NCBI GenBank assembly: GCA_964399475.1
Contig: CAYNRB010000001.1
Span: forward strand, 1 to 53,998
Direction: 5' to 3'
From: an uncultured Methylomarinum sp.
GTDB taxonomy: Bacteria > Pseudomonadota > Gammaproteobacteria > Methylococcales > Methylomonadaceae
Length of the DNA: 53,998 bases
The notes under the pieces are model-generated. The model saw only the letters and a list, made by a program, of their open reading frames with translations, ran no database searches and was not told the DNA's origin. Shown here piece after piece: positions 1 through 53,998 of this stretch. The position numbers were made by a program, and so were the translations under genes. Positions within the stretch are counted from its first letter, which is position 1, and every line of letters starts with the position of its first letter.

Positions 1-68
1 TTTTGAATAAACCGGGAGTGGCTGTGCGTTCTCCTGCTGATTTAATTAATAATTTGGGTCTTATTTGA
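1..68 (+). CDS. 3' end of a CDS entering from upstream (last ~21 codons). The tail LNKPGVAVRSPADLINNLGLI* is faintly reminiscent of succinyl-CoA ligase alpha / malate thiokinase small-subunit C-termini.
   Basis: Open frame from position 3 to TGA at 66-68. Resemblance is motif-level only (GV.V..SPA.L) and too short to assign. Confidence 0.2.
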   Translation, partial: LNKPGVAVRSPADLINNLGLI

Positions 69-389
69 TTTTGTTAACTTCAACCTAGAAAAATCATAAA
101 CAATCAATCTTCAATTTTAGTTCGCACGGTTTGTTATTGTGGCTGTTTATTTTGGAGCATTTAGCAACTTGGACTTTCATCTGTGAATTGATTAGAAGGA
201 AAGACAAAATATTCGGCTTGTAGGGCTGAAAAACGATAGTACCTTCCGCCATTACACTGTCAAGTCAATAAATTATCTGAATAATGTCGGATAACCCTAT
301 CGCTCATCCAACCTACCTCTATTCTTATTAAAGCTTGATAAACTGGAAAGAATTTTCCCTCATCTACTCGACGGTTCTAATTGCAAGTT

Positions 390-1589
390 TTAACTAACAA
401 TTTCAATAAAAACTCGTCTGTTCTGAGCTCGACCGATTGGAAAACGATTACTTTTAGCGGGCCTGCTTTCCCCATAAGCTTTGACTTGCACCTTGTTTTT
501 ATGCATCCCTTGGCTAAGCAAAAAACGTTTAATCACATTACCTCTTTCTCTGGATATGGCTAGATTTCTTGCTCTCTTGCCTTTACTGTCAGTATGGCTT
601 TTTATAACTAGAGTGGAATCAGGACGAAATTCATTTGCATACTTGGCTAGAAGTGCAAGCCGTTTTTTTTCTGTCGGGGTTAATTTGGTATTTCCTTTTC
701 GGTAATAAATTGATTTGAGCGCATCGGGACCAAAGATACTTAATTGAACAACATCATTTTCTTTTTTGTTTGTATTCAATCCTTTATTAATAACAATGTT
801 ATTTTTGGGAATCCCCAATGCAATCAATTTTTCAACGATGAGATTGGCTCGCCTTAAAAACCATTTTTTATCTCTATTTCCTGCAATTGCAGTATCGCTT
901 ACGATGACCACGCTTGAATTTTCAATCTCTTCAAGATAGCGAACGGTATTTTCTAATTGTTTCAATACTTCTGAACTAAACTGTTTGCTTGCAGCATTAA
1001 AAAACAGACTTTTTTGCAAAGATTTCTTGAATCTATGCGGTAAAAAGTTGACTCTACAGGTATTGAATTGCTGATAAATTTTTGAAAAATTAATGGATGA
1101 AATAGCTACATTTGTTTCAGTGGATTGACTGTTTGAAGCGTCTGTCAGGTAGGTAAATGTAGGGTAATAGCCATTTGATAATGCATCCAGCATGATTTCA
1201 GCTGTATTGCCGAAAACACTCAGCCGAGGATAATTCTGAATCTCCAAATTAAGTTCAAGGGTGACAAAATAATCTTTTTGTGGAATCGACTGATGATTCC
1301 AAGGAGCAGAATTGATACTCAAACTGGCACGCTTAGGTTTTACTTTAAAGCGGTTTTCTTTAATTGAAAAGCGTAATAATTCACCGGATTTATGTACAAA
1401 GAAAGCGATGCCGTATGCAGGAATTTCATGTCTGATTTGACAAAAATTTTTGCCACTATTGATATTCCAGTCAGCACTGAGTAGAGGTGCGGAAAAATTC
1501 TCAGCACTAGTGGAAAAACTGGCAAGAAAACAAATTATTCCCAGAGTTTTACTATAAGTAAGATTAATTTGAACATTATGTTTGGTCAT
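390..1589 (-). CDS. MotY-like flagellar stator-associated / OmpA-family peptidoglycan-binding protein
   Basis: 399-aa ORF with an N-terminal hydrophobic signal-like segment. MotY_N-like block: ADWNINSGKNFCQIRHEIPAYGIAFFVHKSGE...SINSAPW. C-terminal OmpA_C motif: SHTDSKG..NLAISRERGNVIKRFL..GESRP..NRRVFIEIV. Lies at the end of a flagellar gene run. Confidence 0.6.
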   Translation of the reverse strand: MTKHNVQINLTYSKTLGIICFLASFSTSAENFSAPLLSADWNINSGKNFCQIRHEIPAYGIAFFVHKSGELLRFSIKENRFKVKPKRASLSINSAPWNHQSIPQKDYFVTLELNLEIQNYPRLSVFGNTAEIMLDALSNGYYPTFTYLTDASNSQSTETNVAISSINFSKIYQQFNTCRVNFLPHRFKKSLQKSLFFNAASKQFSSEVLKQLENTVRYLEEIENSSVVIVSDTAIAGNRDKKWFLRRANLIVEKLIALGIPKNNIVINKGLNTNKKENDVVQLSIFGPDALKSIYYRKGNTKLTPTEKKRLALLAKYANEFRPDSTLVIKSHTDSKGKRARNLAISRERGNVIKRFLLSQGMHKNKVQVKAYGESRPAKSNRFPIGRAQNRRVFIEIVS

Positions 1590-1620
1590 ATTTCATATAG
1601 CGACAAAATTTAGCTATTTT

Positions 1621-2391
1621 TTAATTTTTCTTCAAAATATCGACTACGGTGGAATAAAAAACATCGGCTTTATCGACATGTAACCAATGACTGGCACCGT
1701 CTAATACAGAAATTTCTGCCTGCGGAAAATGTGCGTAAACTGTGGGTCTATTTAAATAATTTGAATTTCCAGCCATGATAAAACTAGCGGCATTTTCATA
1801 GGGTGAGATTGAACCCAGTAAAGGAAAGCCAACAATGTTATTTGCATTTTTATAAAAAAACTCTACATTAATACGCCAGCTGAACTTCCCTTCAATCAGC
1901 TGTAGATTCTGTAGTAAAAATTGCCGATAGGCTAATTCGGGAATTTCGGAAGATAAATGCATATCCGCCTGTTTCCGGTTTGCTAGTTGTTCCAAGGGAA
2001 GCTGCTTTAATGCCTGTATAGTCTGGTCAAAATTGTGTTGATAACTAACAGGTGAAATATCGGCAATGATCAGTTGATTTATTCTCTGAGGATGATTTAA
2101 GGCGAACCACATAGCGATTTTACCGCCCATGCTATGTCCTAATACATGTGCTACGGGTATATTTTGCTGATCCAGAAAATTCTCTAAATCATCTGCCATG
2201 ACCTGATAATCCATATCGGGGCTGTGCGGTGAAGCCCCATGGTTTCGAATATCTAATACAAATACATGCCATTGAGTAGAGAGTCGTTTTGCTATTTGTC
2301 TCCAATTACGAGAGGATGCAAAAAAACCATGTAATAGTATTAAAGGGGGTTTGTCAGATTTATTGCCATATTCTTCATAGGATAATTTCAT
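1621..2391 (-). CDS. alpha/beta-fold hydrolase (YbfF-like esterase)
   Basis: 256 aa. Has the LLHGFF oxyanion motif, a GHSMGG nucleophile elbow and a C-terminal GASHWLH catalytic His region. Confidence 0.7.
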   Translation of the reverse strand: MKLSYEEYGNKSDKPPLILLHGFFASSRNWRQIAKRLSTQWHVFVLDIRNHGASPHSPDMDYQVMADDLENFLDQQNIPVAHVLGHSMGGKIAMWFALNHPQRINQLIIADISPVSYQHNFDQTIQALKQLPLEQLANRKQADMHLSSEIPELAYRQFLLQNLQLIEGKFSWRINVEFFYKNANNIVGFPLLGSISPYENAASFIMAGNSNYLNRPTVYAHFPQAEISVLDGASHWLHVDKADVFYSTVVDILKKN

Positions 2392-2408
2392 GCTTAAATA
2401 GTGTCAAT

Positions 2409-3131
2409 CTAAAGAAAACTGAAACCAGCACCAATCAGTCCGCCAAACACTCCACCCCAGACAACTAACCAACCTAAATGCTGACTAATGATTTCTTGAA
2501 CCATTTCTTTCACCAGCTGAGGTGTTAATTCATCAAGTCGTTTATCAATAACCGTTTCAATTTTTCCAATGATGTCTTCGCTAATTTTATGCGCATCTAA
2601 GCCTTGTTCCAGAGCCGCTTGAAACCGATCCGACTCAACCATTTCAGACAAAATTAATTTCATTTTTTCAATAAAGGGTTCTCTTAAAGGGACAAGCGCT
2701 TCTTCGCCGCCCATCATTTGCAACATGGCACCAAATGAAGATTCCATGATTGAAGAAACCAGTCCTTCATAGACTTTATCGTAATCAACAGCCGCCAGTA
2801 AAGGATCTAGATTTAGCAATTTGCTACCTTGTTGCTCTTCTTTATGAATAAATAGTTCTACGTTTTTTGCAGTAAAAAACTGATTCATCATCAGGTTTTT
2901 AATTGAGGTTTTAAACTCTTCAAATCGATTGGGAATAACCCCAGAACCATAAAGTAAGGGGATTTTCTCAAACAACATGTGGATAGCCAACCAATTAGTC
3001 ATTGCCCCTGATAAGGCAAAAAAACCAATAGATTTCATTAATTCTGATTGAATGGGACATAAATAGCCAATGCCGATAATTAAAAGTGCTATCAGGTTAG
3101 TTAAAAAACTTTTGTTTAATATTTTCTTCAT
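2409..3131 (-). CDS. DUF445-like inner-membrane protein
   Basis: 240 aa. N-terminal TM segments, the WLAIHMLFEKIPLLYGSGVIPNR motif typical of DUF445, and a C-terminal Gly-rich TM (WLVVWGGVFGGLIGAGF). Confidence 0.5.
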   Translation of the reverse strand: MKKILNKSFLTNLIALLIIGIGYLCPIQSELMKSIGFFALSGAMTNWLAIHMLFEKIPLLYGSGVIPNRFEEFKTSIKNLMMNQFFTAKNVELFIHKEEQQGSKLLNLDPLLAAVDYDKVYEGLVSSIMESSFGAMLQMMGGEEALVPLREPFIEKMKLILSEMVESDRFQAALEQGLDAHKISEDIIGKIETVIDKRLDELTPQLVKEMVQEIISQHLGWLVVWGGVFGGLIGAGFSFL

Positions 3132-3337
3132 GTTGCTACAGCAATATCCTTCTTCATTAATAATCTATGCGGTATATGATAACAATTTATTAGTTTTGAT
3201 TATTGTTATAGTTCACCATTGCGACAGTGCGAAGTCTATACTACTTCGACTCTATAAAGAAAGATTAGCTGTTTATAGTGTTTTGATTTTGAAAGCCAAG
3301 CACATTGTTTCAGCAACAACATAATTAATGAGAGGCT

Positions 3338-4639
3338 TTAAAGAAAGTTAAAAAGAGATAAATTTTGTACTCTTGAAAATGATTGCTGTGCGGCTTGAAG
3401 TACAATATTTTGCAAATTAAAACGCGAAATAGCTTCTGTATAATCTAGATCTTGAATTTCGGATAGCGTTGTTTGCAGATTGAAAATAAAGGTTTCATGC
3501 TGTTCTTCTTGATTATCAATTGTTCTTAATCTTGAACCCACAGCTGATCTTGCTTGAAGAAATGATTCTAATGCATTATCCAAATCGGTTAAAATTTCAT
3601 CACTGATTGTATTAAATAACTGACCAGGCTGGGTAATAGGAGGCAGCAGATTAATACCATTACCTGTATCTCCCGCATTAAAACCCGTTTCTGTAGCAAA
3701 ATTAGCACTAATTGCAGTGAGGGAAATGCTTGAAACGGCACCTTGGGTTGTAGAAATAAATTCTAAAAATTGTCCATTGCTTTGCGCTTTAATACCCGCA
3801 CCATTGAGTGCGACATCTGAATTAAAAACATTGACGAGATCATCTATCGTATTATAGGTTCCTGCTAAATTAATAGTGATGGGAGCTGCTGCAAGATCAT
3901 TATTTAAAGTAACCGTTGTACCAGCAACCAAGGTAAGCGGTGTATTGACTGCTTGTTTCCCTTGTATTACTGCATTTGGATCGGAAAAGCTTCCGGTTAA
4001 GGCGTTAGATAATGCCTTGAGAGTATTAAAAATACTCCGGGTATTATTCTTAAGGCTGGCATCTTGACTGACAGAGGTAATGTTTTCAAAAACGCTAGAA
4101 CCTGGATCTCCGTCTGCTATACGTCGACTTTCATTAACCTGAATGGTTCGCTGATTATCAGTTCCCTGGTAATCGTATGCATTTAATACTGTATCCCATA
4201 CAAAAGGTTTAGTATCCGTTAAATAGCCCGAGAAAATATATTCGCCATTCGCATTTTTGGTATTAGCTATACTCAGCAAATTGTCCAGTAATTGATCAAC
4301 TTCAGACTTTATTGATAATCTGTCGTTCGACGTTAATGTTCCATTAGCCGCTTGAATTGTTAATTCTTTGGCACGAAAAAGAACATTTTCTGCACTCTGT
4401 AGCGAAGATTCTTCCAGAACATTTCGCTCTCGAACGGTATCAATATTTCGCTGAAATTGATTGAGCTGGTCTATTTCTACATTAAATTCTAAAATTTTTG
4501 CTGCGGCAATCGGGTCATCTGAAGGTTTTAATTGTTTTAAACCCGTGGATAATTGTTGCTGCGTTTTAGCCAGCTTTACCTGTTGCTCTAGTAAAGCATT
4601 AACGTTTGAAAGTTGACTGTAAGCTGTAGAAATTCTCAT
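3338..4639 (-). CDS. flgL: flagellar hook-filament junction protein FlgL (HAP3)
   Basis: 433 aa. N-terminus MRISTAYSQ...LSTGLKQLKPSDDPIAAAKILEF and ...NGEYIFSGY match the FlgL/flagellin-N signature. Has the conserved C-terminal helical segment. Confidence 0.85.
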   Translation of the reverse strand: MRISTAYSQLSNVNALLEQQVKLAKTQQQLSTGLKQLKPSDDPIAAAKILEFNVEIDQLNQFQRNIDTVRERNVLEESSLQSAENVLFRAKELTIQAANGTLTSNDRLSIKSEVDQLLDNLLSIANTKNANGEYIFSGYLTDTKPFVWDTVLNAYDYQGTDNQRTIQVNESRRIADGDPGSSVFENITSVSQDASLKNNTRSIFNTLKALSNALTGSFSDPNAVIQGKQAVNTPLTLVAGTTVTLNNDLAAAPITINLAGTYNTIDDLVNVFNSDVALNGAGIKAQSNGQFLEFISTTQGAVSSISLTAISANFATETGFNAGDTGNGINLLPPITQPGQLFNTISDEILTDLDNALESFLQARSAVGSRLRTIDNQEEQHETFIFNLQTTLSEIQDLDYTEAISRFNLQNIVLQAAQQSFSRVQNLSLFNFL

Positions 4640-4697
4640 ATAACTGCTCTTTTAATTGATTAAGAAACTCTTTTCAAAATCAAATAATTTGATTAAT

Positions 4698-7265
4698 TTA
4701 GCCTTGTAACAAAGATAAAACACCTTGTGGAATCTGATTAGCTTGAGCTAGAATCGCGGTACCTGCCTGTTGTAAAATTTGATTTCTGGTTAATTCTGCT
4801 GTCTCTAAAGCAAAGTCAGTATCCCTAATTCTGGATCGTGCGGCACTTAGGTTTTCTATAGTGACTGAAAGATTGCCGATAGTTGACTGCACACGATTCT
4901 GTATCGCACCTAAATCTGCTCTGTTACTGTCAATTTGACCCAGGGCGCCATCCGCAATTTTGATCGCTTGATTAGAACCTTCAACGGTAGAAATATCTAT
5001 ACTATCAACGGCTATTAAAGCACTAGAACTAAGAATGCTAGCGCCTGCCGAAAATATACTGCCATTAATACCGGCAACGTCAGAGCTGACACTAAATGAC
5101 AGATTAGTGGAACTGAATTCAATTTCTCCGCCGATTACGGTTGAATCGGTACTCTGAGCCGTTAACAAAACAGTCGCCCCCTTTTTGCCGACAACATTTA
5201 TCGTCGAATTAGGCCCCGCCGAATTATTGAAATTTAGGATTTCAATATTTTCACCGGTATTATTACTCATAGTAATCACATCATTATTAATCCCTACAAT
5301 AGCAACAACTCCAGTTTTACTGGTTTGATCATTAATTGCATCAGCTAGCGCAATATAATCTGTTGTTGTCACTCGTCCACTGATTTTAATGCCGTTTAAT
5401 TCTATTGAAACCACACCATTTGCACTGATATTACTTAATGTTGCGGTAGTGAAAGCAGTCGCATCGACCCCAGTATTTTTAGCAAGTGCATTAACTTTAG
5501 CAATAATTGATTTTGCTGATTCATCATTGAGCACACTGATGACTTCTGTACCGGTACCTATAATTGTAATATTTTGAGCGGCAACGTTGTTACCCTGATC
5601 CGTATCATTTAAACCGTTGGTTCCAATCGTGTTCAAGGCGTTTGCGTTTGCGGCAGCATTGAGAAAACTATTGGCTCCGGATGCAACTGTAGATTGGATT
5701 GAAAAATTATTATTGGCAAATGTTATTCCCAAGCTTCCAGACTGGACTGCGGAATGAGCCGCATCCTCTGTTACCGTTTGTGCTGCAAAAGTCATTACTG
5801 ATGCGGCATCGGCAGAAGTAAAAGCTGTTAATAGCGTTCCTCCTTCAGCAATAGTGTATGGTCCGGTTGCTGTTCCTGCATGAGTGGTTGTTGCTGTAAA
5901 CCCTCCATTACTAACGCCTCCTGAGTTATCACCGGAAATACTAGCTAGATTGATGGCGCTGTTATCAATTGCGGTAATTTCCACACCCGTTCCGGCTGAG
6001 TCTAATATAGCCGTGAAAGTAGAACCAAAATTTGCATCGCCCTGTAAAGCAGTTAAAAGATTTTGAGCCGTGCCAGCTTGATTCCCTGCGTTATTTAAAA
6101 AACTAACCGTGCTATTCAATGCACTACCAAAAGTCAGTGTATTCGTTTCAGAAGCAACAGAGTTGGAAAAAGTATCGATGGTATAAGAGATATTATCTAT
6201 TGATTCATAATTGGCTATACCTATATTGGCTCCAGATGCACTATCAATGGTATTGCTTGAGGTATTGTAAGTTAAGTCTGCATTTCCCTTTAGCGTGTTA
6301 AGATCCAAAACAGCTTGAGAGACAGCGGTATCAAAGTCACTTGTAAAAGTAGCAGAATCATAAGTAATATCTACTGTAATTTTAGTCACTGAATCTAGGC
6401 CTGAATGCAAATCAAATTTAACCTGATCACCATTCTGAAGATTAGTAAAAAGTCCAGGATCACCAAAAGCAGCACTATTTGTTGCCGTGACCGCTACACC
6501 ATCTATTGCATTCAACTGACTGGCTATTACAGCTATATCTTGGGTTCCATTAGCAATGACTATAGGGGTGATGCTACCTAGATCATTAGTAACCGTTAAG
6601 GTTTGGTCATATGCATTTAGATTGCTTGATATGGCATTTGCATAGGAAGTACCGCTTCCTGCTATATTCAAATTTGAGGTTGCTATATCAACATCAAACC
6701 CACGAGTCGCATTAGAAATGCCCAAGGTTACATTGTCTGTAGTAAAGCTTTCTATGCCTAACCTATCTGTTGTGGCACTGGTAATGGAAATGTCAACAAA
6801 TTGACCCGCTTCTGCACCCACATGAAATCGTTGAGCAGTAAAAGAACCATCTAATATTTTTAGCCCATTAAAGTTGGCTGTATTTGAGATTCTGTCCAAC
6901 TCCGAAACTAATTGATTAACCTCTGCTTGTAGACTTAAACGGTCAGAAGCTGTATTAGTGGCATTCGCTGATTGCACGGCAAGTTCACGAATTCGTTGGA
7001 GGATATTGGTGCTTTCTGATAAAGCGCCTTCAGCTGTTTGAGCTAGAGAGATGCCATCGTTGGCATTTCGGGCTGCTTGTGTAGAACCCCGAATTTGAGC
7101 GGTCATTCTGTTCGATATTGCCAACCCTGCCGCATCATCTTTAGCACTATTTATCCGTAAACCTGACGATAAACGTTGTAAAGAGATTGCTAAGTCATCT
7201 TGAGAGCGATTTAAATTTCGTTGAGCATTAAGGGAAGGAATATTAGTATTTATAACTTGAGGCAT
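4698..7265 (-). CDS. fliC: flagellin, large (about 855 aa from the ATG at 7265)
   Basis: Conserved D0/D1 termini: [41 protein letters not shown] and C-terminal [39 protein letters not shown]. The track ORF starts at GTG 7274, but GGAG at 7277-7274 followed by ATG 7265 fits an RBS plus start better. The central ~600 aa is a Thr/Ser/Ala/Asn-rich variable domain. Confidence 0.93.
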
Positions 7266-7302
7266 GACAATCACTCCATATTTTTTAGTTTACCAAACAT
7301 GA

Positions 7303-7318
7303 AGCTTTTTTAATGCCA
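7303..7318 (-). promoter_or_regulatory. possible sigma-54 (-24/-12) promoter of the 858-aa flagellin gene
   Basis: The minus strand reads TGGCATtaaaaaAGCt, with GG and GC at the canonical 12-nt offset, about 45 nt upstream of the ATG. The -12 element is weak (AAGC versus TTGC). No sigma-28 match was found upstream of this gene. Confidence 0.25.
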
Positions 7319-7581
7319 AATAATTATTGTTACTTATATTTCAATTATATAAACTAATTATTTAGACAGTGACGTTTTTTTGATGGCAATATTTTTCCTT
7401 TTCGATAAAACCAGTGGCGTGTGTGCAGATTATAAAAGAGCTACACAATGATTTTTAAGTAAGAGAATATATATAGTATGAAGTAGCGTGCAAAAGGGGA
7501 TTATAGATTAGGAACGGAGTATAAATCACTTAGACATTCGAGTACTCCAACAATTCAGGTTTGATGAGTCGATGCTAATGG

Positions 7582-7606
7582 AGAGCGAACTTCAGTCCGC
7601 TCTACA
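7582..7606. repeat. short REP-like hairpin (AGAGCGAACTTCAGTCCGCTCTAC)
   Basis: Member of a 4-copy family in this window (see 18961, 19361, 30215). Stem AGCGrAC/GTCCGCT with loop TTCA. Confidence 0.7.
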
Positions 7607-7722
7607 ACATTCGTCAAACCAAAGTTAATTGGATATACCCTAATACTGCTTACTTAACGATTAAGGTATGAACAAACAATGGCTTAGAATGTAGGTTGGG
7701 TTAGCTTATCAAGCGAAGCGCG

Positions 7723-7775
7723 ATAACGTAACCCAACACCCTCCCATTAATCAATGTGTTGTTGGGTTACGTTAT
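7723..7775. repeat. perfect 16-bp inverted repeat with a 21-nt spacer
   Basis: ATAACGTAACCCAACA at 7723-7738 and TGTTGGGTTACGTTAT at 7760-7775, in the fliD-flagellin intergenic region. Confidence 0.8.
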
Positions 7776-7833
7776 TAAGATATTGTTTATTAAGTTATAA
7801 TTTTTTAAGTAAGCAGTATTGGGGTATACCCGA

Positions 7834-9861
7834 TCATCTATCTTGTCTAACAAACCCAGGTAAATTAGCCAATTGCTGTTCAAGGAAATTACCTGTTGAC
7901 TGTAATCTTGCCACTATAATATCTAAATTATTAAACTGTCTAAATAAACGGCTTTCCAGATTTTCCAGTCTATTATCTAAGGCTGATCGTTGCTCGTTCA
8001 GACGATCAATACGTGTATTTAATCCACTGGTGCGAGAATCAATTAAGCTATCTGCATTCAAAAACTGGCTGATTAAGTTATCTAACTGATCAGCTATTCC
8101 TCGATTAAAAAACAAAGTGCCTCTATTGCCTACAGATCCACCTGTAATTTCCAATACCACTCCCTCTGTGTCTCCCCTACCTGTGAGCAGGTTACCAAGT
8201 CCTATTGCAGATTGCCCTCCTATTGTTCCCCTAACGTCTGTACCTGAGGTTCCTTTACCCAGCGTTAGACCTAAATCATTGCTACCCTCAATGGCTGTAA
8301 TTTCAACGCTAGACTTAGCACTAAATAAAGCGGAAGAAATTTGCAGTTTACCTCCTGAAAAACTGACTAGCACACTGCTGCCATTGGTTTTTAAAGAATC
8401 ACTGGAATTAATTCTTGCCTGAATTTCTGTGGCAAGTTCTGCGCCGGAGTTATATATTTTTTGGGTAAGATCAATATTCCCCGTTCCAATACCGTCAATC
8501 AGTAAACTGAAGCTGTTATTGGTATCATCTATTGTTAAGGGGGAATTTGCCAGATCTGATAATGCAGCCGATGCAGTACCTGTCAAAACCCCACGACTGG
8601 CAATATTCTCCAGATTTATTGAGTAAGTTCCTGTCTGCGTGTTGGCACTTGATGTGATTACATTGATCTGCGCATCAGTTGTTGAACCTTTGGCGCTAAA
8701 TATTTGCGCAACAGCGTCACGGTTATCAGTAATTGCCGCTTGTAATTTATTACTGTCTAAAGAAAGTTTTCCGTTTCGATCTGTGGTTATCCCAATCGTT
8801 GATAATGAAGTAACCTCTCCATCTGGACCAGTTGACTGACTAGTAATAAGTCTGCGCAATTGTGACTCAACACCTCGTGCCGCAGAGTCACCAAGTAAAG
8901 GGCCTGCCTGCTCAGTCGAGGAATCAAAATCACTCAGTTGTGAAATTGTGTCAATCAGTTCATTAAACTTTGTAGTAAATTCAACGATTGAATCGGTAAT
9001 TTGGCTATCATTATTAGCGATAGTTATATTGACTGGTGAGCCGGGTGTTGTAATACCTTTTAAGGTAAAAGTGATTCCAGAAATAGCAGAGCTAACTGTA
9101 TTGCTAGAACTAGTAATGTTTAATCCATTTAAACTGAAAGCCGCATCTTCTGCCGTGAGGTTTTCAGTGAGTTGGTTGCTTACAGAAGCTGGGTCAAAAG
9201 CGAGCTGGGATAAACCACTAGCATCAAAATTATCGGCATCTGAGGTATCAGCAACAGAAATTTTAAGGCCATTTTCTTTGCCTGTTTCATCAGAGGTGAA
9301 TAATAATTTAAAACCAGAACCATCATTAACCAGACTGGCTGTTACGCCAATATCCGCTTGGTTAACCGCATCTCTAATACCTTGCAGACTATTGTCATCA
9401 CTACTGATAGTAACGATTTGATTGGTTTTTTCGCTATTACCAATAAAACTATTGCCATCAAAATCTCCAAACTCGAAAGTTAAAGTACCTGTTCCTACTG
9501 GGGATGAGGTTTCGGAAAAACTTTTCGAACTAAGCGATTGCGCTTGGGCAAGTGTTGTTATTTCCAAGGCATAATTGCCTGGATTGGCAATACTGGTACC
9601 GCTAGCAGTAACAAGATCTTCGTCAGATGTACTACTAACTACATCATTGAAGGTAGTAGCAAATTTTAATTGCGACAAGGATCCCTGAAAAGAGGATAAG
9701 GCTGATTTTAAAGAACCATAAGCTGAAAGCTTCGCTTGTAAAACAGCTTCTTGATTATCATAGCGTCTTTCTGTCGGCACACGCTCAGCAGAAATCAAAC
9801 TATCCACTAGCCCAGAAATATCAATACCAGAACCAATGCCAGAGGATGAAATAGTGGCCAT
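7834..9861 (-). CDS. fliD: flagellar filament capping protein FliD (HAP2)
   Basis: 675 aa. N-terminus MATISSSGIGSGIDISGLVDSLISAERVP...LQAKLSAYGSLKSALSSFQ and a C-terminal coiled segment (RIDRLNEQRSALDNRLENLESRLFRQFNNLD) are typical of FliD. Confidence 0.9.
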   Translation of the reverse strand: MATISSSGIGSGIDISGLVDSLISAERVPTERRYDNQEAVLQAKLSAYGSLKSALSSFQGSLSQLKFATTFNDVVSSTSDEDLVTASGTSIANPGNYALEITTLAQAQSLSSKSFSETSSPVGTGTLTFEFGDFDGNSFIGNSEKTNQIVTISSDDNSLQGIRDAVNQADIGVTASLVNDGSGFKLLFTSDETGKENGLKISVADTSDADNFDASGLSQLAFDPASVSNQLTENLTAEDAAFSLNGLNITSSSNTVSSAISGITFTLKGITTPGSPVNITIANNDSQITDSIVEFTTKFNELIDTISQLSDFDSSTEQAGPLLGDSAARGVESQLRRLITSQSTGPDGEVTSLSTIGITTDRNGKLSLDSNKLQAAITDNRDAVAQIFSAKGSTTDAQINVITSSANTQTGTYSINLENIASRGVLTGTASAALSDLANSPLTIDDTNNSFSLLIDGIGTGNIDLTQKIYNSGAELATEIQARINSSDSLKTNGSSVLVSFSGGKLQISSALFSAKSSVEITAIEGSNDLGLTLGKGTSGTDVRGTIGGQSAIGLGNLLTGRGDTEGVVLEITGGSVGNRGTLFFNRGIADQLDNLISQFLNADSLIDSRTSGLNTRIDRLNEQRSALDNRLENLESRLFRQFNNLDIIVARLQSTGNFLEQQLANLPGFVRQDR

Positions 9862-9998
9862 AATGTTTACCTCATATAAGATAGTGTCTTGCTTTAGCTG
9901 TCAATACTGTGCAAAAAAGTCCGCGAAATGAATTTTTTAAGAAAAATCAGTTTTACTTGCAAGCATCCGATTAAATATTAAATTTTACAAACACAAAT

Positions 9999-10014
9999 AG
10001 CGGCCTTTGCCGCT
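9999..10014 (-). terminator. candidate intrinsic (bidirectional-type) terminator after flaG
   Basis: AGCGGC-cttt-GCCGCT hairpin. On the minus strand it is followed by AUUUGUGUUUGU, and on the plus strand by a T7 run. Confidence 0.45.
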
Positions 10015-10065
10015 TCACTTTTTTTAAGATATTCTAGCAATATCTATGCCGTCATATTTATGGCA

Positions 10066-10521
10066 CTATGCATGAAGCTTGGGCAGTAACAATCCAGAAT
10101 TTTCAGGCATCTCATTTGCCTGGTTCGAAATTTGATTTGCAATAACCAATGCTTCTTCATTTGGAATCTGTCTGATCAGTTCTTCAGTGGTTGCATCAAT
10201 AACTTTGACGACTGTTTTGCCGCTGTCCGTATCAATATTGAATTCCAAGTTTCGATTGATTGATTGTACATAATTATTCAATTGTTGAACGGCTTCGTTC
10301 AATGATTCCTCAGACGGCTCTGATTTCTCTGCAACCTTATCAATTGCAGTAGATTTAAAGTCTTCCACTTTGTTTTCTACTTTACCCGTCCCAAATGAAC
10401 CTATTTTGCTATTGTCAGGATCCGTGTTGACACTCGAATTTTCTGCTATTTTTAAAATCGGTTTAAGCAATTCGGGTTTTACCGGACTGTATTGTGTATT
10501 AATGTTTATGCTCATGATCAC
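10066..10521 (-). CDS. flaG: flagellar protein FlaG
   Basis: 151 aa. C-terminal block LNEAVQQLNNYVQSINRNLEFNIDTDSGKTVVKVIDATTEELIRQIPNEEAL is the FlaG signature. Lies between a flagellin gene and fliD. Confidence 0.8.
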   Translation of the reverse strand: MIMSININTQYSPVKPELLKPILKIAENSSVNTDPDNSKIGSFGTGKVENKVEDFKSTAIDKVAEKSEPSEESLNEAVQQLNNYVQSINRNLEFNIDTDSGKTVVKVIDATTEELIRQIPNEEALVIANQISNQANEMPENSGLLLPKLHA

Positions 10522-10546
10522 ATCTCACTTTTACTGTAGGTGTTGT

Positions 10547-10581
10547 CTGATTCCTTAACCCAGGCCAGATTGAGGAATCAG
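10547..10581. repeat. 9-bp inverted repeat (CTGATTCCT / AGGAATCAG, 17-nt loop) between the giant flagellin and flaG
   Basis: Read directly from the sequence. No U-tract follows, so it is not a classical terminator. It may be an RNA 3' end or processing hairpin. Confidence 0.4.
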
Positions 10582-10605
10582 ATCCTTACTCTATTATGGA
10601 TTACC

Positions 10606-13600
10606 TTATCCTAATAGAGATAGTACACTTTGTGGTAATTGATTCGCCTGCGCTAAAATTGCAGTTCCAGCCTGTTGCAGAATCTGGTTACGGGTTAATT
10701 CTGCGGTTTCAGAAGCAAAATCTGTATCCAAAATACGAGATCTTGCCGCACTCAGGTTTTCAACACTGACAGCCAGATTTGAAATAGTCGAAGTGAATCT
10801 GTTTTGGATAGCACCCAATGATGCTCTGTTGCTATCCACACTGGCTATTGCCCCATCAACTATATCAATAGCTGCATTAGCACCTGCAACAGTCGATATA
10901 TCGAGTGAAGCAACAGACTCAAGGTCGCTTGAATTTAATATAGATGAATCACTTGCAAATAATCCGCCTTCATCGGCATCAAGACTTGAAGTAATATTAA
11001 ATGTACCCGCAGTAGATTTAAACTCAATGTTACCTCCAACCACCGTTGAGTCTCTATCTACACCTAATTCTCCAGTAGAGACTTTGACTTTAATGCCTTC
11101 AGACCCAGCCACGTCTAAAGAAACGACAGCATTAGTAGTCGCATTGGCAGCTGAGCTACTAAAATTTTCAATTTTAATATCCTCGCCTGTTGATTGCGTT
11201 AAAGTAATTTCAGTTTTAGTATTATTTAAAGTGGCAATAACTCCGGTTTTTCCTGATTGATCGTTAATTGCCGTAACCAGAGACGTATAATCAGTCGTTG
11301 TAATATTGGCTGAAACATCCGTTCCATTTAAATTAAATGAAGTAACACCATTAGTACTTAAGCCAGATAATGTTGCCGTTGTTTTGGCAGAAGCAGTGAC
11401 ACCTGTTGTTTCAGAAATAGAGTTAACGATGTCAACAATGTTTTTAGCTGATTGATCTTTTTGTATATCAATAGTCCCCGTTCCCGTCCCTGTCAGGGTG
11501 AGTGCTTGAGCTGCAACATTATTGCCTGTTGAGGTATCCGCTCCCCCCACACCATTAGTAAAAGTAACGTTGGTATTTGCCGCACCGTCAAAAATGCCAT
11601 CTGAAGATAGGTCTAGTGCACCTTCAGTACTATTGTCGGTAGCAATGCTAAAGCCATCAGCAACAGTCACTGAAAAAGAACTGACTTTTAATAAAGAGTC
11701 ACTACCGGTTGTTCCACCCGATTCAACTAATGATTTACCCTCAACACTTAAGGTATCAGTTTGGACATTCGTTGCTGAAATGGCTGATGCTGTACTACCA
11801 TCACTCACTGCCCCAATATTAGTAACCGTCGTTCCTGATGCTGAAATATTATCAAGCGTTGTGGAAATTGTAAAACCATCGGCTGTATCTGTACTGGTAC
11901 CTGTCACCAATTCAATATCTAAAGAAGCTCCATCAATACCAATAATTTCAACGCTATCACCAGCGTCATTCAAAGAAGCAGTAAATGTTTTATTGAAATT
12001 CGCATCAGCTTGTAAGGCAGCTAATAAGTTATCATCAGCTGTTGCACTTGATAGATAAGAAATTGTTCCTGCAGCAGCAGCCAAGGTAAAACTAGTTGTA
12101 TCCGTAGCCGCATCTTGTGTAAATGTATTAATTTCAATGGCTGCATTATCGAGTGTATCAAAATTTTCGACAGCTAAATTAGCACCGCTGGCACTGGTTA
12201 ACTTTTGAGTCGCATCATCATAAGACAAGTCTGAATTACCATTTGTATTATTGATACTTGAAAGTGCAGTTTGTACTGCTGCATTAAATTGAGTAGTGAA
12301 ATCTCCATTAGTTGGATCAGCGGTTGCCCCCGAAGCTGTTAAGGTAAAAGAAACGTTAGTAGGTGATGCCGAGTCCCCTGCATAAAGATCAAAGCTATAT
12401 TTGTCACCATGTTGCAAAGCTGCTGGGACTGTAGTTGCCGCAAAATCAATCTCATTGGCATCGGCTGTAGCAGTAACACCTTCTACAGCAGATAAGGCTG
12501 AGGCAATAGACGCTGCATCTCTGCTTCCAGAAGCGGCATCAATATTAACGGCTGTTGTTGCACCCGAAGCATCTGTTACGGTAACTGTTTGATCGGCTAT
12601 TTCAGCACCAATCAAAGAAGACACATCAGTACCTGTAGATAATGCACTCACTCTATCTAAAGTTCCATTGTCTGCATCGGTCTTAATATTTGTGCCAGGA
12701 TCTACAGTGATATTATAGGTACCTATTTGTAATGCAGCTGTCTGTCCTTCTTCCGTCAGATTTTGACCTGCAAAACCTAAGGAATCATTATTCTGAGTCG
12801 CTGTTATATTAGTCACAGCTACATTTGCAGTCGCAGCTTCAGTTATAGAAGCGGAGGCGACCGTTGTATTTGTACCTGCCGTCAATGTAAAACCCGAAGC
12901 CCTAACATTCGAACCCGCAAATTCACTTAAGCTTATCCCAGTTACAGCACCTGCCGCAGCAGTATTTGCACTAGTTGCAGTAATAACCACATCAGTTGTG
13001 CCACTTAAAGCCACTGAAAAATCGTTAGTACCCGTATTGTTAGCTAATGCCAAATCCAAAGCCGATTTTAAAGCATTGGCATCACCCTGCTGGGTGCCCG
13101 TTGCTGTATAACTGATATCATAGGCTTTAGTAGGATCAGATGTATGTGCTGCGCTCAATTTGAATGAAATGGTTTCACCCGCGACAGAGTTAAATTCTTC
13201 GATAGTAGCACTAAATGTATTATTGGTAGTTACCGTGTTAGCAGACGATAAAACACCAGTCGCACCTTCGGTAAGCGTCTGTGTGCTAGTACCTGATAGG
13301 ACAGTTCCTCCAAATGTGGAGCCTGCAGTAGATGTGATATCTACCTGAGAAGCCGTATTAGCATCATTGCCTGTATACGCAGTAATACCTAAATCTGTGC
13401 TAGTACCGCCAGCTGGAGTAAGTCCAGTCACAACTACTTTCTCACCTGTTGAATCAAGTGCTGCTGTAAAATTCGTACCAAAATTAGTATGACCAGTTAA
13501 TGTCTGTAACAGTGCTGTTGCATTATCGGCATCAGTATCGCCAGCAGTAAATGTACGAGTTTCACCATCTATGGCAAAAGAAATAGTTTCCCCTGAAACA

Positions 13601-14697
13601 TTGGCAAAATTACTAAAAGTGACTTGTGCATTATCTTCTACTGCCAGACTTTCAACCCCTAAATTGACCCCAGATGCACTGGTAATGGTTTGAGTTGCCG
13701 TATCATAGGATAAGTCGCTATCTCCGTTTGCTGTATTGATGTTACCTATGGCTGTTTGTATTTTTGCATCGAAATCACTGGTGTAGGTAGCGGAATCAAC
13801 AACCAATGAAATATTTTCTGGCGTGCCTCCATCTTTTGCTACCAGACTAAAAGATATTTTGTCGCCATTAGTAGATGGCGCACTAGTGTCAAAAGAAACA
13901 CTATTGGCATTGGCTGTAGCATTTACGCCGTTAATTGCATCCAGTTTAGTAGCAATGACCGAGGCATCTCTACTATCTGTTGCATCATTAATAGAAACAA
14001 TTGATGTTTGGCCATCTTTATCTGTTACGGTGATTTTTTGATCGACAAAAGCAGCATCAGTTAAAGCTTCTACCGTAGTATTGCCTGTACTCGCTTTACC
14101 ATTACTGGTTCCACTGGCATTAACAGAAAGATCGCCTGTTGCGACCTCTACGCCTAGAGTAGCATTGTCCGTGTTGAATTTTTCGATACCCAAACTATCC
14201 GAAGTAGATTTAGCAATATTAACCTGGATTGTTTGTCCTGAATCAGCGCCAACTTGAAATTGCTGTGCTTGGAAAGAACCATCTAATAATTTAATACTGT
14301 TAAATGAGGTAGTCTCTGAAATTCTATCCAGCTCTGAAACTAATTGGTTAACCTCTGATTGCAAGCTTAAACGGTCAGAAGAAGAGTTTGTGGCGTTAGC
14401 AGACTGTACCGCAAGCTCACGAATTCTTTGTAATATATTGGTACTTTCAGATAATGCGCCTTCAGCCGTTTGAGCCAATGAAATACCATCATTGGCATTT
14501 CGGCTAGCTTGACCTAAGCCTTTTATTTGTGAAGTAAGGCGGTTTGAAATTGCCAAGCCCGCAGCATCATCTTTTGCACTATTAATACGTAAACCTGTTG
14601 ACAGACGCTGCAATGAGGTAGCCAGTCCCATTTGCGATTTTTCCAGATTTCGTTGCGCATTGATGGATGGAACGTTGGTGTTGATACCTAAACCCAT
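10606..14697 (-). CDS. fliC: giant flagellin (1363 aa)
   Basis: Canonical flagellin N-terminus ([41 protein letters not shown]) and C-terminus ([38 protein letters not shown]). AGGAG RBS 8 nt upstream of ATG 14697. The ~1100-aa variable core has internal repeats and a flagellin-IN-like motif ([43 protein letters not shown]). Confidence 0.93.
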
Positions 14698-14812
14698 GAT
14701 AGTTCTCCTAATTTATTAGAAATCCGTGCACACTGTTTTGGTATGAATGCGCGGTGAATAATTTGTTAGCGTTGCCTGCTTTTAAACAGGTTTTTTGCTA
14801 TTCTCACAAACG

Positions 14813-14839
14813 TTAGCGTCTTGCTAACTGGAATCTTTA
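14813..14839 (-). promoter_or_regulatory. sigma-28 (FliA) promoter of the giant flagellin gene
   Basis: The minus strand reads TAAAGATT-N11-GACGCTAA against the consensus TAAAGTTT-N11-GCCGATAA (7/8 and 6/8, exact 11-nt spacer). It lies about 115 nt upstream of the start codon. Confidence 0.65.
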
Positions 14840-15044
14840 ATAAATTTTTGTTAATTTTTTTTGGGCTTAGGAGGATAAAATAATGACCACCATTTTAAGA
14901 TCAAGCTAACAACTGGGCTCAAATAACTTAAGCTACTACGGAACAGCAATAGCTCAAGCTATTACACCGCTGCCAAATCATCGCGCAACATCTTATAAGT
15001 ACCTAAGAATAATTATTTTAACAAAATATAGAGGGTACAATACC

Positions 15045-15125
15045 GTAGGGGCAATCTCTTGTGCTTGCCCCCTGTTACAATTTTCATATTCTCAACGCAA
15101 GGCAACCACAAGGGTTTGCCCCTAC
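15045..15125. repeat. 81-bp imperfect long hairpin (GTAGGGGCAA ... TTGCCCCTAC)
   Basis: Outer 10-bp perfect inverted repeat at 15045-15054 and 15116-15125. Inner arms CTTGTGCTTGCC and GGCAACCACAAG are complementary. Lies in the divergent flagellin/fliS intergenic region. Confidence 0.7.
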
Positions 15126-15263
15126 AAAATGTTAATTTAATTATACATATCTACTTATTTGTGAAAAAATAAGTTAAATTTAATTGATTCAAACTGAATC
15201 ATTGTTTTCAAGAAGTTACATTATTCTTGGCTACTGTTATACTTAAGGCAACAGAATTTAGGC

Positions 15264-15290
15264 TAAAGTTAGTTGATTTCATGCCGATAA
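15264..15290 (+). promoter_or_regulatory. sigma-28 (FliA) promoter of fliS-fliT
   Basis: TAAAGTTA-N11-GCCGATAA (7/8 and 8/8, exact 11-nt spacer), 42 nt upstream of ATG 15332. It lies inside the N-terminal extension of the track ORF, which argues for the downstream start. Confidence 0.75.
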
Positions 15291-15331
15291 AAGGCTTAGA
15301 TTTTGATTATAATTTTAAGGCAGGTATTGTA

Positions 15332-15874
15332 ATGAGTGCACAAACAAATGCAGCATTGAGTAGTTATAGTGATTATGGGTATAACACTGAAATTGATTAT
15401 GCCGATCCTCACCGCTTAATTCAGATGTTATTTGAAGGTGCTTTAAAGCGAATAGCCTTCGCAAAAGGTGCCATGCAGCGGAAACAAATTGCCGAAAAAG
15501 GTAATTATATTAGTCAAACAATTGATATTGTAGGTGGTTTAAGAGCCAGTCTTGACATGAAAAATGGCGGAGAAATTGCTGCTAATCTGGAATCACTTTA
15601 TGAATATATTACGCATCAACTATTAGCTGCGAATTTGAATAATAGCATTGAGATTCTTGATGAAGTAAGTGGTTTACTCCGTGATGTTAAAGTAGCCTGG
15701 GATGCAATAAATGCGCCTGCCGCAACGATGGAGAAAAAAGAGATTGAGTTCGAAAAACCAGTCAACAATGTTGAAATTAAGCAAACACCTGTTAATATAC
15801 CTGTGAAAGTTAACAAGCCTGTGCAAACCGTAAACGCTCGAGCCAACAAAGCATTAAAGGCTTACGCCAGTTAG
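15332..15874 (+). CDS. fliS: flagellin-specific export chaperone FliS with a C-terminal extension
   Basis: FliS core: ADPHRLIQMLFEGALKRIAFAKGAMQRKQIAEKGNYISQTIDIVGGLRASLDMKNGGEIAANLESLYEYITHQLLAANL. Start moved from TTG 15227 to ATG 15332 because of the AAGG RBS and the sigma-28 promoter at 15264-15290. Confidence 0.85.
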   Translation: MSAQTNAALSSYSDYGYNTEIDYADPHRLIQMLFEGALKRIAFAKGAMQRKQIAEKGNYISQTIDIVGGLRASLDMKNGGEIAANLESLYEYITHQLLAANLNNSIEILDEVSGLLRDVKVAWDAINAPAATMEKKEIEFEKPVNNVEIKQTPVNIPVKVNKPVQTVNARANKALKAYAS

Positions 15875-15875
15875 T

Positions 15876-16181
15876 ATGCCAAGTTCCGAATATAAAACTT
15901 CTGATATTTTGTTGCATACGCAAGAAATGATGATCAATGTTATCGAAGGTCAATGGGATCAGCTATTGGCAAAGCAATCCAGACAAGATCTAATGATCAA
16001 ACAGATTTTTTTTATATCAGATAAGATTTTTTCAGAGAGAGAGCAAGAAGAACTGGAAGAAGTAAAACGACTGAATCAAGAAATATTAAAAGCAACAGAA
16101 ACACACAGAAATGAAACTGCAAAGAAATTAAGAGATATGAGACGAGGGAAAACTAAAGCTCAGGCCTATCAAGCCTTATAA
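15876..16181 (+). CDS. fliT: FliT-like flagellar chaperone
   Basis: 101-aa helical protein immediately after fliS. The EGQWDQLLAKQSRQDLMIKQI block parallels the EEQWDELIASE region of enterobacterial FliT. Confidence 0.55.
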   Translation: MPSSEYKTSDILLHTQEMMINVIEGQWDQLLAKQSRQDLMIKQIFFISDKIFSEREQEELEEVKRLNQEILKATETHRNETAKKLRDMRRGKTKAQAYQAL

Positions 16182-16394
16182 AGACGTTTCAAATAAACTC
16201 TTAACTTGAGCTATAGTGCGAGTATGTTGGTCACGTTGCCGATAAGGGGTTTACGTGACCACCTATTCCGAAATGACAGGAAACGCTGTCACAGACTATT
16301 CCTACAAAACATATCAAGAATCCATATCTTGTAATAAATCCCTGACAAGAGCCATCGTGAATAACCTTTTTTTAAATTTTCAATGCACCCTCAC

Positions 16395-17192
16395 CTACAC
16401 TCTATTCAAAACAAGTTCCAGCACCAGTTTACTTCCAAAATAAGCTAACAATAAAAAGATAAAGCCTGTCAGAGTCCATTTGACAGCAGTCTGCCCCCTC
16501 CATCCATATTTCATTTTCCCGATTATCAAACTTGAAAAAGTAAGCCAAGCGACTATAGACAAAAAAGTTTTGTGGGATAAATGTTGGGCAAACAAATCTT
16601 CTAAAAAAACAAATCCACTGGCTAATGACAGGGTTAAAAAAACCACTCCCATAGCAATCATCTGAAACAATAATGATTCCATAGTCTGTAAAGGCGGTAA
16701 GGTTTGAATAAACCTCATTGGCGGATGTTTTCTTAATTGTTTTTCCTGTATGGCAAGCAATATAGCCTGCAATGCAGCTATGTTTAACAAGCTGAAGGCA
16801 ATAATTGAACTGAGCACATGCGTAGTCATTTGCCAGTTATTTATTATCAGGTCATGTTCTATTTCTGGAAAAAGCATGACTAATAATAATGCAGTAAAAG
16901 CCAAAGGAAATATTGCCAAGCCAAGTTTTTCAACAGGCTTGGTTAATGTTGCCAATAGCAACAGCAAAGCAACCAGAGACGAAATAACTGAAGCTGTATT
17001 GAATAAGCTAAAGTTAAAATTTGCTTGCTGATAAAAAACATTAACTGTGTATGAAAAATGTATAAAAACAGCTAACCAGGCTGTAGCAAGGGTAAGCTTG
17101 TGAGATGCGTTTGCTAGCGTATCTTTAATCAATAGAACGATACTGGTAAAATAGACGCAAAGACTGATGATTCCAAGTGTGGTGGGGCTCAT
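16395..17192 (-). CDS. cytochrome c assembly family inner-membrane protein (YpjD/CcsA-like)
   Basis: 265 aa and polytopic, with about 8 hydrophobic segments. Divergent from ffh, matching the conserved ypjD-ffh arrangement in gammaproteobacteria. Confidence 0.6.
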   Translation of the reverse strand: MSPTTLGIISLCVYFTSIVLLIKDTLANASHKLTLATAWLAVFIHFSYTVNVFYQQANFNFSLFNTASVISSLVALLLLLATLTKPVEKLGLAIFPLAFTALLLVMLFPEIEHDLIINNWQMTTHVLSSIIAFSLLNIAALQAILLAIQEKQLRKHPPMRFIQTLPPLQTMESLLFQMIAMGVVFLTLSLASGFVFLEDLFAQHLSHKTFLSIVAWLTFSSLIIGKMKYGWRGQTAVKWTLTGFIFLLLAYFGSKLVLELVLNRV

Positions 17193-17356
17193 GGCTTTAT
17201 TTTCTAGTGTCTTTTAATTTCATGGGTAACCATACATAAGTAACTTGGCATTTCATATGTTAATATATTGTTCTATTGAGGTATAGCGTTGGCAGCCAAA
17301 GTTGAGACAAATTATTTTCATAATATGCTGTTTAGGAAAACTCAAAAACCTTAATG

Positions 17357-17520
17357 TAAGGGAGCTGGAAAACAATAATCACCCATTATTGGGCAGGATT
17401 TTTGTTTGTCTTTGATCGTGCAGCAATAGGCGCATAGCAGGCTATGTAACTGTTGCTGCACGATCAAAGACAGACAAAAAGACCAGCAAGATTGGATGAT
17501 TATTTTTTTCCATCTCCCTA
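17357..17520 (+). repeat. long-hairpin repeat element (LHE) copy 1, MITE/REP-like
   Basis: About 164 bp. Outer arms TAAGGGAGCTGGAAAA.. / ..TTCCATCTCCCTA. Conserved bulge motifs TTGGGCAGGATTTTTGT and ACAAAAAGACCAGCAAGATT. Inner 24-bp stem and conserved apical loop GGCGCATAGCAGGCTATGTAAC. Confidence 0.85.
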
Positions 17521-17608
17521 ATAGAAATTATAGAGACATAAAACGATAGTTACCTCTCTATTCAGAATAATTAAATAGTAACAGTAAATTAACGATAAAG
17601 ATGCAGAT

Positions 17609-18964
17609 ATGTTTGATAATTTAACCGATCGATTAAGCGGCACCCTTAAAAATTTAAAAGGTCAAGGAAAACTGACTGAAAGCAATATCAAAGATACCTT
17701 GAGCGAAGTCCGCATGGCTTTGCTTGAAGCTGATGTAGCTTTGCCTGTTGTTACTGATTTTATTGAACAGGTAAAAGAAGGTGCGCTGGGTAAACAAGTT
17801 CAACTTAGCTTAAACCCAGGCCAGGCATTAACTAAACTGGTTCAGTCCGAATTAGTTAAGGTAATGGGTCAGGCTAATGAGGAATTGAATCTTAAAACCA
17901 ATCCTCCTGCGGTAATACTAATGGCGGGCTTACAAGGCGCAGGTAAAACAACCACTGTTGCCAAATTAGGTCGTTGGTTAAAACAAACTCAAAAGAAAAA
18001 AGTCGGCGTGGTCAGTGCCGATGTTTATCGCCCAGCAGCGATAAAACAACTACAAACATTAGCAGATGATCTCGATCTGGTATTTTTTGAAAGTGACAAC
18101 TCCCAAAAGCCTGTGGATATAGCGGTTAATGCAATTGAAGCGGCCAAGAAACAATTTCTTGATGTTGTTATCGTCGATACTGCGGGTCGCTTGCATGTTG
18201 ATGAAGAAATGATGGGGGAGATTAAAGCTTTACATGCCGCCATTAATCCGGTTGAAACATTGTTTGTAGTTGACAGTATGACCGGACAGGATGCAGCAAA
18301 TACAGCTAAAGCATTCAATGATGCACTTCCTCTAACCGGGGTTATATTAACCAAAGCCGATGGTGATGCACGTGGCGGTGCTGCATTATCCATCAGACAT
18401 ATCACCGGCAAACCTATTAAATTTATAGGTACGGGTGAAAAGTCAGATGCTTTGGAACCTTTTCATCCAGATCGTATTGCTTCCCGTATTTTAGGTATGG
18501 GCGATATGCTGACGCTGATTGAAGAGATTGAGCAAAAAGCAGATAAGAAAAAATCCGAAAAACTAGCCAGGAAAATCAGTAAAGGAAAAGGTTTTGATCT
18601 GAGCGATTTCAAAGACCAGTTATTACAGATGCAAAATATGGGTGGCGTTGGAGCAATGATGGATAAATTGCCTGGTATGGGCGATGTCTCGCAAGGCGTA
18701 AAAGATAAAATTAATGATAAAGAGTTAGCCCGACAAATTGCCGTAATCAATTCAATGACACTTAAGGAAAGACGCTATCCAGATTTAATAAAGGGTAATC
18801 GAAAAAAACGTATTGCGGCTGGCTGCGGACAACAGTTGCAAGATGTAAATAGAATTCTTAAGCAGCATAAAATGATGCAGAAGATGATGAAAAAGTTTGC
18901 AAAAGGCAATATGGCAAATATGTTGCGCGGTCTTAAAAGTAATATGCGTGGAATGAGAATGTAG
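17609..18964 (+). CDS. ffh: signal recognition particle protein Ffh
   Basis: 451 aa. Has the N domain, GTPase motifs (GLQGAGKTTT, DTAGR, TKADGDARGGAALS) and a Met-rich M domain (MQNMGGVGAMMDKLPGMG). Confidence 0.97.
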   Translation: MFDNLTDRLSGTLKNLKGQGKLTESNIKDTLSEVRMALLEADVALPVVTDFIEQVKEGALGKQVQLSLNPGQALTKLVQSELVKVMGQANEELNLKTNPPAVILMAGLQGAGKTTTVAKLGRWLKQTQKKKVGVVSADVYRPAAIKQLQTLADDLDLVFFESDNSQKPVDIAVNAIEAAKKQFLDVVIVDTAGRLHVDEEMMGEIKALHAAINPVETLFVVDSMTGQDAANTAKAFNDALPLTGVILTKADGDARGGAALSIRHITGKPIKFIGTGEKSDALEPFHPDRIASRILGMGDMLTLIEEIEQKADKKKSEKLARKISKGKGFDLSDFKDQLLQMQNMGGVGAMMDKLPGMGDVSQGVKDKINDKELARQIAVINSMTLKERRYPDLIKGNRKKRIAAGCGQQLQDVNRILKQHKMMQKMMKKFAKGNMANMLRGLKSNMRGMRM

Positions 18965-18985
18965 AGCAGACTTCAGTCCGCTATG
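18961..18985. repeat. short REP-like hairpin (GTAGAGCAGACTTCAGTCCGCTATG) overlapping the ffh stop codon
   Basis: Same family as 7582, 19361 and 30215. Possible terminator or mRNA-stabilising hairpin. Confidence 0.65.
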
Positions 18986-19140
18986 CTTTTAAGTGTGGAA
19001 TGAAAAAGAAATAGTAGAAGTTATTGAATATAATTTTAATCATAAAGTAAATCAGTCCTAGAGAAAAGCTGGTGCTACTCTTTATTTTACTTTAGTATTT
19101 TCATGGCATTCCATAGGTAATATTATGAGTTTATTATATT

Positions 19141-19304
19141 TAGGGAGCTGGAAATAAATAATCATCCATTATTGGGCAGGATTTTTGTTTGTCTTTGATC
19201 GTGCAGCAATAGGCGCATAGCAGGCTATGTAACTGTTGCTGCACGATCGAAGACGGACAAAAAGACCAGCAAGATTGGGTGATTATTTTTTTCCAGCTCC
19301 CTTA
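19141..19304 (+). repeat. LHE copy 2 (near-identical to copy 1)
   Basis: Aligns base-for-base with 17357-17520 apart from a handful of substitutions. Same orientation. Confidence 0.9.
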
Positions 19305-19360
19305 CTTTCATTTTCTGATTAAACATTATCCTTAATTTACAGGGTACATGTGACTTCATA

Positions 19361-19387
19361 GCGGACTAAAGTCCGCTCTACATGACT
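19361..19387. repeat. short REP-like hairpin (CATAGCGGACTAAAGTCCGCTCTACATG), inverted relative to the 18961 copy
   Basis: Reverse complement of the GTAGAGCGGAC..GTCCGCTATG family. Confidence 0.65.
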
Positions 19388-19547
19388 TTTCTGAGACTAC
19401 AAAGTGCACTCAAGCAGCCTGCTTTACTCCCAAACAATGCCCACAACAACTTTATTTATCTTTGATTTTAAATTTACCCTTCACATATCAAAAAATTCGC
19501 GTAGAATAGGCGGATTGAATTTTGATTGAATATTTTAAGGTATTTAC

Positions 19548-19799
19548 ATGGTAACTATTCGTCTTGCAAGAGGTGGTGCAAAAAAACGTCCATTTTATCA
19601 CGTTGTCGTTACTGACAGCAGAAACAGCCGTGATGGTCGTTATATAGAACGATTAGGTTTCTTTAACCCTTTTGCTCGTGGAAACGAAGAAAGACTACGT
19701 TTAGACGATGAGCGCATTGATTATTGGAAATCTGTGGGCGCCCAACCTTCTGAACGCGTTTCTAGACTGATAAAAGATGCTCATAAAGCAGTAGCTTAA
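19548..19799 (+). CDS. rpsP: 30S ribosomal protein S16
   Basis: [41 protein letters not shown] is the canonical S16 N-terminus. Confidence 0.97.
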
Positions 19800-19804
19800 G
19801 CATT

Positions 19805-20317
19805 TTGCCAGACAGCGAGTTTATAACTGCAGGTGAAATTTCTGGCGTTTTCGGTGTAAAAGGCTGGGTTAAAGTTTTTTCCTTTACTGATCCGAGAGAA
19901 AACATATTTGATTATTCTCCCTGGATCTTAAAAAGCAAAAATGCAACTCAAGTCGTTAAAGTCGTTAAAGGACAACGACAAGGCAAGGGACTGGTTGCCT
20001 GCTTAGACGGAGTTACTCATAGAGATGAGGCCGCTGCTTTTTGTGGCTATGAAATCCTTATCAGAAAAAACCAACTTCCTGAAACAGCAAAGGATGAATT
20101 TTACTGGTCTGATCTTATTGGTTTAAAGGTTGAAACAGATCAAGGTATTAAGCTAGGTATAGTTGATCACCTTATAGAAACGGGGGCAAATGATGTTCTG
20201 GCAATTAAGGATGATGAAAATATCGAACGATTAATTCCATTCTTGCAAGATCAAGTCATTAAAAAAATTGACCTTAACAAGAGTTTGATAATCGTTGACT
20301 GGGATCCAGATTTTTAA
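19805..20317 (+). CDS. rimM: 16S rRNA processing protein RimM
   Basis: 170 aa. Motifs GVFGVKGWVKVFSFTDPRENIFDY, FYWSDLIGLKV and LIPFLQDQVIKKIDL..IVDWDPDF. The track start is TTG. Position in rpsP-rimM-trmD-rplS is conserved. Confidence 0.93.
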   Translation: MPDSEFITAGEISGVFGVKGWVKVFSFTDPRENIFDYSPWILKSKNATQVVKVVKGQRQGKGLVACLDGVTHRDEAAAFCGYEILIRKNQLPETAKDEFYWSDLIGLKVETDQGIKLGIVDHLIETGANDVLAIKDDENIERLIPFLQDQVIKKIDLNKSLIIVDWDPDF

Positions 20318-20339
20318 TTAATCAGCTTCCGATAACTCT

Positions 20340-21095
20340 ATGCAATTTGATGTAGTCACACTTTTTCCAGAGATGATTCTGGGAGCTGCAAGCCATGGCG
20401 TAACTGGCAAAGCATTTGAAAAAAAGCAGGCTAAATTAACCACCTGGAACCCTAGAGATTATACCAACGATAAATATCAAACTGTTGATGATCGTCCCTA
20501 TGGTGGGGGGCCGGGAATGGTAATGAAATACCAGCCCTTATGTGATGCGGTCAATGCAGCAAAAGCAGCAAATAGAAATTTGAAAAGTCGGGTTATTTAT
20601 TTGAGCCCGCAAGGCAAGCCAATTACTCAGAAAATGTTAATTGAAGCCAGCCAAACTCAGACATCTCAGCTCATATTAGTAGCTGGTCGTTATGAAGGTA
20701 TTGATGAACGTTTCATTAATACTATATGTGATGAAGAATGGTCTTTGGGTGATTACGTTATCAGTGGTGGTGAATTAGCTGCTCTGGTTGTTATTGATGC
20801 AATAACCCGATTGATTCCGGGTGTTCTGGGCGACAAGGATTCTGCAAATCAGGATTCATTTATGCATGGTCTCTTAGACACACCTCATTACACACGACCA
20901 GAACAGGGGGCATTAGGATCGGCACCTGATGTACTATTGAGCGGACATCATAAGATGATTGAACGTTGGAGAATGAAACAGGCTTTAGGACGTACAGCAC
21001 TAAGAAGACCTGATTTATTAAAGAATAAAGAATTAAGCGCAGAACAGGAAGTTTTGCTGGAAGAATTTAAGAACGAGCTACAAAAAACGAATTAA
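20340..21095 (+). CDS. trmD: tRNA (guanine37-N1)-methyltransferase TrmD
   Basis: [12 protein letters not shown]..., [24 protein letters not shown] and [20 protein letters not shown] are TrmD signatures. Confidence 0.97.
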
Positions 21096-21196
21096 CTCAT
21101 TCAGGTTATTTAATACGCCCCAGAAAACAGGCGATTTTTTTTGATAGTAATCACTTAATATTCCGTATTATAAGTTTATGTATATAGGGCGTGGAA

Positions 21197-21544
21197 ATGA
21201 CAAATATTATTGATATAGTAAATGCGGAACAGCTGAAAACAGATGTTCCTACTTTTGGACCAGGTGACACTGTAGTTGTGCAGGTCAAGGTAAAGGAAGG
21301 AGATCGCGAGAGATTTCAGGCCTATGAAGGTGTAGTGATTGCAAAACGTAATCGTGGACTTAACTCTTCATTTACGGTTAGAAAAATATCCCATGGCGTA
21401 GGTGTAGAACGTGTTTTCCAAACACATAGCAAACAAGTTGGTGACATTACTGTTAAGCGACGTGGCGCAGTACGCAGAGCTAAACTGTATTATCTACGTA
21501 ATTTGACTGGAAGAGCTGCACGTATCAAAGAAAAACTGGGATAA
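21197..21544 (+). CDS. rplS: 50S ribosomal protein L19
   Basis: [55 protein letters not shown] is the L19 core. ATG 21197 is preferred over the GTG at 21191 in the track. Confidence 0.95.
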
Positions 21545-21562
21545 TTTATTTTCCTTTAAAAA

Positions 21563-21590
21563 AAGGTAGCTTTTAAGTTGCCTTTTTTTT
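21563..21590 (+). terminator. Rho-independent terminator of the rpsP operon
   Basis: AAGGUAGC-uuuuaa-GUUGCCUU stem (includes G-U pairs) followed by a T6+ run, 19 nt after the rplS stop. Confidence 0.6.
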
Positions 21591-21846
21591 GGCTTTTTTT
21601 TAGTTTTCCAGAGATTCAGAACACCTGATCCCCTATAATAAAATCAATATCTTGTAGATGAATACAAGAACATAAAATGAGACCAAAAGGGAGGTTGAGT
21701 AAGATTTTTGAGCGTAGCAAGAAAACGTAACCCAATATTCATGGCATGATGGGTGGCTTTTATCGTTTACAATTCTTAGCCTCAGCCTTTTTTAGGTATC
21801 AAATACATTTCCGTGAATCAGGCGATCTAAAATTAAACTAGAACGC

Positions 21847-21936
21847 TTAGGAGTGGGAATTAAATAATATCCGAAAGCTTTTCTAATGCTTTAGTGCAAA
21901 TCAAGATTCGGATATTATCTAATCCTGTCCCCTTAA
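21847..21936 (+). repeat. truncated LHE copy (outer arms only, about 90 bp)
   Basis: TTAGGAGTGGGAATTAAATAATATCCGAAAG ... CAAGATTCGGATATTATCTAATCCTGTCCCCTTAA. Keeps the outer stem and the CAAGATT motif of the 23.3-kb and 30.4-kb copies but lacks the inner stem and loop. Confidence 0.7.
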
Positions 21937-22072
21937 CCCAAGCAGCCTCTAATAAATTCAATCCCAATACATTTGATATTATCAATAAAGCAATGGGAAT
22001 TGATTTACTACTAGCGAAAAAGAACAAACAACTGCGTTATAATACACAAGTTTTTTCAAACCCTACTCCCAA

Positions 22073-22960
22073 ATGAAAACTTCTTTTCATCAGATAGATT
22101 TATTTTTGGATTCATTGTGGGCTGAATCTGGTTTAAGTAAAAATACTCTATTAGCCTATGGAAGTGATTTAACGATTTTTGCTAAATGGCTAAAAGAAAA
22201 ATCTTTATTTGAAGTCGATGAAAGTGATGTTGCATTATTCCTGGCAAGCAGATACAAACAAGGAATAGGTAGCCGCTCATCTGCCCGTATTTTATCTAGT
22301 TTGCGTCGTTTCTATGGTTATCTACATAGGGAAGCTTCTATTGAAATAGACCCCACACTTTTAATTGACTCACCCCATGTAGGAAAATTATTACCTGAAT
22401 CATTATCAGAAAACGATATTGATATATTGCTTGATGCACCTGAAACCACAGAATATCTGGGATTTAGAAACAAGACAATGCTAGAAATTCTTTATGCGAC
22501 AGGGCTGAGAGTATCTGAATTAGTGGGTCTAAAATTTGAACAAATAAATTTCAGACAGGGCTTTGTCAGGGTTTTAGGAAAAGGCAGCAAAGAAAGATTA
22601 GTCCCCATCGGTGAACAAGCAATGAGCTGGCTGACAGAATACATGGAAGGCGCACGAGAAAATATCTTAAAGGGCAAGCAAAGTGATTTTCTTTTTGTCA
22701 CTAAACGCGGTACAGGCATGACTCGCCAGGCATTTTGGCATATCATCAAAGGCTATGCTAAAAAAGCTGACATTAATAAACCGCTTTCTCCACACACTTT
22801 AAGGCATGCTTTTGCCACCCATATACTCAATCGTGGAGCTGACTTACGAGTAGTCCAATTATTATTAGGTCATTCAGACTTATCTACCACCCAGATTTAT
22901 ACGCATATCGCTCAAGAACGGTTAAAATCACTCCATAGTAAATTTCATCCCAGAGGTTAA
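22073..22960 (+). CDS. xerD: site-specific tyrosine recombinase XerD
   Basis: 295 aa. Motifs LEILYATGLRVSELVGL, HTLRHAFATHILNRGADLRVVQLLLGHSDLSTTQIYTH and the XerD-type N-terminus (LWAESGLSKNTLLAYGSDL). Confidence 0.9.
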   Translation: MKTSFHQIDLFLDSLWAESGLSKNTLLAYGSDLTIFAKWLKEKSLFEVDESDVALFLASRYKQGIGSRSSARILSSLRRFYGYLHREASIEIDPTLLIDSPHVGKLLPESLSENDIDILLDAPETTEYLGFRNKTMLEILYATGLRVSELVGLKFEQINFRQGFVRVLGKGSKERLVPIGEQAMSWLTEYMEGARENILKGKQSDFLFVTKRGTGMTRQAFWHIIKGYAKKADINKPLSPHTLRHAFATHILNRGADLRVVQLLLGHSDLSTTQIYTHIAQERLKSLHSKFHPRG

Positions 22961-23269
22961 TTCTGAATTTGCAACCCACTCACATTGCAGTGACTGACAA
23001 CCCCCCCCCAAAGTGATTATTTTTATGAGCCATTTTTATCCTCTTCGGAATTTTAAAAAATTGTTATAACATAGACCTCAATAATTGTTCTTTTATTTCT
23101 AACCCACACATATCATTGTGTTAGCCGAAACGAATCAATAATTATGTATATAAACATTAAAATAATAGTCGCGGACATCTAGAAATCAGTACCCATGCTC
23201 ATACGAAACCACTAAAGATCACATTTTATTCCCCAATATATCGACATTAACATCATGACAAACTAAACT

Positions 23270-23434
23270 TAGGAGTGAGGATTTAATAATATCCGAAAGT
23301 TTGGCGCAGGATTTTTGTCCGTCTTCTGTGTTGTAGAAATGAGCGCATAGCAGGCTACGTAACTATTTCTACAACACAGAAGACTGACAAAAAAACAAGT
23401 CAAGATTCGGATATTATTAAATCCTCGCTCCTTA
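23270..23434 (+). repeat. LHE copy 3 (variant B)
   Basis: Outer arms TTAGGAGTGAGGATTTAATAATATCCGAA / TTCGGATATTATTAAATCCTCGCTCCTTA. Same bulge motifs (GGCGCAGGATTTTTGT, ACAAAAAAACAAGTCAAGATT) and loop (GAGCGCATAGCAGGCTACGTAAC). A different, self-complementary inner stem (GTCTTCTGTGTTGTAGAAAT). Confidence 0.85.
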
Positions 23435-23522
23435 GCTCTACTGCTCCTAATATTTATTGGATCTAGTTTAGTTTTTAATATCAATTTCCCAAACGCCCTT
23501 TTGTACGAGGAATTAAAGTTAA

Positions 23523-24296
23523 ATGACACAAAATATTCACCCTACTGCCTCAATAGCGCCTGGCGTAATTTTGGGAGACAATGTAACAATAGGCGCTTTT
23601 GCAGTTATTGAAGAGAATGTTACCTTGGGAGCAAATTGTCAGTTAGGCGCACATGCTGTCATTCAACCCTATGTTAAAATGGGTGAAGGTAACATCTTAC
23701 ACCCTCATGCGGTATTGGGTGGCGCTCCTCAAGATACTAGTTTTAATGTAGCAACTGTATCATGGCTTGAGATAGGTGATAACAACGTATTTCGAGAGGG
23801 TTTTACAGCACATAGATCAGCAACTACAGAAGGTGCTACCAAAATAGGTTCCGACTGTTTTTTTATGAATAATAGCCATGTCGCACATGATTGCATTATA
23901 GGCAACCAAACTATTTTCGCTAATAATGTTGCTATCGGAGGTTTTGTAGAAATAGGCGATGCTGTATTCATGGGTGGTGCTGTTGTCGTCCATCAATTTT
24001 GTCGCATTGGATCCTATGCAATGGTGCAAGGTACCACGGGCTTAAATAAAGACGTGATCCCATTTATGTTAATTGGTGAAAGACCTCCCAAACATTATCG
24101 TTTAAATACGCTAGGCTTAAAGAGAGCTGGGATTACAGGACATAAATACAAAATACTGTCTTCTGCATTCAGATTGCTACGAAATAAAAACAGCATTGAT
24201 GAACTGGAACAAACTGAGGAAATAATATTTCTAAAAAAATGGTTGGCAGGCGAATCTAAAAGAGGCATTCACGGCTTTGTTGAGCTTAAAAAATAA
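23523..24296 (+). CDS. lpxA: acyl-ACP--UDP-N-acetylglucosamine O-acyltransferase LpxA
   Basis: 257 aa. Left-handed beta-helix hexapeptide repeats (IHPTASIAPGVILGDNVTIGAFAVIEENVTLG...), then GGAPQD, NNSHVAHDCIIG and the C-terminal LpxA helical domain (NTLGLKRAGI). Confidence 0.85.
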   Translation: MTQNIHPTASIAPGVILGDNVTIGAFAVIEENVTLGANCQLGAHAVIQPYVKMGEGNILHPHAVLGGAPQDTSFNVATVSWLEIGDNNVFREGFTAHRSATTEGATKIGSDCFFMNNSHVAHDCIIGNQTIFANNVAIGGFVEIGDAVFMGGAVVVHQFCRIGSYAMVQGTTGLNKDVIPFMLIGERPPKHYRLNTLGLKRAGITGHKYKILSSAFRLLRNKNSIDELEQTEEIIFLKKWLAGESKRGIHGFVELKK

Positions 24297-24403
24297 GCCT
24301 GAGAAATACTTTCTTAGAACATAAAAATCGAAGAAAGCAGCTAAAATATAGGGAAATGAAGCCTGCTCAAAAATCACCTTCAGGTATAAATTAAAGGTAA
24401 TAT

Positions 24404-25159
24404 ATGAAACAATCTATTATATATGCGTTAGACTTTGACGGCGTGATTTGTGATAGCGCGTTAGAAACGGGTATTTCAGGTTGGAAAGCAGCCATTCAAA
24501 TATGGGATGACTTTCCTGGAGATTTACCATCAGAACAAATAATAGATAGTTTTCGTCAGATACGTCCCATTATGGGAACGGGTTACGAAGCTATATTAAT
24601 TGTTAGATTATTAAATGATGGTGTATCCGTTCAATCAATTATCAATAATTTTCATATTAAGAAAAATGATGTGATTAAAAATTCAAATCTACAAATCAAT
24701 GCACTAAAAACACTGTTTGGCGAAACCAGAGATCACTGGATTAAAGCAGATCTAGATGACTGGGTAAGGAAAAACCCTTTATTTCCAGGTGTTGCAGAAA
24801 AATTACAACATCTTTCTGCTGAAAACTTGTGGTACATCGTTACCACAAAACAGGAACGTTTCGTTAAACAGATACTTAATGCCAATCAAGTGCAATTAGC
24901 AGATGATTGTATTTTTGGATTAGATCAAAATAAGAGCAAGGAAGCCATTTTAATAGAATTAATAAAAAAACATACCACAGAAGATATTTATTTTGTTGAG
25001 GACATGCTTTCTTCTTTATTAAAAGTATTAAATAACAGTCAACTGGATTCAGTTAAATTAATTTTGGCTTCATGGGGCTATAACACAGAAGAAGACAAAT
25101 TAAAGGCAAAAAACAATTCAATTAAATTAATTGATTTTGATAGTTTCTTAACTGATTAA
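24404..25159 (+). CDS. HAD-superfamily hydrolase
   Basis: 251 aa. Motif I is ALDFDGVICDS, and a late acidic motif (YFVEDM) is consistent with HAD motif IV. Confidence 0.6.
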   Translation: MKQSIIYALDFDGVICDSALETGISGWKAAIQIWDDFPGDLPSEQIIDSFRQIRPIMGTGYEAILIVRLLNDGVSVQSIINNFHIKKNDVIKNSNLQINALKTLFGETRDHWIKADLDDWVRKNPLFPGVAEKLQHLSAENLWYIVTTKQERFVKQILNANQVQLADDCIFGLDQNKSKEAILIELIKKHTTEDIYFVEDMLSSLLKVLNNSQLDSVKLILASWGYNTEEDKLKAKNNSIKLIDFDSFLTD

Positions 25160-25281
25160 GACTACACAGGGACAATAAATTAGAAATCTAAAAGCATGTA
25201 AATTAATACGCATGCTCAGCCTAGATACATCCTTGTATATTAAAACCAGCTGAAAACGAACAGTACCGTATTGAAGTCTTT

Positions 25282-26259
25282 TTAAAACAAATGCTTTATT
25301 GCATCTCTTTCTTCTATTAATTCAGCTTCTGTACTTCGTAATTTCTCACGACTAAATTCATTAATGTCCAGACCCAGTACAATTTTTATCTGCCCCTCAG
25401 AAACAGTGACTGGAAAGGAAAATATCAAGCCTTTTTCAATGCCATAACTTCCATCAGAAACGATGGCCATGCTCACCCAATCACCTTCATCAGTTCCTAA
25501 AGCCCAAGTTTTCATATGACATAAAGCAGCATTAGCTGCTGATGCTGCACTGGACTGACCTCTAGCCTTTATGATTTTTCCCCCTCTTTGCTGTACGGTA
25601 GGAATAAAATAGTCCTCAAACCAGTCAGATCCCACTAAATCCAAAGCATCCTGACCTTTTACCTTGGCATAATGTAAATCTGGATATTGTGTAGAGGAAT
25701 GATTCCCCCAAACAATCACATTTTTAATATCACTGGCAATGACACCCGCTTTCTCTGCTAATTGTGTTATAGAGCGATTATGATCCAGACGCGTCATGGC
25801 AGAAAAGCATCCAGAACTTAAATCAGGGGCATTATTCATTGCAATCAATGCATTAGTATTGGCAGGGTTTCCAGTGACCAATACCTTTACATTTCGATGT
25901 GCGACTTCATTTAACGCCTTACCCTGAGTAGAAAAAATTTCTGCATTACATAACAGCAAATCCTTTCGCTCCATACCAGGACCGCGTGGTCTTGCACCGA
26001 CTAAAAAAGCATAATCAACATTTTTAAATGCCACTTTGGGATCATCAGTCATGACTATTTTATGTAATAACGGATAAGCACAATCATTCAATTCCATTTC
26101 CACACCCTTTAAAGCATCCATGGCCGGTGGAATTTCCAGTAAATGTAAGATGACGGGTTGATCTGAACCCAGCAACTCTCCAGCAGCCAGACGAAATAGC
26201 AATGAATAGCTGATCTGACCCGCCGCACCAGTGACAGCAATATCTATGGGTGTTTTCAT
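25282..26259 (-). CDS. mdh: malate dehydrogenase (NAD-dependent, long 'cytosolic/Thermus' type)
   Basis: 325 aa. Motifs [53 protein letters not shown] and [13 protein letters not shown]. Confidence 0.93.
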
Positions 26260-26674
26260 TTGTTTTCCTTATAAAACATGTTTCTTTTCAAAGCGTATTA
26301 ATATATCGAATAAACTATAAATCAATCAACATACGCTAAAAAGTCATAATTAAAGCGATGAATAAAATAAGGTATAATAACGCGAATTTAACATATAATC
26401 AGACATTTTGGAATGGTATATTAGCTTGTTATATTAATAATAGTAGAAAAAAAACAACAATAGTTAAGCCTTATAAGATTGTTATTGCTTAGGACAAGTC
26501 TGTAGCAAGATTTTTTCCATTGCTTCACCTCTAGAAAGCTAAACGCCTAAACCAAATTATAAACGTGCAGAACACAATCTCGCCAATTGGCTTGGCATAA
26601 AACATTTAGAATCGCTAAAGCTATTCTAATTATGCACGCCCTATATGCACTCCAATACTTTTAAAGATTCAAGA

Positions 26675-27532
26675 ATGAAAAAATTGTTATTCCAGTTTGA
26701 TACAGATATTTCACCCTCTTCATTCGATACTGTAGTTGCCTACGATGGAGGTGCAGATCACGTAATACCTCACGGTGGATTAACAACCAAAAACATCTCT
26801 TCATTGGTTGAAGGTACAATTTTCACTAGAGCTCCCAAAAACAAAAAGAATACAGCCATTTTTATCGGTGGTAGTAATATGCTAGCAGGTCAAGCTCTAC
26901 TTTTTGCCGTACAAAAATGTTTTTTTCCAGGCTTTCAGGTCTCTGTAATGCTAGATAGTAACGGCTGTAACACTACTTCAGCCTCAGCAGTGGCAAAAAT
27001 AGCTAGTAGCACTTCAATAGCTGGAAAAAAAGTCGTTATTCTTGCAGGAACAGGCCCAGTTGGTCAACGTGCGGCTGCCATGTTTGCTCAGGATGGAGCA
27101 GATGTATCAATTACTTCCCGAGAATTATCTAGTGCAGAATTAGCCTGCGCAGCAATAAAAGCACGATTTAGAGTTGAAGTAACGGCTATTGAAGCATCCG
27201 ACTGTAATGCTCGAGGAAATGTCATCCAGGATGCTAATATTGTTCTTGCTACTGGTGCAGCGGGCATTCCGTTACTCAATGCAGAACACTGGGAAAACAA
27301 CTCCAATTTGGAAGTTATTGCAGATGCTAATGCCACCCCACCATTAGGCATCGGTGGTACAGAAATGCTTGATAAAGGGTTAGATCGTCATGGCAAAAAA
27401 GTTTGGGGGGCAATCGGATTCGGCCCACTTAAACTAGCACTACACCGCGCCTGTATTGCCAAGTTATTTGAAAATAACACGCAAGTTTTTGATGCCGAAC
27501 TTATCTTTAAACTAGCCAAAAAAATGGCTTAA
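26675..27532 (+). CDS. mtdA: NADP-dependent methylene-tetrahydromethanopterin / methylene-tetrahydrofolate dehydrogenase MtdA
   Basis: From MKKLLFQFDTD the protein tracks my recollection of Methylobacterium MtdA along its length (SVFDVVVGYDGGADH, MLDSNG.NTT, LAGTGPVG, NA.PPLGIGG, LKL.LHRACIAKLFE...VFDAE.I.KLAK.MA). ATG 26675 is preferred to the track start at 26645. Confidence 0.9.
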   Translation: MKKLLFQFDTDISPSSFDTVVAYDGGADHVIPHGGLTTKNISSLVEGTIFTRAPKNKKNTAIFIGGSNMLAGQALLFAVQKCFFPGFQVSVMLDSNGCNTTSASAVAKIASSTSIAGKKVVILAGTGPVGQRAAAMFAQDGADVSITSRELSSAELACAAIKARFRVEVTAIEASDCNARGNVIQDANIVLATGAAGIPLLNAEHWENNSNLEVIADANATPPLGIGGTEMLDKGLDRHGKKVWGAIGFGPLKLALHRACIAKLFENNTQVFDAELIFKLAKKMA

Positions 27533-27548
27533 CCAACCTTCATTTATT

Positions 27549-28913
27549 ATGGGATTATCACTTAAAAATATTCGTCAGCATGCCATCAGTATTTTTCAGA
27601 ATGGAATTGATGCAGCAGACCCGTATCAAGCCGTTAAAAACTGTTTGACGGTAGCTGAAAATCATTTTGAAATAGCTTTAAATTTAAGTGATAAATCAAA
27701 AATACTTTGCGGAAGATGGTCAAAAATACATGTTATTGCATTTGGAAAAGCGGCATATAAAATGACCAAAGCAGTCACGGAACTCATTCCTAAACATCGT
27801 TTAGCAGGCATGCCATTAGCCATTACCAATTATGAGAATGCGCAAACCGCAACTGATTTTAAAGTCATTCTAGCGGGTCACCCTAGTCCAGATAACGCGG
27901 GTCTAGAAGCGGCTCAATTACTCATCAAGAAGCTTAATAACACAGAGAGTAATGAATTAGTACTGGTACTTATTTCGGGAGGCGGTTCGGCACTGATACC
28001 CTATCCTGCTTTTGGTATTACCTTGGAAGATAAGCAAATCACCACTAATTTATTGTTGGCTAGCGGAGCTGACATACAACAAATCAACTGTGTCAGGAAA
28101 CACCTCTCTCAAATTAAGGGAGGCAATTTAGCAAAATTGGCCACACCAGCAGATTTACATACTTTTATCTTGTCTGATGTTGTGGGCGATGATTTAAGCA
28201 CCATTGCAAGTGGCCCAACGGTTCCTGATGATTCTACCTTTGCCGAGGCAATAAAAATCCTAAAAGAAAAACATATTTGGGAAAAAACACCTCTTAATGT
28301 ACAAACATTACTAGAAAAAGGTGCCCAAGGGCATATCAAAGAAACGCCAAAACCTGGTCAATCCTTTTTCACAAAAAATACGCACACATTGGTTGGAAGT
28401 AACACTATCAGCCTTAACTCAATTATCAAAACTGCCCAAAAGCTTGGCTATGAAACTGACTTATACAGTCAGTCAGTTTCGGGTGAAGCCAGAGATTTTG
28501 CAGAACAATTAGTTGTTTATGCCAAAAGCCGAATAGAATCTGGCTTAAGCCAAGCGACAGCAATACTATCCGGCGGCGAAACAACGGTTACTCTCAAGGG
28601 AACCGGCAAAGGCGGACGAAACCAAGAAACAGCACTGGCTTTTGCAATTGCCGCAAAAAAACATAAACTAAAGGGGAAATGGACATTTCTTAGTGGCGGC
28701 TCGGATGGAATTGATGGCCCAACAGATGCTGCGGGTGGAATAGTTGACTCAGGCACACTCAAGCGAATGAAAATAGCTAAAGCAAACCCCAAAAACAGAT
28801 TAAAAAATAACGATTCATATACAGCCTTAAAAAAATCAGAGGATCTTGTTATTACCGGATCAACCGGAACTAATGTTGCTGATTTTCAAATACTACTAAT
28901 CCAGCCAGAATAA
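27549..28913 (+). CDS. glycerate 2-kinase (DUF4147 + MOFRL family; also annotated hydroxypyruvate reductase/TtuD)
   Basis: 454 aa. Motifs [19 protein letters not shown] and [20 protein letters not shown]...[16 protein letters not shown]. Lies between mtdA and glyA. Confidence 0.85.
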
Positions 28914-28929
28914 CCTATCAGGAGATATA

Positions 28930-30186
28930 ATGTTTAAAAAGTCCATGACCATAGCGGGTTTTGATAATGAATTATTTCAAGCCATGGAAGACGAACGTCA
29001 GCGCCAGGAAGACCATATTGAGCTAATTGCATCAGAAAACTATACTAGCCCTCGTGTTATGGAAGCGCAAGGCTCGCAATTGACCAATAAATATGCCGAA
29101 GGCTATCCGTCAAAACGTTATTATGGTGGCTGTGAGTTTGTAGATAAAGCTGAGCAATTAGCCATCGACCGTGTTAAAGAGTTGTACGGTGCAGACTATG
29201 CCAATGTGCAACCTCATTCCGGTTCACAAGCGAATATGGCTGTATACATGGCATTAGTTCAACCGGGAGATACTATTCTTGGTTTAAGTTTGGCTGATGG
29301 TGGTCACTTAACTCATGGCGCCAAACCTAATTTTTCTGGTAAAATCTACAATTCCATTCAGTATGGACTCCATCCTGATACAGGTGAAATTGATTATGAT
29401 CAAGTGGAAGCCTTAGCACTAGAGCATAAACCAAAAATGATTGTTGCCGGGTTTTCTGCCTATTCAAGAATTTGCGATTGGCAACGTTTTAGGGACATTG
29501 CTGACAAAGTAGGGGCTTATCTTTTTGTTGATATGGCGCATGTTGCTGGATTAATTGCAGCCGGTATATACCCTAACCCCGTTCCTTTTGCAGATGTTGT
29601 TACCAGCACAACGCATAAATCATTACGTGGCCCCAGAGGCGGCTTTATTATTTGTAAAAGCAACCCTGAATTAGAGAAAAAATTTAACTCCAATATTTTT
29701 CCAGGTATTCAGGGCGGCCCATTGATGCATGTCATTGCAGCCAAAGCTGTTGCTTTTAAAGAAGCTATGTTGCCAGAATTTGCACAATATCAGCAACAAG
29801 TAGTCCTTAATGCCCAGGCTATGGCCAGTGTTTTCATCAATCGTGGATTTGATGTCGTTTCGGGTGGCACTGACAATCACCTCATGTTGGTTTCCTTAAT
29901 ACCTAAAGGTATAACGGGAAAAGCGGCTGATGCTGCCCTAGGTAAAGCTCATATTACTGTCAATAAAAATGCTGTTCCTAACGACCCCGAATCACCTTTT
30001 GTTACCAGTGGAATTCGAGTGGGAACCCCAGCTCCAACATCACGAGGCTTTAAAGTCCCTCAGGTGACAGAAATCGCAAATATGATGTGTGATGTAATGG
30101 AAAATATGGACGATGAAAAAGTAATTTCTGCAGTACGTGACAAGGTTAGCCTGCTTTGTTCTCGCTTCCCTGTATACAGTGATTAA
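28930..30186 (+). CDS. glyA: serine hydroxymethyltransferase
   Basis: 418 aa. Motifs [44 protein letters not shown] and [14 protein letters not shown] (PLP Lys). Confidence 0.97.
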
Positions 30187-30214
30187 TCATCATTTTCGCT
30201 TACCTTCCGACAAT

Positions 30215-30236
30215 GTAGAGCGGACTTCAGTCCGCT
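30215..30236. repeat. short REP-like hairpin (GTAGAGCGGACTTCAGTCCGCT) 29 nt after the glyA stop
   Basis: Perfect 7-bp stem AGCGGAC/GTCCGCT with loop TTCA, followed by TTTCAATT. May act as a terminator or attenuator. Confidence 0.65.
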
Positions 30237-30388
30237 TTCAATTCACCATCATGGAAGACAATGTTCTGCATTACGAAAAACTAATAATAATGACAGAATG
30301 CACTGTATAGCAACCTGGATATTTATGAAAGATTCACAGGTTTATTATCACAAATTACCAAACTAATTTTACAGAACTACAAAACCTT

Positions 30389-30553
30389 TAAGGAGTGAGG
30401 ATTTAATAATATCCGAAAGTTTGGCGCAGGATTTTTGTTCGTCTTCAAGGCGTAGAAACGGGCGCATAGCGAGCTATGCAACTGTTTCTACAACGCAGAA
30501 GACGGACAAAAAGACAAGCCAAGATTCGGATATTATTAAATCCTCGCTCCTAA
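30389..30553 (+). repeat. LHE copy 4 (variant B, inner stem partly degraded)
   Basis: Outer arms identical to copy 3. Loop is GGGCGCATAGCGAGCTATGCAAC. The left inner arm carries mismatches. Confidence 0.85.
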
Positions 30554-30712
30554 GGTGGCTTCCAACAATAAATATGCCAGAATTGCGTAGGATTTTTGTT
30601 TCTGATTAAACAATCTCAAGAGGCGCATAGTTATTCTACGTAACGATTGAGATTGTTTGATCAGGAACAAAAAGACAAGAAAGTTTGGACTATTTATTGT
30701 TGGAAACCACCT
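30553..30712 (+). repeat. LHE copy 5 (variant C), abutting copy 4
   Basis: Outer arms AGGTGGCTTCCAACAATAAATA / TATTTATTGTTGGAAACCACCT. Bulge motifs GCGTAGGATTTTTGT and ACAAAAAGACAAGAAAGTTT. Loop GAGGCGCATAGTTATTCTACGTAAC. A third, self-complementary inner stem (CTGATTAAACAATCTCAA). Confidence 0.85.
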
Positions 30713-30748
30713 AAATGTATAAGAAAACTCAAATAACAGGAAATTACA

Positions 30749-32422
30749 ATGTCTGATATCGAAATCGCTCAAAAGGCAGAAATGAAACCTATTATTGATT
30801 TAGTCAAAGAAAAGTTTGGCATTCCAGCTGAACACATGGATCCTTATGGCCATTACAAAGCAAAAGTATCATTAGAATATCTGGACAGTTTAACGGATAG
30901 AAATGAAGGCAAGTTGATTTTAGTTACCGCTATCAGCCCCACACCTGCTGGCGAAGGTAAAACCACAACAACGGTAGGTTTAGGCGATGCAATGAATCGC
31001 CTTGGCAAGAAAACCATGATGTGTTTACGTGAACCTTCACTTGGGCCCTGTTTTGGTATGAAAGGTGGTGCCGCTGGTGGAGGATATTCTCAAGTAGTAC
31101 CCATGGAAGATATTAACTTACATTTTACCGGTGATTTTCACGCCATTGGAGTTGCCCACAACCTATTGGCAGCACTAATTGATAACCATATCAACCATGG
31201 TAATGAATTAGGAATAGACCCAAGAAGAATTCAGTGGAAACGTGTGGTGGATATGAATGACCGTGCCTTACGTAAAATTACGGTCGGCCAAGGTGGCCCA
31301 GCCAATGGATATTTACGAGAAGACGGTTATGATATTGTGGTGGCCTCTGAGGTTATGGCTATATTATGTCTAGCAACGAGTCGTTCGGATTTAAAAGAAC
31401 GTTTAGGGCGTATTGTAGTAGCCTACAAAGCAGATCTAAAAACACCTATCTATGCTAGTGACTTAAATGCTCAAGGCGCGATGGCAGCATTATTAAAAGA
31501 TGCTATTAAACCCAACTTTGTACAAACGTTGGAAAATAATGTGGTTATTGTGCACGGTGGCCCCTTTGCCAATATTGCACATGGCTGCAATACCGTTACC
31601 GCAACCAAAACAGCATTAAAACTGGCTGATTACACTATTACTGAAGCAGGATTTGGTGCAGACCTAGGTGCTGAAAAATTCATTAATATTAAATGTCGCA
31701 TGGCAGGCTTAAAACCTTCTGCGGTTGTTTTGGTTGCAACCATTCGCGCATTGAAATTCCATGGAGGTATCAACAAAGAAGATTTAAACAAGGAAAATCT
31801 TGCCGCATTAGAGCAAGGGTTTGTTAATCTTGAACGTCATTTAGAAAATATCACCAGTAATTATGGATTGCCTTGTATTATTTGCATCAATCACTTTAGT
31901 TTCGATACAGATGCGGAAATCAGATTATTAATAGAAAAATGCAAAGCCATTGGAGCAATATGTGTAGTTTCAAAACATTGGGCTGAAGGAGGAATAGGTG
32001 CGGAACAATTAGCAAAAGAAATCATTAATATCGTAGATAACAGGGAGCCAGGATGTAGTTTTGTCTATGATAATGATATGACGCTTTGGAGCAAAATGGA
32101 AGCTATATCCACTAAAATTTATGGCGCAAGCGGAATAACAGCAAGCCCTAAAATTCGTCAGGAAATTGAAGCCTTACAAGAAAAATACGGAAAATTCCCA
32201 GTTTGCATGGCTAAAACTCAAATGAGTTTTTCAACTGACCCTACAGTTAAAGGTGCACCCTCAGGTCATACAGTAGAAATCAGCGAAGTAAAACTGGCTA
32301 ACGGTGCTGGTTTTATTGTAGCGATAGCCGGAAACATGATGACCATGCCAGGATTACCCAAAATACCTGCTGCTGAACGTATTGATATTACTAATGAAGG
32401 TAAAATTACGGGGTTATTCTAG
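30749..32422 (+). CDS. fhs: formate--tetrahydrofolate ligase
   Basis: 557 aa. Motifs [42 protein letters not shown] and [13 protein letters not shown]. Confidence 0.97.
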
Positions 32423-32456
32423 TATTCCTGTCATATTGTTTTGTTGGATATGATAC

Positions 32457-32609
32457 TTTGCGCGGTTAGGGTTGCGGAATTCTAGCGGTCGGTTTTTGCC
32501 GATAAACTAAATTTCTGAAACAGTTGCACCGCTCATATGTGCCCGTACGTACCAGCACGTTGCTATCAGCAAAAACAACTCGCTTATTCTGCAACCGTGA
32601 CTGCGTAAT
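32457..32609 (+). repeat. divergent LHE-like long hairpin (variant D)
   Basis: Outer arms TTTGCGCGGTTAGGGTTGCGGAAT / ATTCTGCAACCGTGACTGCGTAA. Inner arms GCGGTCGGTTTTTGCCGATA / TATCAGCAAAAACAACTCGC. The apical region contains ..GTACGTACC, resembling the ..CTACGTAAC loop. Confidence 0.6.
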
Positions 32610-32671
32610 GTATATGCCTGACTCAAAATACCATCTTAGAACCAGAATAACATATCATTTAAATACACCAA

Positions 32672-32959
32672 TTAAATTACTGTAAAAGTCATTGCAAAAA
32701 TAAAAACAAAAATAACAAAAAGTGTAAACATTGCCCTTTTACTTAGTGAGCTTTTGAAATCCTCATATTGTGAGGATAATTCTTCTTTTTTGTCTTCCGC
32801 AAATATGATTTTTTTTAACTTACCTTTAAGCGTGTTTTTATCTCTTTCAGCTTCTTCCCTGGCAAGAATCTCGTCAATTTTAGAATTTAATCCCCCACAG
32901 TTTTGACATCTGGCCTCCGAATTGTCACGAGGATGACCACATTGGCTACACTGACTCAT
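32672..32959 (-). CDS. zinc-ribbon protein with C-terminal TM anchor
   Basis: 95 aa. Has CSQCGH..x11..CQNCGG (two CxxC pairs), a charged helical linker and a C-terminal hydrophobic helix (MFTLFVIFVFIFAMTFTVI). Lies 10 nt downstream of the kinase gene, so it is probably co-transcribed. Confidence 0.55.
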   Translation of the reverse strand: MSQCSQCGHPRDNSEARCQNCGGLNSKIDEILAREEAERDKNTLKGKLKKIIFAEDKKEELSSQYEDFKSSLSKRAMFTLFVIFVFIFAMTFTVI

Positions 32960-32969
32960 TTGTAATTCC

Positions 32970-34679
32970 TTAGTTTAAATATAAAAGTATTTTCTGAAAA
33001 TAACTACTTATTACGATTATGGCAGTTATTGCTAGTGATATCACTAGCCAACCCATTATTTTTTTTCTTTTGGCGAATTTTTGATCCCTAAGCGCATTTT
33101 CAATGGCTCTTTGTTTTGCCCATTTTTGAGTATTAGCCTCTTCTATTATCAGTTTTTGATGGTATTCAAGTAAGCTATCAATTTCATCTAATACTTGTCC
33201 CATATTATTTTGTCTGGAAAGCGGCAACCAATTTACCATTTTTTCTACCATTTTAGTTAGCTGCTCTGGCAAATCTGAAAATTTTGAAGTCACTGAGATT
33301 TTCTTATTTTTCCATTGAGGCAATGCACCTGTTAGCAATTGATATAGAATGATTCCTACTGAATAGATATCAGTACGCTTGGTTTTTACTTCACTTTGTA
33401 ATTTATACCAATTTCTAATGCCACTTTTTTGATAATGCGCATCAAGTCCAAAGTCTGTAAGCTTTATTAAGCCATTTTCATCATAAAGTACATTGCTAGG
33501 TCTCAGATTACCATGGATAAGATTATTTTGATGTGCAAAGGCCAACCCCATACAAATTTCCCGCACAGTCTTTAATGCCTCATTCCATGGACTTGCAATA
33601 ATTAACCGATCCTGTAATGCACCTCCGTTCAAATATTCCATGACAATAATATAGGATCGGTCATTTTTAGAAGTCCCATAGATTTTGGCAATATTCTTAT
33701 GGACTAGTGATTTTAGCAAATTTGTTTCATTAAAACCTTTACTCCAAATAGGTCTTTTTTTAATAATCAGCAGATTATTATCATTTTTATTTTCATATAA
33801 GTAAATAGCACTTTGCTTTTCTTCTTGTATAACATCCAATAAAGAAAATCGTGTTTTAAGGTTAGAAATTCCTTGTTCTGCTCGTTGTTTTTGTTCGTTT
33901 TTTAAATGGGTACCGCGGAGTAATTTCAGCAAAACATCTTTAACAATATCTACAGAAACAGGCCTGCTGTCTGGTTCCATATTGAGACACTGTAAAATTA
34001 TTTTATCTAATAAGGGATCAATTCCTGCGACATATTCAGAGGGTGACACAATATCGCCAGTTGGCTGTTGCCCCGCAAATAGAACGTACATAACAACCCC
34101 TAGAGAGTATATGTCACTCAGTTCAGTTACATCTGAAGATGAAATTTGCTGCTCTGGTGACATATAGCCCAATGTACCCATCAACAATTTGTCTGATGTT
34201 GTTGCATGATTGATATCGCAAAACTGGGCAATACCAAAATCTAGAACATGAGCATGAAACTCCCTATCTATAAAAATATTAGCGGGTTTAATATCTCTAT
34301 GGATTACGCCATTTTTATGCGCATAACTCAGCGCTTTACAGACCTGGATTATAATTTCCAGTTTTTTTATAATTTCTAGACTTCCCAATTGAATAAATTT
34401 CGCTAGATCCTGTCCTTCTAGATACTCCATAATAAAATAGGGTGTTTTGTCAGACAATAAACCACGATCTATAACATGGATTACATGGGGGTGATTCAAC
34501 TGTGCAATAATATACGACTCGCGTTCAAACAAATTTATCACTAATGGTTGATCTGCCAATTGTTGATGAATAACTTTGATCGCTACTTTTCGTTTAAGTG
34601 AGTTCTGTATACCTTGGTATACAGTTGCCATTCCACCAGTACCTATAGTCTCAATAATTGTATAACCAGGAATTTGCAT
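32970..34679 (-). CDS. membrane-anchored Hanks-type Ser/Thr protein kinase with a second, pseudokinase-like domain
   Basis: Domain 1 has GTGGMATVY, VAIKVI, HRDIKPANIF, DFGIA and GTLGYMSPE. Domain 2 (about aa 280-500) has LIHGNLRPSNVL, where HRD is replaced by HGN, plus TDFGL. C-terminal TM is WLVISLAITAIIVISSYF. Confidence 0.85.
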   Translation of the reverse strand: MQIPGYTIIETIGTGGMATVYQGIQNSLKRKVAIKVIHQQLADQPLVINLFERESYIIAQLNHPHVIHVIDRGLLSDKTPYFIMEYLEGQDLAKFIQLGSLEIIKKLEIIIQVCKALSYAHKNGVIHRDIKPANIFIDREFHAHVLDFGIAQFCDINHATTSDKLLMGTLGYMSPEQQISSSDVTELSDIYSLGVVMYVLFAGQQPTGDIVSPSEYVAGIDPLLDKIILQCLNMEPDSRPVSVDIVKDVLLKLLRGTHLKNEQKQRAEQGISNLKTRFSLLDVIQEEKQSAIYLYENKNDNNLLIIKKRPIWSKGFNETNLLKSLVHKNIAKIYGTSKNDRSYIIVMEYLNGGALQDRLIIASPWNEALKTVREICMGLAFAHQNNLIHGNLRPSNVLYDENGLIKLTDFGLDAHYQKSGIRNWYKLQSEVKTKRTDIYSVGIILYQLLTGALPQWKNKKISVTSKFSDLPEQLTKMVEKMVNWLPLSRQNNMGQVLDEIDSLLEYHQKLIIEEANTQKWAKQRAIENALRDQKFAKRKKIMGWLVISLAITAIIVISSYFQKILLYLN

Positions 34680-34760
34680 GCTTTTGTTTGAGAAATAACT
34701 AAATATAATTTATGAGTATCATTTATTATAGAATCAATACTAATAAAACGGGTAGAAATA

Positions 34761-35561
34761 ATGCAGAAAAATATATTTAATAAATATACTGCGACGGGAA
34801 TAACTGATGTTGGATGTGTGCGTAAACACAATGAAGATACCTACCTCATAGATAAGAAACTTGGCTTATTATTGGTAGCAGATGGAATGGGAGGTCATGA
34901 AGCTGGTGAAGTAGCTAGCAAAGAATCTATACGAATCATTCTGCAAATGCTTCGTATGCAACAGCCTGTTGAAGAAAATAAATCATGGTTTTATCGATTA
35001 CTACGCCTGTTTCAACATGATGATGTAGACACCCATGAAGAAGAAGATCATTTGGAAAAGGCTTTATTCGAAGCAAATAACTACATATTCCAACTGAACA
35101 TGGAAAGGGGAGCGCCTAGTGGCACAGGAATGGGCACCACCCTTGCTGGCTGCTGGATAGTGAGGCCTGACTTAATGCTAGTATTTCATATTGGTGATAG
35201 CCGAGTTTATAGGCTTAGAAATGGAGAACTAAAATTAATAACAAAAGATCACTCAGTTTTGCAGGATTGGCATGATAATGGAAAAATCGGCGAGCAACCC
35301 AAATCAAACGTAATTAATCGGGCTGTAGGCCCCTACCAGACAGTTACGCCTGAAATACAGGTAATTGATATTCAAAATACCGACAGCTTTTTAATTTGTT
35401 CAGATGGCTTATCAGATATGGTTGATGATCAAGAAATTGAAAAACAACTAGAAGGTTTAAACGCTAGACAAATTGATAATTACTCCCATAAATTACTGAT
35501 TTCTGCCCTAGCACTAGGAGGGAATGACAATATTACAATTGTTTTGTTAACGCACGATTAA
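34761..35561 (+). CDS. PP2C-family Ser/Thr protein phosphatase
   Basis: 266 aa. Motifs TDVGCVRKHNEDTY, LLLVADGMGGHEAGEVAS, GTTLAG, ICSDGLSD and GGNDNITIVLL. Confidence 0.9.
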   Translation: MQKNIFNKYTATGITDVGCVRKHNEDTYLIDKKLGLLLVADGMGGHEAGEVASKESIRIILQMLRMQQPVEENKSWFYRLLRLFQHDDVDTHEEEDHLEKALFEANNYIFQLNMERGAPSGTGMGTTLAGCWIVRPDLMLVFHIGDSRVYRLRNGELKLITKDHSVLQDWHDNGKIGEQPKSNVINRAVGPYQTVTPEIQVIDIQNTDSFLICSDGLSDMVDDQEIEKQLEGLNARQIDNYSHKLLISALALGGNDNITIVLLTHD

Positions 35562-35718
35562 CTTTGCTAATTAATAACGATGACTCCCAGCAATCTGACC
35601 ATCTACTTTTTTACAAAGTTGATTTAGTCATAAATGTGCTATATTTCTATATCAACAGATGACTTTCAAACAAAAAATCCTCTTGTGTAATTGATTATAT
35701 AAAGTTAAACACCCAAGT

Positions 35719-36426
35719 TCAATCAGATGAAAATTTGATAAATAATTTTTTAATTCTGATTTCATCAGAGGGTATTAATAAGCAACTTGAACTAATCACA
35801 CTTCCATTCAAGGTTACTTTTTTCTTTTTCACTGGACTAATATAAAACGAATGACCCACTTTATCAATTTCTGCAATATGAGCTGCAGTAAAAAAACCAC
35901 CTATCCGAATATCATTCTTTTTTGCCTTTCCAATAGAGTAGCTATCTTTAGTCAATAGCATTTTTTTTATTCCATTTAAATCACCTTTTACGATTAAATA
36001 GAAACTCTTCTGCTTGATATCTGAAGCAGCTTGAGATGTACCGGGTCCAGAAACTTTTGAAGATGACACCATAATTACAGTAGCATCACTCGACTCTTGT
36101 ACTGATACTGGAGCAGAACTATTTTGCTGTATCTGACTCCATTCCGAAATCTTTAAAATATGTTTACCAATAGTAACCGAATCTTCAAAACGAATTTTTT
36201 GACGTGTGCTTATCTTTTGGCTATTTAGAAATGTACCATTCGAACTATTCAAATCTTCAATGGTATATTGTCCGTTACTTACACTTATTACAGCATGAAA
36301 ACTTGAAACGCCCATATTATTGATAACAACTTCATTACTAGATGCTCTTCCAATACTAACAGTAACAGTTTTAATGGGTAAAGACTGCTTTAAGACGCCA
36401 TTAAAATAAATTTCAAGATAATTCAT
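35719..36426 (-). CDS. protein with two FHA domains
   Basis: 235 aa. FHA-1: SIGRASSNEVVINNMGVSSFHAVISVSNGQYTIEDLNSSNGTFLNSQKI. Ser-rich linker. FHA-2-like: YSIGKAKKNDIRIGGFFTAAHIAEIDKVGHSFYISPV..KVTLNGSVI. Confidence 0.8.
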   Translation of the reverse strand: MNYLEIYFNGVLKQSLPIKTVTVSIGRASSNEVVINNMGVSSFHAVISVSNGQYTIEDLNSSNGTFLNSQKISTRQKIRFEDSVTIGKHILKISEWSQIQQNSSAPVSVQESSDATVIMVSSSKVSGPGTSQAASDIKQKSFYLIVKGDLNGIKKMLLTKDSYSIGKAKKNDIRIGGFFTAAHIAEIDKVGHSFYISPVKKKKVTLNGSVISSSCLLIPSDEIRIKKLFIKFSSD

Positions 36427-36513
36427 AAGTTCAAGACCTTTTCTAAAAGTAACTCTATAATAAATGCCTACGCTGGATTCGTCTAGATAACTTTTATACT
36501 CAGGTACATAATC

Positions 36514-36834
36514 ATGCTAGATCTATTTCTCATCACACTCTTGCTATTAATTGGTTTTTATTGGTCCAATTCCATGAAAGCACGTGAAATTGCTTTTATC
36601 GCAGTAACCTCACACTGCCGAAAACTAGGCGTACAATTATTAGATGAATATGTTGCCTTGAATGGATTATGGTTTAAGGTAAATAGAGAAGGGGGAATTA
36701 GTGCTTGGCGATCCTATCTATTTGAATTCACTTCTACTGGAAATGATCGCTATAACGGTAAAATAATTATGCTAGGTGATAAAATATTAAATATTGAGAT
36801 GGATCCCTATAAAATTCTTGATGATGAATATTAA
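36514..36834 (+). CDS. DUF3301-like small membrane protein
   Basis: 106 aa. N-terminal TM, then the block AREIA...HC...LLD..VAL......R.......R.Y.FEF...G..RY.G typical of DUF3301. Confidence 0.55.
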   Translation: MLDLFLITLLLLIGFYWSNSMKAREIAFIAVTSHCRKLGVQLLDEYVALNGLWFKVNREGGISAWRSYLFEFTSTGNDRYNGKIIMLGDKILNIEMDPYKILDDEY

Positions 36835-36910
36835 TTTAGCATAATAATAGCCACTAACTTTCATATATTCAATGACTTACTAACTAGATCAATAGAAAAA
36901 CTGATTAGTT

Positions 36911-37117
36911 TGGTGGTTTGACGAAACAAAATCACCAACCTTGCTTGTCTTTTTGCTCCTGATCAAACGATCTTAATCGTTTCGTAGAAATGACTTTGCA
37001 CCTCTTGTGAAATAGTTCGGTCTAGGTCAGGATCCCCTAGGTAGAATAATACATGAGCAATTTTCAAGAAATAAAAATCCTGCGCAATCTTGGTAACTTT
37101 ATTCCGTCAAATCACCT
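36911..37117 (-). repeat. LHE copy in reverse orientation, degenerate and enlarged (about 205 bp)
   Basis: The reverse complement carries ACCAAGATTGCGCAGGATTTTT, CAAGAGGTGCAAAGTCATTTCTACGAAACG (loop homologue) and CAAAAAGACAAGCAAGGTT. Outer arms GGTGGTTTGACG / CGTCAAATCACC. Holds an extra ~45 bp insert. Confidence 0.65.
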
Positions 37118-37371
37118 TAGTAAAAAAAATCATCTTGTTGGTAAATTCCCAATTGTAATAGATATCATTTATTGTTCAGACAGAAAGTTAATTGCTTTTG
37201 GAATATAGAACGAAAAGCAAAAATATTCTATACACTTTCTGGTGATATACTCCCCTTGATCATATAAAAGTAAGTAATGTTTGATTCATAAAACCAACTA
37301 TTATTTAACAATCACTATTTTCTAATAGATTACAGTCTAAATCTTTAACATTAACTAATGATATTTTTACT

Positions 37372-37716
37372 ATGAGCAATAAAACTCGTCATACTAAAAC
37401 CTCTACCCAAACTCAGGATGAGGCATTAAAAGTTGCTAAGGCTACGCAACGCCCAGGACAAGCTAAAGAACAAACCAAACTAATTGCCCAGGGAATAGAA
37501 AAAGGAATCTATCATTATAAAAAACAACAAAAAGCTAAAGTAAGAATAATTAATAAAAAAAAACATAAAACTGGAAAGAATAACGATGATCAATTTCAAA
37601 CCAATCAACATTCATCTGAAGTAAATCCAAATTGCATGCGTTCATCTTTGCCATGGATACTATTAATTATCAGCTGGATAGGCTTTTTTATTCATTATTC
37701 TAAGGATTTATGGTGA
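37372..37716 (+). CDS. DUF2956-like small protein with C-terminal TM
   Basis: 114 aa. The block EALKVAKATQRPGQAKEQTKLIAQGIEKGIYHYKKQQKAK matches my memory of the DUF2956 consensus. C-terminal hydrophobic helix. Confidence 0.45.
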   Translation: MSNKTRHTKTSTQTQDEALKVAKATQRPGQAKEQTKLIAQGIEKGIYHYKKQQKAKVRIINKKKHKTGKNNDDQFQTNQHSSEVNPNCMRSSLPWILLIISWIGFFIHYSKDLW

Positions 37717-38086
37717 TAACTAATCTAACGAAAGTAGGCTTTTCATAAAATAAATACCCAGATGGAGTATTTCAAAGGAAGAAGAACATATGGAATTTAA
37801 CAATATCAATAGTCTCAAATTAACGTAAGTAACGATAAATTTCTCTTCCCTCTAGCTTAGATAAATCTAAAGCTATTCCCATTACTTTTAAAAATCATTA
37901 AAGTACACCTTCCATAAAAACTATCTAGAACTGAAGTATATGGATTAAATAACCTTCAGAACACAAAACAATCGCAATCTATTCCTTAAATTATTTCGAA
38001 GCTTCATAACTGAGTAATGGGTCAAGTGGCAATAGATACACTTGCATCTATTGCCACTATTTATAAGTATGTAATGTAAATTTGTA

Positions 38087-41000
38087 TTACTTTACTTTAT
38101 TACTAGTAAACCAGGGAGTACCATCTTTTTTCAAATACATTTTATGCATTTCTTGTTGAGTAAAAGGTCTGGATCCAATTCTACCAAAAACTGCAATTTG
38201 ACCGCCTGTTTCATCTACTGCTCGATCTCTATCTAAACCTTTAGACAAGGCTAATGCAATATTTGAAGTTGGATACGAAGCTATTAGTTCAGGCTTAGGT
38301 TCTGGGCTAAAGCCATAAAACTTAGGCTGACTATCCGGTGATGTTAGTTGCAATACTTTCAATCCATTTTTACCATCAGCAACATAACCAATCAAAGAAG
38401 CATTAGTAGAAGCGACAATAACATCTCTTGCATCATTGAGTTGACCATTAGCTGTAAACAACTGTAGCAGCTTAGGACTTTCTGGTTTTTCAACATTTAT
38501 GATAGCTAAACCCTGCGAGCCTGCTGCCACATAAGCATAGGTTCTAGCAACATAAATTCGATTCGCATCCGTTAAAGCAACCGAGACACCACTGATTAAT
38601 TTTGCTTTTTCAGGCGTTGTTACATCAATAACTTTAAAACCATCTGCATCGGTTACAAATAGATATCTAAATTGTAAAGCTGTAGATTTAGCATTATTCA
38701 AGGGTATCACTGCCGCAACTTTTGGCGATAGCGGCGAATCCAAATTGATAATAATCAAACCGACATCCGCTGTAATATAGGCATAATAGCCACCTAGCGT
38801 TATATGTTTAGCTCCTTTTAGAATATTATCCCCATTCCATGTTAATGCACGTGTAAGAAAGTTATTTCTCGCTTTTCCGTCCGACAATGTATTTACATCG
38901 GTCAGAATTAAGCCTTCTTCTGCATCAACAATAAAGGCATAGTTATAGATTGGATGGAAATCCTGTTCCTGATTCGTCTCATTCATCAATTTACTCATCG
39001 CTTCGGCAGAAAGACCATAGTTACTTTCATAGCGGCGTTGTGGATGAATGGGTTGATTGGTAGGTAAAGCCATACAAGTCGCATTTTTAGAACTTATATG
39101 AGTATCATGTCCCAATGGTGAAAATGGCGCCGTTATAATTCGTTGAGAAATACCTTTATTGGCAATACTGGCAACATCATAGACTCTAAATCCACCTGAG
39201 CCTTCGGCAACATATAAATATTCTCCGCGTAGTTGTAAGCAGCTTGCTACATCAGAACTATGACTATGTACTCTTTTTAAGACTTGTTTATTATTTTGAT
39301 GATCCTTATACCAATCAGGGTAAGCATATTTATGTAAATAGCTACCTATCACGGCTTGAGGTTCTTCCCACTCAGTTACTTGAATAGCTGATATACCACT
39401 TTCTGTTCCCACATAGGCATTATATCCAACAAAGTTTACAAAATTGGTACCCTGTAATAACAGTTGAGCCATGATTGCATTATTATCATTTTCTGCAGAT
39501 AAATGACAATCTTCACATTGTTTGGTTTCTGTTTTACGCGTTGTATGTGGAAAATTGGGGGCGAATGCCTGTGCACTAAAACCACTCGATGAAACTGGAG
39601 GTTGCTGGATATAAATCAGTTCCCTGTTTGCATTTCTGGATGAAAGTATCAAGGCTGAAGATGAACGCACAGGAACTATTCTATTGCCCTTAACCTGTCC
39701 ATGACGACCAATTTGAAACATTTGGTCACGAACTACTTGTGGATTATAAGTTGCGTAATTACGCGCTTCTCCACCTTCATAATGAAGTGTGTCTGTTTTC
39801 CAGTTTGCCTGAATAGGTAAATGACAACCGGCACAACTGGTCACCCACGAACTATGACAAGTAAAGCAGGTCATATTTTCATTTTTATGAGCTCTATCTT
39901 CAGGAGCTACATCGGTTCCCCAAGCTAATGTCTCTGAATTTTTCGATACTAATTTTGCTCGAGCTGCTTTGGCATTATAGGTGGTATGAGCAGGATTAAC
40001 GGTATCTTTGACTAGACTCAGCTCCCATTCCTTATCACTAAATAAGGCAGAACGTTGATACAACTTATTGCCACGCCATTCAAATCGTAATTTACCATCC
40101 TGATTCCTTAATGTAGAAAGATCAGTACCACCAATTGCAGCAGCAGGGCCACTGGTTCTTAAATTTGGATAGGCATCAGCTGTACCATGACAATCTATGC
40201 AATCAACTTCTATTGCTGCTGCTACTTCACCATATAAATGACCATTGCCATGCGAATCTTGAGCAAAGTGACAATCTACACAGTGCATCCCTACGTCCAT
40301 GTGAATAGATGACAGATGAACAGCTTTATTGAATTTTTCTGGATCAGTATCACTGACTTCATTACCTGATGCATCTAATAAGGTACCTTTACGATCACGC
40401 TTAAAAACTGCTCTAAAATTCCAGCCATGTCCGTGATAGTCTGCAAATTGAGTGTCTTTAAGCTTAGGATTCAAATCGGAAACATTTTTGACAAATTCAA
40501 GGTCTTTCCATTTACCTCTTGCTGCTGCTTCCTCAGGATTCCTTTCATTGATTTTTCTGACTTCCGCATGACTCAAAATTTGCTCAGGATCTGGGTTTGC
40601 TCCTGCTCTTACTTGATCACTATTCAAATATCTTTGCTTTTCAGGCCACATATGCGGCGCATCCGATTCATAATCCCACATCGTATAACCCATGAAACTA
40701 TTTACAAAAATATTAGGTTGATGCATATGACAAATCATACATTGACTGGTCGGAATTGCTCTGGTGAATTGATGTTTAATAGGATGTCCCGACTCATTTT
40801 TAGAAATAGTCGGATCTATGGTCTGAGTTTTTCCTGAATGTCCAGCTTTGGCATAAGGACCAGAATGTTTTGGATCCCGATCATTTGCATAGACTACGTG
40901 ACAAGACCCACAACCTGATGTTCGATAATCTCCAGGTTGATCATTGGTCCCTAAAAACCATGTAAAAGGATCATTAAGACGAGTTTTGTGTATGTTAAGA

Positions 41001-41878
41001 ACGGGAACTGAAATTCGTCCACCGGTACCAGAACCTCGATTAGATTGCTTAATATCTGGACGACCCGGCTCTTCAAGTCGTTGAATCAAACCTAAGGCAT
41101 TAGGCAACCCAGTCTCAGGAAATAAATTAGTTATATTACGCCCACCTGCTTCAAAGACTCTGAAAACATCACCCTGTGGCATGTTTTCCCATCTTGGCAA
41201 CGGAATTAATGCAGGTACAATCCCTTTAGCGATCATATTTTCATCAGGTTCATGTGGATTAACCAACTTCTTGGGTAATCCTTCGCGCGTATATGATTCG
41301 CCCATAAAATAGCGTTTATATGGAACAATTCCATTATTGTATGCAGCTCCGCCCCACAACATAGCACCGGTAGCCATTAAACTTCTTTCAGATGCTTCAA
41401 TTATCTTCATATGGCATGCACCACATGACTCTCTTACAATCCGATAATCACTAGGATTAACAAAACGAATATATTCTGGTGATTCTCTATTCAAAAGGGT
41501 AAAACTATGCTTTGGATTCGCACTACTGGGATAATTCCACTCATTTGGTAAAGTAGGGATGACATGTGCTTTATTCATTGAAAGCTGGTATTCCAAATCT
41601 TTATCTGCACTGTTTTCCGGCTTAAACTCATCAGCGTTACCACCATGACAATCTACGCAACCCAAAGGCACTGCTTCAGTTTGATGCATAGATTGACTGT
41701 CTGTTTCGATATGACAACTCAAACAACCTCTAGACTTGGCATCAACTGCTTGCGGATCTTGGAATTGAGGTGCAATCAATGTTGAAGAATCTTTATCAAC
41801 ATCAAAAGCAGCATATCCGTTTATTGATACCAATAGGAATGCTATAAAAGAAAATATAATCAGCTTACATTTATTCAT
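38087..41878 (-). CDS. secreted decahaem c-type cytochrome fused to a C-terminal LVIVD-repeat beta-propeller
   Basis: 1263 aa with a signal peptide (IIFSFIAFLLVSINGYAA). Ten CxxCH motifs at aa 52, 74, 152, 323, 380, 533, 560, 671, 682 and 788. Residues ~880-1185 carry at least six LVIVD-like repeats (YLYVAEGSGGFRVYDV, YAFIVDAEEGLILTDV, YAYITADVGLIIINLDSP, YLFVTDADGFKVIDVTTP, YAYVAAGSQGLAIINVEKP, IGYVADGKNGLKVLQLTSP). Confidence 0.85.
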   Translation of the reverse strand: MNKCKLIIFSFIAFLLVSINGYAAFDVDKDSSTLIAPQFQDPQAVDAKSRGCLSCHIETDSQSMHQTEAVPLGCVDCHGGNADEFKPENSADKDLEYQLSMNKAHVIPTLPNEWNYPSSANPKHSFTLLNRESPEYIRFVNPSDYRIVRESCGACHMKIIEASERSLMATGAMLWGGAAYNNGIVPYKRYFMGESYTREGLPKKLVNPHEPDENMIAKGIVPALIPLPRWENMPQGDVFRVFEAGGRNITNLFPETGLPNALGLIQRLEEPGRPDIKQSNRGSGTGGRISVPVLNIHKTRLNDPFTWFLGTNDQPGDYRTSGCGSCHVVYANDRDPKHSGPYAKAGHSGKTQTIDPTISKNESGHPIKHQFTRAIPTSQCMICHMHQPNIFVNSFMGYTMWDYESDAPHMWPEKQRYLNSDQVRAGANPDPEQILSHAEVRKINERNPEEAAARGKWKDLEFVKNVSDLNPKLKDTQFADYHGHGWNFRAVFKRDRKGTLLDASGNEVSDTDPEKFNKAVHLSSIHMDVGMHCVDCHFAQDSHGNGHLYGEVAAAIEVDCIDCHGTADAYPNLRTSGPAAAIGGTDLSTLRNQDGKLRFEWRGNKLYQRSALFSDKEWELSLVKDTVNPAHTTYNAKAARAKLVSKNSETLAWGTDVAPEDRAHKNENMTCFTCHSSWVTSCAGCHLPIQANWKTDTLHYEGGEARNYATYNPQVVRDQMFQIGRHGQVKGNRIVPVRSSSALILSSRNANRELIYIQQPPVSSSGFSAQAFAPNFPHTTRKTETKQCEDCHLSAENDNNAIMAQLLLQGTNFVNFVGYNAYVGTESGISAIQVTEWEEPQAVIGSYLHKYAYPDWYKDHQNNKQVLKRVHSHSSDVASCLQLRGEYLYVAEGSGGFRVYDVASIANKGISQRIITAPFSPLGHDTHISSKNATCMALPTNQPIHPQRRYESNYGLSAEAMSKLMNETNQEQDFHPIYNYAFIVDAEEGLILTDVNTLSDGKARNNFLTRALTWNGDNILKGAKHITLGGYYAYITADVGLIIINLDSPLSPKVAAVIPLNNAKSTALQFRYLFVTDADGFKVIDVTTPEKAKLISGVSVALTDANRIYVARTYAYVAAGSQGLAIINVEKPESPKLLQLFTANGQLNDARDVIVASTNASLIGYVADGKNGLKVLQLTSPDSQPKFYGFSPEPKPELIASYPTSNIALALSKGLDRDRAVDETGGQIAVFGRIGSRPFTQQEMHKMYLKKDGTPWFTSNKVK

Positions 41879-41929
41879 GATAGTTGTACGAATGAATTAG
41901 AAAAAGTCAACATTACAATTTACCTAGAT

Positions 41930-43768
41930 TTAGTATGTGAGTATTAAATTACCCAAAACAGAATATAGTGTTTTATTACCATATAAATCTTTTAGGGCAT
42001 CTCCAGGGACTAAAGCCGCACCTGATAGTCGAAAAACAATATTCTGACTAAACTTAGGCCTATATATAGCAGAAACAGATAAGTCCCAGCCTATATCCGA
42101 GCTGATGCTGCCCTGATTCCTGGCAACTTCAAGCACATTTGTCTCATCAAAATAGAGTTTGTTAAAGTTTGTTGAAAGTCGAAATTCGGGTAAAATATCC
42201 ATATCGGTTCCAAGACCTATTAACACTATCCCCGGATTGGTAAAGTTTGACTGACCTTGATCTTTTGAAGATTCTAGTGAATTTAATATGCCATTTCTAC
42301 CAGATAGGGCAACACCTCCACCTCCTATAAAAGGCACGGCTTGCCTGATCCAAAAGCTACTATCAGCTCCAGCAAACTGAGGGTTTTCAACTATCGCATC
42401 ATAACCATTTGACTTGTTATCAAAGGCATCATCATCACCTGACGCATATAATCCAGACAACCTGACCCGTATCCAATCAAAATCCATGGACAGTTCACCG
42501 GCAAAAAAGTAAGCATCTATTTCACTTTCATCTACATTATATAAACCAGTCGTTTCATCTCCAAATAGATAATATCCAGATACAGTCAGATTGACCCGCC
42601 CAAAATGACCATCTCCATTAAAGCCCGCGTAATAGGCATCATAATCTCGGCCGATTTCATTTCCAATTGAAGCAGGTCTGACTAAAAATCCATTATCGTC
42701 GAAGAAACTATTATTTGCTTCTCTATTTCGGTTATAAGCAAAAGTTAGTTGAGACGTAAATCCACGTACCGGAAAATCTTGACGAAAAATATTTCCAAAG
42801 AAAACTTGATCATCTCGCAAGTCTTCAGAAATATCATTTAAACCGCTATTGGTATCTTTTTCGTGTCGCCAGATTGCAGCTAAATTGTATTGCCATAAAT
42901 TGTTATCCCATGTACCAAACAATCGAGCACCTAATTGTATATCCTGGAACAGGAAGCCTCTGAAATCTAAGGAAAAAGGCTGAATACCCACTCTGATACT
43001 ATTAAAATCATACCGATCAGAACTATTGTTTATATGATAATCTACAAATAGTTCTTGTATCGCAATATGACCATCTTCACGATCAGTACCTTCGCGCGGA
43101 TCTATATTCAAAAAACGCCGCTCCTCCACATCTGTGTAGTTATAATTAAACACAGGTGTAATACGAAATTCAAAATCTGGTGGTCTAAAAACTGTGTCAC
43201 CTTTGAAAAACACAAAAGCAACAATTAAATTTTGATTAAATAAGTACTGATCCTGAGAACCAAATACATCTATATCACCAGCGCTTGCAGTGGTTTGATT
43301 ACCATTTGGCGTAGGTATAAGCCTGTATTCACCAATCGTATCTGATATTACTGATACATTAGCAAACCAGTCATCAAAAATAGGTCTGTCACTTTTAATC
43401 AAATTCCGGTTATAGGGATCCAGAAAGCCTTCTTTTATGCCAATTGCATCCGCAATTCTCCAGCGATCAGGAACCGGTATAAATGTTTCAGGATAAAGAC
43501 CTTTTAATGCAGGAATCCGTTGAAGTCCACTTTTTCTGTTTGGGTCGGCAAGTTCAACGACTTCTGCTTCACTAACTGCAGTTGCACCAGGTCTGATACG
43601 CCTTCTTTCTCCACTCCCTTCATTTGAAGCATTCTCAGAAACGATATCTTGTTCAGCCACTACTGCAATTCCAGCATTTACAGTTGGTAAATAACACCAG
43701 CTGCTAGCTAATAATGTCAAGGCGACAGAACCTATAAAAGGTTTTTTATTATTTTCCACTGCATGCAT
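41930..43768 (-). CDS. putative large outer-membrane beta-barrel protein
   Basis: 612 aa. Signal peptide (SVALTLLASSWCYLPTVNA), pervasive alternating aromatic/polar beta-strand patterning, and a C-terminal ...LGNLILTY aromatic terminus typical of BAM substrates. Its start overlaps the upstream gene by 20 nt. Confidence 0.6.
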   Translation of the reverse strand: MHAVENNKKPFIGSVALTLLASSWCYLPTVNAGIAVVAEQDIVSENASNEGSGERRRIRPGATAVSEAEVVELADPNRKSGLQRIPALKGLYPETFIPVPDRWRIADAIGIKEGFLDPYNRNLIKSDRPIFDDWFANVSVISDTIGEYRLIPTPNGNQTTASAGDIDVFGSQDQYLFNQNLIVAFVFFKGDTVFRPPDFEFRITPVFNYNYTDVEERRFLNIDPREGTDREDGHIAIQELFVDYHINNSSDRYDFNSIRVGIQPFSLDFRGFLFQDIQLGARLFGTWDNNLWQYNLAAIWRHEKDTNSGLNDISEDLRDDQVFFGNIFRQDFPVRGFTSQLTFAYNRNREANNSFFDDNGFLVRPASIGNEIGRDYDAYYAGFNGDGHFGRVNLTVSGYYLFGDETTGLYNVDESEIDAYFFAGELSMDFDWIRVRLSGLYASGDDDAFDNKSNGYDAIVENPQFAGADSSFWIRQAVPFIGGGGVALSGRNGILNSLESSKDQGQSNFTNPGIVLIGLGTDMDILPEFRLSTNFNKLYFDETNVLEVARNQGSISSDIGWDLSVSAIYRPKFSQNIVFRLSGAALVPGDALKDLYGNKTLYSVLGNLILTY

Positions 43769-45740
43769 TTTGTTTACCTGAATTTAAAAATGGCTTATAA
43801 GGACATTGAACATAACGTAATCTAACACCAGCGAGTACTAAATTATCTGCGCGAATTTCAGGAGGTGCATTATTTACAGTATTAATTAGCTTACCTGCAT
43901 TATGCACGCCTAAAAAGGAAATCAAATCATCCTGATCAATACCATCACCTGAAACACCCAAGCCACCGATTAAGGTATTACCACGATAGACTGGAACGCT
44001 TCCTGGGAAAATCTGTATTCCATTTCTTAACTCTGGTATGGGCTGACCTACAGTAAAGTTCTGAATTCCCAAAAAGTTAGCAATAAAGTTTAATGTAGCG
44101 GGAGGGGAAGCTGTACAATCTTGTCCGATATCGGGAGCTAAGCCATAAAATGCAGCGACATGAGTCAACATACCATTAATAACCAGATCTAATTGTAATC
44201 CAGTTGAAAAAGGGCTCCATTCTGGAAAAGGCTTGCTAAAAGGGCCATTTTGAGCCCGTTGAAGACCATCAGGGAAAAACGGTCGAGATAAATTTCCACC
44301 GGCTCTATCTGTGAATGCAACTGCACCGGTCAAAACATTAGGATCATTGAATAAAGTAATTGTAGCATCGACATAACTGCTAATGGGAAAGCCAATTGCT
44401 TGACCTGGAAAACTAACATAAACAGCATCAGAAGCTGAATTCAATTTGTCTTGAGCGTCGCTCTTTGAAAAAAACATTGCTGTTCGTGCCTTTTGTAAGG
44501 ACACATCGGTACCAAATATTGGAGCATCTCGAGTTCGAACAACCCCTAGAATATCACCTTGGGTATCCACCAACGAAACTGTAACGCGAGCTTGAGAGTT
44601 AAAGGGTTGACGAATCTGCGCCCTGGCACTATTTGCAACTGCTATTGCACTGCGTAATAAAGCTAAGGATTCATCTCGGCTTATTCCTACACCCGCACGA
44701 ACAGGAAATCTTTCTTGGTTTGCATTATCAACTAGTACGAAAGCATCCAATCCAGCATAATCATTAGATGCCGGCCTTATTCCAGAATTTACCTCACCAA
44801 AAGCAGTACCTGCCAAAACCTGACCATCAAAATAGACAGGAACAGGGATAAGTAAACCTTTACCTGCTATTTGGGATAAATCCGAAAGTACATTAGAAAC
44901 CGTTTGAGTTTTTAAGTTTTTATATCGAATATCAGAATATCGTAGAGACTTACCTTCAACAGTAATACGATCAGCCCGATTTTTTCTGGAAGATTCAAAT
45001 CCTAAGGTTCCAGCAAGTGCAACCCGTTCATCAATAATATTATCCCGATCTCTAATATTAAGATCAGCACCATAAATTAAATCAGTCTCAACGCCAATCC
45101 CCCCAACTAAAGCTCCGTCTTTGTATAATGGAAAGCCACCAGGATCAGCAGAAAGCCCTAATGGAGAACGTTTAGGTCCAACATCTGCACCCGATGAAAA
45201 TCGCGTAACTAAATCTGAACAAGCAAGTGAACTAAATTGCACACCAAACAGTGGCCCTGCTGGTTGATTAAATTCCTGAGGGTTAAAATTCTGCATAATG
45301 ATATGACTTGCAGTACGCGTAGAAAACGCATTGCCTTCTGAAGAAAGATAGGCACCGGTAATTGCTTTGGCAATAGCTGATAGACTAGCTGGAATAACCC
45401 CTTTTATCCCATCCAAACCGGTCATAACGTTTCTTCCACCGTTTATCTCGATTCTTGGAAAAAAAGCATTATTTGGAAAAGGACCATTCATTTGATAAAC
45501 AGCCAATACATTTCCAACTCTATCAGTTACTGAAATTGTAGAGAATACACCCGCTATTTCAGACTCTTGTACAGCCTGAACAATAATCCGTCTAACATCA
45601 CTTTCTGTTAAGAAACTATTCGCTGTTGAGCAAAAGCCTGTACAACCATCCTTCGCAGAAATCTGAGGTGAAAATGATAAACAATTTGCTAGAAACACAA
45701 AACTTGCTATTAATTTTAGATTATATCTTTTCTTTTTCAT
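43749..45740 (-). CDS. secreted protein with two GlcG/HbpS-like (DUF336, haem-binding) domains
   Basis: 663 aa with a signal peptide. Two copies of the GlcG pattern: (1) VRRIIVQAVQES...ISVTDRVGNVLAVYQMNG ... AKAITGAY ... GGFPLYKDGALVGGIGVE; (2) LLRSAIAVANSA...TVSLVDTQGDILGVVRTRDA...SLQKARTAMFF ... FPGSVPVYRGNTLIGGLGVSGDGIDQDD. Confidence 0.6.
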   Translation of the reverse strand: MKKKRYNLKLIASFVFLANCLSFSPQISAKDGCTGFCSTANSFLTESDVRRIIVQAVQESEIAGVFSTISVTDRVGNVLAVYQMNGPFPNNAFFPRIEINGGRNVMTGLDGIKGVIPASLSAIAKAITGAYLSSEGNAFSTRTASHIIMQNFNPQEFNQPAGPLFGVQFSSLACSDLVTRFSSGADVGPKRSPLGLSADPGGFPLYKDGALVGGIGVETDLIYGADLNIRDRDNIIDERVALAGTLGFESSRKNRADRITVEGKSLRYSDIRYKNLKTQTVSNVLSDLSQIAGKGLLIPVPVYFDGQVLAGTAFGEVNSGIRPASNDYAGLDAFVLVDNANQERFPVRAGVGISRDESLALLRSAIAVANSARAQIRQPFNSQARVTVSLVDTQGDILGVVRTRDAPIFGTDVSLQKARTAMFFSKSDAQDKLNSASDAVYVSFPGQAIGFPISSYVDATITLFNDPNVLTGAVAFTDRAGGNLSRPFFPDGLQRAQNGPFSKPFPEWSPFSTGLQLDLVINGMLTHVAAFYGLAPDIGQDCTASPPATLNFIANFLGIQNFTVGQPIPELRNGIQIFPGSVPVYRGNTLIGGLGVSGDGIDQDDLISFLGVHNAGKLINTVNNAPPEIRADNLVLAGVRLRYVQCPYKPFLNSGKQNACSGK

Positions 45741-45829
45741 ACTTAGTCCAGCTATACAAGTAGTAAGATTGATTTTATTTTCCCTAGCGAATCCAAACTA
45801 TGAAGCCAACAATTTTGACATATTGATTA

Positions 45830-46375
45830 TTATTTTACTAAACCAAGATTCACAATTTTTACCCGTCTGTTTTTTGAGGAACCAGGATGTTTAGGGTCTA
45901 TTAACTCTGTCTCGCCTTTACCAACAACAACCATGCGTTCAACTGCAACACCATAATTATTGGTCAGATAATTACTAACAGAATCTGCACGTTGCTTTGA
46001 TAGATTATCGTTATATCCAGACTCTCCTAAGGCATCAGTATGTCCTTCAATTCTAAATTTATAAGACTGTAGTTGGGAGCCTTTAAGTGCGGTTCCAAGA
46101 GAATCTAGAGTTGTTTTGGTTCGCTCAGTTAAATCCGCAGAATCAAAATCAAATGTCAATGATAAATTTACTGCGACAGGCTTAGGATTAGTCTTTTTAA
46201 CCTGCCCTATACCTCGCGTTTTAATCCCTACACGAGGTACTAAAGCGTTGGTGAATTCTTCTTGAGTAGGAATTGCTGTTCCAAAATCAGTCACGCTTTC
46301 ATCAGCATAAACGAATCCATTGAAGCCAATTATTGACGAAATTGCTATTACTGAAACTGTCATATATATTTTCAT
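45830..46375 (-). CDS. OmpA-family peptidoglycan-associated protein
   Basis: 181 aa with a signal peptide. Motif: FDFDSADL...RIEGHTDALGESGYNDNLSKQRADSVSNYL...GKGETEL...NRRVKI. Confidence 0.8.
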   Translation of the reverse strand: MKIYMTVSVIAISSIIGFNGFVYADESVTDFGTAIPTQEEFTNALVPRVGIKTRGIGQVKKTNPKPVAVNLSLTFDFDSADLTERTKTTLDSLGTALKGSQLQSYKFRIEGHTDALGESGYNDNLSKQRADSVSNYLTNNYGVAVERMVVVGKGETELIDPKHPGSSKNRRVKIVNLGLVK

Positions 46376-46559
46376 TTGTCTATCCTCTCCTGTTTAAATA
46401 AACATTTAAAGTAATTAATACCATATTATTTTAGATTTGCACAATCATTTTTTAATAAAATGCATTAATTTTTAAATGATTTCGATTAAATCTTAGTATG
46501 ATTCCAACTAAAATTATAAGTAATTAATCTTTACAACTGATTTAATTTAATCACGCAAC

Positions 46560-46606
46560 TTAATTAAACATATTTTAATTATTTTAATTATTTTAATTAA
46601 ACATAC
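46560..46606. repeat. direct repeat TTAATTAAACATA (x2) flanking three tandem ATTTTAATT units
   Basis: Read directly at 46560-46572 and 46594-46606, with the 9-mers between them. Lies inside the 785-bp AT-rich divergent spacer. Confidence 0.7.
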
Positions 46607-47160
46607 TTTAATTATTTAATTAAGTCGTATATATCTTGGTGTTATTATTTAACTTAAGATGCTGTAAAATATATATATTTTATTTTTACCATTAAATATT
46701 CTATACTATATAGATCGTCAGATTTACTTTCAATTGAGTAGAATCAAGTACTCTTGTCCAAAAAGCGATATTATAAAACTCTATTAATATAATTGATTTC
46801 AAATATTTCCCCTTTTGACTTATTTAAAAAGCCGCATTGTCTACAGTAAAATTATTTATTAATGATTTTTAGTAAAAAATTTTTAGTTTCCAAATTTGAT
46901 AATGTTGAACTATGTCCTTGTACATAAGAAAATCTTTAATATATTAGTAATTAATAATATTGTATTGTTATAAAATTATTAAATCTAATAATTAATTCGC
47001 CTGGTAATTATTTTAGATTAATTTCATTAATAACTTGGCTTTATTTGAAAATAAATATATATTTAGACCATACATCTACCAGACTATACATAGTTACTTG
47101 TATTTGAATTTATGTTTATTCAATACATTTTGCTACTAAACCAGTTATTAGGGGAATAAA

Positions 47161-48504
47161 ATGGCTTCAACAGTTAATTTGATTAAAGGCTGCATCTTTT
47201 TTTCATTTTTGTTTTTTCAAATAGCTATTTCTGAAGCAGCCAGTACAGCTATTCCCCAATTCGCAGACAACATCCATTTAGGTGTTGCAACATGTGCAGG
47301 GAGCGCATGTCATGGCTCTTCAGAACCCTTTGACACCTCCACCGTATTACAAAATGAATATCTCACTTGGCAACGCCACGACAAACACTCCAAAGCCTAT
47401 AAAGTTCTTTTCAATGATAGATCTAAAAGAATTGCTCGCAATTTAGGCCTAAAAGCAGCTCATACCGCGAAAATTTGCCTGGATTGCCATACTGATAATG
47501 TAGCTAAAGATAAACGTGGGCGCCGTTTTCAATTATCTGACGGTATTGGTTGTGAAGCTTGTCACGGTGGCGCTGAAAAATATTTAGGCCCACATGTCTC
47601 TGGATTAGCCACACATCAAGAAAATATCGACAATGGACTCTACCCTACTGAAAATCCAATCCAGAGAGCAAAACTTTGCCTTTCATGCCACTTAGGTACC
47701 AATAGCCAATTTGCAACCCATGACATTATGGGAGCGGGTCATCCACGAATTAACTTTGAATTGGATACCTATACTGCAACATCACCCGCCCACTATAAAG
47801 TCGACAAAGATTACCGAGAGAGAAAAGTAGTCTGGAGCCATGCTAGAACATGGGCTGTTGGTCAAGCAATGGCCGTTCAACAATATCTTAATCTTCTTAC
47901 CTCGCCAAAACGGCTAAAAAACGGCCTATTTCCAGAACTTGCTGTATTTGAATGTTATGCCTGCCATCAATCTATGAATGGTCAACGCTGGCAAAAACGT
48001 GAATCCAGTGACATAGGACCCGGAAATATTCGACTTCAGGAAAGCAATATTCTGATGATGAAACATATTGCTAAAGTTATTGACCCTAGCCTTGCCAGTT
48101 CTTTGCATACCAAAACTTTAAATCTTCATCAAGCCAGCACACAAAGCATCCCAAGCATTGTCAGTGCCGCAAAAGAACTAAAAGTATTGAATAGACAGCT
48201 AATTAATAAAATTGCCAGTACAAGTTTTTCTAGCGCAATTATTAACAAAGTACTTTCCAGCATCATCAATGATGGGATTAAAGGCAATTACTTTGATTAC
48301 GCAAGTGCCGAACAAAGTTTAATGGCAATTGAAGCATTAGCAACAACTTTAGCCAACGCCCGTGCGATTGATTTTTCAAGTTCCAGCCCTTTAGCTAAAA
48401 GCATTGATAAACTCTACGTGCTATTAGTAAATGATGATAATTTTTCTCCAAGCTCATTTGCTAGCGAATTAAAACAAATACAAACTAACCTTTCTATAAA
48501 ATAG
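47161..48504 (+). CDS. periplasmic multihaem (4x CxxCH + 1x CxxxxCH) c-type cytochrome with a non-haem helical C-terminal half
   Basis: 447 aa with a signal peptide (CIFFSFLFFQIAISEA). Motifs CAGSACH, CLDCH, CEACH, CLSCH and CYACH all lie in the first ~270 aa. AGGGG RBS. Confidence 0.8.
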   Translation: MASTVNLIKGCIFFSFLFFQIAISEAASTAIPQFADNIHLGVATCAGSACHGSSEPFDTSTVLQNEYLTWQRHDKHSKAYKVLFNDRSKRIARNLGLKAAHTAKICLDCHTDNVAKDKRGRRFQLSDGIGCEACHGGAEKYLGPHVSGLATHQENIDNGLYPTENPIQRAKLCLSCHLGTNSQFATHDIMGAGHPRINFELDTYTATSPAHYKVDKDYRERKVVWSHARTWAVGQAMAVQQYLNLLTSPKRLKNGLFPELAVFECYACHQSMNGQRWQKRESSDIGPGNIRLQESNILMMKHIAKVIDPSLASSLHTKTLNLHQASTQSIPSIVSAAKELKVLNRQLINKIASTSFSSAIINKVLSSIINDGIKGNYFDYASAEQSLMAIEALATTLANARAIDFSSSSPLAKSIDKLYVLLVNDDNFSPSSFASELKQIQTNLSIK

Positions 48505-48691
48505 GATACAAGCTTTCCTTTTAGCTGCTTGACACATTATTTATAAGGGATTTCCTTCAATTATCACGCATGCATTGTTCTGAATTTGAAATTGATTTTT
48601 GAACTCTAGATTTTATGTATAGGCGCAAGTTTTTCAAGTATGCTATTTCTTCTTTTCAAATAGTGTTTTTTTATTTTTCTGGATACAGATT

Positions 48692-51100
48692 ATGTCAGAT
48701 TCAAAACATTACAATATAGTTATCATTGGTTCTGGCCCCGGCGGAATGAGTGCTGCGGGTCGTGCTCAGGAAGCAGGTTTAAATTATATTTTACTTGAAG
48801 CCACAAGCCACCTATCCTATACCATTCACCTTTATCAAAAAGGTAAACACGTCATGGATGAACCGACTATTTTGCCTTTACGCAGTACCTTCGGGTTTAC
48901 AGCCGAATCTCGAGAGGAAATATTAGGTAAATGGGAAGATAAAATAAAATCCCTCAATGTTAATATTCAGTACGACTCCTATGTCGAAACAATTTCTGGT
49001 GAATCAGGAAATTTCACCATTAATATCAAAGGTGGGGAAGTAATAACTGCCGATAAAATTGTGCTTGGAATCGGGCTTCAAGGTAATCTTCGCAAAATGG
49101 GAGTAGAAGGTGAAGATTTACCTTTTGTACAATATCAACTGGATGACCCTGAAGAATATGAAGATGAAACGATTGTGGTTATTGGAGCGGGTGATGCAGC
49201 CATAGAAAATGCCATTGCTTTAGCAAAACAAAATAACGTTATTATCGTAAACCGAAAGAATGAGTTTGCACGAGCAAAAAAGGGCAATCTTAATGGCATT
49301 ACTAGAGCGATAGAAACCGAAACTTTAGAATGCTACTACAATTCAACCAGTGAATGCGTTAAAGCCCTTGATCAACCAGGTGAAAATGGAGAAAAAGGTG
49401 TTTTAGTTCTCAATACTGATGAGGGAACCACTGAAATACCTATACATCGAATCATTGCTCGCTTAGGTGCAATCCCTCCCAGACGATTTGTTGAAGCTTG
49501 TGGAATTGTTTTTCCTAGTAAGGATCCTGCGGCAGTTCCTGCTATCAGTGAAACCTATGAATCAAATGTTCCTGGCTTGCATATAGTCGGTGCTTTAGGC
49601 GGAAATCCTCTGATTAAAGCAGCCATGAACCAAGGCTATGAGGTCATTGAACACATTCAAGGCAACCCAATCGCACCAGCGGATGAGCCACTCTTAAAAG
49701 ACAAGTTTTCTAACCTTGATGCCAGCTTGTCGGTTAGCCAATTACTTGCCCAACTCTATAGCGCTTTACCATTCCTCCAATCATTAACTAAATTACAATT
49801 TAGAGAATTCATTTTAGACAGTGAGATAAGATTACCTCAACCAGGCGAGACCATATATGCAATCAATGATTTCAGTAACTCCTTCTATTCTATTATCACA
49901 GGTCAAGTCGATTTAATTTCTACCGCTGGAGAACGTGATCAGAAATCTACACTACAAAATGGTGATTTTTTTGGTGAATGGAGCTTAATATCGGGTCGCC
50001 GACGTTCTGATACCGCTATTGCCGGTAATAACTGCTTATTAATCGAAAGCGGTCGTAGAATGATGAAAAAACAAATCAGCTCGGATCCTTCCATAGCCGA
50101 TGCGATCAATAAAGTTTTCATCATGCGTGCAGTACAAACTCATCTTGCGCCTGGTGTTCCTCAAGCATTACTCAAAAAATACTTGAATCGAGCAGATATT
50201 GCTTATTTCAAACCCGGTGATTTCTTGCAGAAAGAAGGGGAATCTTGTAGTACCTTTCATATAATACGCTCTGGATCAGTTACGGTTTCACGCAAAGTAT
50301 CTGGCAAAGAAGTCTTAATTTCGTATATGCCTGTGGGTGAATTTCTGGGAGAAATGGCCATACTCAGTGGCAATGCTTGCATGACAACCGCTACGGCTAC
50401 TGTCGCAACTGAAACCATTAGTCTTGATGCCAGCATTTTTACCGAGATGATGAATGATGTTCCTCAAGTTGCACAACTAATTGAAAGCACTTTACAAGAA
50501 CGCCTTAGGGATTATGTACAACTACAAAATCATCCTGAACGAGGTGCAGCAATCTCATTTATGATGCAACAGGGCTTAGGTGAAGCAACCGATGTTCTGG
50601 TTATTGACGAATCATTATGCGTACAATGCGATAACTGCGAAAAAGCCTGTGCGGAAACCCACAACGGCACTTCTCGATTAGATCGTGAAGCTGGCCCCAC
50701 CTATGCCTCACTCCATATTCCAACATCTTGCCGACATTGTGAACAACCACACTGTATGAAAGATTGCCCTCCTGATGCCATTCATCGAGCAAATAATGGT
50801 GAAGTCTTTATTGACCAAAGTTGTATAGGATGTGGTAATTGCCAGCAGAACTGTCCCTACGGTGTCATACAAATGGCAAAATCCGGAACCAAAACCACCA
50901 ATCTTTTTCAATGGCTAGTACTTGGTAAAGGTTCGGCACCCGGAGAAAAAGCAACCCATTTTGATGCTGATGTTCAAAAGAAAGCGGTTAAATGTGATAT
51001 GTGTAAAGATTTACCCGGCGGACAAGCCTGCGTTAGAGCCTGTCCAACGGGTGCTGCAATTCGCATAAATCCTGAACAACTTATTGAATTAACCATATAA
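48692..51100 (+). CDS. cytoplasmic fusion oxidoreductase: FAD/NAD(P)-binding pyridine-nucleotide-disulfide-type domain + two cyclic-nucleotide-binding domains + four-cluster [4Fe-4S] ferredoxin domain
   Basis: 802 aa with no signal peptide. Rossmann motifs IVIIGSGPGGMSAAGRA and IVVIGAGDAAIENA. cNMP-like blocks FFGEWSLISGRRRSDTAIA and FLGEMAILSGNACMTTATA. Cys groups CVQCDNCEKAC, CRHCEQPHCMKDCP, CIGCGNCQQNCP and CDMC..x7..CVRACP (DmsB/NrfC-like spacing). Confidence 0.8.
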   Translation: MSDSKHYNIVIIGSGPGGMSAAGRAQEAGLNYILLEATSHLSYTIHLYQKGKHVMDEPTILPLRSTFGFTAESREEILGKWEDKIKSLNVNIQYDSYVETISGESGNFTINIKGGEVITADKIVLGIGLQGNLRKMGVEGEDLPFVQYQLDDPEEYEDETIVVIGAGDAAIENAIALAKQNNVIIVNRKNEFARAKKGNLNGITRAIETETLECYYNSTSECVKALDQPGENGEKGVLVLNTDEGTTEIPIHRIIARLGAIPPRRFVEACGIVFPSKDPAAVPAISETYESNVPGLHIVGALGGNPLIKAAMNQGYEVIEHIQGNPIAPADEPLLKDKFSNLDASLSVSQLLAQLYSALPFLQSLTKLQFREFILDSEIRLPQPGETIYAINDFSNSFYSIITGQVDLISTAGERDQKSTLQNGDFFGEWSLISGRRRSDTAIAGNNCLLIESGRRMMKKQISSDPSIADAINKVFIMRAVQTHLAPGVPQALLKKYLNRADIAYFKPGDFLQKEGESCSTFHIIRSGSVTVSRKVSGKEVLISYMPVGEFLGEMAILSGNACMTTATATVATETISLDASIFTEMMNDVPQVAQLIESTLQERLRDYVQLQNHPERGAAISFMMQQGLGEATDVLVIDESLCVQCDNCEKACAETHNGTSRLDREAGPTYASLHIPTSCRHCEQPHCMKDCPPDAIHRANNGEVFIDQSCIGCGNCQQNCPYGVIQMAKSGTKTTNLFQWLVLGKGSAPGEKATHFDADVQKKAVKCDMCKDLPGGQACVRACPTGAAIRINPEQLIELTI

Positions 51101-51120
51101 CAAATAAGGAAAATACTCTT

Positions 51121-52059
51121 ATGCAAGAATCATTTCTGAATTATGAACGTTTCCGTTACTTAAAGCTGGCTGTAGCTGTTTCATTGCTTTCCCTTATTCT
51201 GTATATATTTCATGATCCAGGTGTTGCACCGCCAAATGGAGGCACTTGGTTAGGCTACTTGTTAGGTAGTATTTCGGCGGGAATTATCTTTTTACTGCTT
51301 TGGTTTGGTATCAGAAAACGCCGATATTCCTCAACAGCTGGTACAGTAAAAGGCTGGTTATCTGCACATATATACCTTGGCATCGCATTAATTTTTGTTG
51401 GAACGCTTCATACTGGATTTCAATTTGGCTGGAATGTCCACACGCTAGCCTATACATTAATGATTCTAGTTATTCTAAGTGGATTCTATGGATTATATGT
51501 TTATATCCGTTATCCAACCATGCTTAATACCCATAGAAATGGAATAAATCGCTTGGAAATGCTTAAGGAAATTAATGAACTGGATGAACTGTCACTCTCC
51601 ATTGCCAATAACGAATTAAGTCCAAAAATTCATGAAGTTATCTTGCGTTCTATCGAAAAAACTCGAATAGGTACCTCTGTCTGGCAACAATTGACTGCAA
51701 TGGAATACGGCTCTGACCCCTTTGAAGGTGTTGAAAAAATGTTAGCAGATTATCAACAAGGTGTGCAAAGTGAAACCTTAATGCTGGACAGCAATCAGCA
51801 ATCAGGTAACTCAACTAACTCACAAGCTACCATGATGTATATCAGTAATGCCTTGAATGTGATTGACTCGGATCAGCTTGAATCCGTACGAAGATTACTG
51901 GAAGCCGTGGGAAGAAAAAAATCATTAGTCAAACAAGTTAGACGTGATATCCAGTTAAAAGCAACCATCCAGTTCTGGCTATATATTCATATTCCACTTT
52001 CACTAGCTTTATTTGCTGCATTAATCATCCATATATTTAGCGTTTTCTTTTATTGGTAA
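51121..52059 (+). CDS. integral membrane protein, candidate dihaem b-type transmembrane electron carrier
   Basis: 312 aa with about 5 TM helices and a ~150-aa soluble insert. TM3 reads H83-x13-H97 (HIYLGIALIFVGTLH) and TM5 reads H290-x13-H304 (HIPLSLALFAALIIH). Confidence 0.5.
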   Translation: MQESFLNYERFRYLKLAVAVSLLSLILYIFHDPGVAPPNGGTWLGYLLGSISAGIIFLLLWFGIRKRRYSSTAGTVKGWLSAHIYLGIALIFVGTLHTGFQFGWNVHTLAYTLMILVILSGFYGLYVYIRYPTMLNTHRNGINRLEMLKEINELDELSLSIANNELSPKIHEVILRSIEKTRIGTSVWQQLTAMEYGSDPFEGVEKMLADYQQGVQSETLMLDSNQQSGNSTNSQATMMYISNALNVIDSDQLESVRRLLEAVGRKKSLVKQVRRDIQLKATIQFWLYIHIPLSLALFAALIIHIFSVFFYW

Positions 52060-52065
52060 GCTATC

Positions 52066-53811
52066 ATGAAATGTCTTGTAAATTATATTACTCGCCGTAA
52101 AAACGGTAATATTAGTACTAAATCAAAAGAAGTTGATGCCAACAGCATTGGTATTGGACGTGCTACTGACCAGGAAATTTTCTTATCAGATCTTCGTATT
52201 GCTTATAAACATGCTGAAATAGTTCTGCTTGAAGGAAAATACTACATCAAATCCCTGGCTTTATCTGGCATTAGACTGAACAATGCCATTACTTCATCAG
52301 TTTTGTTGACACCAGGCGTTGTCGTACAAATAGGAAACTACGAACTTAAAGTTATTGAAAAACCGGGTTATGACCTCGTTGTGGAACTTGAACAAGTCAC
52401 CACAAGTGAAGTTCTAAATGACCAAATAAAATTAGAGTCAAAACTGGATTTAAATCAAACAAAATTAAACAAGCGCCTTCTATCCTGGATAGGTTTTGCT
52501 ACGATATTTGTACTGTTTTTTATTCTCCCTTTAAGTTCTTCATTATTTCAACCGATTAAAGACATTAGCTCTAAAATTCCGCTTATACCAACCGATGCGG
52601 CATGGAAATCAGGCTCCATGGCATCTGTACATCATTTTTTCAAAAATGACTGTCGCTCTTGCCATCAAGATGCATTTGTTCAAGTTAAAGATGAAGCCTG
52701 TACTAGTTGCCATAAAGATACCCACATACATGCCAACGATAACTTAATGGTCAATCAAAATTTAAATAATATCGCTTGTCAGGATTGCCATAAGGAACAC
52801 AATGGAACTGACGGGATGATTATGCCTTCATCCAATAATTTCTGTAGTGATTGCCATGCAGATTTAAAAGAAACATTAGCAGATAAAACTAAATTACTAG
52901 ATGCTAGTGATTTTGGCGATGACCATCCTGAGTTTAGAGCCTCTATCCCTTATTCTAAGTTTGGCAAAAAGAGATTTTCTCGTATATCTATGGATAATAC
53001 TGAGAAACTTAAAGAAAAAAATGCGGTGGTTTTTTCTCATAAAGCTCATTTACAACCTTATTTTCCAGCCAGATTTAAAGAATTGACTAAAAATGGTGCT
53101 GAAAAAATGGCATGTATGGACTGCCACGTTCCTGATAGTGGTGGGAAACGCATGATTCCCATCAATTTTGAAGACAACTGTGAGAGCTGTCATAAGCTGG
53201 AAATTGGCAAAAAACAAGCTCGTTTAAAATTACCACATGAGGCAACAACTGAAGTCTATTATTATATAGAACAGTATTATAAGTCACTTGCCCTTGATGG
53301 CGGCATAACCGATACTGAAACCCCAACAGGTTTGAGAACCAGACGACGAGCAGGCCAAGCCATTTCTTCTGAGGAAAGATTAGTTGCATTAAACTGGGCT
53401 TCAAAAAAATCTAAGCAAGTTGCTGAAGAAATTTTTAACTACACGCTTTGTAAAACCTGCCATATAGTAACCAGCTCTGAGAATGCAACACCTCCTTGGA
53501 ACATTTCAGCCGTTTACACACCAGACTTATGGTTTCCAAAAGCAAATTTCACCCATTCCAAACATACAACCATGGAATGCTTAGATTGTCATAATGTAGA
53601 GCAGTCTGAAGTAGGCGAAGATGTTTTGATGCCCAAAATCGCTGATTGCCGAAGTTGTCACGCTGGGGCTCATAATGATGAATTATTGGCTTCTGGATGT
53701 ATTGATTGCCATAGCTTTCATATTGGAAAAGAACTACTTGCTCCTCCTGCACCTACTATTGTAGAACTGAAAGCTACTGGTAATGAAGCTGAAGAAGTAA
53801 TAATAGAATAG
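52066..53811 (+). CDS. FHA domain - single TM - decahaem c-type cytochrome fusion protein
   Basis: 581 aa. N-terminal FHA-like block (IGIGRATDQEIFLSDLRIAYKHAEIVLLEGKYYIKSLALSGIRLNN). TM at aa 138-160 (LSWIGFATIFVLFFILPLSSSLF). Ten CxxCH motifs follow: CRSCH, CTSCH, CQDCH, CSDCH, CMDCH, CESCH, CKTCH, CLDCH, CRSCH, CIDCH. Confidence 0.85.
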   Translation: MKCLVNYITRRKNGNISTKSKEVDANSIGIGRATDQEIFLSDLRIAYKHAEIVLLEGKYYIKSLALSGIRLNNAITSSVLLTPGVVVQIGNYELKVIEKPGYDLVVELEQVTTSEVLNDQIKLESKLDLNQTKLNKRLLSWIGFATIFVLFFILPLSSSLFQPIKDISSKIPLIPTDAAWKSGSMASVHHFFKNDCRSCHQDAFVQVKDEACTSCHKDTHIHANDNLMVNQNLNNIACQDCHKEHNGTDGMIMPSSNNFCSDCHADLKETLADKTKLLDASDFGDDHPEFRASIPYSKFGKKRFSRISMDNTEKLKEKNAVVFSHKAHLQPYFPARFKELTKNGAEKMACMDCHVPDSGGKRMIPINFEDNCESCHKLEIGKKQARLKLPHEATTEVYYYIEQYYKSLALDGGITDTETPTGLRTRRRAGQAISSEERLVALNWASKKSKQVAEEIFNYTLCKTCHIVTSSENATPPWNISAVYTPDLWFPKANFTHSKHTTMECLDCHNVEQSEVGEDVLMPKIADCRSCHAGAHNDELLASGCIDCHSFHIGKELLAPPAPTIVELKATGNEAEEVIIE

Positions 53812-53998
53812 ATTTTCGTGGGCATTGCACAATTTTCATCTGTTTGGAACAGTTTTTACATCTCTATTTATATGGTTAAAAACAGGCTGAAAAACTTGAG
53901 CAAGTAATGTCTATTATGGCGCTAGGAACGAATGCGAGATAAGCTAGACATACAACGGGTTGGATTATGAATTGTAACTAACACAAGGATGTGTATAG

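What the first reader, a model, noticed from the sequence alone, without database searches (positions are those of the whole stretch)
38087..41878. Decahaem cytochrome carrying a C-terminal LVIVD beta-propeller
**Seen in sequence.**
- Ten CxxCH motifs are spread over about 790 aa.
- At least six LVIVD-type repeats follow at nt 38324-39241 (aa ~880-1185).

**Established knowledge.** LVIVD repeats form propellers found on cell-surface proteins. Large multihaem cytochromes (the c553o family) were described biochemically in Methylococcus capsulatus.

**Inference.** The propeller could be a surface-exposed docking or substrate-binding platform (mineral, partner cell, S-layer) attached to a haem wire. 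The wide spacing between some haem motifs suggests additional non-haem domains or a catalytic site.
Basis: partly seen in the sequence, partly recalled or inferred. Interest (0 to 1): 0.7.

Follow-up and report, generated by a model that had tools for sequence, protein, structure and literature searches.

The report
Ten-haem cytochrome fused to a propeller
This gene encodes a real, uncharacterised ten-haem cytochrome fused to a beta-propeller, and it marks a gene cluster found in hundreds of bacterial species that looks like a regulated electron chain running from cytoplasmic NAD(P)H out to the outer membrane.

Summary
ORF 38087-41878 (-) encodes 1263 aa with a Sec signal and ten CxxCH motifs at aa 52-792. 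Its C-terminal ~400 aa pass the LVIVD Pfam cutoff and model as a ~7-bladed beta-propeller packed tightly on the haem domain.

No named family, solved structure or paper describes the protein. It is nevertheless widespread: at least 8000 90%-identity clusters and at least 599 species genomes across many phyla, typically 61-69% identical over the full length.

It is the most conserved member of a syntenic cluster that lies wholly inside this window:
- a cytoplasmic NAD(P)H flavoprotein with four [4Fe-4S] motifs and two cNMP-binding domains
- a 5-TM protein with two invariant H-x13-H pairs (inferred di-haem b)
- an FHA-anchored decahaem cytochrome
- a c554-like cytochrome
- a double GlcG/HbpS-like periplasmic protein
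- an AlgE-like 18-strand outer-membrane barrel

In Rokubacteria and Riflebacteria a NuoEF-like NADH module replaces the flavoprotein domain.

My best reading is that this protein is the distal redox subunit of an envelope-spanning chain and works at the periplasmic face of the outer membrane. Substrate, direction of electron flow and surface exposure remain unresolved.

The parts
38087..41878 (-). Decahaem c-type cytochrome with a C-terminal LVIVD beta-propeller (1263 aa); this is the finding
   Evidence: ORF; 10 CxxCH; LVIVD above the Pfam cutoff; AF2 model with pTM 0.85; at least 8000 homologues
41810..41878 (-). Sec-type signal peptide, aa 1-23 (MNKCKLIIFSFIAFLLVSINGYA|A), with no lipobox
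   Evidence: Read from the sequence. Homologues carry similar Sec signals, and only 4 of 85 have a lipobox-like string. No signal-peptide predictor was run.
39479..41809 (-). Haem domain, aa 24-800. It holds ten CxxCH sites, a nearly invariant Gly/Arg/Pro-rich segment at aa 237-289 that models with low confidence, the invariant motif FADYHGHGWNFRA at aa 478-490, and a beta-rich sub-domain at about aa 600-760.
   Evidence: There is a weak, sub-threshold NCBIfam ExtM match over aa 523-792 (63 bits against a cutoff of 800).
38234..39436 (-). Beta-propeller of about 7 blades, aa ~815-1215. The LVIVD-like units lie at aa 882-1185. Invariant C880, C935 and H1025 sit at the heads of the innermost strands.
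41930..43768 (-). Outer-membrane beta-barrel (612 aa) resembling AlgE, with a ~100-aa conserved but poorly modelled N-terminal extension. It lies directly upstream of the cytochrome gene.
   Evidence: AF2 model with about 18-20 strands. Foldseek best hit is AlgE (E 7e-17, TMt 0.65-0.68), and MtrB is not in the top 50. The gene is directly upstream in 77 of 84 loci. UniRef names one homologue 'Alginate export domain-containing protein'.
43749..45740 (-). Secreted protein with GlcG/HbpS-like domains (663 aa). It overlaps the barrel gene by 20 nt.
   Evidence: Pfam HbpS-like at 76 bits with 4 stretches. PDB relatives are EfgA, a putative extracellular haem-binding protein and the PduO C-terminal domain. 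Present in 67 of 84 loci.
45830..46375 (-). OmpA-family protein (181 aa) at the head of the minus-strand arm. It is probably not part of the conserved cluster.
   Evidence: Pfam OmpA. An OmpA homologue was found near the cytochrome gene in only 1 of 84 loci, and that one is not at the equivalent position.
47161..48504 (+). Periplasmic c554-like cytochrome (447 aa) with 4 CxxCH and 1 CxxxxCH
   Evidence: Pfam Cytochrome_C554 at 48.9 bits against a cutoff of 20.8. Motifs. Present in 59 of 84 loci, and all 57 extracted homologues have 4 CxxCH.
48692..51100 (+). Cytoplasmic flavoprotein (802 aa). It has a TrxR/YpdA-like FAD and NAD(P)H domain, two cNMP-binding domains and four [4Fe-4S] motifs.
   Evidence: Pfam and NCBIfam hits. 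Sixteen Cys are conserved in 54 of 55 homologues, there are two Rossmann motifs, and there is no signal peptide. Present in 57 of 84 loci.
51121..52059 (+). Five-helix membrane protein (312 aa) with invariant H83/H97 and H290/H304; inferred to be a transmembrane di-haem b cytochrome
   Evidence: TM segments; invariant histidines; topology by the positive-inside rule; weak Pfam b561 hit at 22.5 bits against a cutoff of 30.1; no PDB relative
52066..53811 (+). Decahaem c-type cytochrome (581 aa) with an N-terminal cytoplasmic FHA domain, one TM helix at aa 138-156 and ten periplasmic CxxCH
   Evidence: Pfam FHA, c7 and c3 hits; motifs and TM helix; 52 of 54 homologues have 10 CxxCH. The same type of protein is described as novel in Ferrigenium (doi 10.64898/2026.01.22.701106).
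32970..36426 (.). Adjacent Ser/Thr signalling genes: Hanks kinase 32970-34679 (-), PP2C phosphatase 34761-35561 (+) and a double-FHA protein 35719-36426 (-). They are candidate regulators acting through the FHA domain of the membrane cytochrome.
   Evidence: Pfam hits. A PP2C gene is near the cluster in 18 of 84 loci, mostly just downstream of the c554-like gene, and an FHA protein recurs in 14. Kinases also lie beside the Planctomycetota-type loci.

Best explanation
The gene encodes a Sec-exported c-type cytochrome of 1263 aa. Ten conserved haem sites are followed by a beta-propeller of about seven LVIVD-type blades, packed rigidly against the haem domain.

It is the most conserved subunit, and by gene order the distal one, of a conserved multi-gene electron-transfer system that spans the cell envelope. 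The proposed chain is:
1. NAD(P)H binds a cytoplasmic flavoprotein that carries four [4Fe-4S] clusters and two cyclic-nucleotide-binding domains.
2. Electrons cross the inner membrane through a five-helix protein that I infer binds two b-haems.
3. They pass to a membrane-anchored decahaem whose cytoplasmic FHA domain makes it a target for Ser/Thr-phosphorylation control.
4. A c554-like cytochrome relays them to the decahaem-propeller protein.

The decahaem-propeller protein most likely works at the periplasmic face of the outer membrane, together with the AlgE-like barrel and the GlcG/HbpS-like protein encoded just upstream. There it would be the terminal site where electrons are exchanged with a substrate that reaches it through, or at, that barrel. 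The propeller would be the docking or catalytic end.

**Shown:** the haem motifs, the propeller fold, the synteny, the cofactor motifs and the AlgE-like barrel.

**Inferred:** b-haem binding, the order of the chain, periplasmic location, the direction of flow and the existence of a substrate site. The substrate is unknown.
For: **The protein**
- Ten CxxCH motifs are present against a chance expectation of 0.014, and 82 of 84 homologues keep all ten.
- LVIVD passes the Pfam cutoff.
- The AF2 model has pTM 0.85, with the propeller above pLDDT 90. All top Foldseek hits are propellers.
- The linker (aa 760-820) and the tail (aa 1215-1244) are the most conserved parts, with 48-52% invariant columns. 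That indicates a fixed interface between the two domains.

**Cluster synteny over 84 loci**
- Barrel gene directly upstream: 77 loci.
- HbpS-like gene: 67.
- FHA-decahaem: 60.
- c554-like: 59.
- 5-TM protein: 58.
- Flavoprotein: 57.
- Most absences are explained by contig ends.
- No other recurrent neighbours were found except PP2C and an FHA protein.

**Electron-input side**
- The flavoprotein has 16 Cys conserved in 54 of 55 homologues, FAD and NAD(P)H Rossmann motifs, and no signal peptide.
- In Rokubacteria and Riflebacteria loci a non-homologous NuoE/NuoF-like NADH module occupies the same place.

**Membrane step**
- H83/H97 and H290/H304 are invariant.
- Their membrane depths match under the positive-inside topology.

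**Evidence against an MtrB-type sheath and for a periplasmic location**
- The barrel's best structural match is AlgE (E 7e-17), and MtrB is absent from the top 50.
- The family has plain Sec signals and no sorting domains across phyla.

**Relative conservation**
- Identity ranks decahaem-LVIVD (61-69%) above the barrel (48-63%) and above the relay cytochromes (25-53%).
- This fits a terminal functional subunit served by less constrained relays.

**Variant architecture**
- One diverged member (P0132) has extra N-terminal c3/c7 multihaem modules fused to it, which suggests electron entry at the N-terminal end.
Against: - No biochemical or genetic data exist for any member.
- The di-haem b assignment rests on a histidine pattern and a sub-threshold Pfam hit. 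A profile search of PDB found nothing.
- Co-transcription does not prove physical interaction or the order of the chain.
- In this window the cluster is split into two divergent arms.
- Structural neighbours of the propeller include several true surface proteins: an archaeal S-layer YVTN propeller, BtuG, BACUNI_02894 and PorZ.
- One locus has type II secretion genes nearby, so surface exposure remains possible.
- The HbpS-like gene is missing in some loci (L006, L075), so it is not obligatory.
Confidence: 0.5

Rival explanations
1. The protein would be secreted to the cell surface, for example by type II secretion, and act like MtrC or OmcA. The ten haems would form a wire that passes electrons to minerals, humics, electrodes or partner cells, and the LVIVD propeller would be an adhesion or docking platform.
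For: - LVIVD and YVTN-type propellers are typical of surface proteins. Foldseek neighbours include an archaeal S-layer propeller, BtuG, a Bacteroides S-layer protein and PorZ.
- The gene is always paired with an outer-membrane protein gene.
- There are weak hits to the MtrC/MtrF domain II/IV model: 25.3 bits here, and just over the cutoff in one diverged homologue.
- Haem density (about 1 per 79 aa) is similar to MtrC and OmcA, from my own knowledge of those proteins.
- Type II secretion genes lie near the cluster in L003.
Against: - There is no lipobox, whereas MtrC and OmcA are lipoproteins. There is no sorting domain in any phylum.
- The partner barrel is AlgE-like with about 18 strands. 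It has no haem motif and is too small to enclose a multihaem cytochrome. No MtrA/DmsE-type partner was detected. That leaves no evident route for electrons across the outer membrane.
- Full-length identity of 61-69% across phyla is unlike known surface cytochromes.
- The propeller is rigidly integrated, not tethered.
Confidence: 0.22
2. The assembly would be the same but the flow reversed. The decahaem-propeller protein would oxidise a low-potential periplasmic or channel-delivered donor. Electrons would then run inward through the cytochromes, the b-haem protein and the Fe-S flavoprotein to reduce NAD(P)+, in the manner of the Hmc and Tmc complexes of sulfate reducers.
For: - The overall logic (periplasmic multihaem cytochrome, membrane cytochrome b, cytoplasmic Fe-S protein) matches Hmc and Tmc, which carry electrons inward. 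This comparison rests on established knowledge.
- NuoEF-like modules are reversible in NAD+-reducing hydrogenases and formate dehydrogenases.
- Carriers include lithotroph-leaning taxa such as Limnobacter, Spectribacter hydrogenoxidans and Methylococcales.
Against: - Inward electron flow works against the membrane potential and needs a donor more reducing than NAD(P)H. No such donor-specific domain, such as a Mo, Ni or Cu centre, was detected.
- Sequence alone says nothing about direction.
Confidence: 0.2
3. The system would be mainly a redox sensor or signalling device, not a bulk electron pathway. The cytochromes would report periplasmic redox state to the cytoplasm through the FHA, cNMP and Ser/Thr kinase components.
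For: - The cluster is rich in regulatory domains: two cNMP-binding domains and an FHA domain.
- PP2C, kinase and FHA genes recur next to it.
- The HbpS family includes the redox sensor HbpS and the formaldehyde sensor EfgA (plus established knowledge).
Against: - At least 24 conserved c-haem sites, four Fe-S clusters and a flavin are far more than any known sensor needs.
- The NAD(P)H module is swapped but retained across phyla, which argues for real electron flux.
- No transcription-factor output domain was seen inside the conserved cluster.
Confidence: 0.06

Closest known systems
MtrCAB and other porin-cytochrome (Pcc) conduits of Shewanella and Geobacter
   Same: [quoted passage not shown]
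- There are ten haems in a protein of MtrC/OmcA-like haem density.
- The proposed role is to move electrons toward the cell periphery.
   Different: - The barrel is AlgE-like (about 18 strands), not a roughly 26-strand MtrB-type sheath.
- There is no MtrA/DmsE-family partner; TIGR03508 scores 9-29 bits against a cutoff of 192.
- There is no lipobox.
- The MtrC domain model is below its cutoff.
- Input appears to come from NAD(P)H through an Fe-S flavoprotein and a b-type membrane protein, rather than from quinol through CymA.
Hmc and Tmc transmembrane redox complexes of sulfate-reducing bacteria
   Same: The parts list is the same in outline: a periplasmic multihaem cytochrome c, a membrane cytochrome b and a cytoplasmic Fe-S protein linking periplasmic and cytoplasmic redox pools without an obvious quinone step.
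   Different: - There is no detectable homology: HmcA scores 18 bits against a cutoff of 400, and TmcA 17.5 against 114.
- The cytoplasmic subunit here is a NAD(P)H flavoprotein with cNMP domains, not a CCG-type protein.
- This system adds an outer-membrane barrel and a propeller-fused terminal cytochrome.
Haem-plus-propeller enzymes: cytochrome cd1 nitrite reductase (NirS) and hydrazine synthase alpha subunit
   Same: A c-type haem domain is joined to a beta-propeller in one polypeptide. In those enzymes the propeller carries the active site. cd1 nitrite reductase is the top Foldseek hit (E 1.2e-7).
   Different: - The match covers the generic propeller fold only (TMt 0.36, 9% identity).
- This protein has about 7 LVIVD blades and ten haems.
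- No sequence hit to NirS or hydrazine synthase was found.
- No cofactor site has been identified in the propeller, only invariant C880, C935 and H1025 near the axis.
FHA-domain nonahaem cytochrome (NHC) trio noted in Ferrigenium straubiae (bioRxiv 10.64898/2026.01.22.701106)
   Same: It has the same three-gene module as the plus-strand arm here: a [4Fe-4S] cytoplasmic protein, a five-helix membrane protein and a single-helix membrane cytochrome with a cytoplasmic FHA domain.
   Different: - That preprint reports nine haems and found no redox motif in the membrane protein.
- It places the trio next to nirK and an SHP gene and does not mention an LVIVD cytochrome, a barrel or an HbpS-like partner.
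- Homology to the window proteins was not tested here because no Ferrigenium sequence was in hand.
ExtM, a c-type cytochrome of the Geobacter selenite/tellurite-reduction operon (NCBIfam NF040943)
   Same: It is the only named family with a clear partial match: aa 523-792 (haems 6-10) align to model positions 258-501 at E 1.6e-17.
   Different: - The score is 63 bits against an equivalog cutoff of 800.
- It covers under a quarter of the protein.
- The match ends before the propeller (aa 523-792 only), and the gene context is different.

Membership tests
Multihaem c-type cytochrome | Multiple CxxCH haem-attachment motifs, conserved among homologues, in an exported protein | tested here: met
   Ten CxxCH motifs against 0.014 expected. 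All ten Cys pairs and His residues are invariant in the 15-sequence alignment (A1); in the 118-sequence alignment (A2) nine of the ten motifs are fully invariant and the first (aa 52-56) is at least 90% conserved. Ten motifs are kept in 82 of 84 homologues. An N-terminal Sec-type signal is present.
Multihaem c-type cytochrome | Covalent haem actually attached | not testable with these tools
   This needs haem staining or mass spectrometry of the expressed protein.
LVIVD repeat beta-propeller (Pfam PF08309) | Score above the Pfam gathering threshold | tested here: met
   41.4 bits on the whole protein and 51 bits on the C-terminal domain, against a threshold of 20.2. LVIVD is also precomputed for essentially all homologues.
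LVIVD repeat beta-propeller (Pfam PF08309) | Tandem repeats that fold into a closed beta-propeller | tested here: met
   The AF2 model shows about seven four-stranded blades at pLDDT above 90. The top 50 Foldseek PDB hits are all propellers, with TMt up to 0.69 against 7-bladed examples. This is a prediction, not an experimental structure.
MtrC/OmcA-type outer-surface decahaem cytochromes | Lipoprotein signal peptide with a lipobox cysteine | tested here: not met
   The signal ends in ...NGYA|A with no lipobox. A lipobox-like string occurs in only 4 of 85 homologues.
MtrC/OmcA-type outer-surface decahaem cytochromes | MtrC/MtrF domain II/IV pentahaem modules (PF22113) above the cutoff | tested here: not met
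   25.3 bits against a cutoff of 30, covering aa 50-159 only.
MtrAB/Pcc porin-cytochrome conduit | A large beta-barrel that encloses a periplasmic MtrA/DmsE-type decahaem | tested here: not met
   The partner barrel models with about 18-20 strands. Its best match is AlgE, and MtrB is not in the top 50. TIGR03508 scores 9-29 bits against 192 for all the cluster cytochromes.
ExtM (NCBIfam NF040943, equivalog) | Score at or above the curated cutoff over the full length | tested here: not met
   63.1 bits against a cutoff of 800, and the match is partial.
Octahaem HAO / Otr / MccA families | Detectable sequence similarity to the solved members or their family models | tested here: not met
   No hit at E up to 1 in PDB with the single sequence, and none to any of these with the 15-sequence profile. 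Nothing was found in Pfam or NCBIfam. A fold-level comparison of the haem domain alone was not possible.
Cytochrome c553o family of Methylococcus capsulatus | Homology to MCA0421 and MCA0423 | not testable with these tools
   No c553o sequence or model was available, and the term 'c553o' is absent from the searchable library. The context differs: c553o genes lie in a copper-responsive cluster with TonB-family genes (PMC4831470).
Cytochrome cd1 nitrite reductase | Eight-bladed propeller that binds haem d1, and sequence membership of the NirS family | tested here: not met
   The only similarity is a generic propeller match (TMt 0.36, 9% identity). The model has about 7 blades. There is no sequence hit.
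Transmembrane di-haem cytochrome b (applies to the 5-TM partner, 51121-52059) | Two pairs of histidines about 13 residues apart on two helices, at matching membrane depths | tested here: met
   H83/H97 and H290/H304 are invariant in 24 to 58 homologues, and their depths match under the positive-inside topology.
Transmembrane di-haem cytochrome b (applies to the 5-TM partner, 51121-52059) | Membership of a known cytochrome b family | tested here: not met
   Pfam Ni_hydr_CYTB scores 22.5 bits against a cutoff of 30.1. The profile search of PDB found nothing relevant.

The most novel reading that the evidence does not exclude
The cluster could encode a previously unrecognised class of envelope-spanning oxidoreductase. 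A cyclic-nucleotide- and phosphorylation-gated chain would carry electrons between cytoplasmic NAD(P)H and a catalytic site formed by the tenth haem and the central pocket of the LVIVD propeller, bypassing the quinone pool. The chain would consist of a flavin, four Fe-S clusters, two b-haems and at least 24 c-haem sites. The site would act on a solute admitted by the AlgE-like channel. Because hundreds of mostly aerobic species carry the cluster, it would be a widespread, unnoticed 'electron valve' or terminal reductase.
Probability: 0.3. Interest if true: 0.85.

Novelty: new variant of a known kind. Interest (0 to 1): 0.7.

Why it matters
Multihaem systems that move electrons across the bacterial envelope are known mainly from a few metal-respiring or iron-oxidising specialists. 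This cluster is different in several ways.
- It occurs in at least 599 species genomes across many phyla. Carriers include common aerobic marine, freshwater and soil heterotrophs and methanotrophs.
- Its key protein is conserved at 61-69% identity across phyla.
- It is still annotated only as 'hypothetical'.

If it links NAD(P)H to a periplasmic or outer-membrane redox site under cNMP and Ser/Thr control, it would be a widespread and unstudied route for redox balancing or respiration at oxic-anoxic interfaces. Several cultured carriers make it directly testable: Parahaliea maris, Limnobacter alexandrii, Sphingoaurantiacus capsulatus and two Spectribacter species.

Tried and rejected
**Searches that found nothing**
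- PDB sequence search with the single protein and with a 15-sequence profile found no meaningful hit.
- A PDB profile search for the 5-TM protein found nothing.
- Public source names give only 'hypothetical protein', 'LVIVD repeat' or 'multiheme c-type cytochrome'.
- The window's organism was not identified.
- The promoter and terminator scan around the cluster gave counts no higher than shuffles.

- The Foldseek search of the whole model returned only propeller matches.
- Model coordinates are not exposed to scripts, so Fe-Fe or His-His distances could not be computed.

**Literature checked and rejected**
- 'LVIVD' with 'multiheme' or 'cytochrome' returns only unrelated proteins: the Tenderiales uet paper, a Methanosarcina DIET paper and a mycobacterial PE/PPE paper.
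- The Methylobacter bioanode paper describes a classical MtrA/MtrB-type cluster.
- The peat EET preprint and the Woeseiaceae paper do not describe this architecture.
- 'alginate export' with 'multiheme', and 'multiheme' with cNMP, thioredoxin reductase and FHA terms, found nothing.

**Other**
- All-against-all clustering of ORFs in 82 loci for extra conserved neighbours found mostly shadow ORFs inside the conserved genes. Only PP2C and an FHA protein were real additions.

Full report
**1. The observation**

The minus strand carries an ORF at 38087..41878 that encodes 1263 aa. It has ten CxxCH motifs at aa 52, 74, 152, 323, 380, 533, 560, 671, 682 and 788. Shuffles of the same sequence give a mean of 0.014 motifs. 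The N-terminus is a plain Sec-type signal (MNKCKLIIFSFIAFLLVSINGYA|A) with no lipobox.

Pfam LVIVD scores 41.4 bits on the whole protein and 51 bits on the C-terminal 463 aa, against a gathering score of 20.2. Only two repeats are individually significant.

An AlphaFold2 model of aa 45-1244 was built with 118 sequences. It has mean pLDDT 79.1 and pTM 0.85.
- Up to about aa 575 the model is mostly helical haem domain.
- A beta-rich sub-domain lies at about aa 600-760.
- About seven four-stranded blades run from about aa 815 to 1215, at pLDDT above 90.

All top Foldseek PDB matches are beta-propellers: cd1 nitrite reductase, AztD, an archaeal S-layer YVTN propeller, BtuG, mLST8 and PorZ.

**2. 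How common it is and what is known about it**

The word-indexed search scored 8000 candidates and 7999 were significant. The best 120 are full-length and 65-83% identical, and their source names are 'hypothetical protein' or 'LVIVD repeat'. The exhaustive search of 50%-identity representatives found 19,332 hits at E up to 1e-3 and 1089 at E up to 1e-30. These include full-length members at 40-53% identity.

The carriers fall into these groups:
- Gamma-, Beta- and Alphaproteobacteria, Acidobacteriota and a Bacteroidia MAG.
- Cultured strains: Parahaliea maris, Limnobacter alexandrii, a Fontimonas strain, Sphingoaurantiacus capsulatus and two Spectribacter species.
- Methylobacter and Methylococcus MAGs.

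A search with a diverged member extends the family to Planctomycetota, Rokubacteria, Riflebacteria, Wallbacteria, KSB1 and Thermoanaerobaculia.

No solved structure matches by sequence or by profile. The only named-family signal is a partial, far sub-threshold match of aa 523-792 to Geobacter ExtM, at 63 bits against a cutoff of 800. Full-text searches found no paper that describes an LVIVD-fused multihaem cytochrome.

**3. The surroundings: a conserved cluster, all of it in this window**

Contexts of diverse homologues and tblastn over 84 loci show a fixed set of partner genes.

| Partner gene | Loci with it (of 84) |
|---|---|
| ~610-aa protein directly upstream | 77 |
| ~660-aa HbpS-like protein | 67 |
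| FHA-multihaem cytochrome | 60 |
| c554-like cytochrome | 59 |
| ~300-aa membrane protein | 58 |
| ~800-aa flavoprotein | 57 |

Most absences are explained by contig ends. Clustering of all ORFs found no further recurrent neighbours except a PP2C phosphatase (16-18 loci) and an FHA protein (14 loci).

In this window the genes form two divergent arms.
- Minus strand: OmpA-like 45830-46375 (specific to this window), HbpS-like 43749-45740, barrel 41930-43768, LVIVD cytochrome 38087-41878.
- Plus strand: c554-like 47161-48504, flavoprotein 48692-51100, 5-TM protein 51121-52059, FHA-decahaem 52066-53811.
- Next to the cluster lie a double-FHA protein, a PP2C phosphatase and a Hanks kinase at 32970-36426.

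**4. What each partner looks like**

*Flavoprotein.*
- It has a TrxR/YpdA-like FAD and NAD(P)H domain with two Rossmann motifs, and two cNMP-binding domains.
- Sixteen cysteines fall in four ferredoxin-type groups and are conserved in 54 of 55 homologues, enough for four [4Fe-4S] clusters.
- It has no signal peptide, so it is cytoplasmic.

*5-TM protein.*
- H83/H97 on helix 3 and H290/H304 on helix 5 are invariant.
- The positive-inside rule places H83 and H290 near the cytoplasmic face and H97 and H304 near the periplasmic face.
- This is the classic pattern of a transmembrane two-haem b cytochrome.
- The assignment is still an inference: the Pfam b561 hit is sub-threshold and there is no PDB relative.

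*FHA protein.*
- It has a cytoplasmic FHA domain, one TM helix and ten periplasmic CxxCH motifs at high density.
- Ten motifs are kept in 52 of 54 homologues.
- A 2026 preprint on Ferrigenium straubiae describes the same kind of trio as novel and of unknown function: an FHA-cytochrome, a 5-TM protein and a [4Fe-4S] protein. It does not link the trio to an LVIVD cytochrome.

*c554-like protein.*
- It has 4 CxxCH plus one CxxxxCH and a signal peptide.

*Barrel.*
- It models with about 18-20 strands (pTM 0.73).
- It matches the alginate exporter AlgE best (E 7e-17, TMt 0.65-0.68). OccD/OccK-type and general porins follow.
- MtrB is not among the top 50.

*HbpS-like protein.*
- Its solved relatives are small ligand- or haem-binding proteins: EfgA, a putative extracellular haem-binding protein and the PduO C-terminal domain.

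**5. Independent support for an NAD(H) link**

In a Rokubacteria locus (L087) and a Riflebacteria locus (L088) the cNMP/Fe-S protein lacks the TrxR-like domain. It is accompanied instead by a NuoE/NuoF-like protein (2Fe-2S_thioredx, Complex1_51K and NADH_4Fe-4S).

Two non-homologous NAD(H)-binding modules at the same place in the cluster argue that the cytoplasmic end of the system really does exchange electrons with NAD(P)(H).

Planctomycetota-type loci keep the pair of barrel-like gene and LVIVD cytochrome, together with multihaem cytochromes. They have Ser/Thr kinases and ECF sigma factors alongside.

**6. Where the LVIVD cytochrome sits and what it does**

Identity to the window proteins ranks as follows:
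- LVIVD cytochrome: 61-69%
- barrel: 48-63%
- HbpS-like protein and flavoprotein: 41-56%
- 5-TM protein and c554-like cytochrome: 34-53%
- FHA-decahaem: 25-38%

The most constrained subunit is therefore the propeller-fused one, as expected for a terminal functional subunit served by looser relays.

Within the protein, several features point to function.
- The linker (aa 760-820) and the tail (aa 1215-1244) are the most conserved stretches, at 48-52% invariant columns. With a pTM of 0.85, this implies a fixed interface between haem domain and propeller, not a tethered adhesin.
- Invariant polar residues lie at the head of the innermost strand of consecutive blades (C880, C935, H1025) and in the adjacent turns (R1071, R1112/T1113, T1158-A1160). 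This hints at a site on the propeller axis.
- A nearly invariant Gly/Arg/Pro-rich stretch (aa 237-289) models with pLDDT below 50. That suggests it folds only with a partner or cofactor.

On location, the family has plain Sec signals, very few lipobox-like strings (4 of 85) and short C-termini. The Bacteroidia homologue has no T9SS domain. The AlgE-like barrel has no haem motif and is too small to sheath a cytochrome.

I therefore favour a location at the periplasmic face of the outer membrane, with the barrel acting as a solute channel or anchor. Surface exposure through type II secretion is not excluded. The propeller's structural neighbours include genuine surface proteins, and one locus has T2SS genes nearby.

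**7. Mechanism and its status**

The best-supported model is one chain: NAD(P)H, flavin, four [4Fe-4S] clusters, two b-haems, the FHA-anchored decahaem, the c554-like cytochrome and then the decahaem-propeller protein. The last works with the barrel and the HbpS-like protein. The chain would be gated by cyclic nucleotides and Ser/Thr phosphorylation.

- Shown: the motifs, the folds, the synteny and the module swap.
- Inferred: haem b binding, the order of the partners, periplasmic location and the presence of a substrate site.
- Unknown: the substrate and the direction of flow.

Rival readings are a surface MtrC-like reductase, inward electron flow to NAD(P)+ as in Hmc and Tmc, and a sensory role.

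**8. Comparison with known systems**

The system resembles porin-cytochrome conduits and Hmc/Tmc complexes in logic, and cd1 nitrite reductase and hydrazine synthase in joining haem domains to a propeller. It fails the membership tests for all of them; the details are in the membership table.

**9. Verdict**

The protein is real, widespread, strongly conserved and undescribed. It is best filed as a new variant of multihaem envelope electron-transfer systems. Its value lies less in the fusion itself than in the complete, regulated, NAD(P)H-linked cluster it marks, and in the availability of cultured hosts for testing.

Noticed in passing
window 51121-52059 (+): This 5-TM protein has no family assignment, yet it has two invariant H-x13-H pairs at matching membrane depths. 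That points to an unrecognised family of transmembrane di-haem b cytochromes. The Ferrigenium preprint reported no redox motif in its counterpart.
   Followed up: partly
L087:6118-7818 and L088:18721-20847: In Rokubacteria and Riflebacteria loci a NuoE/NuoF-like NADH module takes the place of the TrxR-like FAD domain seen in this window's flavoprotein. This is a swap of non-homologous NAD(H) modules at the same position in the cluster.
   Followed up: partly
window 4698-7274 (-), 10606-14697 (-), 3338-4639 (-): There are three flagellin genes. Two are very large (858 and 1363 aa) and have normal N- and C-terminal flagellin domains, so they are 'giant flagellins' with huge central inserts. FliD (7834-9861) and MotY (390-1589) lie nearby.
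   Followed up: no
window 32970-36426: A Hanks-type Ser/Thr kinase, a PP2C phosphatase and a double-FHA protein sit next to the cluster. PP2C and FHA genes recur beside the cluster in 14-18 of 84 loci, and kinases recur in Planctomycetota-type loci. This suggests phospho-threonine control through the FHA domain of the membrane decahaem.
   Followed up: partly
window 41012-41170 (aa 237-289 of the cytochrome): This Gly/Arg/Pro-rich stretch is nearly invariant across 118 homologues but models with pLDDT below 50. It probably becomes ordered only with a haem, cofactor or partner protein.
   Followed up: no
L006 and L075: The HbpS-like gene is missing between the FHA-decahaem and barrel genes in a Methylobacter MAG and a Nevskia MAG, so that partner is not obligatory.
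   Followed up: no
window 27549-32422 (+): A run of C1 and serine-cycle-type genes is present: a DUF4147/MOFRL protein (probable glycerate kinase or hydroxypyruvate reductase type), serine hydroxymethyltransferase and formate-tetrahydrofolate ligase. With the low G+C content (32-42%), this is compatible with a methylotroph-like gammaproteobacterium. The organism was not identified.
   Followed up: no
window 40427-40837 (+): A 136-aa ORF lies antisense inside the cytochrome gene. No evidence was sought or found that it is a gene, and it is most likely a shadow ORF.
   Followed up: no
window 45830-46375 (-): A small OmpA-family gene sits at the head of the minus-strand arm. No locus among the 84 compared has an OmpA homologue at the equivalent position, so it is probably a local insertion rather than part of the system.
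   Followed up: partly

What the first reader, a model, noticed from the sequence alone, without database searches (positions are those of the whole stretch)
41930..45740. Translationally coupled pair: secreted tandem GlcG/HbpS-like haem-binding protein and a 612-aa beta-barrel upstream of the decahaem gene
**Seen in sequence.**
- The 663-aa ORF ends at 43749 and the 612-aa ORF starts at 43768, a 20-nt overlap.
- The first protein contains two expanded GlcG/DUF336-like modules.
- The second has the hallmarks of a large OM barrel and ends in ...LILTY.

**Established knowledge.** HbpS, a DUF336 protein, is an extracellular haem-binding redox sensor in Streptomyces.

**Inference.** This may be an accessory haem-binding or redox-sensing periplasmic partner plus a sheath that lets the cytochrome span the outer membrane, as MtrB sheathes MtrA. 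I cannot place the barrel in a known family from sequence alone.
Basis: partly seen in the sequence, partly recalled or inferred. Interest (0 to 1): 0.65.

Follow-up and report, generated by a model that had tools for sequence, protein, structure and literature searches.

The report
Outer-membrane module of electron-export cluster
Two overlapping genes for a duplicated HbpS/GlcG-type protein and an 18-strand AlgE-like outer-membrane barrel sit, in hundreds of proteobacterial species, directly upstream of a ten-haem cytochrome, and they look like the outer end of an uncharacterised chain that carries electrons from cytoplasmic NAD(P)H to the cell envelope.

Summary
On the minus strand a 663-aa ORF (45740..43749) overlaps a 612-aa ORF (43768..41930) by 20 nt. 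A 1263-aa protein with ten CxxCH motifs and an LVIVD propeller follows.

The 663-aa protein is an internal duplication of the HbpS/GlcG/DUF336 fold. Each half passes Pfam PF03928 on its own. Most relatives are lipoproteins, but the window's clade lost the lipobox. The 612-aa protein is modelled as an 18-strand barrel whose closest solved fold is the alginate exporter AlgE, not the 26-strand MtrB. An MtrAB-type sheath is therefore unlikely.

The trio is syntenic: 79 of 81 assessable loci have the DUF336 gene and 81 of 81 have the cytochrome. At least 564 species carry the barrel.

Sixty of 61 full loci also carry an inner-membrane module. It comprises an FAD/cNMP/2x[4Fe-4S] protein, a membrane protein with four invariant His, an FHA-anchored decahaem and usually a pentahaem. 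In the window this module lies divergently at 47161-53811. Part of it resembles the published, uncharacterised ptd operon.

Best reading: the pair is the outer-membrane docking and channel module of an NAD(P)H-fed electron-export system. Haem binding, substrate and direction of electron flow are untested.

The parts
43749..45740 (-). 663-aa tandem HbpS/GlcG/DUF336 protein. By eye, the signal peptide is aa 1-29 (cleavage ISA|K). Conserved cysteines are C33xGxC37, C174, C542, C646 and C660; H527 is invariant.
44841..45629 (-). N-terminal expanded DUF336 module (about aa 38-300).
   Evidence: PF03928 at 34 bits on its own. It aligns to the C module with hhalign probability 98.4%.
43806..44723 (-). 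C-terminal expanded DUF336 module (about aa 340-645).
   Evidence: PF03928 at 49.5 bits on its own. PDB profile hits to EfgA, 2A2L, PduOC, NahX and 4NKP.
43749..43768 (-). 20-nt overlap between the stop of the 663-aa ORF and the ATG of the 612-aa ORF, suggesting translational coupling.
   Evidence: A tight junction recurs in related loci.
41930..43768 (-). 612-aa outer-membrane protein. By eye, the signal peptide is aa 1-32 (VNA|G). The 18-strand AlgE-like barrel spans aa 134-612 and ends in ...LILTY.
   Evidence: AF2 model. Foldseek top hit AlgE 3RBH at E=1.8e-17. No Pfam family.
43370..43672 (-). Barrel N-terminal periplasmic extension (aa 33-133). It carries the family motif PDRWR...W(Y/W)DPYN.N.LK.D.P. 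Confidence in the model is low, yet many residues are invariant.
   Evidence: Invariant D101, R102, R104, D117-N122, K125, D127 and P129. Low pLDDT. The motif is retained in distant members.
42230..42442 (-). About 70-residue loop between strands 13 and 14 (aa 443-513). It is extracellular by topology, highly conserved and has no predicted secondary structure. It is a candidate constriction or partner-binding loop.
38087..41878 (-). 1263-aa decahaem c-type cytochrome with a C-terminal LVIVD beta-propeller. It starts 51 nt after the barrel stop.
   Evidence: Ten CxxCH motifs. LVIVD PF08309, E=9.1e-11. Mean column identity 59%. No homologue among PDB sequences.
45830..46375 (-). 181-aa OmpA-like peptidoglycan-binding protein at the head of the minus-strand unit. 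It is not part of the conserved cluster elsewhere.
   Evidence: PF00691, E=2.3e-24. Only 2 of 83 loci have any hit.
47161..48504 (+). 447-aa secreted pentahaem cytochrome (4 CxxCH plus 1 CxxxxCH). It resembles PtdA by description only.
   Evidence: Present in 46 of 61 full loci.
48692..51100 (+). 802-aa cytoplasmic flavoprotein: FAD/NAD(P)-binding domain, two cNMP-binding domains and a 2x[4Fe-4S] ferredoxin domain.
   Evidence: Present in 60 of 61 full loci.
51121..52059 (+). 312-aa membrane protein with five hydrophobic helices. Invariant His pairs H83/H97 and H290/H304 suggest a di-haem b membrane-spanning electron carrier.
   Evidence: Weak cytochrome b561 hit.
52066..53811 (+). 581-aa protein: cytoplasmic FHA domain, one transmembrane helix (aa 138-156) and a periplasmic decahaem domain.
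   Evidence: The same architecture is reported as novel in Ferrigenium (10.64898/2026.01.22.701106).
32970..36426 (.). Probable regulatory genes: Ser/Thr kinase (32970-34679, -), PP2C phosphatase (34761-35561, +) and FHA protein (35719-36426, -).
   Evidence: A PP2C gene and a double-FHA gene follow the cluster in at least 17 gammaproteobacterial loci.

Best explanation
The two overlapping genes, together with the decahaem/LVIVD cytochrome gene that follows, encode the outer-membrane end of a conserved seven-gene electron-export pathway across the cell envelope.

Inferred electron path:
1. Cytoplasmic NAD(P)H reduces the 802-aa FAD / 2x[4Fe-4S] protein, which also carries cNMP-binding domains.
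2. Electrons cross the inner membrane through the four-His, presumably di-haem b, 312-aa protein, in the manner of NOX/ferric-reductase enzymes.
3. They travel through the periplasm along the FHA-anchored decahaem and the pentahaem.
4. They reach the 1263-aa decahaem, which is held at the outer membrane.

Inferred roles of the pair:
- The 612-aa protein is an 18-strand AlgE-type barrel. It acts as a docking platform, through its conserved periplasmic N-terminal extension, and as a narrow channel through which a small redox substrate or product passes. It is not a wide sheath around a cytochrome.
- The 663-aa protein is a pseudo-dimeric DUF336 subunit made in step with the barrel. It was ancestrally lipid-anchored to the outer membrane and is soluble in this clade. 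It probably binds a small ligand (a tetrapyrrole or iron) or bridges the barrel and the cytochrome.

Shown here: folds, duplication, strand count, synteny, lipobox pattern, haem-motif counts and His pairs.

Inferred only: complex formation, direction of electron flow, cellular location of the cytochrome, and the ligand.
For: - Fold and duplication of the 663-aa protein.
- An 18-strand AlgE-like barrel with long loops on one side and short turns on the other, so the N terminus is periplasmic.
- Unusual conservation for an outer-membrane protein: 56% mean column identity, including the N-terminal extension and the aa 443-513 loop that the monomer model leaves unstructured. This points to buried or partner-bound surfaces.
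- A tight gene junction that recurs in other loci.
- Synteny: the DUF336 gene in 79 of 81 assessable loci and the cytochrome in 81 of 81. The inner-membrane module is complete in 60 of 61 loci and in one fixed order in 59.
- Lipobox L-[AS]-[GA]-C followed by a Gly/Ser linker in 53 of 71 DUF336 relatives.
- Invariant His pairs 14 residues apart in two helices of the 312-aa protein.
- FAD, cNMP and Fe-S domains with no signal peptide.
- 10 + 5 + 10 haem motifs.
- The related ptd operon was independently read as a putative porin-cytochrome complex.
- Hosts include cultured species that I recall as aerobic heterotrophs (Parahaliea, Sediminihaliea, Steroidobacter, Oceanibacterium, Nisaea). That fits an energy-spending export chain rather than dissimilatory respiration.
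Against: - No experiment and no complex prediction was available, so physical association is inferred from gene order alone.
- The location of the 1263-aa cytochrome is unknown. LVIVD and 'choice-of-anchor B' domains are typical of surface proteins, which would favour a true extracellular conduit.
- Two loci (L012, L083) lack the DUF336 gene in the cluster, so it is not strictly required in cis.
- The barrel model is of moderate quality (pLDDT 73).
- Ligand binding by the DUF336 modules is unproven. One family member, EfgA, is as I recall a formaldehyde sensor rather than a haem protein.
Confidence: 0.42

Rival explanations
1. First reader's model. The barrel is an MtrB-like sheath through which the decahaem cytochrome, or part of it, spans the outer membrane. 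The DUF336 protein is a haem-binding periplasmic or surface partner.
For: - The gene order barrel then multihaem cytochrome, with near-absolute co-occurrence, is the hallmark of porin-cytochrome clusters.
- The cytochrome has weak MtrC/MtrF-domain and ExtM similarity.
- Its LVIVD propeller is of a type common on cell surfaces.
Against: - 18 strands, against 26 in MtrB as I recall.
- The Foldseek matches listed are AlgE and 18-strand solute channels; MtrB is not among the 50 shown.
- No MtrB_PioB or other Pfam hit in 71 members.
- The adjacent cytochrome is a 1263-aa two-domain protein, not an MtrA/DmsE-type rod. DmsE-family hits are only weak and fall on the other cytochromes.
- A conserved loop of about 70 residues may occupy the lumen.
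Confidence: 0.12
2. True extracellular conduit of a new design. The 1263-aa cytochrome is secreted and sits on the cell surface, bound to the conserved extracellular loop of the barrel. Electrons cross the outer membrane through a cofactor held in or under the barrel, for example a haem b bound by the DUF336 pseudo-dimer or a thin segment of a cytochrome. This would resemble the single haem of the fused cytochrome-porin Cyc2.
For: - Strong conservation of the loop that is extracellular by topology (aa 443-513), where surface loops normally vary.
- A surface-type LVIVD propeller.
- The DUF336 fold can bind tetrapyrroles, as in the PduOC:haem structure 5CX7 and in HbpS (PMC3754957).
- Lipoprotein ancestry of the DUF336 protein, comparable to the surface lipoprotein MtrC.
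Against: - No haem motif in the barrel or the DUF336 protein.
- The histidine at the start of the matched PduOC stretch, the haem ligand as I recall, is not conserved.
- A 663-aa globular protein (pTM 0.91) cannot enter an 18-strand barrel.
- The window's clade lost the lipid anchor, which would be awkward for a surface-exposed subunit.
Confidence: 0.2
3. The DUF336 protein is a sensor or protective protein like HbpS, detecting haem, iron or redox stress. Alternatively it is a maturation or assembly factor for the cytochrome or barrel. In either case it is not a working subunit of the conduit.
For: - HbpS is an extracellular sensor partner that binds haem and iron and oxidises Fe(II) (PMC3754957).
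- Two loci manage without the gene in the cluster.
- The system is visibly regulated, with cNMP and FHA domains and neighbouring PP2C and kinase genes.
Against: - No SenS/SenR-like two-component genes in the conserved cluster.
- Overlapping, stoichiometric-looking expression with the barrel and 55% mean column identity fit a structural subunit better than a sensor.
- HbpS function needs an octamer, whereas this protein is a fused pseudo-dimer with large insertions.
Confidence: 0.13
4. The pair is a polymer or solute export system of the AlgK/AlgE kind, unrelated to redox chemistry, that merely neighbours cytochrome genes.
For: - The best structural match of the barrel is the alginate exporter AlgE.
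- One database source names a homologue 'Alginate export domain-containing protein'.
- AlgE, as I recall, works with a lipoprotein partner, AlgK.
Against: - No polysaccharide synthesis genes in the window cluster or in the loci whose genes were read. Domain assignments there were made for only a few loci.
- Fixed position between cytochrome genes in 59 of 61 loci across two proteobacterial classes.
- Only 5 of 71 members touch the Alginate_exp model, all at or above E=0.00095.
- The partner has a DUF336 fold, whereas AlgK is, as I recall, a TPR protein.
Confidence: 0.03

Closest known systems
MtrCAB / PioAB / MtoAB porin-cytochrome complexes (Shewanella, Rhodopseudomonas, Sideroxydans)
   Same: An outer-membrane barrel gene lies next to a decahaem cytochrome gene. 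A lipoprotein third component is present. A chain of multihaem cytochromes is available to bridge the periplasm.
   Different: - The barrel has 18 strands and an AlgE-like fold, against 26 in MtrB as I recall.
- There is no MtrB_PioB or MtrA/DmsE family membership.
- The lipoprotein partner is a haem-motif-free DUF336 tandem, not a cytochrome.
- Electron input appears to be cytoplasmic NAD(P)H through a flavo-Fe-S protein and a four-His membrane protein, not the quinol pool through CymA.
Geobacter sulfurreducens extHIJKLMNOPQS cluster (PMC5877670)
   Same: - A non-haem partner (the rhodanese-like ExtH) and a small porin-like barrel (ExtI, 45 kDa) are encoded with several multihaem cytochromes and an inner-membrane b-type cytochrome.
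- The authors propose the porin as a substrate channel and/or an anchor for cytochromes rather than a canonical conduit.
- The window's decahaem has its best, still far sub-threshold, NCBIfam hit to ExtM (63 bits against a cut-off of 800).
   Different: The partner fold differs (rhodanese versus DUF336), as does the input module (Rieske/cytochrome b versus FAD/Fe-S/four-His protein). No sequence relationship was seen between the barrels or the partners, and the taxa differ.
ptdABCDEFG operon of marine Alphaproteobacteria (bioRxiv 10.1101/2023.11.21.568154)
   Same: By domain description it shares the FAD/NAD(P) oxidoreductase, the cNMP-binding 2x[4Fe-4S] protein, a 'ferric reductase-like' membrane protein, a decahaem, a pentahaem and a porin. 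It is also described as being of completely unknown function.
   Different: - In ptd the FAD and cNMP/Fe-S parts are separate proteins with a tetrahaem between them. Here they are fused into one 802-aa protein.
- The ptd description has no DUF336 protein and no decahaem/LVIVD-propeller protein.
- Whether PtdB is homologous to this barrel could not be tested, because no sequence was available.
AlgE (with AlgK) alginate export barrel, Pseudomonas aeruginosa
   Same: It is the best structural match: an 18-strand barrel at Foldseek E=1.8e-17 and target TM 0.65. As I recall, AlgE works with an outer-membrane lipoprotein partner and its lumen is closed by loops.
   Different: Identity is only 12-14% and the protein does not meet the Pfam Alginate_exp model. 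There is no polysaccharide gene context. This family adds a conserved extension of about 100 residues at the N terminus and a loop of about 70 residues.
HbpS / PduO C-terminal domain / GlcG / EfgA (Pfam PF03928, DUF336)
   Same: The sequence family and fold match for both halves. HbpS is extracytoplasmic and binds haem and iron.
   Different: - Known members are domains of about 140 aa that form homo-oligomers. This protein is a 663-aa fused pseudo-dimer in which each module is split by large insertions.
- It has six conserved cysteines and an ancestral lipid anchor.
- The histidine that starts the matched PduOC stretch, the haem ligand as I recall, aligns to Ala.
Eukaryotic NOX / FRE ferric reductases (as I recall them), as an analogue for the inner-membrane module
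   Same: A cytoplasmic FAD/NAD(P)H domain feeds a membrane protein that has two His pairs about 14 residues apart on two helices. This is the classic bis-haem b arrangement for moving electrons outward.
   Different: No detectable sequence membership was found; the only hit is a weak cytochrome b561 match. The flavoprotein is a separate polypeptide with added Fe-S and cNMP domains, and 25 c-type haems follow.

Membership tests
HbpS-like / GlcG / DUF336 (Pfam PF03928) | Sequence match to the family model above the curated cut-off | tested here: met
   The whole protein scores 76 bits against a cut-off of 25. The N half alone scores 34 bits and the C half alone 49.5 bits.
HbpS-like / GlcG / DUF336 (Pfam PF03928) | DUF336 three-dimensional fold | tested here: met
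   An AF2 model with pLDDT 88.9 and pTM 0.91. Foldseek matches to 6BWS, 5CX7, 4NKP, 2A2L and 3FPW at target TM 0.7-0.83.
HbpS-like / GlcG / DUF336 (Pfam PF03928) | Haem binding. This is a property of HbpS and PduOC, not of every member. | not testable with these tools
   There is no CxxCH motif. The histidine at PduOC chain residue 18, the haem ligand as I recall, aligns to Ala in the C module. The position equivalent to HbpS Thr-113 could not be aligned reliably. H527 is the only invariant His.
HbpS-like / GlcG / DUF336 (Pfam PF03928) | Partnership with a SenS/SenR-type two-component system, which defines the HbpS sensor role | tested here: not met
   No two-component sensor kinase or response regulator was seen among the window cluster genes or in the three loci whose gene tables were read. 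The regulators seen instead are a Ser/Thr kinase, PP2C and FHA proteins. Domain assignments in other loci were limited.
MtrB/PioB outer-membrane sheath (Pfam MtrB_PioB) | Sequence match to the family model | tested here: not met
   No Pfam family at E<=0.1 for the window protein. None of 71 members hits this model at E<=1.
MtrB/PioB outer-membrane sheath (Pfam MtrB_PioB) | A large barrel (26 strands in MtrB, as I recall) wide enough to enclose a decahaem rod | tested here: not met
   18 strands in the AF2 model. The 50 structural matches listed are 16- and 18-strand channels and do not include MtrB. The model is of moderate confidence (pLDDT 73).
MtrB/PioB outer-membrane sheath (Pfam MtrB_PioB) | An adjacent MtrA/DmsE-family periplasmic decahaem | tested here: not met
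   The adjacent 1263-aa cytochrome has no DmsE-family hit. Weak DmsE hits (E=1e-4 to 7e-7, far below the cut-off) fall on the 447-aa and 581-aa cytochromes.
Alginate export barrel (AlgE, Pfam Alginate_exp PF13372) | Sequence match to the family model | tested here: not met
   The window protein has no hit. Five of 71 relatives have weak hits, the best at E=0.00095.
Alginate export barrel (AlgE, Pfam Alginate_exp PF13372) | 18-strand AlgE-type fold | tested here: met
   The top 17 Foldseek hits are all AlgE structures, at E=1.8e-17 to 2.4e-15 and target TM 0.59-0.67.
Alginate export barrel (AlgE, Pfam Alginate_exp PF13372) | Exopolysaccharide biosynthesis gene context | tested here: not met
   The neighbours read are cytochromes and redox proteins in the window and in loci L001-L003. 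The same redox gene set recurs by tblastn in the other loci.
Porin-cytochrome gene cluster (generic) | An outer-membrane barrel gene adjacent to secreted multihaem cytochrome genes, conserved across genomes | tested here: met
   The barrel is followed by the decahaem in 81 of 81 assessable loci. Further cytochromes lie in the cluster.
Porin-cytochrome gene cluster (generic) | [quoted passage not shown] | not testable with these tools
   This needs biochemistry or a structure of the complex.
ptd operon (bioRxiv 10.1101/2023.11.21.568154) | FAD oxidoreductase, cNMP/2x[4Fe-4S] protein, ferric-reductase-like membrane protein, decahaem and pentahaem | tested here: met
   All these domains are present at 47161-53811. 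The match is by domain composition only. The FAD and cNMP/Fe-S parts are fused here, and there is no tetrahaem PtdD equivalent.
ptd operon (bioRxiv 10.1101/2023.11.21.568154) | Homology of the barrel to PtdB | not testable with these tools
Desulfovibrio-type homotrimeric porin (NCBIfam NF033939) | Score above the curated cut-off | tested here: not met
   26.6 bits against a cut-off of 250.

The most novel reading that the evidence does not exclude
The cluster is a bacterial counterpart of NOX/ferric-reductase enzymes, extended to the outer membrane. It would be a regulated machine (cNMP, FHA/PP2C/kinase) that spends cytoplasmic NAD(P)H to deliver electrons to the cell surface.

Its outer end would use parts not seen in any known conduit: an AlgE-type 18-strand barrel, a non-cytochrome DUF336 pseudo-dimer that holds a tetrapyrrole or iron, and a decahaem fused to a possibly metal-bearing LVIVD propeller.

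Because it occurs in hundreds of species, several of which I recall as aerobic marine, freshwater or soil heterotrophs and methanotrophs, it could underlie NADH-stimulated extracellular superoxide production or reductive iron acquisition by aerobic heterotrophs. As far as I recall, the enzymes behind those activities remain unidentified.
Probability: 0.17. Interest if true: 0.85.

Novelty: new variant of a known kind. Interest (0 to 1): 0.62.

Why it matters
Known outer-membrane electron conduits (Mtr, Pio/Mto, Geobacter Pcc/Ext, Cyc2) come mostly from metal-respiring or iron-oxidising specialists. This gene set is different in three ways:

- **Spread.** At least 564 species carry the barrel, and the barrel family has 1,888 clusters at 50% identity. 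Hosts are Alpha- and Gammaproteobacteria, several of which I recall as ordinary aerobes.
- **Conservation.** Mean column identity is 55-59% between the two classes, which is unusual for envelope proteins.
- **Annotation.** No curated family name exists for the barrel or the cytochrome.

The outer module replaces the usual wide sheath and cytochrome lipoprotein with an AlgE-type barrel and a duplicated DUF336 protein. The input side looks like an NAD(P)H oxidase rather than a quinol dehydrogenase.

If the model is right, many aerobic bacteria have a regulated way to push cytoplasmic reducing power to the cell surface. That bears on iron acquisition, reactive oxygen production, interactions with electrodes and redox balance. 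It would also give the DUF336 fold a new setting.

Several hosts are cultured (Parahaliea, Steroidobacter, Nisaea, Oceanibacterium), so the hypothesis can be tested directly.

Tried and rejected
- **PDB sequence searches.** The barrel gave no hit at E<=10. The decahaem gave none as a single sequence and only a marginal ActA-like hit as a profile (E=0.14).
- **Literature.** Ten full-text searches found no paper describing a DUF336 tandem, an AlgE-like barrel and an LVIVD decahaem together. The uet cluster of Tenderiales and the Methylobacter MtrAB-type cluster were read and are different systems.
- **Promoter and terminator scan.** Promoter-like sites did not exceed the shuffled expectation (33 found against 37 expected).
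- **Rfam.** No RNA family in the window.
- **Fusion check.** I looked for barrels fused to a DUF336 domain among long representatives. By eye their N-terminal extensions are SPOR-like repeats, HEAT-like repeats or low-complexity sequence, not DUF336.
- **Split-gene check.** I tested whether the window's OmpA-like gene is a split-off piece of the 922-aa DUF336 variants. It is not; their extra N-terminal domain is unrelated.
- **Alginate or polysaccharide export.** Rejected on gene context.

Full report
**1. The observation**

All four genes of interest lie on the minus strand:
- an OmpA-like gene, 46375..45830 (181 aa);
- the 663-aa ORF, 45740..43749;
- the 612-aa ORF, 43768..41930;
- a 1263-aa ORF, 41878..38087.

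The 663-aa ORF ends at TAA 43751-43749. The 612-aa ORF begins at ATG 43768, so the two overlap by 20 nt. An in-frame GTG at 43759 would still overlap by 11 nt. The 612-aa protein ends ...GNLILTY. The 1263-aa protein has ten CxxCH motifs.

**2. The 663-aa protein**

The protein hits Pfam PF03928 (HbpS-like / DUF336) at E=3.5e-21. Split in two, each half passes the curated cut-off on its own, at 34 and 49.5 bits. Profiles of the two halves align to each other with hhalign probability 98.4% and E=5.5e-15. Both halves end in the same R-A-D-x-(I/L)-T...L-R-Y motif.

An AF2 model built on 71 homologues is confident (pLDDT 88.9, pTM 0.91). Its only significant PDB matches are DUF336 proteins: EfgA, PduOC with haem, 4NKP, 2A2L, HbpS and NahX, at target TM 0.7-0.83. 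The protein is thus a fused pseudo-dimer of two DUF336 modules, each interrupted by large insertions.

It has no CxxCH motif and only three histidines, of which H527 is invariant. In the profile alignment to PduOC, the histidine that starts the matched stretch (chain residue 18, the haem ligand as I recall) faces alanine. Haem binding therefore remains possible but has no positive support. HbpS itself binds haem at Thr-113, binds iron at D/ExxE motifs, oxidises Fe(II) and needs its octamer to do so (PMC3754957).

By a permissive pattern match, 53 of 71 relatives carry a lipobox (typically L-[AS]-[GA]-C) followed by a Gly/Ser-rich linker. The window protein and its three closest relatives (one annotated Methyloprofundus, 74-77% identity) instead have an ordinary signal peptide ending AxA. 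The family is therefore ancestrally a lipoprotein. The small residue after the lipid cysteine suggests outer-membrane sorting, which is my inference. This clade has become soluble.

**3. The 612-aa protein**

It has no Pfam family and only a far sub-threshold porin hit (26.6 bits against a cut-off of 250). It has no sequence relative in the PDB.

The AF2 model has pLDDT 73 overall and mostly above 80 in the strands. It shows 18 beta-strands from aa 134 to 611. Long connections fall after odd strands and short turns after even ones. This places the N terminus, with its extension of about 100 residues, in the periplasm.

Foldseek puts 17 AlgE structures first (E=1.8e-17 to 2.4e-15). Next come other channels, mostly 18-strand: Campylobacter MOMP, chitoporin, OccD/OccK and maltoporin. 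MtrB is not among the 50 matches listed. Only 5 of 71 relatives graze the Pfam Alginate_exp model. The fold is AlgE-like, but the sequence family is its own.

The family is strikingly conserved for an outer-membrane protein, at 56% mean column identity. The conserved parts include two segments the monomer model leaves unstructured:
- the N-terminal extension, with the motif PDRWR...WYDPYN.N.LK.D.P, which even distant members retain;
- a loop of about 70 residues between strands 13 and 14, which is extracellular by topology.

Conserved yet unstructured segments suggest surfaces that are buried in the lumen or bound to partners.

Simple barrel geometry gives an 18-strand barrel a backbone diameter of roughly 35 A, against roughly 50 A for 26 strands. 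This is my estimate, not a measurement on the model. It leaves room for an extended polymer or a small solute, but not for a folded decahaem domain.

**4. Co-occurrence**

A profile search of 1.84 billion cluster representatives found 1,888 clusters at E<=1e-3 and 614 at E<=1e-30.

In 83 fetched loci:
- The DUF336 gene lies directly upstream of the barrel in 79. Two of the four exceptions are contig ends. Two others, L012 (Kiloniellaceae) and L083 (Granulosicoccaceae), genuinely lack it.
- The decahaem follows the barrel in 81. The two exceptions are contig ends. Every complete, unfragmented copy has ten CxxCH motifs.
- The barrel start falls within about -29 to +12 nt of the upstream stop nearly everywhere, with recurrent ATGs at -20, -16 and -4. 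Database gene calls show overlaps of 16 and 20 nt.

Hosts are Gammaproteobacteria (Methylococcales, Halieaceae, Steroidobacteraceae, Nevskia, Lysobacterales, Thiotrichales, Alcanivoracaceae and others) and Alphaproteobacteria (Rhodospirillaceae, SAR116, Kiloniellaceae, Nisaea, Oceanibacterium). They include cultured species that I recall as aerobic heterotrophs.

**5. The wider system**

Of 61 loci with a full upstream flank, 60 also carry three further genes. In 59 of these the order is fixed: flavoprotein, membrane protein, FHA-decahaem, DUF336, barrel, decahaem. A pentahaem is present in 46.

In the window the same genes sit divergently on the plus strand:
- 48692-51100: FAD/NAD(P)-binding domain, two cNMP-binding domains and 2x[4Fe-4S], with no signal peptide;
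- 51121-52059: five hydrophobic helices;
- 52066-53811: cytoplasmic FHA domain, one helix and ten CxxCH motifs;
- 47161-48504: 4 CxxCH plus 1 CxxxxCH.

The membrane protein has invariant His pairs H83/H97 and H290/H304, each 14 residues apart on a helix, across 61 sequences. This is the pattern of bis-haem b electron carriers such as NOX/ferric reductases and cytochrome b561, as I recall them.

The inferred path is NAD(P)H, then FAD, then Fe-S, then two b haems across the inner membrane, then 10 + 5 + 10 c haems towards the outer membrane. Moving electrons outward from NAD(P)H would consume rather than build membrane potential. That fits a regulated, non-respiratory function and the aerobic hosts.

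Regulation is also suggested by gene neighbours. A PP2C phosphatase and a double-FHA protein follow the cluster in at least 17 gammaproteobacterial loci. The window has a kinase, a PP2C and an FHA protein at 32970-36426.

**6. Literature**

The inner-membrane part resembles, by domain description, the ptdABCDEFG operon of marine Alphaproteobacteria. Its authors called that operon a putative porin-cytochrome complex of completely unknown function (10.1101/2023.11.21.568154). An FHA-nonahaem with a membrane protein and a 4Fe-4S protein was flagged as novel in Ferrigenium (10.64898/2026.01.22.701106). Neither paper describes the DUF336 tandem or the LVIVD decahaem. I could not test whether PtdB is related to this barrel.

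The closest experimentally examined analogue in architecture is the Geobacter extHIJKLMNOPQS cluster. There a rhodanese-like protein and a small porin-like protein accompany the cytochromes. The porin was proposed to be a substrate channel and/or an anchor for cytochromes (PMC5877670). The window's decahaem has its best, far sub-threshold, NCBIfam hit to ExtM.

**7. Verdict**

- The GlcG/HbpS assignment, the barrel and the three-gene co-occurrence hold.
- The MtrB-like sheath does not fit an 18-strand AlgE-type barrel.
- Haem binding and redox sensing remain untested.

I commit, at about 0.4 confidence, to the following reading. The pair is the outer-membrane docking and channel module of an NAD(P)H-fed electron-export system. 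The DUF336 pseudo-dimer acts as a ligand-binding or bridging subunit.

The main rival, at about 0.2, is a truly extracellular conduit of new design in which the cytochrome sits on the conserved surface loop.

The system is a new variant of the porin-cytochrome kind. It is widespread, has no curated family name and can be tested in cultured hosts.

Noticed in passing
window 4698-7274 (-), 10606-14697 (-), 3338-4639 (-): There are three flagellin genes. Two are giant (858 aa and 1363 aa, with normal N- and C-terminal flagellin domains around very large inserts). They sit in a flagellar cluster with FliD, FlaG, FliS and MotY.
   Followed up: no
window 32970-36426; L013 16759-18863; L083 9109-11196: A Ser/Thr kinase, a PP2C phosphatase and an FHA protein lie just beyond the decahaem gene in the window. 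A PP2C gene and a double-FHA gene directly follow the cluster in at least 17 gammaproteobacterial loci. One cluster cytochrome itself has a cytoplasmic FHA domain. Together these suggest control by phospho-threonine signalling.
   Followed up: partly
window 51121-52059 (+): The 312-aa membrane protein has no convincing family hit. It carries invariant His pairs H83/H97 and H290/H304, plus H107, in two helices across 61 homologues. This is a bis-haem b signature.
   Followed up: yes
window 45740-46375 and 46376-47160: The window's cluster is rearranged. In 59 of 61 other loci all genes are on one strand in a fixed order. Here the inner-membrane genes are divergent, and an OmpA-like gene found almost nowhere else heads the outer-membrane unit.
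   Followed up: partly
window 46561-46581 and 46594-46614: Two copies of a 21-bp near-palindrome, TAATTAAACATA(T/C)TTTAATTA, lie 12 nt apart in the AT-rich divergent intergenic region. They may form an operator, or may simply reflect low-complexity sequence.
   Followed up: no
L012 9574-9644; L083 1801-1953: Two loci (Kiloniellaceae, Granulosicoccaceae) have the barrel directly after the FHA-decahaem, with no DUF336 gene between them. The DUF336 protein is therefore dispensable in cis, or is encoded elsewhere in those genomes.
   Followed up: partly
window 38087-39240 (-), propeller part of the 1263-aa protein (aa ~880-1263): The LVIVD propeller region has invariant C880 and C935 and nearly invariant H860, H873, H975 and H1025, with invariant M965. 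These could form a disulfide and/or a metal site, which would make the cytochrome an enzyme rather than a plain wire.
   Followed up: no
P0242, P0244, P0246, P0285, P0288, P0310 (barrel relatives): Some barrel homologues carry N-terminal periplasmic extensions of 200-590 residues. By eye these are repeated SPOR-like modules, HEAT-like repeats or low-complexity linkers, which hints at anchoring to peptidoglycan. None is fused to a DUF336 domain.
   Followed up: partly
L002 7252-8145 (and P0125, P0142, P0156): Some Methylococcales DUF336 proteins are about 920-940 aa long. In L002 the extra 300 residues or so form an N-terminal domain with a repeated GLWWNP...GRGY motif of unknown family; the others were not inspected.
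   Followed up: no
window 26645-30186 (+), 16395-17192 (-), 22073-22960 (+): Neighbouring genes include a methylene-H4MPT dehydrogenase (MtdB-type), a glycerate-kinase-like protein, serine hydroxymethyltransferase, a cytochrome c assembly protein and a tyrosine recombinase. Together with the closest homologues being Methyloprofundus and other Methylococcales, this points to a methanotroph of about 38% GC.
   Followed up: no

What the first reader, a model, noticed from the sequence alone, without database searches (positions are those of the whole stretch)
48692..51100. Cyclic-nucleotide-gated flavin/iron-sulfur fusion protein as the likely cytoplasmic entry point
**Seen in sequence.** A single 802-aa polypeptide combines:
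- a two-Rossmann thioredoxin-reductase-like FAD/NAD(P) module;
- two tandem cNMP-binding beta-barrels (FFGEWSLISG.RRS.TA and FLGEMAILSG....TA);
- a C-terminal DmsB/NrfC-like domain with four Cys groups.

There is no Tat or Sec signal, so it should be cytoplasmic.

**Inference.** The fusion would make electron input from NAD(P)H allosterically dependent on cAMP, cGMP or a related ligand. This is a regulatory mode not normally associated with respiratory dehydrogenases.
Basis: partly seen in the sequence, partly recalled or inferred. Interest (0 to 1): 0.7.

Follow-up and report, generated by a model that had tools for sequence, protein, structure and literature searches.

The report
NAD(P)H flavo-iron-sulfur feeder of cytochrome conduit
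This gene encodes a cytoplasmic protein that joins an NAD(P)H-flavin module, two cyclic-nucleotide-sensor domains and a four-cluster iron-sulfur wire, and it appears to feed electrons into a conserved, uncharacterised chain of membrane and multihaem cytochromes reaching the outer membrane.

Summary
The 802-aa ORF (48692-51100, +) is real and its three-module architecture is confirmed. It has a TrxR-fold FAD/NAD(P)H module without the CxxC disulfide, two tandem cNMP-binding domains, and a HycB/HydN-like domain with 16 conserved Cys, enough for four [4Fe-4S] clusters. There is no signal peptide.

It is not a one-off. Full-length homologs occur in at least 554 species genomes of Gamma-, Alpha- and Betaproteobacteria.

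The gene is almost always followed, at a median gap of 18.5 nt, by a 5-TM protein carrying two W-x3-H-x13-H motifs (a predicted dihaem cytochrome b), and then by an FHA-anchored decahaem cytochrome. An HbpS-like protein, an outer-membrane beta-barrel and a 10-haem beta-propeller protein usually follow. Natural gene fusions join the flavo-FeS protein to the membrane protein or to FHA domains.

The cluster resembles the bioinformatically described, never tested 'PCC4' cluster, whose 'Fe-S gene' was not dissected.

Best reading: a cytoplasmic NAD(P)H-oxidising input subunit of a quinone-independent trans-envelope electron conduit.

cNMP gating is plausible for domain A. In this protein domain B has lost its phosphate-binding Arg (Cys563). 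Direction of flow, ligand and terminal acceptor are all inferred, not shown.

The parts
48692..51100 (+). Flavo-iron-sulfur / tandem-CNB fusion protein, 802 aa (the finding)
   Evidence: ORF; Pfam; thousands of full-length homologs
48710..49636 (+). TrxR-fold FAD + NAD(P)H two-Rossmann module (residues 7-315). GSGPGG and GAGDAAIEN motifs; N187-R188-K189...R194 aligns with the TrxR HRR..R NADPH motif; no CxxC.
49823..50101 (+). CNB-A (about residues 378-470), canonical phosphate-binding cassette FFGE...RRRSDT
50195..50461 (+). CNB-B (about residues 502-590), degenerate cassette (Cys563, Met564 in place of Arg-Ser)
50597..51091 (+). HycB/HydN-like polyferredoxin domain (residues 636-800), 16 invariant Cys, enough for four [4Fe-4S] clusters
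51121..52059 (+). TM312: 5-TM inner-membrane protein, predicted dihaem cytochrome b. W79-x3-H83-x13-H97 on TM3; S120-G-x-x-G124 on TM4; W286-x3-H290-x13-H304 on TM5. About 150-aa cytoplasmic helical insert.
   Evidence: motif defined in PMC5566968
52066..53811 (+). FHA-MHC: N-terminal cytoplasmic non-canonical FHA domain, one TM (136-165), periplasmic decahaem cytochrome c (10 CXXCH)
47161..48504 (+). Signal-peptide pentahaem cytochrome c554-like protein; variable accessory gene (23 of 82 loci)
43749..45740 (-). HbpS-like (three stretches) secreted or lipoprotein, conserved cluster member
41930..43768 (-). p612: predicted outer-membrane beta-barrel (signal peptide, conserved C-terminal ...VLGNLILT[YF] beta-signal, weak porin HMM hit)
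38087..41878 (-). p1263: secreted 10-haem cytochrome with C-terminal LVIVD beta-propeller; best-conserved cluster member; no named or solved relative
32970..36426 (.). Candidate regulators next to the cluster: Ser/Thr kinase (32970-34679, -), PP2C phosphatase (34761-35561, +), stand-alone canonical FHA protein (35719-36426, -)
   Evidence: PP2C and FHA homologs also beside the cluster in L003 and a kinase in L001; FHA235-like domains fused to the flavo-FeS protein in P0133

Best explanation
The ORF encodes the cytoplasmic input subunit of a conserved trans-envelope electron conduit.

Proposed path (inferred):
1. NAD(P)H, probably NADPH, reduces the FAD of a TrxR-fold module that has no redox disulfide.
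2. Electrons pass down four [4Fe-4S] clusters in the C-terminal HycB-like domain.
3. They enter the cytoplasmic-side haem of the adjacent 5-TM dihaem cytochrome b (TM312).
4. They cross the membrane to the periplasmic-side haem.
5. They move on to the membrane-anchored decahaem cytochrome (FHA-MHC).
6. From there they travel towards an outer-membrane beta-barrel (p612) and a 10-haem beta-propeller protein (p1263).

The chain would bypass the quinone pool. In logic it is a split bacterial counterpart of NADPH oxidase / ferric reductase.

The tandem CNB domains sit between the flavin and the FeS wire, and probably make electron delivery depend on a cyclic nucleotide. In this protein only CNB-A looks competent to bind one. 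FHA domains and a neighbouring Ser/Thr kinase and phosphatase suggest a second layer of control or docking.

Shown here: the architecture, cofactor motifs, conservation, synteny and gene fusions. Inferred: cofactor content, donor, direction of flow, ligand and terminal acceptor.
For: Architecture and cofactor motifs
- All 16 Cys are present in every intact full-length representative listed, down to 32% identity, and both Rossmann motifs are nearly invariant.
- The flavin module is closest to Bdr/YpdA and TrxR-type ferredoxin-NADP+ reductases.
- The TrxR CAVC aligns to Q-LD.
- The TrxR HRR..R NADPH motif aligns to N187-R188-K189..R194.

Synteny
- A TM312 ortholog is found in 73 of 82 loci and FHA-MHC in 67 of 82. 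HbpS-like, p612 and p1263 are found in 47, 45 and 42, in the same order, in Gamma-, Alpha- and Betaproteobacteria.
- Median gaps are 18.5 nt and 9 nt. 36 of 46 loci with at least 9 kb downstream carry all five partners.
- The linkage persists at 40-42% identity.

TM312
- H83 and H97 are 100% conserved, H290 and H304 97%.
- 41 of 49 members hit PF01292, prokaryotic cytochrome b561.
- The positive-inside rule puts H83/H290 on the cytoplasmic side and H97/H304 on the periplasmic side (sequence).

Gene fusions
- P0126 is this protein plus TM312 (E = 7e-60), directly upstream of an FHA-like multihaem cytochrome.
- P0249 and P0258 carry the flavin and FeS modules (P0258 also a CNB domain) with a TM312-like C-terminal domain; the P0249 domain also weakly hits Ferric_reduct. 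P0258 was seen in two samples.
- P0133 is FHA x2 plus this protein.

Outer parts and regulation
- p612 has an outer-membrane beta-signal and p1263 partly resembles ExtM.
- The CNB-A cassette is canonical.
Against: - No biochemistry: cofactors, donor and direction are inferred.
- The FeS domain of the AF2 model has pLDDT below 50.
- TM312 has no significant structural or profile match to any solved cytochrome b. Its Pfam hits are below threshold.
- CNB-B here lacks the cassette Arg.
- Several lineages, including the cluster-linked P0132, have degenerate cassettes, so nucleotide gating is not universal.
- No nucleotide cyclase is encoded in the window.
- Full-length homologs at 35-36% identity are orphans without cytochrome partners.
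- The two papers that noticed related clusters proposed inward flow from Fe(II) to quinone (PMC5566968; bioRxiv 10.64898/2026.01.22.701106).
Confidence: 0.6

Rival explanations
1. Inward electron flow. The conduit takes electrons from an extracellular donor such as Fe(II) or Mn(II), and the flavo-FeS protein is the cytoplasmic sink that reduces NAD(P)+ or another cytoplasmic acceptor.
For: - Related clusters were first found in Fe(II) oxidisers (Zetaproteobacteria, Hyphomicrobium, Ferrigenium) and modelled as electron-uptake conduits.
- TrxR-type FNRs are reversible enzymes (established knowledge).
Against: - Reducing NAD(P)+ (about -320 mV) from c-type cytochromes or Fe(II), while also moving electrons inward against the membrane potential, is strongly uphill, and no energy-coupling element is visible (inference).
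- Most hosts found here are aerobic heterotrophs or methanotrophs, not lithotrophs.
Confidence: 0.15
2. The CNB domains are not cyclic-nucleotide switches. They would act as structural spacers or dimerisation modules, or sense another ligand or redox signal, for example through Cys563. The enzyme would then be constitutive, or regulated by FHA and Ser/Thr phosphorylation. This concerns regulation only and is compatible with the main explanation.
For: - CNB-B in this protein and its nearest relatives lacks the Arg; Cys or Ser takes its place.
- Cassettes have degenerated repeatedly while the redox motifs stay conserved.
- No cyclase is in the window.
- CRP/FNR-type CNB folds are known to bind haem, 2-oxoglutarate or other ligands (established knowledge).
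Against: - CNB-A keeps every canonical contact (G428, E429, R438, S439, T441).
- 107 of 123 members keep the cassette Arg in CNB-A and 106 of 123 keep it in CNB-B. That level of purifying selection is hard to explain without nucleotide binding.
Confidence: 0.3
3. A soluble, stand-alone regulated oxidoreductase, a fused FNR-ferredoxin serving a cytoplasmic acceptor, whose adjacency to the cytochrome genes has no functional meaning.
For: Orphan full-length homologs exist, next to rpoD or riboflavin genes.
Against: - Synteny holds across three proteobacterial classes with gaps of only a few nucleotides.
- Natural fusions to the membrane protein exist.
Confidence: 0.05
4. A redox and second-messenger sensor that controls the conduit, for example by gating TM312 according to the cytoplasmic NAD(P)H level, rather than carrying the bulk electron flux.
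For: - Sensor-type domains are abundant: CNB x2 here, FHA on the partner, and a kinase and phosphatase nearby.
- The cytochromes could in principle be fed from elsewhere.
Against: - A four-cluster wire about 40 Å long is typical of electron conduits, not sensors (established knowledge of HycB/FdnH).
- No quinol-oxidising or other input module is encoded in the conserved core.
Confidence: 0.1

Closest known systems
'PCC4' (subgroup II) porin-cytochrome gene cluster and its 5-TM inner-membrane protein (He et al. 2017, PMC5566968); the related trio in Ferrigenium straubiae (bioRxiv 10.64898/2026.01.22.701106)
   Same: - An inner-membrane protein of about 300 aa with 5 TM, W-x3-H-x13-H on TM3 and TM5, and SGxxG on TM4.
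- An 'Fe-S (pfam13247) gene' immediately upstream of it.
- A porin and 5- and 10-haem cytochromes.
- In Ferrigenium, an FHA-bearing multihaem cytochrome with one TM.
   Different: - Those studies did not report the flavin or cNMP modules of the Fe-S protein.
- They assumed inward flow to quinone. The Ferrigenium paper saw no redox motif in the TM protein.
- Haem counts differ: 4/5/10 there, 5/10/10 plus a beta-propeller here.
- Identity by sequence could not be verified here.
TrxR-type ferredoxin-NADP+ reductases (B. subtilis YumC 3lzw, C. tepidum 3ab1, R. palustris 5ygq) and Bdr/YpdA (7a7b)
   Same: Two-Rossmann TrxR fold without the CxxC disulfide. These are the best structural and sequence matches for residues 7-315.
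   Different: - Here the FeS acceptor is fused in cis, with two CNB domains inserted between.
- The Bdr cysteine is absent.
- All curated family cut-offs are missed by a wide margin.
Four-cluster ferredoxin subunits wired to dihaem cytochrome b: FdnH-FdnI, HybA, HycB (7z0s_B), HydN, and the N-terminus of AegA/YgfT
   Same: 16-Cys polyferredoxin that links a catalytic module to a membrane partner. HycB is the best PDB sequence match (2.6e-17).
   Different: - It is cytoplasmic and feeds the cytoplasmic face of the membrane protein, the opposite side to FdnH.
- It is fused to its own flavin dehydrogenase. AegA has the reverse domain order and a GltD-type flavoprotein.
NADPH oxidase / ferric reductase (NOX, FRE, bacterial SpNOX) ferric-reductase-domain superfamily
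   Same: Same logic: NADPH to flavin, then two bis-His haems b on TM3 and TM5 (H-x13-H), then an acceptor outside. Activity is controlled by regulatory domains.
   Different: - The flavin module has the TrxR fold, not the FNR fold.
- An extra FeS wire is present.
- The parts are on separate polypeptides.
- The acceptor is a multihaem cytochrome chain, not O2 or Fe(III) directly.
- TM312 does not reach the Pfam Ferric_reduct threshold.
PKA regulatory subunit tandem CNB-A/B, and bacterial enzyme-CNB fusions such as the cAMP-regulated acetyltransferase Pat
   Same: A tandem CNB arrangement (3of1, 6rsx match residues 383-598), and the principle of allosteric control of a fused enzyme.
   Different: - No oxidoreductase regulated this way has been characterised, to my knowledge and in the searches run.
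- CNB-B is degenerate here.

Membership tests
Thioredoxin reductase (TrxB, TIGR01292) | Two-Rossmann FAD/NADPH fold | tested here: met
   Pyr_redox_2/3 above threshold; Foldseek TrxR hits at E about 1e-20
Thioredoxin reductase (TrxB, TIGR01292) | Redox-active CxxC in the NADPH domain | tested here: not met
   No Cys in residues 120-152 in any of 32 members; TrxR CAVC aligns to Q-LD
Thioredoxin reductase (TrxB, TIGR01292) | Curated equivalog score | tested here: not met
   65.3 bits against a cut-off of 343.45
YpdA/Bdr bacillithiol disulfide reductase (TIGR04018) | Curated score, and the conserved Cys in GGGPCG | tested here: not met
   103.6 bits against 339.9; the Cys aligns to Gly17 of GSGPGG
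TrxR-type ferredoxin-NADP+ reductase | TrxR fold lacking CxxC, passing electrons from NAD(P)H-FAD to an FeS protein | tested here: inconclusive
   Fold and absence of CxxC are met. An FeS acceptor is fused in cis. The C-terminal FAD-stacking subdomain and the activity were not tested.
cNMP_binding domain (PF00027) | Pfam gathering score, two domains | tested here: met
   99.1 bits against 27.5, two stretches
cNMP_binding domain (PF00027) | Phosphate-binding cassette G-E ... R-[ST]-A-T in CNB-A | tested here: met
   G428, E429, R438, S439, T441, with Asp440 in place of Ala
cNMP_binding domain (PF00027) | Phosphate-binding cassette in CNB-B | tested here: not met
   G553 and E554 are kept, but Cys563 and Met564 replace Arg-Ser. 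Arg is present in 106 of 123 members.
cNMP_binding domain (PF00027) | Actual cAMP or cGMP binding and allosteric effect | not testable with these tools
   Needs ITC and enzyme assays
Four-cluster ferredoxin (Fer4_11; HycB/HydN/DmsB/NrfC type) | Four Cys groups (16 Cys) and the Pfam threshold | tested here: met
   Fer4_11 44 bits against 26.2; all 16 Cys invariant in the alignment and present in every intact representative
DmsB/NrfC periplasmic subunits specifically | Tat export (own or partner signal) and curated equivalog scores | tested here: not met
   No signal peptide. DmsB 58.2 against 214.1; NrfC 40 against 377.6; HydN 50.3 against 260.
PCC4-type cluster (He et al. 2017) | 5-TM inner-membrane protein with W-x3-H-x13-H on TM3 and TM5 and SGxxG on TM4 | tested here: met
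   W79/H83/H97, S120/G121/G124 and W286/H290/H304 are 96-100% conserved in 69 sequences; definition
PCC4-type cluster (He et al. 2017) | Fe-S (pfam13247) gene directly upstream of the inner-membrane protein gene (subgroup II), plus a porin gene | tested here: met
   The fusion carries Fer4_11 and ends 20 nt before TM312. p612 has a beta-signal and a weak porin hit.
PCC4-type cluster (He et al. 2017) | Three periplasmic multihaem cytochromes with 4, 5 and 10 haems | tested here: inconclusive
   Here the counts are 5, 10 and 10, with a propeller. No sequences from the paper were available to compare.
Ferric-reductase-domain (NOX/FRE) superfamily | Two H-x13-H (or x12) haem-ligand pairs on TM3 and TM5 | tested here: met
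Ferric-reductase-domain (NOX/FRE) superfamily | Pfam Ferric_reduct (PF01794) match, or structural similarity to NOX or MsrQ | tested here: not met
   Only sub-threshold PF01292 hits. Foldseek and the PDB profile search gave no significant hit. Only P0249's C-terminus hits PF01794, weakly.

The most novel reading that the evidence does not exclude
This protein family is the entry module of a widespread, previously unrecognised class of envelope-spanning electron-export machines. The machine would draw directly on cytoplasmic NAD(P)H and bypass the quinone pool. It would be switched by second messengers (cNMP, and FHA with Ser/Thr phosphorylation). In effect it would be a modular bacterial analogue of NADPH oxidase or ferric reductase, wired to multihaem cytochromes and an outer-membrane porin. 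It is present in at least 550 species, including aerobic methanotrophs and common soil Lysobacterales.
Probability: 0.4. Interest if true: 0.85.

Novelty: new variant of a known kind. Interest (0 to 1): 0.62.

Why it matters
All well-studied Gram-negative extracellular electron-transfer chains (CymA, ImcH, CbcL, then Mtr or other porin-cytochrome complexes) start at the quinol pool. A conduit fed directly by NAD(P)H through a flavo-FeS protein and a dihaem b subunit would be a different solution:
- It would not conserve energy, but it could discharge reducing power quickly.
- It would suit redox balancing under oxygen limitation (relevant to methanotrophs that reduce iron), reductive metal acquisition, or detoxification.

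It would also be the first oxidoreductase shown to be controlled by a cyclic-nucleotide-binding domain.

The result also gives the orphan 'PCC4' and Ferrigenium clusters a concrete, testable cytoplasmic partner and cofactor set. The membrane protein previously described as having no redox motif gets a clear dihaem signature. Cultured hosts exist (Dokdonella immobilis, Tahibacter soli and T. harae, Pseudomarimonas arenosa, Solimonas, Zavarzinia), so genetics is feasible.

Tried and rejected
- **True thioredoxin reductase or Bdr:** rejected. No CxxC, no Bdr Cys, and scores far below the cut-offs.
- **The uet cluster of Tenderiales and the MtrAB-type cluster of Methylobacter:** read and rejected as different gene sets.
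- **Literature searches** for cNMP plus oxidoreductase or FeS fusions: nothing relevant.
- **Structural and profile searches:** Foldseek for TM312 against the PDB gave no hit with E below 0.1. PDB profile searches for TM312 and p1263 found nothing significant. The supplements of He et al. held no usable text.
- **Source organism:** exact look-up of the window protein's contig and cluster-member names gave no organism. The nearest named relative is a Methyloprofundus sp. MAG.
- **Nucleotide cyclase:** searched for in the window, none found.
- **Promoter and terminator scan of 46.3-54 kb:** no more sites than shuffled controls, so uninformative.
Full report
**Observation**

The ORF at 48692-51100 (+) is real. 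It is the longest ORF in its frame, 802 aa with an ATG start. Pfam finds three kinds of module, all above gathering thresholds:
- Pyr_redox_3 and Pyr_redox_2 over residues 7-315.
- Two cNMP_binding stretches, at about 378-470 and 502-590.
- 4Fe-4S dicluster families (Fer4_11, Fer4_7, Fer4_9 and others) over 636-800.

The 16 cysteines fall in four groups: CxxCxxCxxxC, CxxCx4CxxxC, CxxCxxCxxxC and CxxCx8CxxxC, at 643-653, 680-692, 711-721 and 768-784. No hydrophobic segment or signal peptide is present. The chain begins directly with the first Rossmann strand and GSGPGG, so the protein is cytoplasmic.

**The modules in detail**

*Flavin module.* It has the thioredoxin-reductase fold. Its nearest solved relatives are Bdr/YpdA (7a7b) and the TrxR-type ferredoxin-NADP+ reductases (2zbw, 5ygq, 3ab1, 3lzw, 6gar), by sequence and with the AlphaFold model (pLDDT 72.9). 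It is neither a thioredoxin reductase nor a Bdr:
- No family member has a Cys in the region where TrxR carries CxxC.
- In residue-level alignments the TrxR CAVC aligns to Q-LD, and the Bdr GGGPCG cysteine aligns to Gly17.
- All NCBIfam scores are far below their cut-offs.

The TrxR HRR..R motif, which holds the 2'-phosphate of NADPH, aligns with N187-R188-K189...R194. R188 and R194 are invariant. This suggests NADPH as donor, but that is an inference.

*FeS module.* It is most like the cytoplasmic polyferredoxins HycB (7z0s_B, 2.6e-17), HDCR HycB3/4 and HydN. It is less like Tat-exported DmsB or NrfC.

*Middle region.* It resembles the tandem CNB-A/B of PKA regulatory subunits (3of1, 6rsx).

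No solved structure or curated family covers the full length.

**A large family, not a singular fusion**

- The word-indexed search returned 4670 proteins with E ≤ 1e-10. The best 120 are all about 800 aa and 55-85% identical.
- The exhaustive search of 50%-identity representatives found 763 representatives at E ≤ 1e-30, with full-length members down to 32% identity.
They are mainly Lysobacterales, Nevskiales, Methylococcales, Rhodospirillales and Burkholderiales.
- The hits include the cultured Dokdonella immobilis, Tahibacter soli and T. harae, Pseudomarimonas arenosa, Solimonas and Zavarzinia.
- Database names are only generic ('cyclic nucleotide-binding domain-containing protein').

The window itself comes from a methanotroph-like gammaproteobacterium. 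It carries serine-cycle and C1 genes, and its nearest named relative is a Methyloprofundus sp. MAG.

**Gene neighbourhood**

Across 82 related loci the order is fusion, TM312, FHA-MHC, HbpS-like, p612, p1263, all co-directional. The counts by tblastn are 82, 73, 67, 47, 45 and 42, and most absences are contig ends.
- At the ORF level the median gap from the fusion to TM312 is 18.5 nt, and from TM312 to FHA-MHC 9 nt.
- 36 of 46 loci with at least 9 kb downstream carry all five partners.
- The linkage persists at 40-42% identity (L085, L086).
- Homologs at 35-36% identity are orphans.

In the window the second half of the cluster (HbpS-like, p612, p1263) lies inverted on the minus strand just upstream. 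A pentahaem c554-like gene precedes the fusion; that gene is present in only 23 of 82 loci.

**The partners**

*TM312 (51121-52059)* has five TM helices and a cytoplasmic helical insert of about 150 aa. Across 69 orthologs:
- W79, H83, H97 and H107 are 100% conserved.
- W286, H290 and H304 are 97% conserved.
- S120, G121 and G124 are 96-100% conserved.

This gives W-x3-H-x13-H on TM3 and on TM5, and SGxxG on TM4. The positive-inside rule places H83 and H290 near the cytoplasm and H97 and H304 near the periplasm, which is the geometry of a transmembrane dihaem cytochrome b. 41 of 49 family members give sub-threshold hits to PF01292, prokaryotic cytochrome b561. UniRef calls some members 'Ferric reductase like transmembrane component'. 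Neither Foldseek nor a profile search finds a solved relative.

*FHA-MHC (52066-53811)* has a cytoplasmic FHA domain, one TM helix and ten CXXCH motifs; 58 of 60 orthologs have ten. Its FHA keeps Gly-Arg and His but lacks the canonical phosphate-contacting Ser and the Asn of the NG turn in every family member. In this it resembles the scaffolding FHA of YscD.

*p612* has a signal peptide and a conserved C-terminal ...VLGNLILT[YF] beta-signal, plus a weak porin HMM hit.

*p1263* has a signal peptide, ten CXXCH and a C-terminal LVIVD beta-propeller.
- It is the best-conserved member, with its top 120 homologs 65-83% identical to it.
- Part of it resembles the Geobacter ExtM cytochrome (1.6e-17, sub-threshold).
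- It has no solved or named relative.

**Rosetta-stone fusions**

- P0126 (1110 aa) is this protein followed by a full-length TM312 homolog (E = 7e-60). It lies directly upstream of an FHA-like multihaem cytochrome. It was seen on a single contig, so an assembly or annotation artefact cannot be excluded. He et al. noted the same joint annotation in Oceanospirillum beijerinckii.
- P0249 and P0258 (about 970 aa) carry Fer4 and Pyr_redox_3 modules with a TM312-like C-terminal membrane domain. P0258 also has a cNMP domain, and the P0249 membrane domain also weakly hits Pfam Ferric_reduct. P0258 was recovered from two independent samples.
- P0133 (1134 aa) has two FHA domains, similar to the window's stand-alone FHA protein, in front of the fusion.

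These events tie the soluble flavo-FeS protein physically to the dihaem membrane module and to FHA domains.

**Regulation**

Among 123 full-length members, all 16 Cys are present in every intact representative listed and the Rossmann motifs are nearly invariant. The cNMP cassette is well conserved but less strictly:
- CNB-A: G428 in 122, E429 in 121, R438 in 107.
- CNB-B: G553 in 118, E554 in 105, Arg563 in 106.

The window protein keeps a canonical CNB-A (RRRSDT) but has Cys563-Met564 in CNB-B. Its nearest relatives show the same type of loss. Distant members, including the cluster-linked P0132, have degenerate cassettes.

Nucleotide control is therefore probable for most of the family and plausible for CNB-A here, but it is dispensable for the core function.

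A Ser/Thr kinase, a PP2C phosphatase and a canonical stand-alone FHA protein lie next to the cluster, at 32970-36426. PP2C and FHA homologs flank the cluster in L003, and a kinase does in L001. The window encodes no cyclase.

**Mechanism**

Proposed path, all inferred:
1. NAD(P)H reduces FAD.
2. Four [4Fe-4S] clusters carry the electrons to the cytoplasmic-side haem b of TM312 (H83/H290).
3. The periplasmic-side haem b (H97/H304) receives them.
4. The decahaem FHA-MHC takes them on.
5. They then move, possibly through the c554-like and HbpS-like proteins, to the outer-membrane barrel p612 and the decahaem-propeller p1263.

I favour outward flow for two reasons. Reducing NAD(P)+ from c-type haems, while moving electrons inward against the membrane potential, is strongly uphill with no coupling device in sight. 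Also, the conserved core encodes no quinol-oxidising module.

The chain would not conserve energy. Plausible roles are redox balancing under O2 limitation, reductive metal acquisition, or reduction of an external or periplasmic substrate by p1263. The terminal chemistry is unknown.

**Comparison with the literature**

- He et al. 2017 (PMC5566968) defined the 'PCC3/PCC4' clusters bioinformatically. Their inner-membrane-protein signature is exactly that of TM312, and PCC4 subgroup II has an 'Fe-S cluster (pfam13247) gene upstream of the IMP gene'.
- They modelled inward flow to quinone and, in the text available, did not mention flavin or cNMP modules. Haem counts differ (4/5/10 there, 5/10/10 here), so I call the window's cluster PCC4-like rather than PCC4.
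- A 2026 preprint on Ferrigenium straubiae describes an FHA-nonahaem cytochrome, a 5-TM protein 'without redox motifs' and a cytosolic [4Fe-4S] protein, and leaves the function open.
- No experimental follow-up of PCC4 was found. No paper was found on a cNMP-domain oxidoreductase.

**Verdict**

The finding is a new variant of known kinds, namely FNR-ferredoxin fusions, FdnH/FdnI-type wiring, NOX-like logic and porin-cytochrome clusters. It is not categorically new.

The new points:
- It identifies the cytoplasmic partner of the PCC4-like clusters as an NAD(P)H-flavin / CNB / polyferredoxin protein.
- It assigns a dihaem signature to the membrane subunit.
- It suggests a quinone-independent, signal-gated electron-export route that is widespread and testable in cultured hosts.

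Noticed in passing
window 3338-14697 (- strand): A flagellar filament locus with three flagellin genes. Two are giant (858 aa at 4698-7274 and 1363 aa at 10606-14697), with very large central regions between the conserved N- and C-terminal helices. FliD, FlaG, FliS and MotY are nearby.
   Followed up: no
window 38087-41878 (-): p1263 belongs to a very large, highly conserved family: at least 7999 hits, with its top 120 homologs 65-83% identical to it across proteobacterial classes. Members are 10-haem plus LVIVD beta-propeller proteins with no name, no solved relative and no Pfam for most of their length. It is likely the catalytic or terminal component of the cluster.
   Followed up: partly
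window 50376-50384 (residues 562-564 of the fusion): Cys563 sits exactly at the CNB-B phosphate-binding Arg position. The same Cys occurs in the 85% (P0002) and 60% (P0005) relatives. This could be a thiol or redox-sensitive replacement of nucleotide sensing, or simple decay.
   Followed up: partly
window 51121-52059 (TM312 residues 31 and 107): Besides the four predicted haem-b ligands, His107 (100% conserved) and His31 (87%) both lie at the periplasmic membrane surface. They could ligate a third haem or form the contact with the decahaem cytochrome.
   Followed up: no
window 32970-36426: A Ser/Thr kinase (569 aa), a PP2C phosphatase (266 aa) and a two-domain FHA protein with a fully canonical first FHA motif lie directly beside the cytochrome cluster. 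Homologous FHA domains are fused to the flavo-FeS protein in P0133.
   Followed up: partly
window 25282-32422: A block of C1 and serine-cycle genes: malate dehydrogenase, an MtdB-like methylene-H4MPT dehydrogenase, glycerate kinase (DUF4147/MOFRL), SHMT and formate-THF ligase. It marks the source as a methylotroph or methanotroph with about 38% GC.
   Followed up: no
window 46376-47160: A 785-bp, very AT-rich divergent intergenic region between the OmpA-like gene and the c554-like gene. It contains short tandem 'TTTTAATTA'-type repeats and is presumably the shared regulatory region of the two cluster halves.
   Followed up: no
window 43749-45740 (-): A 663-aa secreted protein with three HbpS-like (GlcG/DUF336, haem-binding or haem-degrading) stretches is a conserved cluster member. 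Its role in a cytochrome conduit is unexplained.
   Followed up: no
loci L083, L087, L088: Full-length homologs of the fusion at 35-36% identity occur as orphans, next to rpoD or riboflavin-synthesis genes, without any cytochrome partner. The architecture therefore also serves some other, unknown cytoplasmic role.
   Followed up: partly
window 36427-38086: A 1.6-kb low-GC stretch (about 32% GC) between the FHA protein and p1263 holds only small ORFs (106 and 114 aa) of unknown function.
   Followed up: no

What the first reader, a model, noticed from the sequence alone, without database searches (positions are those of the whole stretch)
51121..52059. Uncharacterised membrane protein with two His-x13-His helices, the spacing used for bis-His ligation of two b haems
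**Seen in sequence.**
- TM3 is HIYLGIALIFVGTLH (H83/H97).
- The last TM is HIPLSLALFAALIIH (H290/H304).
- Both pairs are i/i+14, and both lie inside hydrophobic helices.

**Established knowledge.** The same 14-residue register ligates haems bL and bH in helices B and D of cytochrome b of bc1 complexes.

**Inference.** The gene sits between a cytoplasmic FeS/flavin protein and a periplasmic decahaem protein. That is exactly where a transmembrane electron carrier is needed. The ~150-aa soluble insert between TM4 and TM5 has no obvious family.
Basis: partly seen in the sequence, partly recalled or inferred. Interest (0 to 1): 0.7.

Follow-up and report, generated by a model that had tools for sequence, protein, structure and literature searches.

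The report
Predicted di-haem membrane electron carrier
This is a conserved five-helix inner-membrane protein whose four invariant histidines very probably hold two b-type haems, linking a cytoplasmic NAD(P)H/iron-sulfur enzyme to periplasmic multihaem cytochromes. The reading is sound, but the same motif and protein class were already described by computer analysis in 2017 and remain untested at the bench.

Summary
ORF 51121-52059 (+) encodes a 312-aa protein with five TM helices and His pairs H83/H97 (TM3) and H290/H304 (TM5), both i/i+14.

**Support for two b haems**
- In 102 divergent homologues (31-47% identity) only nine columns are invariant. Four of them are these histidines.
- Positive-inside counts put TM3 and TM5 parallel (in to out). 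H83/H290 therefore share the cytoplasmic leaflet and H97/H304 the periplasmic one.
- Invariant glycines on TM2 and TM4 flank them, as in cytochrome b.
- A decahaem cytochrome gene follows in 81 of 83 related loci. A FAD-cNMP-4x[4Fe-4S] gene precedes in 76.

**Limits**
- No Pfam family is convincingly matched. PF01292 hits are borderline and inconsistent in register.
- No solved structure matches by sequence or fold.

**Prior art.** The signature (five TM, WX3HX13H on TM3 and TM5, SGXXG on TM4) was published for the inner-membrane proteins of PCC3/PCC4 clusters (He et al. 2017). It reappears as 'ferric reductase-like PtdF' in a 2023 preprint.

**Verdict.** Some relatives lack the FeS partner, so coupling to quinones stays open.

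The parts
51121..52059 (+). Gene for the 312-aa five-TM protein, the predicted di-haem cytochrome b (PCC-type inner-membrane protein / PtdF-like)
   Evidence: The ORF is open and translates cleanly. It has 4219 homologues at E<=1e-3 and 3350 representatives of 50%-identity clusters. AlphaFold2 gives pLDDT 80.
51349..51417 (+). TM3 (res 77-99), running in to out. It carries W79-x3-H83-x13-H97 and the invariant G87.
   Evidence: H83 (51367-51369), H97 (51409-51411) and G87 are invariant and W79 is nearly invariant (>=90%) in A2. The helix is conserved on all faces.
51970..52050 (+). TM5 (res 284-310), running in to out. It carries W286-x3-H290-x13-H304 and P292.
   Evidence: H290 (51988-51990) and H304 (52030-52032) are invariant. 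Both His lie on the conserved face of the helix, at offsets of 1 and 39 degrees. This helix gives the weak PF01292 match. In hhalign it aligns H290/H304 with FdnI H155/H169, though not significantly.
51247..51312 (+). TM2 (res 43-64), running out to in. G45, G49 and G63 are conserved, with G49/G63 at i/i+14. It ends in R65-K66-R67.
   Evidence: G49 and R67 are invariant, and G45, G63, R65 and K66 are >=90% conserved. I infer that the glycines make room for the haems and that R67 pairs with a propionate of the cytoplasmic haem.
51436..51513 (+). TM4 (res 106-131), running out to in. N105/H107 lie at the periplasmic mouth, and S120-G121-x-x-G124 forms the SGXXG motif.
   Evidence: G121 is invariant, and N105, H107 and G124 are >=90% conserved. 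The SGXXG motif is the one described by He et al. 2017.
51514..51969 (+). Cytoplasmic helical insert (res 132-283) between TM4 and TM5. Its length varies across the family.
   Evidence: The AlphaFold2 model shows helices at 144-165, 168-180, 187-192, 202-220 and 234-245, plus cytoplasmic extensions of TM4 and TM5. Both ends are rich in K+R. It matches no family. Family members range from 255 to 385 aa.
48692..51100 (+). Cytoplasmic 802-aa flavo-iron-sulfur protein: FAD/NAD(P)H (Pyr_redox) domain, two cNMP-binding domains, and a four-cluster ferredoxin domain.
   Evidence: Pfam and NCBIfam hits support each domain. The GxGxxG motifs are at 13 and 165. CxxCxxCxxxC-type motifs are at 643, 680 and 711, with CxxC...CxxxCP at about 766. 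The gene is adjacent in 76/83 loci and fused to the TM protein in Magnetococcus P0215.
52066..53811 (+). Membrane-anchored decahaem cytochrome c of 581 aa: cytoplasmic FHA domain, one TM helix (136-165), and a periplasmic domain with 10 CxxCH motifs.
   Evidence: The gene is adjacent downstream in 81/83 loci.
47161..48504 (+). Secreted cytochrome c554-like pentahaem protein (4 CxxCH + 1 Cx4CH)
   Evidence: It is present in 13/83 loci, in Methylococcales, Nitrospina and other lineages.
38087..45740 (-). Divergent envelope module: a HbpS-like 663-aa lipoprotein-like protein, a 612-aa protein that looks like an outer-membrane barrel, and a 1263-aa decahaem protein with an LVIVD beta-propeller.
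   Evidence: These genes are co-located with the core genes in 60, 53 and 48 of 83 loci. The barrel assignment rests on composition and the C-terminal aromatic residue only and was not tested.

Best explanation
**Proposed mechanism.** The gene encodes a five-helix inner-membrane cytochrome b with the N-terminus in the cytoplasm and the C-terminus in the periplasm.
- It would bind two b-type haems by bis-His ligation between the parallel helices TM3 and TM5.
- H83 + H290 would hold a haem near the cytoplasmic face. H97 + H304 would hold one near the periplasmic face.
- Invariant glycines on TM2 (G49, G63) and TM4 (G121, G124) would make room for the haems.
- R67 on the cytoplasmic side, and N105/H107 on the periplasmic side, are likely propionate partners.
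- The two haems would form a roughly 20-A electron wire across the membrane.

**In this locus.**
- The cytoplasmic end would be fed by the four-cluster ferredoxin domain of the adjacent FAD/NAD(P)H flavoprotein.
- The periplasmic end would hand electrons to the membrane-anchored decahaem cytochrome.
- From there they would pass to the pentahaem protein and the envelope module (HbpS-like, barrel-like and LVIVD proteins).
- Net flow would be NAD(P)H to periplasm or cell surface, helped by the membrane potential and therefore dissipative.
- That would explain the heavy gating: two cNMP-binding domains, an FHA domain, and a nearby Ser/Thr kinase and PP2C.

**Shown:** the motif, its conservation, the topology and the synteny.
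**Inferred:** haem binding, the pairing of the histidines, the direction of flow and the direct FeS-to-haem step.

**Confidence:** about 0.75 for 'two b haems, transmembrane electron transfer'. About 0.45 for 'direct, quinone-independent NAD(P)H-driven export'.
For: - Four of only nine invariant columns in 102 divergent homologues are H83, H97, H290 and H304. Three more are the TM glycines G49, G87 and G121.
- 370/382 full-length homologues keep two HX13H motifs. 350 keep the ordered WX3HX13H...SGxxG...WX3HX13H signature.
- Positive-inside counts give an N-in topology with TM3 and TM5 parallel and the His pairs at matched depth.
- Both TM5 histidines lie on the conserved face of the helix.
- 46/102 relatives touch PF01292 (prokaryotic cytochrome b561) at E<=0.01. 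Twelve touch DUF4405 and four touch Ferric_reduct, all di-haem b families. UniRef names two homologues 'ferric reductase like transmembrane component'.
- Operon packing is tight, with gaps of 20 and 6 nt.
- Synteny across 83 loci: decahaem gene in 81, FeS flavoprotein in 76. The three core genes stand alone in Gallionellaceae.
- There is an in-frame FeS-flavoprotein::TM-protein fusion in a Magnetococcus MAG.
- The flavoprotein has no signal peptide and carries a DmsB/FdnH/HybA-like four-cluster domain. From established knowledge, this is the module that docks on membrane cytochrome b subunits such as FdnI.
- He et al. 2017 reached the same two-haem inference for this motif class independently.
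Against: - There is no experimental evidence of haem.
- No Pfam family passes its threshold for the window protein (22.5 against 30.1 bits), and PF01292 alignments in relatives are in inconsistent register.
- Profile-versus-sequence hhalign against E. coli MsrQ, FdnI and YodB is not significant.
- There is no PDB relative by sequence or by Foldseek.
- 3D His-His distances could not be measured.
- Relatives in L088-L091 keep all four His but have no adjacent FeS flavoprotein. The cytoplasmic donor is therefore not universal and may be quinol.
- A 2026 preprint on Ferrigenium found no redox motif in a 5-TM protein in the same gene arrangement and proposed a scaffold role.
Confidence: 0.6

Rival explanations
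1. The protein is a quinone-coupled cytochrome b. It still binds two haems, but its main partner inside the membrane is the quinone pool, with a Q-site near one haem as in FdnI, HyaC or NarI. It would then act as a quinol:multihaem-cytochrome oxidoreductase, or as a cytochrome:quinone oxidoreductase in iron oxidisers. The FeS flavoprotein would be an accessory or alternative input.
For: - He et al. 2017 proposed exactly this for the PCC3/PCC4 inner-membrane proteins.
- The closest Pfam family, PF01292, consists (from established knowledge) of quinone-reactive subunits.
- Subfamilies in L088-L091 keep the four His and the decahaem partner but lack the FeS flavoprotein. The L029 clade lacks it at the locus.
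- The conserved polar N105/H107 next to the periplasmic haem could line a Q-site.
Against: - In 76/83 close loci, and in this window, the FeS flavoprotein is immediately upstream. It is once fused in frame.
- A cytoplasmic four-cluster ferredoxin domain has no obvious other acceptor.
- No recognisable quinone-site motif was identified.
- A P-side quinol oxidase would not need a second, cytoplasmic-side haem.
Confidence: 0.25
2. The protein is a non-haem membrane scaffold or metal-binding protein. The conserved histidines would bind a metal ion or serve structural or sensing roles. The protein would only tether the decahaem cytochrome and the cytoplasmic regulator-like flavoprotein (cNMP, FHA signalling) without carrying electrons.
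For: - The Ferrigenium preprint found no redox motif in InterPro for a 5-TM protein in the same gene arrangement and suggested a binding-platform role.
- No curated family or solved structure matches.
- The locus is rich in signalling domains.
Against: - Two HX13H pairs on parallel helices at matched depth, with W at -4 in both and flanking invariant glycines, is the classical di-haem b pattern.
- Recurrent sub-threshold hits go only to di-haem b families.
- Without it, the cytoplasmic FeS chain and the periplasmic haems have no connection.
Confidence: 0.08
3. Electrons flow inward. Electrons taken up by the envelope cytochromes (for example from Fe(II) or a cathode) would pass through the two b haems to the FeS chain and FAD, reducing NAD(P)+ for autotrophy.
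For: - Relatives occur in Gallionellaceae, Sideroxydans and Magnetococcales.
- A 5-TM protein in the same three-gene arrangement is expressed in the iron oxidiser Ferrigenium.
Against: - The step is strongly uphill, from c-type haems to NAD(P)+, and no coupling device is visible (inference).
- Most carriers are aerobic heterotrophs such as Dokdonella, Tahibacter and Solimonas, or methanotrophs.
Confidence: 0.07

Closest known systems
Inner-membrane protein (IMP) of the PCC3/PCC4 porin-cytochrome clusters (He et al. 2017, PMC5566968), equivalent to PtdF of the ptdABCDEFG operon (bioRxiv 10.1101/2023.11.21.568154)
   Same: - About 300 aa with five TM helices, WX3HX13H on TM3 and TM5, and SGXXG on TM4.
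- Encoded next to an Fe-S (PF13247) gene, a decahaem and a pentahaem cytochrome, and a porin-like gene.
- Proposed to bind two b haems, with function experimentally unknown.
- An FeS+IMP 'one gene' annotation is reported in Oceanospirillum, and a fusion is seen here in Magnetococcus.
   Different: - Here the FAD/NAD(P)H domain, the cNMP domains and the FeS domain sit in one 802-aa protein. In ptd, PtdC and PtdE are separate.
- There is no tetrahaem gene.
- The decahaem cytochrome carries a cytoplasmic FHA domain.
- The envelope module contains a HbpS-like protein and a 10-haem LVIVD protein.
- Sequence homology to PCC3, PCC4 or PtdF proteins could not be tested because no sequences were retrievable. 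He et al. note that the PCC3 and PCC4 IMPs are themselves not detectably homologous.
Ferric-reductase-domain (FRD) proteins: NOX, FRE and STEAP, and bacterial MsrQ working with the cytosolic flavin reductase Fre (from established knowledge)
   Same: - N-in topology, with two His pairs on the parallel TM3 and TM5.
- Electrons pass from cytosolic NAD(P)H/flavin across two stacked b haems to the outer face.
- The cytosolic TM4-TM5 loop is a docking site for the dehydrogenase module.
   Different: - Five TM helices here, not six.
- A helical insert of about 150 aa lies in the TM4-TM5 loop.
- The dehydrogenase is a separate protein and includes a four-cluster FeS relay.
- The acceptor is a multihaem cytochrome c.
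- Ferric_reduct is matched by only 4/102 relatives, and hhalign against MsrQ is null.
FdnI/HyaC/CybB family (PF01292), with FdnH-type four-cluster ferredoxin partners
   Same: - A membrane di-haem b that receives electrons from a DmsB/FdnH-like 4x[4Fe-4S] module.
- The last helix carries HX13H. H290/H304 align with FdnI H155/H169.
- It is the best Pfam neighbour.
   Different: - In that family the ligand distribution is 1+1+2 over four helices. Here it is 2+2 on TM3 and TM5 of five helices.
- The FeS partner here is cytoplasmic, not periplasmic.
- Scores are mostly below the gathering threshold, and the register is inconsistent.
TmcABCD, HmcEF and DsrMK transmembrane complexes of sulfate reducers (from established knowledge)
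   Same: The three-part logic is shared: a periplasmic multihaem cytochrome c, a membrane di-haem cytochrome b and a cytoplasmic FeS protein carry electrons across the membrane.
   Different: - Their cytochrome b is NarI-like and their FeS protein is HdrD-like.
- They have no flavin/NAD(P)H domain and no cNMP or FHA domains.
- No sequence relation was detected here.
Cytochrome b of bc1 complexes
   Same: - HX13H on two helices.
- Conserved Gly at i/i+14 on the flanking helices. G49/G63 here compare with the helix A and C glycines of cytochrome b (from established knowledge).
   Different: - In cytochrome b the His helices are B and D of eight helices, and there are Qo and Qi sites.
- There is no Pfam or PDB match here.
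- The resemblance is an analogy, not membership.

Membership tests
PCC3/PCC4-type IMP (He et al. 2017) / PtdF | About 300 aa with five transmembrane helices | tested here: met
   The protein is 312 aa. Hydropathy, the AlphaFold2 helices and K+R topology all give five TM helices.
PCC3/PCC4-type IMP (He et al. 2017) / PtdF | Two WX3HX13H motifs, on TM3 and TM5 | tested here: met
   The motifs are W79-H83-H97 and W286-H290-H304. The His are invariant and the Trp >=90% conserved. 360/382 homologues have both motifs.
PCC3/PCC4-type IMP (He et al. 2017) / PtdF | SGXXG motif on TM4 | tested here: met
   The motif is S120-G121-F-Y-G124. G121 is invariant and G124 >=90% conserved.
PCC3/PCC4-type IMP (He et al. 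2017) / PtdF | Encoded with multihaem cytochromes and a porin; in PCC4 subgroup II / ptd, directly downstream of an Fe-S (PF13247), cNMP-binding gene and upstream of a decahaem gene | tested here: met
   The upstream protein hits Fer4_11 (PF13247, 2.6e-11) and cNMP_binding. A 10-CxxCH gene lies downstream and a pentahaem gene upstream, with a barrel-like gene nearby. Two differences remain: there is no tetrahaem gene, and the FAD domain is fused.
PCC3/PCC4-type IMP (He et al. 2017) / PtdF | Detectable sequence homology to a published PCC3, PCC4 or PtdF protein | not testable with these tools
   Only accession numbers are available, and no sequence could be retrieved.
PF01292 Ni_hydr_CYTB (FdnI/HyaC/CybB) | Score at or above the Pfam gathering threshold (30.1 bits) | tested here: not met
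   The window protein scores 22.5 bits, on the last helix only. 46/102 relatives reach E<=0.01, and in a sample of 10 homologues only one (P0105, 31.8 bits) exceeded 30.1 bits. The matched regions differ between members.
PF01292 Ni_hydr_CYTB (FdnI/HyaC/CybB) | Four TM helices with haem ligands spread 1+1+2 over TM1, TM2 and TM4 (from the FdnI structure, established knowledge) | tested here: not met
   There are five TM helices here, with ligand candidates 2+2 on TM3 and TM5. H31 on TM1 is not conserved (39/127). hhalign against FdnI and YodB is not significant.
Ferric reductase domain superfamily (PF01794; NOX/FRE/MsrQ) | Two His pairs on the parallel TM3 and TM5, with N-in topology | tested here: met
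   Supported by the topology counts and the conservation data.
Ferric reductase domain superfamily (PF01794; NOX/FRE/MsrQ) | Six-TM core and a detectable profile match | tested here: not met
   There are five TM helices. The window protein has no PF01794 hit, and only 4/102 relatives reach E<=0.01. hhalign against E. coli MsrQ gives probability 0.4%.
Di-haem cytochrome b in general | Binds two b-type haems by bis-His ligation | not testable with these tools
   This needs spectroscopy or a haem-containing structure. Model coordinates are not exposed, so His-His geometry was not measured. Foldseek against the PDB found nothing at E<=0.001.

The most novel reading that the evidence does not exclude
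The three core genes (FAD/NAD(P)H-cNMP-4x[4Fe-4S] protein, five-TM di-haem b, FHA-decahaem c) would form a quinone-independent NAD(P)H:multihaem-cytochrome oxidoreductase gated by cyclic nucleotide and phosphothreonine. In effect this is a split, bacterial NOX-like electron exporter. It would connect the cytoplasmic pyridine-nucleotide pool directly to a cytochrome conduit across the cell envelope, in hundreds of mostly aerobic proteobacterial species.
Probability: 0.3. Interest if true: 0.8.

Novelty: new member of a known kind. Interest (0 to 1): 0.45.

Why it matters
To my knowledge, all characterised inner-membrane entry points to extracellular electron transfer (CymA, ImcH, CbcL, CbcBA) draw on the quinol pool.

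This family offers a different route:
- It is very widespread. Relatives were found at at least 574 places in the species-representative genome collection, and there are 3350 clusters at 50% identity.
- It has never been purified.
- In most members it is wired to a cytoplasmic NAD(P)H flavo-FeS protein.

If the haems and the direct FeS-to-haem step are confirmed, it would define a regulated way of dumping cytoplasmic reducing power to the periplasm or cell surface in aerobes, methanotrophs, nitrite oxidisers and iron oxidisers. It would also assign a role to the 'IMP'/PtdF gene that three papers have left open.

Cultured carriers (Dokdonella immobilis, Tahibacter spp., Solimonas sp.) make the question directly testable.

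Tried and rejected
- **PDB by sequence.** Neither the single sequence nor the 64-sequence profile found any relative, even at E<=10.
- **Foldseek.** The full AlphaFold2 model against the PDB gave no match at E<=0.001. The top hits were long-helix proteins such as TTYH, BAR domains and ABC exporters, driven by the cytoplasmic helical insert.
- **hhalign against E. coli proteins.** The 102-sequence profile against MsrQ, FdnI and YodB gave probabilities below 1%. Only the FdnI alignment is suggestive, pairing H290/H304 with H155/H169.
- **Internal duplication.** Comparing TM2-TM3 with TM4-TM5, and TM3 with TM5, put W and both His in register. With E=0.02-0.055 this is not significant.
- **FHA and insert length against FeS presence.** The idea that the FHA domain and the long insert track the FeS flavoprotein is rejected. 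L088/L090 fit it. L091 has FHA without FeS, and the P0210 locus has FeS without FHA and with a short insert.
- **Methylobacter electrode paper (PMC13322032).** It concerns an MtrAB-type cluster, not this one.
- **Tenderiales preprint.** Its LVIVD protein is unrelated to this locus.
- **Rfam.** A scan of the whole window found nothing.
- **Naming distant subfamilies.** Cluster look-ups to link them to PCC4 or ptd organisms returned mostly unnamed metagenome proteins.
Full report
**1. The observation**

The ORF at 51121-52059 (+) is real. It is 312 aa long, starts with ATG and has AAGGA 12 nt upstream. His residues lie at 31, 83, 97, 107, 138, 171, 290 and 304. Residues 83-97 (HIYLGIALIFVGTLH) and 290-304 (HIPLSLALFAALIIH) are as quoted, and both pairs are i/i+14.

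Hydropathy and an AlphaFold2 model built on 64 homologues (pLDDT 80, pTM 0.70) give five TM helices at about 12-31, 43-64, 77-99, 106-131 and 284-310. An all-helical insert of about 152 aa lies between TM4 and TM5. Given the His content of TM3 and TM5, both pairs fall at i/i+14 in 0.13% of shuffles.

**2. The neighbours**

- Twenty nucleotides upstream ends an 802-aa protein with no signal peptide.
  - Its FAD and NAD(P)H GxGxxG motifs are at residues 13 and 165.
  - It has two cNMP-binding domains.
  - Its C-terminal four-cluster ferredoxin domain is of the DmsB/FdnH/HybA/HydN type.
- Six nucleotides downstream starts a 581-aa protein with an N-terminal FHA domain, one TM helix and ten CxxCH motifs.
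- Further upstream on the same strand is a c554-like pentahaem protein.
- On the opposite strand are an OmpA-like protein, a HbpS-like 663-aa protein with a lipobox-like signal, a 612-aa protein with the look of an outer-membrane barrel, and a 1263-aa protein with ten CxxCH motifs plus an LVIVD propeller.

The rest of the window carries flagellar and C1-metabolism genes of a Methylococcales-type methanotroph. The closest named homologue is from Methyloprofundus.

**3. Conservation**

The family is large:
- 4219 hits among 90%-identity clusters.
- 3350 representatives of 50%-identity clusters at E<=1e-3.
- Relatives at at least 574 places in the GTDB species-representative genome collection. 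These are mostly Lysobacterales, Nevskiales, Methylococcales and Burkholderiales, and include cultured Dokdonella, Tahibacter and Solimonas.

In an alignment of 102 divergent representatives (31-47% identical to the query, mean column identity 23%) only nine columns are invariant: G49, R67, H83, G87, H97, G121, P132, H290 and H304. H107 and N105 are more than 90% conserved. H31 and H171 are conserved only among close relatives.

Of 382 full-length homologues, 370 keep two HX13H motifs. The twelve exceptions include at least one frameshifted product (P0157) and appear to be truncated or frameshifted.

**4. Topology and helix anatomy**

Mean K+R counts per loop across the family are as follows:

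| Loop | Mean K+R |
|---|---|
| N-terminus | 1.6 |
| TM1-2 | 0.5 |
| TM2-3 | 4.4 |
| TM3-4 | 0.14 |
| Insert, first 20 residues | 2.4 |
| Insert, last 20 residues | 5.8 |
| C-terminus | 0.14 |

The protein is therefore N-in and C-out, and the insert is cytoplasmic. TM3 and TM5 both run from inside to outside. H83 and H290 each sit four residues after a conserved Trp at the cytoplasmic interface. H97 and H304 sit at the periplasmic end.

The natural pairing is H83+H290 for a cytoplasmic-side haem and H97+H304 for a periplasmic-side haem. TM3 is conserved all round, as expected for a central helix. On TM5 the two His lie on the conserved face.

TM2 carries G49 and G63 at i/i+14. TM4 carries H107 and G121 at i/i+14, plus G124. 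Two His helices flanked by two Gly helices is, from established knowledge, the architecture of the haem bundle of cytochrome b. I infer that R67, and N105/H107, are propionate partners of the inner and outer haem respectively.

**5. Relation to known families**

- No Pfam or NCBIfam model passes its cut-off for the window protein. The best is PF01292 (prokaryotic cytochrome b561), at 22.5 bits against 30.1, on TM5 only.
- Across the 102 representatives, 46 touch PF01292 at E<=0.01, 12 touch DUF4405 and 4 touch Ferric_reduct, all di-haem b families.
- The matched registers differ between members, so this shows a family-like pattern rather than membership.
- There is no PDB relative by sequence or profile. 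Foldseek on the full model returns nothing significant.
- hhalign of the profile against single E. coli MsrQ, FdnI and YodB is null. The best FdnI alignment does put H290/H304 on H155/H169.

**6. Synteny**

| Gene next to the 5-TM gene | Loci (of 83) |
|---|---|
| Decahaem cytochrome (downstream) | 81 |
| FAD-cNMP-FeS protein (upstream) | 76 |
| HbpS-like protein | 60 |
| Barrel-like 612-aa protein | 53 |
| LVIVD decahaem protein | 48 |
| c554-like pentahaem protein | 13 |

The two loci without the decahaem gene are cut by contig ends.

- The three core genes stand alone in a Gallionellaceae MAG.
- In Magnetococcus sp. YQC-9 the flavoprotein and the TM protein are one 1110-aa reading frame. 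Its nearest relative is unfused, so this is a single instance and could be an assembly artefact.
- The FeS partner is not universal.
  - A marine subfamily of 272-276 aa has the ccm operon upstream instead, and its decahaem cytochrome lacks FHA.
  - Another relative has only a small cNMP-binding protein upstream.
  - A Rhodanobacteraceae clade lacks the FeS gene at the locus.
- Ser/Thr signalling recurs. The window has a kinase, a PP2C and an FHA protein next to the cluster, L004 has PP2C and FHA there, and L092 has a kinase plus an FHA domain fused to the flavoprotein.

**7. Prior art**

- **He et al. 2017 (PMC5566968).** They described inner-membrane proteins of about 300 aa and five TM helices in 'PCC3' and 'PCC4' porin-cytochrome clusters.
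  - These carry two WX3HX13H motifs on TM3 and TM5 and SGXXG on TM4.
  - The authors likened them to the ferric reductase domain and to cytochrome b, and proposed two b haems.
  - PCC4 subgroup II has an Fe-S (PF13247) gene directly upstream.
  - The window protein shows exactly this signature: W79/H83/H97, S120-G121-x-x-G124, and W286/H290/H304.
- **A 2023 preprint (10.1101/2023.11.21.568154).** It names the PCC4-like operon ptdABCDEFG.
  - PtdE is a cNMP-binding 4Fe-4S protein, PtdF a 'ferric reductase-like' membrane protein and PtdG a decahaem cytochrome.
  - The function is described as 'completely unknown'.
- **A 2026 preprint on Ferrigenium (10.64898/2026.01.22.701106).** It describes the same three-gene arrangement, including the FHA-multihaem fusion, but sees no redox motif in the 5-TM protein.
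- No paper in the searched library reports biochemistry on any of these proteins.

The window's architecture is a variant of PCC4/ptd. Its FAD, cNMP and FeS domains are in one polypeptide, it has no tetrahaem gene, its decahaem cytochrome carries FHA, and it has a HbpS-like/LVIVD envelope module.

**8. Mechanism**

*Best-supported reading (confidence about 0.6 overall).* The protein is a di-haem cytochrome b that carries electrons across the inner membrane. The route runs from the four-cluster domain of the NAD(P)H flavoprotein, through the inner haem (H83/H290) and the outer haem (H97/H304), to the decahaem cytochrome. From there electrons reach the other cytochromes of the envelope module.

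Outward flow is favoured both by redox potential and by the membrane potential, so it wastes energy. That fits the dense regulation by cNMP-binding and FHA/kinase/PP2C elements (inference). Functional precedents, from established knowledge, are NOX/FRE, MsrQ with Fre, FdnH-FdnI, and TmcABCD/HmcEF.

*Main rival (0.25).* A quinone-coupled cytochrome b, as He et al. suggested. The FeS-less subfamilies favour this.

*Minor rivals.* A non-haem scaffold (0.08) and inward, NAD(P)+-reducing flow (0.07).

**9. Verdict**

It is a new member, with a variant operon architecture, of a class already recognised in silico. The real open question is experimental: the haem content, and whether the FeS-to-haem b-to-haem c chain bypasses quinones. 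Interest is moderate at 0.45. It would be higher (0.8) if the quinone-independent, signal-gated NAD(P)H export reading proves true, to which I give a probability of about 0.3.

Noticed in passing
window 10606-14697 (-) and 4698-7274 (-): There are two very large flagellins, of 1362 aa and 857 aa. Each has normal Flagellin_N and Flagellin_C ends and a huge central region. A third flagellin-family gene (432 aa, 3338-4639, adjacent to the fliD-like gene, so possibly hook-associated FlgL) and fliD, flaG and fliS lie beside them.
   Followed up: no
window 32970-36426: A Ser/Thr protein kinase (-), a PP2C phosphatase (+) and a stand-alone two-FHA protein (-) sit beside the cytochrome cluster. PP2C and FHA are also adjacent to the cluster in the Methylococcales locus L004. 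L092 has a kinase plus an FHA domain fused to the FAD-cNMP-FeS protein. This suggests phosphothreonine control of the system.
   Followed up: partly
L085 9001-12333 (Magnetococcus sp. YQC-9, MEO5345780.1): The FAD-cNMP-FeS protein and the five-TM protein are fused in frame into 1110 aa. The closest relative, P0288, is unfused. Published tables list 'one gene' or 'N/A' for the same pair in Oceanospirillum. It could be a true fusion or an assembly or annotation artefact.
   Followed up: partly
L088/L089/L090 (marine 272-276-aa subfamily) and L091: These relatives keep all four His and the decahaem, HbpS-like, barrel-like, LVIVD and c554 genes, but have no FeS flavoprotein. In L088-L090 a ccm cytochrome c maturation operon is divergent upstream. 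Small stand-alone cNMP-binding proteins lie nearby in L088, L089 and L091. What feeds the cytoplasmic haem there is unexplained.
   Followed up: partly
window 43749-45740 (-), 41930-43768 (-), 38087-41878 (-): This is a conserved three-gene set: a HbpS-like (haem-degrading/GlcG-like) 663-aa protein, a 612-aa barrel-like protein with no Pfam match, and a 1263-aa decahaem protein with an LVIVD propeller. It follows the core genes in most Lysobacterales loci but is inverted here. Its role is unknown.
   Followed up: partly
L084 (Gallionellaceae MAG) 5658-15236: The three core genes sit between a UbiE-like methyltransferase and Tim44-like/UbiB genes, which is ubiquinone-biosynthesis context. A UbiE-like gene is also near the cluster in L001 and L085. 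This may be coincidental.
   Followed up: no
window 51265-51309 and 51439-51483: G49/G63 on TM2 and H107/G121 on TM4 are also spaced i/i+14, in register with the His pairs of TM3 and TM5. An internal-duplication test was not significant.
   Followed up: yes
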